Counted from the first letter of the stretch, positions 1 to 20,000 are shown. The stretch is 20,000 nucleotides of DNA from Psammoneis japonica (GCA_008632985.1 QPGO01000004.1:991639-1011638); one strand, 5' to 3'. Translations and numbers: made by a program. The notes: generated from the sequence alone by a model not told the origin.

Positions 1-27
1 CAGATGCCTCGAACAAGAGTTCCTCAC

Positions 28-383
28 CTTTTGCCAACTCCATTTGACCCCCACGGTTTCTCGCGATATGCCATAATTTCCCTTGGGAGGTTCGTTCTAA
101 GCCCTTGATACATAGGACGAGAAGGATCGTTTCGGATATGATGCCACACACCACCTGACCACAACTCTTTCTCCAGTACCAACGGTTCAATGCCGTTCCT
201 CGACAAGACCCGAGCCGCAGCTAAACCTGCAGCTCCGCCACCTATTACAGCGACCTTCAAGGAGGAAGACGATGCACTCATTTTCAACCGACTTTCCTCG
301 CCGAGACTTGAAAAACTGACGGCGGGAGAAATAAACAACGCCAATGAGAACAGCAAACAGCAGCCGATGACTGTTCTTCTCAT
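28..383 (-). CDS. Flavin-containing monooxygenase (FMO GS-OX-like), exon 1; the gene continues beyond the window start
   Basis: FAD-binding motif KVAVIGGGAAGLAAA, then LVLEK..GGVW and MYQGLRTNLPREIMAY, which is the typical FMO N-terminus. The ORF 'stop' overlaps a splice donor AG|GTGAG starting at 27. The N-terminal hydrophobic signal ends in AVS-F and is followed by a Ser-rich stretch. Confidence 0.9.
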
Positions 384-707
384 TCGCCGGTATCTTCAAT
401 GTCTTGGAGGAATCACGACACCGTACTCAGCACCCCTAAAACAACTGATCCCCGGATAAACCAACAAAAGAGCGCAATCTCATCAACTCCTTTGTGGATT
501 CAATTCTTTTCCCTTTTTTTTAGAACACGAGCGACTACGAGAGAGGATAATCTCGACCAACTTGGAACTTGAAACTGCTCATCGAGTGCGTGTTTTATTT
601 GGCGGGAGTTTGGTCGGTACCGGTACACTGTAAGTTACTGTACGGTAGGTCCGAAATCCTTACTGACGGACGACGGCAAGTCCAATCGTGCTTACGATTC
701 ATACATA

Positions 708-860
708 CATTCATTCGTCCCGTCCGCGACCGACTTTCAATTCATTCGTCCCGCGACTTCGGCTCTCTAGATTATATCAACTACGATATCTTTTGCTCAT
801 TCATTCGTCCCGCGATCGACTTTCAATTTCATTCGACCCGCGACTTCGGCTATCAACTGC
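708..860. repeat. Nested direct repeat in the divergent intergenic region: 4 copies of TTCATTCG(T/A)CC(C)GCGA arranged as two units with ~90-bp period
   Basis: Core copies at 710, 741, 800 and 828. Each larger unit reads core-CGACTTTCAATT-core-CTTCGGCT...TATCAACT. Confidence 0.85.
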
Positions 861-1047
861 CTTTTGTTCATTTTGTTGCTCTCATAATTCAACCAGCAGC
901 AATCTGAACCACAGTTGAGGTTTCTACATCTTTCTTTGTTTTGGAATTTTGTAGCCGATCGTGAGAATGCCTTCCAGTCACCCAAACGGACCGCTTCGCG
1001 AACTTCTTTCAGCGCTTAGTGGAGAAAAACATCGCGAAGAGTCCACC

Positions 1048-1755
1048 ATGTCGGACAATCAAGAAGGTCAGGAAGAAGAGTCTCGCAAGACCGATGCAAG
1101 TGCAGGTGAGACTACTATGAGCGACTTGAAAAAGATTGTTGCCCATCTTAAAAAGCGAGATTGGGCATACTCGGTTGACGAGGACAGAGCCCTGGTTCGC
1201 ACTCAATACAATGGCGTGAACGGCATTTGCCCCGTTGTCATGGACCTAAAAGAAGAAGATCAAATCTTGATCGTATACGTCATTTGTCATACTAGGGTCC
1301 CTAGTGAAAGGCGTCTTGAGATTGCAGAATTCATAACACGTGCAAACTACGGTATTATGATTGGCAATTTTGAAATGGACTTTGCGGACGGAGAGATTCG
1401 TTACAAAGCATCAATCGAATACGTTGGAGGAAAGTTGGTGGAGAAGATGATTGATGAACTTATTGGTAAAAGTGCCTTTACGATGAATCGTTACCTACCG
1501 GGCATTATGAAAGTCATTTATGACGGCAGCATCACGGCAAAAGCGGCAATCGCCGAAATTGAGCCGAGGCAGTCAGCTGGAGATGCAGTTGCAGTTGCTG
1601 TGGCGGAGCTCTTGCAAGTTATCACGAGTGGCGGGACTTCCGGCGAGGATACCGTTGAGATGCCAGCTGTAGACATATCGGAAGAATCTACCCCGAGTAG
1701 CAATACGGAGGCCTCTGTAGTTGTTTTGGGTGATACTTCGCCGGAGGAAGAATAA
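1048..1755 (+). CDS. YbjN-domain protein (putative bacterial sensory transduction regulator family), intronless, with acidic disordered termini
   Basis: ATG at 1048 (CCACCATGT) is in frame with ORF 961..1755. The motif RRLEIAEFITRANYGIMIGNFEMDFADGEIRYKASI is characteristic of YbjN-family proteins. Confidence 0.85.
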   Translation: MSDNQEGQEEESRKTDASAGETTMSDLKKIVAHLKKRDWAYSVDEDRALVRTQYNGVNGICPVVMDLKEEDQILIVYVICHTRVPSERRLEIAEFITRANYGIMIGNFEMDFADGEIRYKASIEYVGGKLVEKMIDELIGKSAFTMNRYLPGIMKVIYDGSITAKAAIAEIEPRQSAGDAVAVAVAELLQVITSGGTSGEDTVEMPAVDISEESTPSSNTEASVVVLGDTSPEEE

Positions 1756-2047
1756 GCTTGACAGATTAAGGAAGTACTAGAGTTACACGCGTTACGTCGG
1801 ATTTCCATTGTAGAATAGTGTAAAGATTGCTTTGCCAAAGGCCATCAGGAGTTCACGGTCATTGAGAAGAATGCATCACCTGTCTCAGAAAAAAAAGATC
1901 GAGATATATCGGTGACGCTACCACCGTTGTACTAAGGTGACAGCACCCCGCTGAAATGCTTCACACTCGCACGTAGACGTGCGGTGAATAGAGCAGAGAA
2001 CTCGACCAGGTAGGAGGCGTTGTCGCTGACGCACGCACCAAAAGGTA

Positions 2048-4900
2048 TCAAAAATAACCCGAGGTCCAGAGGAGAGACGCCAGCTCTTCGCCGAAGAAAA
2101 GGGCAACAGCGCTGTTGAACAGGTCATCGGAGTAAGACGAGCTCGATGGGGTGATTGAGCCGCGTCCTCGCTGTTCCGACACGCCAACTTGGTACCGGCT
2201 CTTAAGCAAAGGCATCAAGGGGCTTTGTGGCCGCAAGCCAAAAGTTTTCTTCAATTTACTTAAAAACTGGAATTCATCGTCATCTACGAAGCTCTTCAAG
2301 CTGATCAAGCGAGTCTCGGCTCCAGACGATTTCACTTTCTTGCTCGCGGTCATCACATTCTCTCCAAGGAAAAGCCTATCGACACCCAAGTTAGACAACA
2401 TGTCATCCATGAAGGCGTGAATGTCTTCGTCACTATTCCCTCTGGATCTTCGTAGGTTCCATCTAGATTCTTCTTCTTTAACCATGACAATCAACCACAT
2501 GAATTCATTCAGCCGCGCCACATGATGAACAGAAGAGCCCGAGGAGCGTCGTACAGCGGGAGGAGAACCTACGTCTTTGCTGGGAACTGCATCAGATACC
2601 CAAGGCATTGATAACGGGGATTTTGGAGGAGACGCGCCTCCGGCGTTGCTTTTGCCGTCAGAACCTGCACCCACCACAATGCTCCCTTGCGAAGGAGGAT
2701 CGGATGGTCGAAACATTTGTATTTTGTTTGTATAGGAAGTTTCAACCAAGGATTCGCTTGTCTCAACAGAACTCGGGAGCATCACCTTTGCCAGACTAGG
2801 CACAAGAGTGTCCCACTCCACATAAGGCCATGAGGGCGATCCTGAGTCTGGTGGGTATTCAAGAACGTTCGTGCGGGCGTCTTTACGCTTTCTAATCTTT
2901 GGGGTCCCACCATCAACAGACCAAGACAGTCGTAAACCCGAAGCGTGGTCCTCGTCTTCTGAGACGTCACGTCTACTTGAGTTTTTAAGAATCTTTTGTG
3001 AGGGTCGAAATGCACCGGATGCAATACCCAACTTGCCTCTTACTCCAGAAGACAATGTGCCCGGGCCGCTAGAACTACAGTGAACAGTTGTTCTCATGTA
3101 GACTGCAGGAAACTGCTCCGTCAATGTTTCTATGTGTCGCCCTTCGTTTTCGAAACCGCGACCAACGTGATAACAAGATGCTTGAACTGCGTCTATAACA
3201 AGGCCGACAGCCATTGGTGATCCGCCTTGGCGACGTATAAACTCTAGAGTTGCGGAATCAAAATCATGAACCAATCCAAGCCTTTCTGAGGAATCGTTCA
3301 GGTTTTTCAGGGCCATCTCCGTCTTGTCGAAACCATATAGAGGAGAACAAAACGCATCGATTCTGTCGAAGAATATCTGCATCACACACAAGAGATGTTC
3401 TAGTGTGCTACGAAACCACATTTGAAGGGTCGTCGAAGCGTTCTTTCGCATGTGAGCCTTGAGAACATTTGCATTCACAACGGTTTCCATAAAGCTTGTG
3501 TCGAAAATAGTAAAAACATTATGTTTCAACACAAAAAAGCAAATGGTAAGAAAGATCAATAACTCAAAGGAGAAGATGTAAGCAAGTACGACGGCTCATT
3601 GGACCGCCGTAAAATCGATACAAGCGTTTCAGACTCATTCAACACTGACCACCCCATGTTCCGGCCAAATATCACAGCAGCGTCACTAGACATACATTTT
3701 GCACATCTGTCGGTTGCAAGAGTGAGAGCGACAAGAAGGGGGCGTCTGCGAAGAACTTGAAAGAAGTGCATGTTTCTCGGCCACAATGAGTGCTTTTTGA
3801 CTGCAATGACTATTCTACGCAAGGTTGATTTGAGAACCCATGAACAAGTCGATCAAAGGTCTCACAGTATACCATGCGGTTCTCGACGAGACGTGACGAA
3901 ACAATGCTCCTTACCTACAACGTTGCAAATGATAAGCCGTTGCCAGTGCAGCAGCCATGGCCTTGGTTTCAGACTTAATACTCTGAATCATCATCATTAC
4001 AGCTTCACAAGCCTGGCTGCTGCCGGTAGATTCGGGGAGGTTCTTGAGTAGCGAACGACATCGCACAGAGAGCTCCAACAAATCTTTCTCCTTGGAAGCG
4101 AGAAAAATGTCGTGATGCAACATGAGCAGTTCTCGTCTTACACTCGTGACAACCATGAAAGTGTCAAGCGCACCGGCGAGAGACAATGCAGCCTTATTCG
4201 ACATGATATGTGTAGATAGTTCGGAATGCTTTTCAGCGCTGCGTGTATCCATCTCAGGTTCGCTGCCCATAAATGGCTTGCACAGTGTCTCCTTTACAAT
4301 TACGAGATCATTTTCAATTTTCTGATAGAGTGACAGCAGTTTGTTACTAGCTCCATACTGTTCCATGTCAAGCACGTGCTCCATTTTGGCATAGATAGCT
4401 TCGGCTCCGGCAAGCAACATGAGAGGCGAAACGTATTTCTGACACTCTCCTTCAATCGCTCTTTCCGACGCGGTGCTTCTGGGAGAGGCTGGAGAAGGTG
4501 GTGTGTTTGTCGGAGTTGACGCAGAAGAAGGGCTACTCGTCGGAGACGATGCAGTCATGACTGTTGCTTCGAGTACTGCAGATGCCGCAGCAGCGTTCTT
4601 CACCGTTGGATCTACCAATTTCTCACAATAGCTTTGTATGCAATCATCCAGCCGAATCAGCAGCAATGTCAAGAAAGGAGTCCGTCGCAAGAGAGGACGG
4701 TGCTTCTTAGAAGATGCCGGCTGTGCCGTCCTGTCCTTTTGCCGGTGCTGTGGGGTCAGCAACCAACCAGGAGCCCAGGCAGAAACACCACCTCGTTTGT
4801 CGGCATCGTCATCACTCGATGAGGTGCGAAAAACTCGGGGCACTGATCTTGATCGAGCAGCTGCCCTGCGCCATGGCGACTGACTTCTTCGAGAAGCCAT
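2048..4900 (-). CDS. KICS2: KICS2/C12orf66 (KICSTOR subunit 2)-like protein; exons 4900-3915 and 3494-2048, intron 3495-3914, ~810 aa
   Basis: Donor AG|GTAAG at 3914 and acceptor ACAAG|C at 3495 join the two ORFs in frame (..HLQRC-S-FMETVVN..). Collinear motifs resemble C12orf66 as I recall it: LLAGAEAIY, LLSLYQKIENDL, LQMWFRSTLEHLL, DFDSATLEFIRR..VGLVID, GRGF, EQFPAVY, HHVARLNEFMWLIVMV, DEDIHAFMDDM. Confidence 0.65.
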
Positions 4901-5350
4901 CGCTCTACTGAGTTACAGGGAAGAGAGTTTCACTTCGTCGATGCGAGCATCCCGTTGCTCTAGACGAGAGCAGAACTTCATGGTCAAACACAAATCACAC
5001 CCGCAAGTTTGGAAGTTGCGTTCGAGTGGAAGGTGGAACGTACGACGGTTGGACCGGAAGTTCTCACCAACATGATCATGGAATATGGAATGCCAATTCT
5101 CGTCGTTTTTAAAATACAGCCCATAAACTACAGTACTGAAGAATGTGTACGTAGAAGCACCAGTGAGTCTACAGCGATAACATTGAATAAATTACGGTAT
5201 GGACATATTTATATAATCTCGTATGAGGTACGACTTCAGGCACGTGCGTAGAGCACAGTAGGAGGTCCACGTGCCAGCAAAATCGCCGCTTGTCTGTTTG
5301 CTTTTACATTTCCTGGCAAAGCCACCACATTTTCCGTGCAAAACACGACC

Positions 5351-8300
5351 ATGGCAAAGCCTGATAGTTCACCCGCTCAACAGAGCGAAGAAGACGAAGA
5401 CAGATGGATAAGACAGCAGCTATCCGAAAGCAACCCGTCACCTGTGCGTTTTAAGCGTTTGAAGCCTCGATTGGGCTCGAACTTTCAGACAAAGGTTGCA
5501 AAGAACCCACTCAAGTCTTTTGTGTCGTCTCGACCTCTGCCGATTCGCATGTCGGCTGAAATGCCTTTCGCTACAGAACAAGAAGTGATTTCTGGGACAA
5601 AACGATCGTTAGGTGAGTCATATTTGTCACTTCTGTGTAAATTTCTGTTTTACTCGCCTGGAACGATCCTACTTGTCCATCTGTATGTTTTGCCTCGCCC
5701 TCGCGGTCAGCGAACCCGTGACTTCGTTATTTTTCTGCCATGGATGGCGAAGACGCCGAGATACCCGGCATAAGTTCGATGCTTCCACCCACTTGTGATG
5801 ATAGTATCACAATGAGCTTTGCCTCGGCTTTAGACTGTCAAAACGCGTCCCCGGACCCATGCCTTCTTTCGTTGCTGCGTTTCTTCTTCCACGTCTTCAG
5901 CGGTACATTTGCGACGTAGCAGATAGTTCTCCCGCTCTTTCGACTTTCAAGACGTTGTTTCTTGCTGTTGCTCCGCCCATGTGTTGATTCCCTTACTTAC
6001 ACTCGTTCTACGGTGTTTCTCGGTTGTTTGTTTGCCACAGACGCCTCCACCGTCGATTCCAATCCGGCTCATCGTCGTGGTGTACACAAAGGTACCAAAC
6101 GTACCCATGACCGACCACCAACCAAACGTGGTGGATTATGTGTTCACCGTCGTAGTTCAGCCAAAGACGCTGATACAAACGACTTTATGCACCTATGCCA
6201 GCGTTTGCTGCGCCCGTCGCACCCAGAGAAGGATGTGTTTGCGGCTGAGGAAGCTTGGAAACAAGAAATGATTAGCCACTACGGGGCATCATCCCAGCCT
6301 TCCCGTCGAGGCAGTGGCGGAGTCGTCACTTCCACCAAGCGTGGTCGCAAGGTACGAAAGCGAAAGTTTGATGACAGTGACGGTGACGAGTCCGTCGCCA
6401 AGGAAGAACCGCAATGGACATTTCTGTCTCGACCAACGAATTCTCATCGACAGCTGCCCGCGACAAGTTCAGAGGATGACCCAAACATTCTCGAGTACCT
6501 CCATCTGCAACATCAAGGCAATGCGGAGATGGCTCGCTTGGCAGTACTTGTGGACATGTCGACAGGTCGGGCATCGAAAGCACGGAAATCTGAAAGGAAA
6601 CACTTACACTCTGAGCGCTTCAAGCAGCCGCTCCTCTCTTCCTCCGACTCGTGGAGGAAGAGGTTTGAACGTACTTTTCCTACCATGCTTGGGACCTTCG
6701 GGAAGACTCTTCTCAGCCTTGCGCATATCCTTATGCAGAGTCGTCGTCTTTATTGGAACCCTCCTGTCACCAGGCTACCGCCATTCCTATGTTCTCAGAG
6801 TCTGTCGACGACATAAAGGCATTTGGAGATCGGTGCTCGCTTACGGACAAACCATGGAACGTTCCATGGATGCAAACGACGATAGCACGAAGCGATACTA
6901 CATGTCAGAGGTGCTGACTTTTGTTAGAAATGCCTACGGCTTACAAATCCCAGAAGAGTCCTTTGGGCAAGACACGTGGTTGTTGAACAAATCTCTCTCT
7001 GCCTGCACGCCATTTTAGATCATGTGTCGAAAGCTCGAGACGTACAGGCGAAGCTAATGGACAAGATGCATGACGAAGACGGAACAGGGGTAGATCTAGA
7101 TGGGATTAAAAGTTTTTTGGAAGAGGCAGATACCAAGTTATCAATCAAGCTGGACGTATCAAAAACTCTTCACCGACTTCTCGAGCTTTCGACTGACTGG
7201 CAAGGCCGGCTAGATAGGATTTTGGCCGAAACTAATAATGACCAGACCGAGAACATGGAGACCACTAAAATTTCGAAAGAGAGCCTGGACACGGCTGAAG
7301 AGCTGGTATCAGAAGCCAAGGGGCACGGACTGAGATCCCAGAGCTTGGTTCTCCTTGAGCAAAAGATCGACAGGGCTTATCGTCTAAGGGATCGCATCAC
7401 TGTCTTCAGTGAATCGCACACTAATGGCAGCAAGGACAGCATTAAGGTCCTCATGTCAATGGTTCGCGAAGCAAATCGATTGGACCTGGCATTTCCTGAA
7501 ATGACACAACTATTGAGTTTTCATCAATCCGTCCAGGAATGGATTGATCGTGCCAACATTGCGATCCGCTCTCGAATGGCCTTGCCTGAGATAGAAACAC
7601 TCATAGAGAAGGGCGAGTTAATGCCAATTGATCTCTCTGAATATCTCGAGAAACTACGATCGAGAGTACGCCTTGCCCACGAATGGATAGAAGAGTTGAA
7701 GCATGAAGTTCCATGCCCGTACCTGCCTTCAACGGAGGCTGATGCAGTTGCGAAGATTGACAAACTTGCTTGGATGAAAAGAATGCGTGAAGCGCTGCGA
7801 AACGTGCAAAGCGGAAACCGAGGCGTCCTTCTTGATTTGGCTTCAGAGGGAAGTCGTATCCCTGTTGAAATAGACTCCGTCAAAATGCTCCAGCTTGAGA
7901 TCGATTCCAAGAATTGGAGTCTCAAGGGGAGAAAGTGGATACCTCAAGTGTGCAACAACGGGGACGTTTCCACAGCGAAAAAGGGGAAGCTCGAGGACTT
8001 ACGCGAACACTATGCCAAGGCCGTTGCTCTGAGAGAAAGACTTGTTCTGTCGGCAGAAGAAAGCAAACAGTGGTCGTCGGAAGGCGAAGCGGAGCTAGAA
8101 TCCATTCTGGATGCTGCGGACAAATGGTTCGAATCTGTAAGAAGCTGCTTTGTATGATTTGAGATCAAATCTTTTTTCTCGCCTACTAACCATTTCTTTT
8201 CTGTTCCTGTCCGCCAGTATCTCGATTACTTGGACGGAGACAATCGGCGGAATCAAGCTCGCAAGCGCATATCGATTGCCACGCTGAGGCAGGTCGTGGA

Positions 8301-11300
8301 CGAAGCGGATAAAATCCATGCAAACATTGGAAATGCTTCTGGGAAGGCCGCACGAATACTTGCCCAGGCTGAAAGCTGGTATGAAAGGCACTACGGTCTT
8401 CTCGTTCGTTGCGGCTTGCGCAAAGCAAAAGATTCCGATTGCCACGTCCCGTCGACGAAACAGCTGGTTTCTGTATCAGAGCTGTCGATGGCGGTGGCTG
8501 AGGCAGCGTCCGAAGTCTCGATGGATTTGGAGGAAGCATTGGAACTGAGTCGTCTGGCGGACAAAATTGAAAAGTGGTTCGAAAGATCTTCCGTTGCAGC
8601 ACCCAAGAGGAGTAAGAGAAGCGTAAAAGGAAAGTTCTCGAGAACGACAAGGTTTTTTCTGGAAGAAGTTGTTTCACTTATCAAGGAGTCTCGGGATCTA
8701 CCTGTAGATACAACAGAAGATCTAGATCGGCTGAAGCTTCAGTTAAGTTTGGCTCAGACATGGAGGTTACAGGCACACATCGACTTGAATGAGATTGCTT
8801 GTGCATTCTCGAAGCTTCGCGAGGTTGTCTTACAGTCATTCGGTAATCCAACTGATTTCCTGAGCGACGAGTCAAGAGTGATGGAGGATTCTGAAGCAGG
8901 CACTTCGGATGAAGACACCACGATGGAGTGCCAAGAAGGAAGTGTTGCGTCTTTGGAATGCGGCGAGGCTATCGGTGGGCGACTTCACAACCCGAAGATG
9001 CATCACCATCAGATTCTGCGTTGAGTGTTGGTTCCGAGCAGGACGCTGCAATTCAACGACGAGTACACGGAGACGTCAGTGTGCACAAAATGATTGATGG
9101 CACTCTGAAGGGGGCACGGAGCATTGGAGTTTACACTGCCGAAGAAAATGTGCTGGAAGTCTTGCAAAAGATATCTAAGTGGTTCGTCCGTTCGGTTCGT
9201 TATCTCAGTTCCCCAAAAGAGGTGTACGAAAGGAAGTACTTCACCATCTTTGATCAGTTTATCGAAACAGGAAGACGCCTTTTCCAAATGAGCAAGAATG
9301 GTCAGGACGAGTTGTGGAGCAAAGTTGATAATGCAGAGTTAATGCAATATCTGAACTCGAGCTGGGGTGAATTGTTGTCTGATCAACTCGTCCGCCTCTC
9401 CATGTTGCAGTCTCACCGTGATGAGTTTATCGCCTGGTCTGCAGAGGCGTCGGAAACGATATCATCTACGGAAAAGAAAGTCACGTTGCAGAATTTAATG
9501 AAGCTTTCGGAACGAAGTCTGAGCTATCCTGCTGGTAAGTCGCGATATTGCTTACGACAGTTTCTTTTTTTTTTCTTTCGAGGGCGTCTCTCATCCACTT
9601 TTTAATTCTCTAAAGCTACGGATATGGTCCAGAAGGTTCGGAACCTGTGTAAACGAGCCACAGCATGGGCAGCTTCGACCAAAGAGCTCCTGGAATCCGA
9701 CAAGAAGCTTTCCATGCAGGAAGCAAAGGAAGTGTTTGATGAAGGAGACAAGCTTAATGTATCCAGTGACGAGTTGAAGAAGCTGCGTCACGCTCTTCGA
9801 GCGGCGCGAAGCTGGGCTGCAAGAGTTAAGAGAAGCAAATTGGACCAGGGTGGCGCTCATATAAGCGACGTCAAGGACTTAATTGAGGAACACGAGACGC
9901 TTCTCGTTTCCATGCCTGATCTCCTACACAAGCTTCATCAAGCGATGAAAAGTTATTGTATCTGTCGGCGCCCATACGAAGGTTTTATGATAGGATGCGA
10001 TTTTTGCGAAGAATGGTACCACTCCAATTGCATTGGAGTGTCTGAATCTCAGGCTGATCGATTCAATAAGTATACGTGTGTCAGGTGTTCGTTGCGCGAG
10101 TCTTCAAAGATAGCTCAGAATCTGTTGCTATGGTAATAAAAAAGTGGACGAATCCAAAGGAATTGAAAAAGTCGCGACAAACCGACTGGTCAAAGCATCA
10201 GCGTAAAGTGAGAAAAGAGAATAGAATTATCGAAAAGCTTGAACCTGAAATTGATATCCTCGAGCAATCACTGAAAAGTTTTGCCGCCCGCGAGAATTTT
10301 GGCGAAGAATCCTGTACGGACAAAGACTGCATCGCCGCTAACTTGCCACCTGATGTGTCGGCATCCCAAAGCCACATTCTCGTATCTATAAATGAGGGAG
10401 CTGGAATGTGCGATTCGATTCCGATTGCTCCATCTGGCAAGCGGACCCGAGATGAGAAAGATGTATCTGAAGGACACCATTCTACGAGCCACCCACCCGA
10501 AGAGCAATCTAAGGTTGAGCCAAAAGGCACCAAACTTAAGAAGGAAGGCTGCGATGCGGAAGGTGCGAAGCCGGTGACGGACAACAGAGCGAATGAAGCA
10601 GGTATGGCTATTTCTTCCATTGCGCCGTTACCACATTTCCAATTTCTTTCCTTGCATTATATCTCACTACTGTCATGTTTCACCGCAGCAGAAATTCGCG
10701 CTAAACTTGAGAAGGCAAAAGCGTCTGTTAAGGATTGCCTCTACCGCCTTGACATCCTGTCTAATAACGCGGCAGTTCTGAAAAGAAAAGAAAAGGAAGA
10801 AGACGAGAAGAGTTCTCTTCTTCAGAGCTGGTGTGTCAGAGTTTGCACATCAGTTCTCATTCCTACGATGGCTGAGCAGTCACAAAGAATTTTTCCTTCT
10901 ACAGATGGTTCAATGTCGACGCCCATGCTGTCAGTTTTACGAGAAGCTAATGATCTTGGTATTGGTCATTTTTCTGACGTATCTGCTGTGTCAAACTCGT
11001 TTGGTTGCATATCCTGGAGTTTGTGCGCAATGCGGATTCTGTCTAGACAGCCATCCATTGCTCAGGCTAACTCGTTGGTTGTACAGAGTTCTTCCATTAA
11101 GCTTCCAGACGAGAAATCGCTGCGGGTGGTGAAGTCCATGCTGCATCGAGCAGTTGCTTGGCGTTCGAAAGTAACACGCGCCCTGGCGCCTAAACCTGGA
11201 GAGAAAGAGCCATGCTGTGTTTCGACACTAAAAGAACTCCTTTCAGATGCTGATAACATTCCACTGATACTTTGTGAAAGAGTTCGCCTGCAAAGTGCCA

Positions 11301-12223
11301 TCGATGATAATGGTACTCGGCATTGCCTATGCGGTGGTCCAAGTGATGGAGGTTTGATGGTAGGGTGTGATGATTGCAACCGGTGGTTCCATACGCGCTG
11401 CGTCAATGTTCGAAAGGATGACAGCAAAGATACGCAGAAGTGGGTGTGTCCACCTTGTGGCGGGATAGAAGCATCAGGTACTACACGAAACTTTGCCGCG
11501 ACTGTCTCTGGGGATGTGGAGCCTCTCCCGGATTCGGCCCATGGTGACGTCGCTCCAAGCGCACCAGATCCGAATAAGTTGTGGCCACCTTTTGGCTTAT
11601 TCGGGTCGCCGGAAGCCCTCGAGATTCTAGGGAAAGAATGTTTGGATCGCATCTACGATATCCACAGCCGAAACAACCTTGCCCACAGTTCACAAACTAG
11701 TAGACCCATCCCTGACCATCGTGCGAGGACGAACGAGTTCGTGGAAGTAATTGGAGTGAAGCGGCCGGAAAACATGGTAGTCAAAGAACAGAAAAAGCTG
11801 ACTGCGTCTTCTGCGTTGCAAGCCGATTCACATCATCAAGTACACACGATATCTGAAGAGAGTGGAAATGAGGCTTCTTCAAAGGGCGACATCACGATCA
11901 GCGATGCCTCGTCTCGAGCAAGCTATGGAGTAGTTTCTGCGGAAGAGACCCTGTACCAACATGGGACTAAACAGAAACCTACGAACGAGTACACCATCGC
12001 CGAAAGCTGTCTTCGGGCCAAGGAAATGCTCGAAAAGGATGTTGCACCTAGTTTGAGTGCGAAAGATGACGTTGCTTCCAAGATCGCGGTTGCATCTGCT
12101 GACAATAGTTTTCAGAAGGCCACAGCGCATTTGATGGACACGAAATTAAGTTGTCTCAAAGAGCTCCCTTTGACAACGCGCTGGAGGTCCACCACAACCC
12201 CGCGCCTCAAATTAAAGAGTTGA
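5351..12223 (+). CDS. Large multi-exon chromatin protein: ELM2-like N-terminal motif, PLU-1-like helical repeats and two PHD fingers. Introns at 5613-6040, 8137-8217, 9535-9615 and probably 10602-10688. The frame is interrupted at several points.
   Basis: ATG at 5351; RLGSNFQTKV motif. GT-AG junctions keep frame (L-D at 5612/6041; S-Y at 8136/8218 with a CTACTAAC branch point; A-A-T-D-M at 9534/9616). Recurrent W-containing helices (DWQGRL, EWIDRA, EWIEEL, SWAARV, AWRSKV) resemble the KDM5/PLU-1 region. Two C4HC3 fingers are present. Confidence 0.8.
9954..10088 (+). other. PHD finger 1 coding segment
   Basis: YCICRRPYEGFMIGCDFCEEWYHSNCIGV...YTCVRC is a canonical C4HC3 finger with the Y, M and W residues typical of H3K4me3-binding PHDs. 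Confidence 0.93.
11321..11458 (+). other. PHD finger 2 coding segment
   Basis: HCLCGGPSDGGLMVGCDDCNRWFHTRCVNV...WVCPPC is a C4HC3 finger. Confidence 0.92.
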
Positions 12224-12375
12224 CTGTGAATGATCCTGCACAGCAAGGCGACCGCATGGGTATCATCCAACAAACACTCTAGAAACTTTACAAACTCTAA
12301 CCAGGTTGGAATTTACGCAGTAGTAACGTGATCCGAAAGACCATAGAGTACTGATTCGCGTCACGGAGTCGCGAT

Positions 12376-14383
12376 TTAAGTTGTACTTTCATTGCTTTCC
12401 TCCATGTTGTCTCGAGCAATAACGTTGTCGTTGTCGAACATTTTCTCCGACTGCTGAATTGTTTCAACAACCTCACGAAAAGCTTTGTCGGCGTCGTAAA
12501 GACTAAGGAGCGCCCAATGAGATTCCTCCAGCGCTTGCAACTGTTGACGAGCAGCTGCGGCCTGCGCTTTTGCACGCCTCAAAGCCACCGCAGCGTCCTC
12601 GACATCCATTTCAATGTTTCGGAGCAATTCTGAGGCTTTACCAGTTCCTTTGTTTGCAAGCAATCGCTTCTTCTGCAGTTCCGCGTCACTGAATTGGTGT
12701 GAAGAAAGCAAAAACATTGCAGTTAGAATAGCAGTGGAAATGCAGACAAGCAGCATTAAGCACCACTTACGCTCGTGCAACTACCATGTTCTCGCGTGCA
12801 AGTTCTTCGCGCTTCTCTCTCGATTCCAACTTTCTTTTCGACGACTGAATCTCCTCAAGAGCATCGAGCGTCGCCTTTGTTCGGGCGTCAATTCCAAGGT
12901 CCCCCGACGGCCCCCAAGCTGCAACTCCACTGGGTGGGACTCTCTCGACAGCTTGTGCTCTATCTATCCATGATCTCTCGGGTCTCTCGACTGAGTCTTC
13001 TGTATCATCATCTCCGACGGAGTCCTCAACAGGTGGAGAATCAGCTATCGCCTCCGTCGTACCTGTGTCAACGTCGTCCACTTCAACGTCCACGACAGAC
13101 GTTGGAGAATCACCTGCAACATATGGGTATCCGTATCCAGTCTCCCTCGTTTCCCCATTACCTCGCGGCCGGCCTCGCTCAACTCTGCCTCTCCCTTTTA
13201 GCCGTCGATTGTACATTTCTGCCTGGTACGACATATCCTCGTCATCTTCTAGATTGAAAAGTTGTCCAACAACATTCCAAGGACCTTTCTTCTCCCTTCT
13301 CATTTGCTTGTCGCTTCTGCGGTCCACTCCCGGGAGAAACCAAGAAGACACTTCATCCGACACCCAGTCGTCTTCAGATCGTATACTCCGGCGCGTAGAT
13401 TTAGAAGCTCATAAGCTTCATCGTCTAGGTCTTCCAAATCTTCAAAGAACTCGACATTATACCCCCCTTGGTCTGGCGATCTCCTTGGTGATCTCCTTTG
13501 TCGGTACGGGGTTGCAAACGGTTCATTTTCTATCGCTTTCAAGTATTCAAGACCATGGAATTTCCCTCTAGTACCACCAAACACTGTTCTATCGCTCGTG
13601 CTTGCAATGTTGTCAGAGTCAAAACCATACCAGAAGAGGCGATGAAAGAATTTGTCCAAGGCGCCAGGTGGCGCTGGTGTCCCTGAACGAAAAGTTGTTC
13701 TAAAAAGCGAAGACGAAGAGATCAGCAACTGGACAAGTGCCCCCGCGACATGATCAACATCGACAAGAACATGTATGGACATACCTTTCCGTGGACCGTC
13801 TTCCACTTCGATTCCTTCGTGGACGACGATGCGGCACAGCAGTTGAGGGAGGTCTTTTTCTCCTTCGTGGCTGGGACGATGCAATACTTTCGGTCGGATA
13901 ACGATCCAATCCTCCTTTCGGGTTGGACCAATAATTCCCGGTTGTGTCATCATTCTCGACATCATCTTGATCATAGTATGCCGAATATTCATCCTCGGCA
14001 TCTTCGTCCTCGCGTGTATCGTAGTATGCATATTCATCCTCGGCATTGACTTCCTCTTCATGACGAGACTGATCTTCGATTTCTTCGTTGGGATCCTCCG
14101 AATAATAGTCGTCATCATTTTCATAACGCATCTCCCGTAGCTCACGAGCTGCATCGCTGTCTCCTACCAGTCTCGTGTCGTAATAACCTGATCGACTGTC
14201 CTCTTCCTCCTGGAACGGGCCCGGCCTTCCAAGAAGATCGCATCGTCTGGTATATCCTGCTGGGGCTCTATTGTGCAGTGCTCTTTTCGAAGCCGGCGAC
14301 GACAAGGGAGAAAATCCACACACTTCGAACAAGCGAGAACATGCCACAATGGATACCCACAATAAACTCAAACCAGACAACAT
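12376..14383 (-). CDS. Uncharacterised, predicted plastid-targeted protein with an acidic N-terminal region and C-terminal coiled coil. Introns at 13700-13784 and 12689-12770; one frame break near 13410.
   Basis: ATG at 14383; signal peptide ending VCG-FSP followed by an S/R-rich transit-like stretch. Splices AG|GTATGT..TTTTAG|A and GC|GTAAGT..TTCAG|T join the ORFs in frame. Heptad-rich C-terminus (ALEEIQSSKRKLE..., AQAAAARQQLQALEE). Confidence 0.75.
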
Positions 14384-14734
14384 TCGGATATGTGTAGTGG
14401 ATTAACAGTGAAACATAGATTTCGAAAGTATGATTGAGCTTCTGACTTGTTCCTATCGATACTTCTTATCGAGTCGCTATAGGAGGGTGATGATATTGAT
14501 GATGTTGAATGATGGTGTATGCGGTGTGGCACTGTTGTGGGTTGTGGTGTGTGTAGTGCGGGGGTGCTTGCATGCAGTGCGTGTGCAGTGCGTGGTATGT
14601 AGGGCCTACGTAAAGTATGTATGGTGTACAGGGTGCGCGCTGTCCGTCCATCGCCAACATCCCCTGGAGGTGAAAATCTCATGCGGTGGTGCAAGTGCAT
14701 CTCAAGATCCCGCCGCCGACGGTTGGGTGTGTTG

Positions 14735-15710
14735 CAAAGGCTCCAACCGCTGCCAGTGCTGACAGCAAAAAGGCTCCCACCACCACCAGACCTGGCATTG
14801 CACAAAGGCTCCAACTGTTGCCAGTGTCAGCAGCAAAAAGTCTCCCACTGTCACCACTGTCAGCAGCAGCAGTGGCACAAAGGCTGCCTCCTGCTGCTGC
14901 GAGTGCCAGCAGCACACACGCTCCAACCCACCACCACACGACCATCAGTGCAAAACGGCTCCCACCACTGCCAGTGCAAGCAGTGCAAAAAGCCCCCCAC
15001 CACCTCCAGCACCACCAGCAGCAAAAAGGCTCCCACAATGCCATGACAAGTTCTGCGGCAGTGTCCAAAGGCTCTGCCAACCCCGCTGATGGTGCAAGCA
15101 GCAGCACAAAGGCTTCCATGACAACCAGCACAAGCAGTGAAAAGGATCAGACTGCCACCAACACCAACACCAGTGAAAAGGCCTGCCGAGTGCCACAGCA
15201 GTGTGCAAAGCCTCCGACCCTGCCACCAGTGCAAACAGTGCAAAGGCTCCCCATGGGATCAGCACAAAAAGCCCACCAACACCACCAACACCATCAGTGG
15301 CAAAAAGGCTCCACCACCAAGTTCCACAGCAGTGCACAAAGGCTCCAACCCCACCACTGTGCAAATGGCACAAATGCTCCCATGGAGTCAGTGCAAGCAG
15401 TGAGAAACTCCCACAACCACCAGTGCAAGCAGCACAAAAAGACTCCCACTGCCGCCAGTGCCGCTGGTGGCAAAAGGGCTCCCACCACCCACCACCATCA
15501 CCAGCAGTGCAAAAGGCTCCACTGCCACCAGCCAGTGCCAGCAGCAACCTGGCTCCATCTGCCACCAGCACCAACGGGAAAAGCTCCAACCACCTCCAGT
15601 GCCAGCAGTCGCAGGTTCCCACTGCCACAAAAGTGCGCCAGTGGCCAGCAGCAAAAAGGCTCCAACCACCACCAGTGCCAGCAACCACCAGGCTCTCACT
15701 GCCATCAGTG
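14735..15710. repeat. Degenerate tandem repeat built on CAAA(A)GGCTCC(C/A)ACCAC...CCAGTGC(C/A)AGCAG
   Basis: More than ten AAAGGCTCC-like cores (e.g. ~14736, 14769, 14804, 15025, 15242, 15304, 15338, 15512, 15655), often 33-40 bp apart. Strong C/A skew on the + strand. Confidence 0.8.
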
Positions 15711-18165
15711 TGCAGCAATCTTTGTTTGTGCATTCGTTGGTGGTCGCAGCCAGCTCTTGCATGCTCCGTGCCATCATCGCCATTTTTGCACTGCTCTGTT
15801 GTTTTACATGCCTTGTCTTCAGCATTCTTTCATGGAGCTGAGAAGACAAAAAATGTCAAGCCATGAACACTCACAACAACGTTGTTGATCAAGAGCTTGA
15901 AGATGCTGCAAGAACCTGCTGTTGAAGCTTTTTGGCTCTTGCTGTTGTGCTGCAGCAGTGCCTGGTTTCGGCAATGCACCAGACTTTCGGGATCTCATTG
16001 CTCAGCAAGAAGGATGATTGACTTGTGGCCATGCTCCAGCTTGATTCTCAACAACCATTGTGCAGCTGTGGTGATGAGAGAACTTGTTTTGTTTGCAATT
16101 GTCGTCAGCTGCGGAACACCTCAGAAGCAGAATCTTTGCCATGCCCCATGCTGGTGTGACTTTTGCAGTTTTGGGTGGTTGAGAAAAACCAATGGGTGCA
16201 CATTGTCTGCAACCTTGGCACAAACTGACATCAATTGCTGAACATCATCAAACAAAAAACATCATGAGTGCTGCATGCACAGGCCACAAAGTCCTTTTTT
16301 GCAGGTGTTGCCTGTCTTGACCAGGTTTTTTCTGGACCCATCTGAAAAGCATCGCTCCAACCATGCTTGCTGGTTGGTCCATGGCATCAGGGAGGAGGCA
16401 CCAACAAATCATGTCAATCCCAGAGCAAGTCACCCTGGCACTCTCAAGGTCAACCATCACTTGGTGGAAGTTTGAATGCTCCACTGCTTCAGCATCCACA
16501 ATGCTTGCTCATCATTTTATGCAGCTTGGCCAACTCAAAACAAAAAAAAGTCTCCTGCCAGTGCCTTGCATGCAAGTTTCCAAAATGCAGCATGAGGGGG
16601 GAAGAGTGCTTCCTTTTCAGAAGCAGCATCAATGACTTACATGATTCTGGCAGTGACAACTGTGATGATGAAAAAATGAGAGTGTCAATTGTGGACCATC
16701 GCACAGTGCCAAGAGGCTTTCACTTGTCTTCAAGCTTTCTGCAATTCTGCATGCACAAGCACAAGTTGTCACAAACTGCACTGACAGAGTGCAAACACCA
16801 AACAGCTTTGGCAGCTGAATGGAGTGTGCTGGCCCCACCTTGTTCATGCAGCATCGGCATTTCAGAATCTGGTTGACAACATTTGCACTTGACATGGACT
16901 CAATTTCTTGGTCCAGTGCAAGGGCTGGTCTTTCAGCAGCCACACAGAACCAACACAGAAACCCTTTCTGAAATTCATTTGTCTTGTGCACAACAAAAGG
17001 GGCTGTTTCCTTGACATGGACTTTTCAAAATTGTGCACGCAAAGCAACGTCTTGTCTGCTCATGATGCAGAGACATGTGAGGGCTGGCACCATGACATGC
17101 CTCATTTGTGAAATTCTTCAGTGCCATGGCTGCACAAGAACACTTGTCTCCCAATCTCAGTTGCCATTCTTGAATGCCAAAGTTGAGCACCTCAACACTT
17201 TTGGACAAAGTGATGGGTCAGTGTGAAGAGCAGAGTTGGCAAGAAACTCAAAGTGACAAGAAAGGCAAAGTGCTTTCCACAACTGGCATTAACTTGGAGT
17301 TGTGCAAGAAATCATGTTCTGCCTCTGCTGCCATTTGCTCCTCTTTTCATGAAACAAAGCTCACAAATTTGGTTGCACATGCACACACATCAAAAGAACT
17401 TCCTTCACAATGTTCACATGGCAAGCACACCACCAGCTGTCACCATCAACTCATGGACCTTGACACTCTCCTTCTTGCTTTCCATCTCAGTGTGTAAATC
17501 AACCAATCCAGAGCAAAAATGCTGCTGCTTGGCATCCCCTGCATGCATGCCCATTGCCATTTTTCTAGGTGCACTAAAAATCATCACCCCCATTGCTTTC
17601 AGTGCTTCTCATGACAATGTTCAGGTGTCAAGCTGACACAGAATTTGTTGACACCAAAAGAACCAATCATTGATGCAACTGGTCCTCCATGCATGCAGCA
17701 GAGGGTCTGCACCAAGTGGAGTGCAGTGGCCCAGCCCTTCATTGTCGCAGTTGTTGTTGCTTTGCATGGATCAGCATGGGCATGCAGAATGCAGAACCAA
17801 AAAAATTTGAAATTCTGGAGCTCTTCAGCACACAAAAGCTGTTCTTGCATTGTGCGCAGTTGCTGCAAAATGTGCATGGGTGTCAGTGGCAATTTGAAAG
17901 CACCAAGTTCCATCAAATGTTCTGCATTGTGCAATCACAGTGTCAATTCTGCACAGACACACAAAAGTGACAGTGATTGAGCAACAAGCCCTTGGGGGGG
18001 AGGGCACTGACCATGGCAGTGTGGGGTGGGCACAAGGATTTGTGTGGCTGTCAGGATGCACTGGCTGCAAGCAAACAAGTGTTTCATTGCATTGTTGAGA
18101 GCACCCACACTTTTGCTCCAACATGGCCAGCAAAGTGACATCCTCCAACAACTCCACAGCCAGAG
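15710..18165. pseudogene. Hypermutated relic sequence, possibly a decayed transposon, viral or duplicated gene; family not identifiable
   Basis: Non-repetitive but TpA/CpG-depleted. The ORF fragments are almost Tyr-free and rich in Cys and His. No recognisable domain. Confidence 0.3.
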
Positions 18166-18166
18166 C

Positions 18167-18668
18167 TGGTTTGGCAAGTTTGGCAAGTTTTGTGAGTTTG
18201 CAAAGCTTGGCAAGTTTGGTGAGTTGGCGAGTTTGGCAAGTTGGGCAAATTTTGCGAGTTTTGTGAGTTTGGCAGGTTTGGCGAGTTTGGCAAGTTTGGC
18301 AAAATTGACAAGTTTGGCAAGTTTGGTGAGTTTGGCAAATTTTGCGAATTTTGTGAGTTTGGCAGGTTTGGCAAGTTTGGCATTTTGCGAGTTTGGCAGG
18401 TTTGGCAAGTTTGCCAAGTTTGGCAAGTTTGGTGAGTTTGGAGAGTTTGGCAAGTTTGCCAAGCTTGGTGAGTTTGGCAAGTTTGCCAAGCTTGGCGAGT
18501 TTGGCAAGATTGGCAAGTTTGCTGAGTTTGGCAAGTTTGGCAGATTTGGTGGCAAGTTTTGAAAGTTTTGCAAGTTTGGAGAGTTTGGCAAGTTTGACAA
18601 GTTTGGTGAGTTTGGCAACTTTGACAAGTTTTGTGAGTTTTGCGAGTTTGGTGGGTTTGGTGAGTTGG
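18167..18668. repeat. 9-bp satellite array 1, unit (A/G)AGTTTGG(C/T)
   Basis: About 500 bp of tandem AAGTTTGGC / GAGTTTGGT / AAGTTTTGT variants. Confidence 0.95.
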
Positions 18669-19230
18669 GTCTGTGGGAAATCGCCATTTTTGCCACCTGC
18701 GTGTCAAAAGTGATGCAAGTCGCACCTGCCAGCACAACATCTGTTGGAAAAGACAAATTTGTTGCCAACACCAACTCACAGAAAAGACATTTTTAGACAC
18801 AACTTTTGATGCAAAAAACTGTGCGAGACTAAAAAAATGTGCAAAGACCCGGATGTGCGCAATTGAAAATGTCCCAACTTTTGTGTTGTGCAGGAATGTG
18901 CCAGGCTTCCATGTGTGAAAGAACCCTCATGTGCATTTTTCAAAATGTGTGACACAACTTTCAAAATGCACAACATGGTCACATTTTTTCATGTGGATTT
19001 TGTGCTGGAAGTCTCGCAGGAATTCTAAAAATGCCCGGATGTGCATTTTCAAAACTGTGGCATGACTTTGATTTGTGTCAAAAGTTGTGTCAAAGTTGTG
19101 TCAAAAACACGCAAGCTTGTCACGTGGAAAAAGCACGTGTGGCCATGCCGTTGGCATTGCAAATGGTCGAAACTCACAGAGACTCTCTGTTGTTTGCTTG
19201 AAAACACGATTTCCTGCAGACCTGCTCAGT
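18669..19230. repeat. Spacer rich in inverted and direct repeats between the satellite arrays (possible non-autonomous element core)
   Basis: 18796-18815 and 19072-19091 are inverted repeats matching at 18/20. A 10-bp perfect IR lies at 18930-18939/18963-18972. CCCGGATGTGC occurs directly repeated at 18848 and 19034. Confidence 0.7.
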
Positions 19231-20000
19231 GGTTTGGCAAGTTTGGCAAGTTTTGTGAGTTTGGCAAGTTTTGCAGTTTTGGCAAGTGTGGTGAGTTTGG
19301 CAAGTTTGCCAAGTTTGGTGAGTTTGGCAAGTTTGCTAATTTTGGCAATTTTGGCAAGATTGGCAAGTTTGCTGAGTTTGGCAAGTTTGGCAAGTTTGGT
19401 GAGTTTTGCTGGTTTGGTGGCAAGTTTTGTGAGTTTTGCCAGTTTGGCAGGTTTGGCGAGTTTGTCCAGTTTGGCAAGTTTGACAAGTTTGGTGAGTTTG
19501 GCAAGTTTGGCAAGTTTGGCAAGTTTTGCTGGTTTGGCGAGTTTGGCAAGTTTGCCAAGTTTGGTGAGTTTGGCGAGTTTTGCGAGTTTGGCAAGTTTGG
19601 CAAGTTTGACGAGTTTGGTGAGTTTGGCAAGTTTGGCAAGAAGTTTGGTGAGTTTGGCAAGTTTGCCAAGTTTTGTGAGTTTTGCGGGTTTGGCAAGTGT
19701 GGCGAGTTTGGCAAGTTTGGTGAGTTTGGCAAGATTGGCAAGTTTGCTGAGTTTGGCGGGTTGTGGTGGCAAGTTTGGCAAGTTTTGTGAGTTTTGCAAG
19801 TTTGGCAGGTTTGGCAAGTTTGGCGAGTTTGACAAGCTTGGCAAGTTTGGCAAGTTTAGTGAGTTTGGCAAGTTTTGTGAGTTTTTCTGGTTTGGCAAGT
19901 TTGGTGAGTTTGGCAAGTTTTGCCAGTTTGGCAGGTTTGTCAGCAAGTTTGGTGAGTTGGCAAGTTTGTGGCAAGTTTGGCAAATTTTGCAAGTTTGGCA
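19231..20000. repeat. 9-bp satellite array 2 (same family as array 1); runs off the window end
   Basis: Same unit and orientation as array 1, starting with the same TGGTTTGGCAAGTTTGGCAAGTTTTGTGAGTTTG. Confidence 0.95.

Follow-up and report, generated by a model that had tools for sequence, protein, structure and literature searches.

A repeat island nearly free of TpA and poor in CpG, best fitted by directional transitions ending in TpG and CpA

The DNA analysed here (the window, 20,000 nt) ends in a block, from ~14.7 kb to at least 20.0 kb, that is a repeat island consisting of an apparently decayed Ser/Thr/Pro-repeat gene copy, a relic, and two satellite arrays with a spacer. A left border zone (14628–14731), TA-free yet CG-rich (9 CG), is followed by a degenerate tandem array of 33-nt units on the + strand (14732–15712; ~28 units, 0 TA), a complex non-repetitive sequence that we call the relic (15701–18160; 7 TA, 16 CG), a first 9-bp satellite array (18166–18655; consensus GTTTGGCAA), a complex spacer between the satellite arrays (18656–19227; 3 TA, 14 CG), and a second 9-bp satellite array with the same unit, GTTTGGCAA (19228–20000); strand is assigned only to the 33-nt array. 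The repeat block adjoins ordinary genes.

An earlier, sequence-only reading of this DNA had placed the start of the biased domain at 14630. The last TA before the domain is indeed at 14627, preceded by G/T-rich sequence (14400–14627) that is TA-rich, with an observed/expected ratio (o/e) of 1.1. However, CG remains common until ~14720 (14636, 14638, 14645, 14652, 14684, 14711, 14714, 14717 and 14720), and the left edge must therefore be given as lying between 14628 and ~14732, where the first array starts. A caveat is that this edge falls at the start of a repeat element, and an insertion or duplication could have brought in DNA that lacked TA beforehand. The right border is not visible, since satellite array 2 continues past the end of the window.

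Across the domain (14630–20000, 5371 nt), TA occurs 12 times versus 361.1 expected (o/e 0.03), at exactly the positions listed in the earlier reading (15805, 16518, 16638, 17290, 17495, 17566, 17575, 18794, 18830, 19026, 19337 and 19857), which had rightly noted that base composition predicts hundreds. Its statement that TA is missing from ~14630 to 15800 also holds, there being none between 14628 and 15804. The scarcity of CG and the excess of TG and CA that it described correspond to 69 CG versus 310.4 expected (o/e 0.22), 606 TG versus 356.7 (o/e 1.70) and 639 CA versus 314.4 (o/e 2.03). As it had said, TA is common in positions 1–14400, hereafter the flank, which contains 508 TA (o/e 0.53) and 873 CG (o/e 1.03). 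The lowest TA count in 2000 mononucleotide shuffles of the domain was 317, and with the expectation set by the flank o/e of 0.53, the Poisson probability of 12 or fewer TA in the domain is 4e-65.

The combined share of TA and CG among dinucleotides falls from 9.59% in the flank to 1.51% in the domain, a drop of 8.1 points, and that of CA and TG rises from 13.7% to 23.2%, a gain of 9.5 points. The total of pyrimidine-purine steps is preserved (23.3% in the domain versus 24.7% in the flank), and G+C is the same (0.485 versus 0.481). Given that the loss of TA and CG is balanced by the gain of CA and TG, with the pyrimidine-purine total and G+C kept, we reasoned that only transitions give such a pattern. 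We simulated this by converting TA and/or CG in the flank to TG/CA and comparing the resulting dinucleotide spectrum with that of the relic by L2 distance. Conversion of both TA and CG came closest to the relic (L2 4.0; 3.8 with an intergenic substrate), followed by conversion of CG only (6.4; 6.9), conversion of TA only (8.9; 8.4) and the unconverted flank (10.8; 10.9). G+C was 0.460 after the double conversion and 0.424 after conversion of CG only, as compared with 0.468 observed in the relic. The misfit left by the double conversion is in GpC, which is too high (7.9% versus 5.6%), and GpA, which is too low (4.7% versus 6.7–7.3%). We conclude that the composition is fitted best by a directional TA to TG/CA change superimposed on ordinary CpG decay.

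The earlier claim that the bias extends over unrelated sequence classes is weaker than it was put, since the consensus units of both arrays are TA-free by themselves; what carries the composition argument is therefore the 2.5-kb relic together with the 0.6-kb spacer. Each of these is significant alone. At o/e 0.53, 92 TA would be expected in the relic (15701–18160) and 7 are present (P 1e-30); for the spacer (18656–19228) the figures are 25 and 3 (P 5e-8), and for the two together ~117 and 10 at the flank's o/e. CA and TG make up 24.2% of dinucleotides in the relic (CA 12.9%, TG 11.3%), and CG there has an o/e of 0.08–0.11. We found no consistent coding frame in the relic, and Pfam searches of the relic (6 frames), the spacer (6 frames) and 4 array ORFs returned no families at or above curated cut-offs, including no viral, transposon, reverse-transcriptase or other retro-element domain. 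The frame +2 read-through had a single library match, to a protein with ankyrin repeats (E 7.7e-6 as the sum over 5 target repeats). The origin of the target may be masked by heavy mutation.

The 33-nt array aligns over 919 nt with 179 mismatches. Its unit translates to KKAPTTTSASS (+ frame), all three + frames finish in a hydrophobic tail near 15700–15888, and the array looks like a decayed Ser/Thr/Pro-rich repeat gene. Consensus CA sites (187 cells) read CA in 124 cases, TG in 18, CG in 10 and TA in 0; consensus TG sites (27 cells) read TG in 15, CA in 7, CG in 1 and TA in 0. With other transitions at 4–9% per site, ~12 TA would be expected in this array and 0 are seen (P 6e-6, a value that, like the others for the arrays, is too optimistic, since units get copied and variant counts are then non-independent events). 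Each of the unit's seven CA steps spans a codon border (NNC followed by ANN), such that C>T would be silent in the KKAPTTTSASS frame; silent changes of this sort are absent from the array. Among the 132 satellite units, 2 TA-making changes are seen versus ~17 expected (P 8e-6, likewise too optimistic). Position T2 of this unit has 4 changes to A and 0 to G, whereas T3 and T4, where A would create TA, have 0 changes to A and 3 to G (Fisher P 0.029, with the same reservation). CTG is found in 3 units, and CCA in 3 units, where the intermediate would be CTA. Unit positions 7–8 read CA in 79 units, TG in 28, CG in 14 and TA in 1, consistent with CpG decay. The absence of TA from both diverged arrays is best fitted by a directional change of TA to TG/CA.

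Parts of the domain are multi-copy, since 150 contigs of a public DNA-type run, which may be the sample behind the assembly of the window, lie on the stretch at 80–100% likeness and depth bins reach 469 and 968, versus 57 in the flank. Diverged relatives of the relic exist both in this run and in an RNA-type run, which appears RNA-like because 82 and 85 nt are skipped with GT..AG ends on the minus strand. Polarising the differences between copies, as the sequence-only reading had proposed, succeeded for CpG and gave little for TA. Our tally comprises 28 in-domain differences among the 40 of 222 listed: in 11 of these 28 the read has CG where the window has TG/CA, and in 1 (16886) the read has TA where the window has TG/CA, with 0 in the opposite direction for either. 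Thus, among the 28 listed differences, polarity relative to relatives is evident for CpG and nearly absent for TA. Ends of RNA-type contigs adjoining the domain contain 5 TA and 6 CG in 150 nt (five 30-letter ends, among the 12 of 85 listed), and one such end matches the window at 13 of 15 letters (16089–16103), with CGCG replacing the window's TGCA. Among the copies of the 33-nt family listed for the DNA-type run, a manual count gives 4 TA across six ends of 30 letters and none across 12 inserts. The second process postulated in the earlier reading, TA to TG/CA, therefore has the composition fit and the TA-free diverged arrays in its favour, but its polarity against relatives is hardly seen (1 of the 28 listed).

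We consider it probable, at roughly 0.65, that two directional, context-specific transition processes overwrote the repeat island, both ending in TpG/CpA. In one, TpA would become TpG or CpA, which on either strand amounts to an A:T to G:C change at a self-complementary step, of the same kind as the region-targeted hypermutation measured in the alga Bigelowiella natans. Each TA would be mutable once and the products would no longer be substrates, so that the loss could run to near completion. In the other, CpG would become TpG or CpA by usual methylated-CpG decay. The TA loss would then have arisen by mutation of the B. natans type, and its agent may be a DNA adenine deaminase that works on DNA which is silenced or duplicated.

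Deamination of 5-methylcytosine is the usual cause of CpG decay in methylated repeats. The block resembles such decay in its CpG deficit (o/e 0.22) with TpG/CpA gain, and in the mixture of CG, TG and CA states at single repeat positions; however, CpG decay alone would lower G+C to ~0.42 and leave TA untouched. In ascomycete fungi, RIP converts CpA to TpA, enriching TA. Like RIP, the block has dinucleotide-specific transitions, sharp borders at repeat edges, repeated DNA as its apparent target and destroyed coding capacity, and the change appears to have run until targets were exhausted. Unlike RIP, it has the opposite direction, with TA removed and CpA/TpG enriched, and we rejected fungal RIP on this signature (TA o/e 0.03, CA 2.03, TG 1.70). 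The Pol-eta WA-hotspot mechanism, a candidate of the sequence-only reading, was discarded since AA is not eroded (o/e 1.40 in the domain versus 1.12 in the flank; AG 1.15 versus 1.06). ADAR-type hyperediting of dsRNA via retrocopies (A>G, 5′ U/A preference) was also rejected, as AA is not depleted and the Pfam searches found no retro-element domain.

Mettrop et al. describe TpA-targeted hypermutation of integrated viral DNA in B. natans mutation-accumulation lines, with 230 of 231 mutations in two regions being A>G or T>C, all at TpA (bioRxiv 10.64898/2026.01.13.699255). Region-targeted, TpA-only A:T>G:C hypermutation, conjectured in the earlier reading, has thus since been measured directly, and the process is not undescribed: the same preprint puts forward both the genome-defence idea and, as its own hypothesis, an adenine deaminase. 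It reports 324 TpA-poor CDS (TpA frequency 0.0018) and 124 clusters, and new mutations at ~1e-7 to 1e-6 per site per generation. From its figures we compute 1.1e-5 per TpA per generation, at which a 97% loss of TpA would take ~3e5 generations. [quoted passage not shown] Unlike the measured B. natans targets, which are viral, the target here comprises tandem repeats and what appears to be a decayed host-like repeat gene; depletion is near-complete, whereas the measured NCLDV region retains 3.3% TpA; and CpG is also lost, the word CpG being absent from the available text of the preprint. The B. natans signature comes from measured mutations, that of the block from composition, the arrays and relatives. 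The idea is therefore not new; what sets the block apart from the B. natans report, as far as its available part goes, is that CpG has decayed too and that the target consists of repeats and is apparently non-viral.

The organism of the window is probably not B. natans. The best protein identities of window ORFs in 5.8 billion sequences were 44% (PLU-1 ORF, 16 matches) and 33% (503-aa ORF, 2 matches). To our knowledge, B. natans proteins and transcriptomes are public, and a near-100% match would be expected were the window from that species. B. natans genes are intron-rich, which the long exons of the window (0.7–2.1 kb) do not fit. Should the window nevertheless derive from B. natans, the block would merely be among the 124 clusters on record. 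A diatom origin, as implied in the earlier reading, is tentative at most. A bolder form of the two-process explanation, which we regard as speculative and unlikely, is that a defence resembling RIP, but reversed, operates in another eukaryotic lineage, which would be a chlorarachniophyte less probably than a stramenopile alga. A single DNA deaminase system, induced and e.g. ADAT2-type (acting on A and C), would be aimed at duplicated or silenced DNA, not only viral inserts, and would turn TpA and CpG into TpG/CpA down to the last site, the block being the saturated end state. An ADAT2/TadA-type enzyme would offer a single-enzyme route to both losses: amphioxus BjADAT2 is reported to deaminate A as well as C in DNA, favouring TCG for C, although the context in which it acts on adenine in E. 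coli is GAA and not TA (PMC10354150).

We consider unlikely an explanation without a deaminase, in which a thymine glycosylase or short-patch repair guarding methylated CpG always resolves G:T mispairs to G:C, such that TA drains into TG/CA by context-specific biased gene conversion. The mispairs would arise as errors of replication or where repeat copies form heteroduplexes, which are plausible given that the repeats are multi-copy in the DNA-type run (150 contigs, bins to 968 versus 57). The losses of TA and CpG have common borders, as expected if both stem from CpG methylation, and CA/TG swaps are frequent (25 swaps versus 11 CG states in the 33-nt array; TG 28, CA 79 and CG 14 at one satellite site). 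In enterobacteria, the scarcity of CTAG is ascribed to very-short-patch repair, which guards methylated cytosines by T:G to C:G repair and in doing so erodes a word containing TA into words with CA or TG. Among mispairs, the preferred substrate of mammalian TDG is CpG·T, then TpG·T. However, very-short-patch repair is bacterial, CTAG-specific, genome-wide and mild, whereas the block is regional and near-complete, and we know of no repeats with TA at 0.03 of expectation in vertebrates or plants, which have heavy CpG methylation and such glycosylases. Moreover, the B. natans signature lies in a single-copy region, with bursts in only some lines, which an induced enzyme fits better than a constitutive repair bias.

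That no special mutation process acted at all, the master copies being intrinsically TA-free, or TA having been removed by selection (against TA-targeting transposons or nucleases, or for a chromatin property), with ordinary CpG decay on top, strikes us as quite improbable. It would account for the TA-free consensus of both array units, for the other listed copies of the 33-nt family being mostly TA-free too, and for the coincidence of the left border with an element edge. It does not account for the relic and spacer (10 TA versus ~117 expected), for the ordinary TA density of the listed ends of RNA-type relatives, or for the missing silent codon-border C>T changes in the array. Selection against TA need not give a CA+TG gain equal to the TA+CG loss, nor keep the pyrimidine-purine pattern and G+C, and selection on ~350 separate non-coding repeat sites would be hard to credit. 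An artefact is very improbable, be it modified DNA that was systematically miscalled in long reads, polishing that went wrong or a chimera with another organism's DNA. Contigs of the DNA-type run match 14941–15251, 15222–15726, 17350–17745 and 17895–18165 at depths of 52–63, i.e. single-copy (flank 57), and share the TA-free sequence, which makes a basecalling artefact unlikely; they carry 2–5 substitutions each per 270–500 nt, to which ordinary TA density would add ~10–17. Depth is present in 30 of 30 bins, including the border-crossing bin 14472–14677 (52.6), and contigs of up to 315 kb with even depth suggest accurate reads. Conversely, gaps between window and contigs number 9–11 per 300–500 nt in the array versus 3 per 2.5 kb in the flank, such that the window consensus may be poorer in the array, and 14477–14941 is unbridged among the pieces listed. 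In addition, 4–5 CG-type differences on near-identical contigs (15048, 17583, 17669, 17674 and perhaps 17315), all CG in the contig and TG/CA in the window, could be explained by miscalled methylated CpG; an artefact would account for part of the CpG deficit at most. The comparison with contigs thus favours a genuine TA-free sequence, but because the run may be the window's source sample, the agreement speaks for accurate-looking contigs and not for independent biology.

Region-targeted TpA hypermutation has so far been described in one preprint and one species, the unrelated alga B. natans. If the two-process explanation is true, the block is a saturated example in an apparent other lineage, on host-like repeats and with CpG decay, which would widen both the taxonomy and the targets. 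It raises the question of whether genome defence couples the deamination of adenine to that of cytosine, and if a natural enzyme exists that edits A within a defined dinucleotide of double-stranded genomic DNA, it would be of practical interest. Genomes could be scanned for TA below ~0.05 of expectation where CA+TG has roughly doubled and neither the pyrimidine-purine total nor G+C has shifted. By the B. natans preprint's own criteria for TpA-poor clusters, 5 of 5 1-kb windows of 15001–20000 qualify (Rho TpA 0.02–0.05, Rho CpA+TpG 1.53–1.97), as compared with 0 of 15 windows of 1–15000.

The terminal block of the window is almost devoid of TA dinucleotides. Positions 14630–20000 (5371 nt) contain 12 TA steps where 361 are expected (observed/expected ratio, o/e, 0.03), and CG is similarly scarce (69 vs 310; o/e 0.22), while CA (639 vs 314; o/e 2.03) and TG (606 vs 357; o/e 1.70) are in excess. 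By comparison, the first 14.4 kb has a TA o/e of 0.53 and a CG o/e of 1.03. The lowest count in 2000 shuffles of the block was 317 TA, and with the TA o/e of the flank as the null the deficit has P = 4e-65. It holds separately for the complex relic sequence at 15701–18160 (7 TA vs 92 expected under the flank null; P 1e-30) and for the complex spacer at 18656–19227 (3 vs 25; P 5e-8). The change is sharp in 500-nt steps and persists to the window end. The deficit is thus real and extreme, and the dinucleotide counts bear out the CG scarcity and CA/TG excess described in the sequence-only reading; the positions it gave for the 12 TA steps are exact, and these are the only ones after 14627, with 14628–15804 entirely TA-free. 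Its left edge at 14630 is right for TA, the last of which lies at 14627, but not for CG, which is frequent until ~14720. The true edge therefore lies between 14628 and ~14732, and the first tandem array begins at this upper bound.

The DNA preceding the block (1–14400) is ordinary and gene-rich. A histone demethylase-like gene of KDM5/JARID type occupies 5962–12223 on the plus strand, with long exons, several PLU-1 matches and two PHD fingers; its closest relatives are only 39–44% identical. It is followed by a minus-strand gene with two introns, 12689–12770 (82 nt) and 13700–13784 (85 nt), which have GT..AG ends and are skipped by contigs of X2, a sequencing run; this skipping suggests that X2 is RNA-like. 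The spliced contigs indicate that the gene is expressed, and its three scanned ORFs contain no Pfam domain. X2 contigs of this gene terminate near 14477, ~150–250 nt from the TA-free block. The intervening stretch (14400–14627), possibly the promoter of that gene, is G/T-rich, with 18 TA (o/e 1.1) and a TG excess of 1.48, and directly abuts the TA-free block.

The block itself opens with a degenerate tandem array of 33-nt units (14732–15712, plus strand), the unit translating as KKAPTTTSASS. Open reading frames in the three plus frames across 14732–15888, 404, 229 and 145 aa long, are rich in Ser, Thr, Pro, Ala and Lys and have a hydrophobic end (…AIIAIFALLCCFTCLVFSIL). The array looks like a decayed copy of a gene for a mucin-like membrane protein, broken by frameshifts, although indels in the consensus may account for some of these. 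The relic is followed by two arrays of a 9-bp satellite with the unit GTTTGGCAA, at 18166–18655 and 19228–20000, which enclose the spacer. In X1, an apparently DNA-type run of the same sample as X2, portions of the block occur in multiple copies, with 150 contigs at 80–100% likeness and bins of up to 968, compared with 57 in the flank.

The sequence was present in one sample, represented by three coded runs, and contigs were compared with the window over 12000–18165. An X1 contig of the flank (5416 nt, word depth 57) terminates at 14477. Short X1 contigs of similar depth (52–63) cover 14941–15251, 15222–15726, 17350–17745 and 17895–18165 with only 2–5 substitutions each. Since a normal TA density would add ~10–17 substitutions per contig, the TA-free sequence is carried by X1 too, and X1 depth is present in 30 of 30 bins. 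X1 is possibly the source sample of the window assembly, no X1 piece among those listed bridges 14477–14941, and gaps between the window and X1 number 9–11 per 300–500 nt of the array and 3 per 2.5 kb of the flank; the TA deficit is unaffected by these limits. At CpG-type differences on near-identical X1 contigs (15048, 17583, 17669, 17674 and perhaps 17315), X1 has CG and the window TG or CA, never the reverse. Hence, part of the CpG deficit may be error in the consensus where CpG is methylated, or else CpG may have decayed very recently in the assembled strain.

The composition of the block points to transitions at both TA and CG. From flank to block, the share of TA plus CG among dinucleotides falls from 9.59% to 1.51% and that of CA plus TG rises from 13.7% to 23.2%, with the total of pyrimidine-purine steps (23.3% vs 24.7%) and the G+C content (0.485 vs 0.481) conserved. 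CpG decay alone, applied in silico, would lower G+C to ~0.42. We simulated the conversion of TA, CG or both to TG/CA in the flank and computed the L2 distance to the 16 dinucleotide frequencies of the relic. Conversion of both came closest (4.0); converting CG only gave 6.4, converting TA only 8.9, and leaving the flank unchanged 10.8. An intergenic substrate gave the same order (3.8, 6.9, 8.4 and 10.9, respectively). The fit is imperfect, in that GpC remains too high and GpA too low.

Divergence within the tandem arrays offers a test that is independent of the ancestral state. Of 919 aligned positions in the 33-nt array, 179 depart from the unit consensus. The 187 cells at consensus CA sites read CA in 124 cases, TG in 18, CG in 10 and TA in none; the 27 cells at consensus TG sites read TG in 15, CA in 7, CG in one and TA, again, in none. 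At the 4–9% per site seen for other non-CpG transitions, transitions alone should have produced ~12 TA (P 6e-6). Each of the seven CA steps in the unit spans a codon border, where C>T is silent; protein-level selection therefore does not explain the missing TA. Positions 7–8 of the satellite (132 units) show classical CpG decay, with CA in 79 units, TG in 28, CG in 14 and TA in one. Changes that make TA number 2 in the satellite, compared with ~17 expected (P 8e-6). T2 has changed to A four times and never to G, whereas T3 and T4, at which A would make TA, have changed to G three times and never to A (contrast with T2, P 0.029), and CTG (three units) and CCA (three units) stand in place of the expected intermediate CTA. 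These P values are optimistic, because units are copied within arrays and the events are not independent. Such patterns are the footprint expected if new TA were rapidly converted to TG or CA.

Related sequences give polarity for the CpG changes but hardly any for TA. Among 40 listed differences (of 222), 28 lie in the block: the relative has CG where the window has TG/CA in 11, and TA where the window has TG/CA in one (16886); 16 are of neither kind, and none runs in the opposite direction. Five 30-letter X2 contig ends adjoining the block, among the 12 listed of 85, contain 5 TA and 6 CG in 150 nt by eye count, matching the ordinary DNA of the genome. One listed X2 end agrees with 16089–16103 at 13 of 15 letters and has CGCG where the window has TGCA. 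For the 33-nt family, the listed X1 copies comprise six ends with 4 TA, of which a single end has 3, and 12 inserts with none. Judging by these ends and inserts, TA and CG are at normal levels in the transcribed relatives, and TA is absent from several of the genomic copies. No X2 contig at least 95% like the block is among the pieces listed, which has no bearing on whether the block is silent.

Wider collections yielded no equivalent. In metagenomes, the 30-letter end of an X2 relative had no match; a degenerate satellite pattern matched 114 stretches. Among the 115 loci compared, one viral contig included, those of at least 1 kb had TA o/e values down to 0.32, the minimum falling in GC-rich DNA, and TA-free runs extended to at most 615 nt; no locus in the ranking by TA o/e showed TA and CG loss together. 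The single match in the viral-contig scan was a 74-nt 9-bp array (4999–5072, opposite strand) whose unit is almost that of the satellite, in the compact, phage-like IMG/VR contig L001. We judged this likeness to be chance, as the TA content of L001 is ordinary (843 vs 944 expected).

A comparable signature has been reported in Bigelowiella natans (Mettrop et al., bioRxiv 10.64898/2026.01.13.699255). According to that preprint, an integrated giant virus (186 kb) and a virophage (25 kb) mutate ~1000-fold faster than the remaining genome in some mutation-accumulation lines; 230 of 231 mutations in the two regions are A>G or T>C, every one of those at TpA, with no C>T excess. It also describes 324 CDS with a TpA frequency of 0.0018, enriched for transposon domains, and 124 mostly unannotated clusters of 1-kb windows poor in TpA and rich in CpA plus TpG, and proposes an ADAT2-like adenine deaminase as the agent. 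The TpA frequency of our block is 0.0022, and the cluster definition, as given there, applies to five of five 1-kb windows from 15001 and to none of the 15 earlier ones. From the preprint's figures we computed 1.1e-5 mutations per TpA per generation; at this rate half of the TpA would be lost in ~6e4 generations and 97% in ~3e5, so saturation as in our block is readily attainable. Our block differs from the B. natans report in its saturated TA loss, in the joint decay of CpG and TpA, and in its target, an apparently non-viral, host-like repeat. In the literature searched, we found no paper linking diatoms to TA loss or RIP-like mutation, and A-to-G hypermutation of transposable elements appeared only in ADAR papers. 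The block is best filed as a further case, probably in a new lineage, of TpA hypermutation known from one preprint.

The organism of the window is probably not B. natans, judging by its genes. Among 5.8 billion proteins, including JGI and MMETSP entries, the PLU-1 ORF has 16 relatives (best 44% identity) and a 503-aa ORF has two (33% and 32%). B. natans proteins and transcriptomes are public, and ORFs from the same organism should match at near 100%; its genes are also intron-rich, which the 0.7–2.1 kb exons of the window do not fit. As a lead only, diatoms are among the few labelled members of the nearest Atlas cluster.

We favour, with a probability of roughly two in three, a directional, B. 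natans-type mutation process at TpA, overlaid on CpG decay in a repeated and probably methylated block. The proposal of the sequence-only reading that a second process turns TA into TG/CA was right in substance, supported by the transition balance and the avoidance of TA in the arrays, but the preprint removes its novelty. The CpG changes are polarised by the relatives; for TA we infer the direction. The agent would be an adenine deaminase that attacks either strand of the palindromic TA step and yields inosine, which is replicated as G; silencing or duplication would be the trigger. Pol-eta-type mutagenesis at WA, also suggested from the sequence, does not fit, since AA is not eroded (o/e 1.40), and neither does ADAR-type editing, on the same ground. 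A repair bias that always resolves G:T mispairs to G:C in methylated, recombining repeats would couple TA loss with CpG loss, but we consider it unlikely. It is conceivable that a single deaminase acts on both A and C: amphioxus ADAT2 acts on DNA, deaminating C within TCG and A within GAA (PMC10354150). Against this, no C>T excess was observed in B. natans.

No match reached the curated Pfam cut-off in six frames each of the relic and the spacer, in four ORFs from the array or in three from the neighbouring gene; the best sub-threshold match was a weak one to DUF5698 in a spacer frame (E 0.0025). No Rfam family or tRNA was matched in window scans. Codon-usage scoring, trained on window genes converted in silico (a converted control gene scored +70.8 in frame), found no consistent coding frame in the relic, with frame +2 weakly best over 16430–16880, 17180–17480 and 17630–17930. 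A full-library search with the 545-aa read-through of this frame gave one match, to an ankyrin-repeat protein, P0019, in which one query stretch (16838–17099) aligns with five target repeats (E 7.7e-6 summed over five). There, frame +2 has a TGA at a place where ankyrin repeats often carry Arg, and Pfam does not detect a repeat; we regard this likeness as a weak lead. Elsewhere in the window, the plus-strand ORF 961–1755 matches the YbjN family (E 3e-5) slightly above the cut-off, an unusual finding for a eukaryote.
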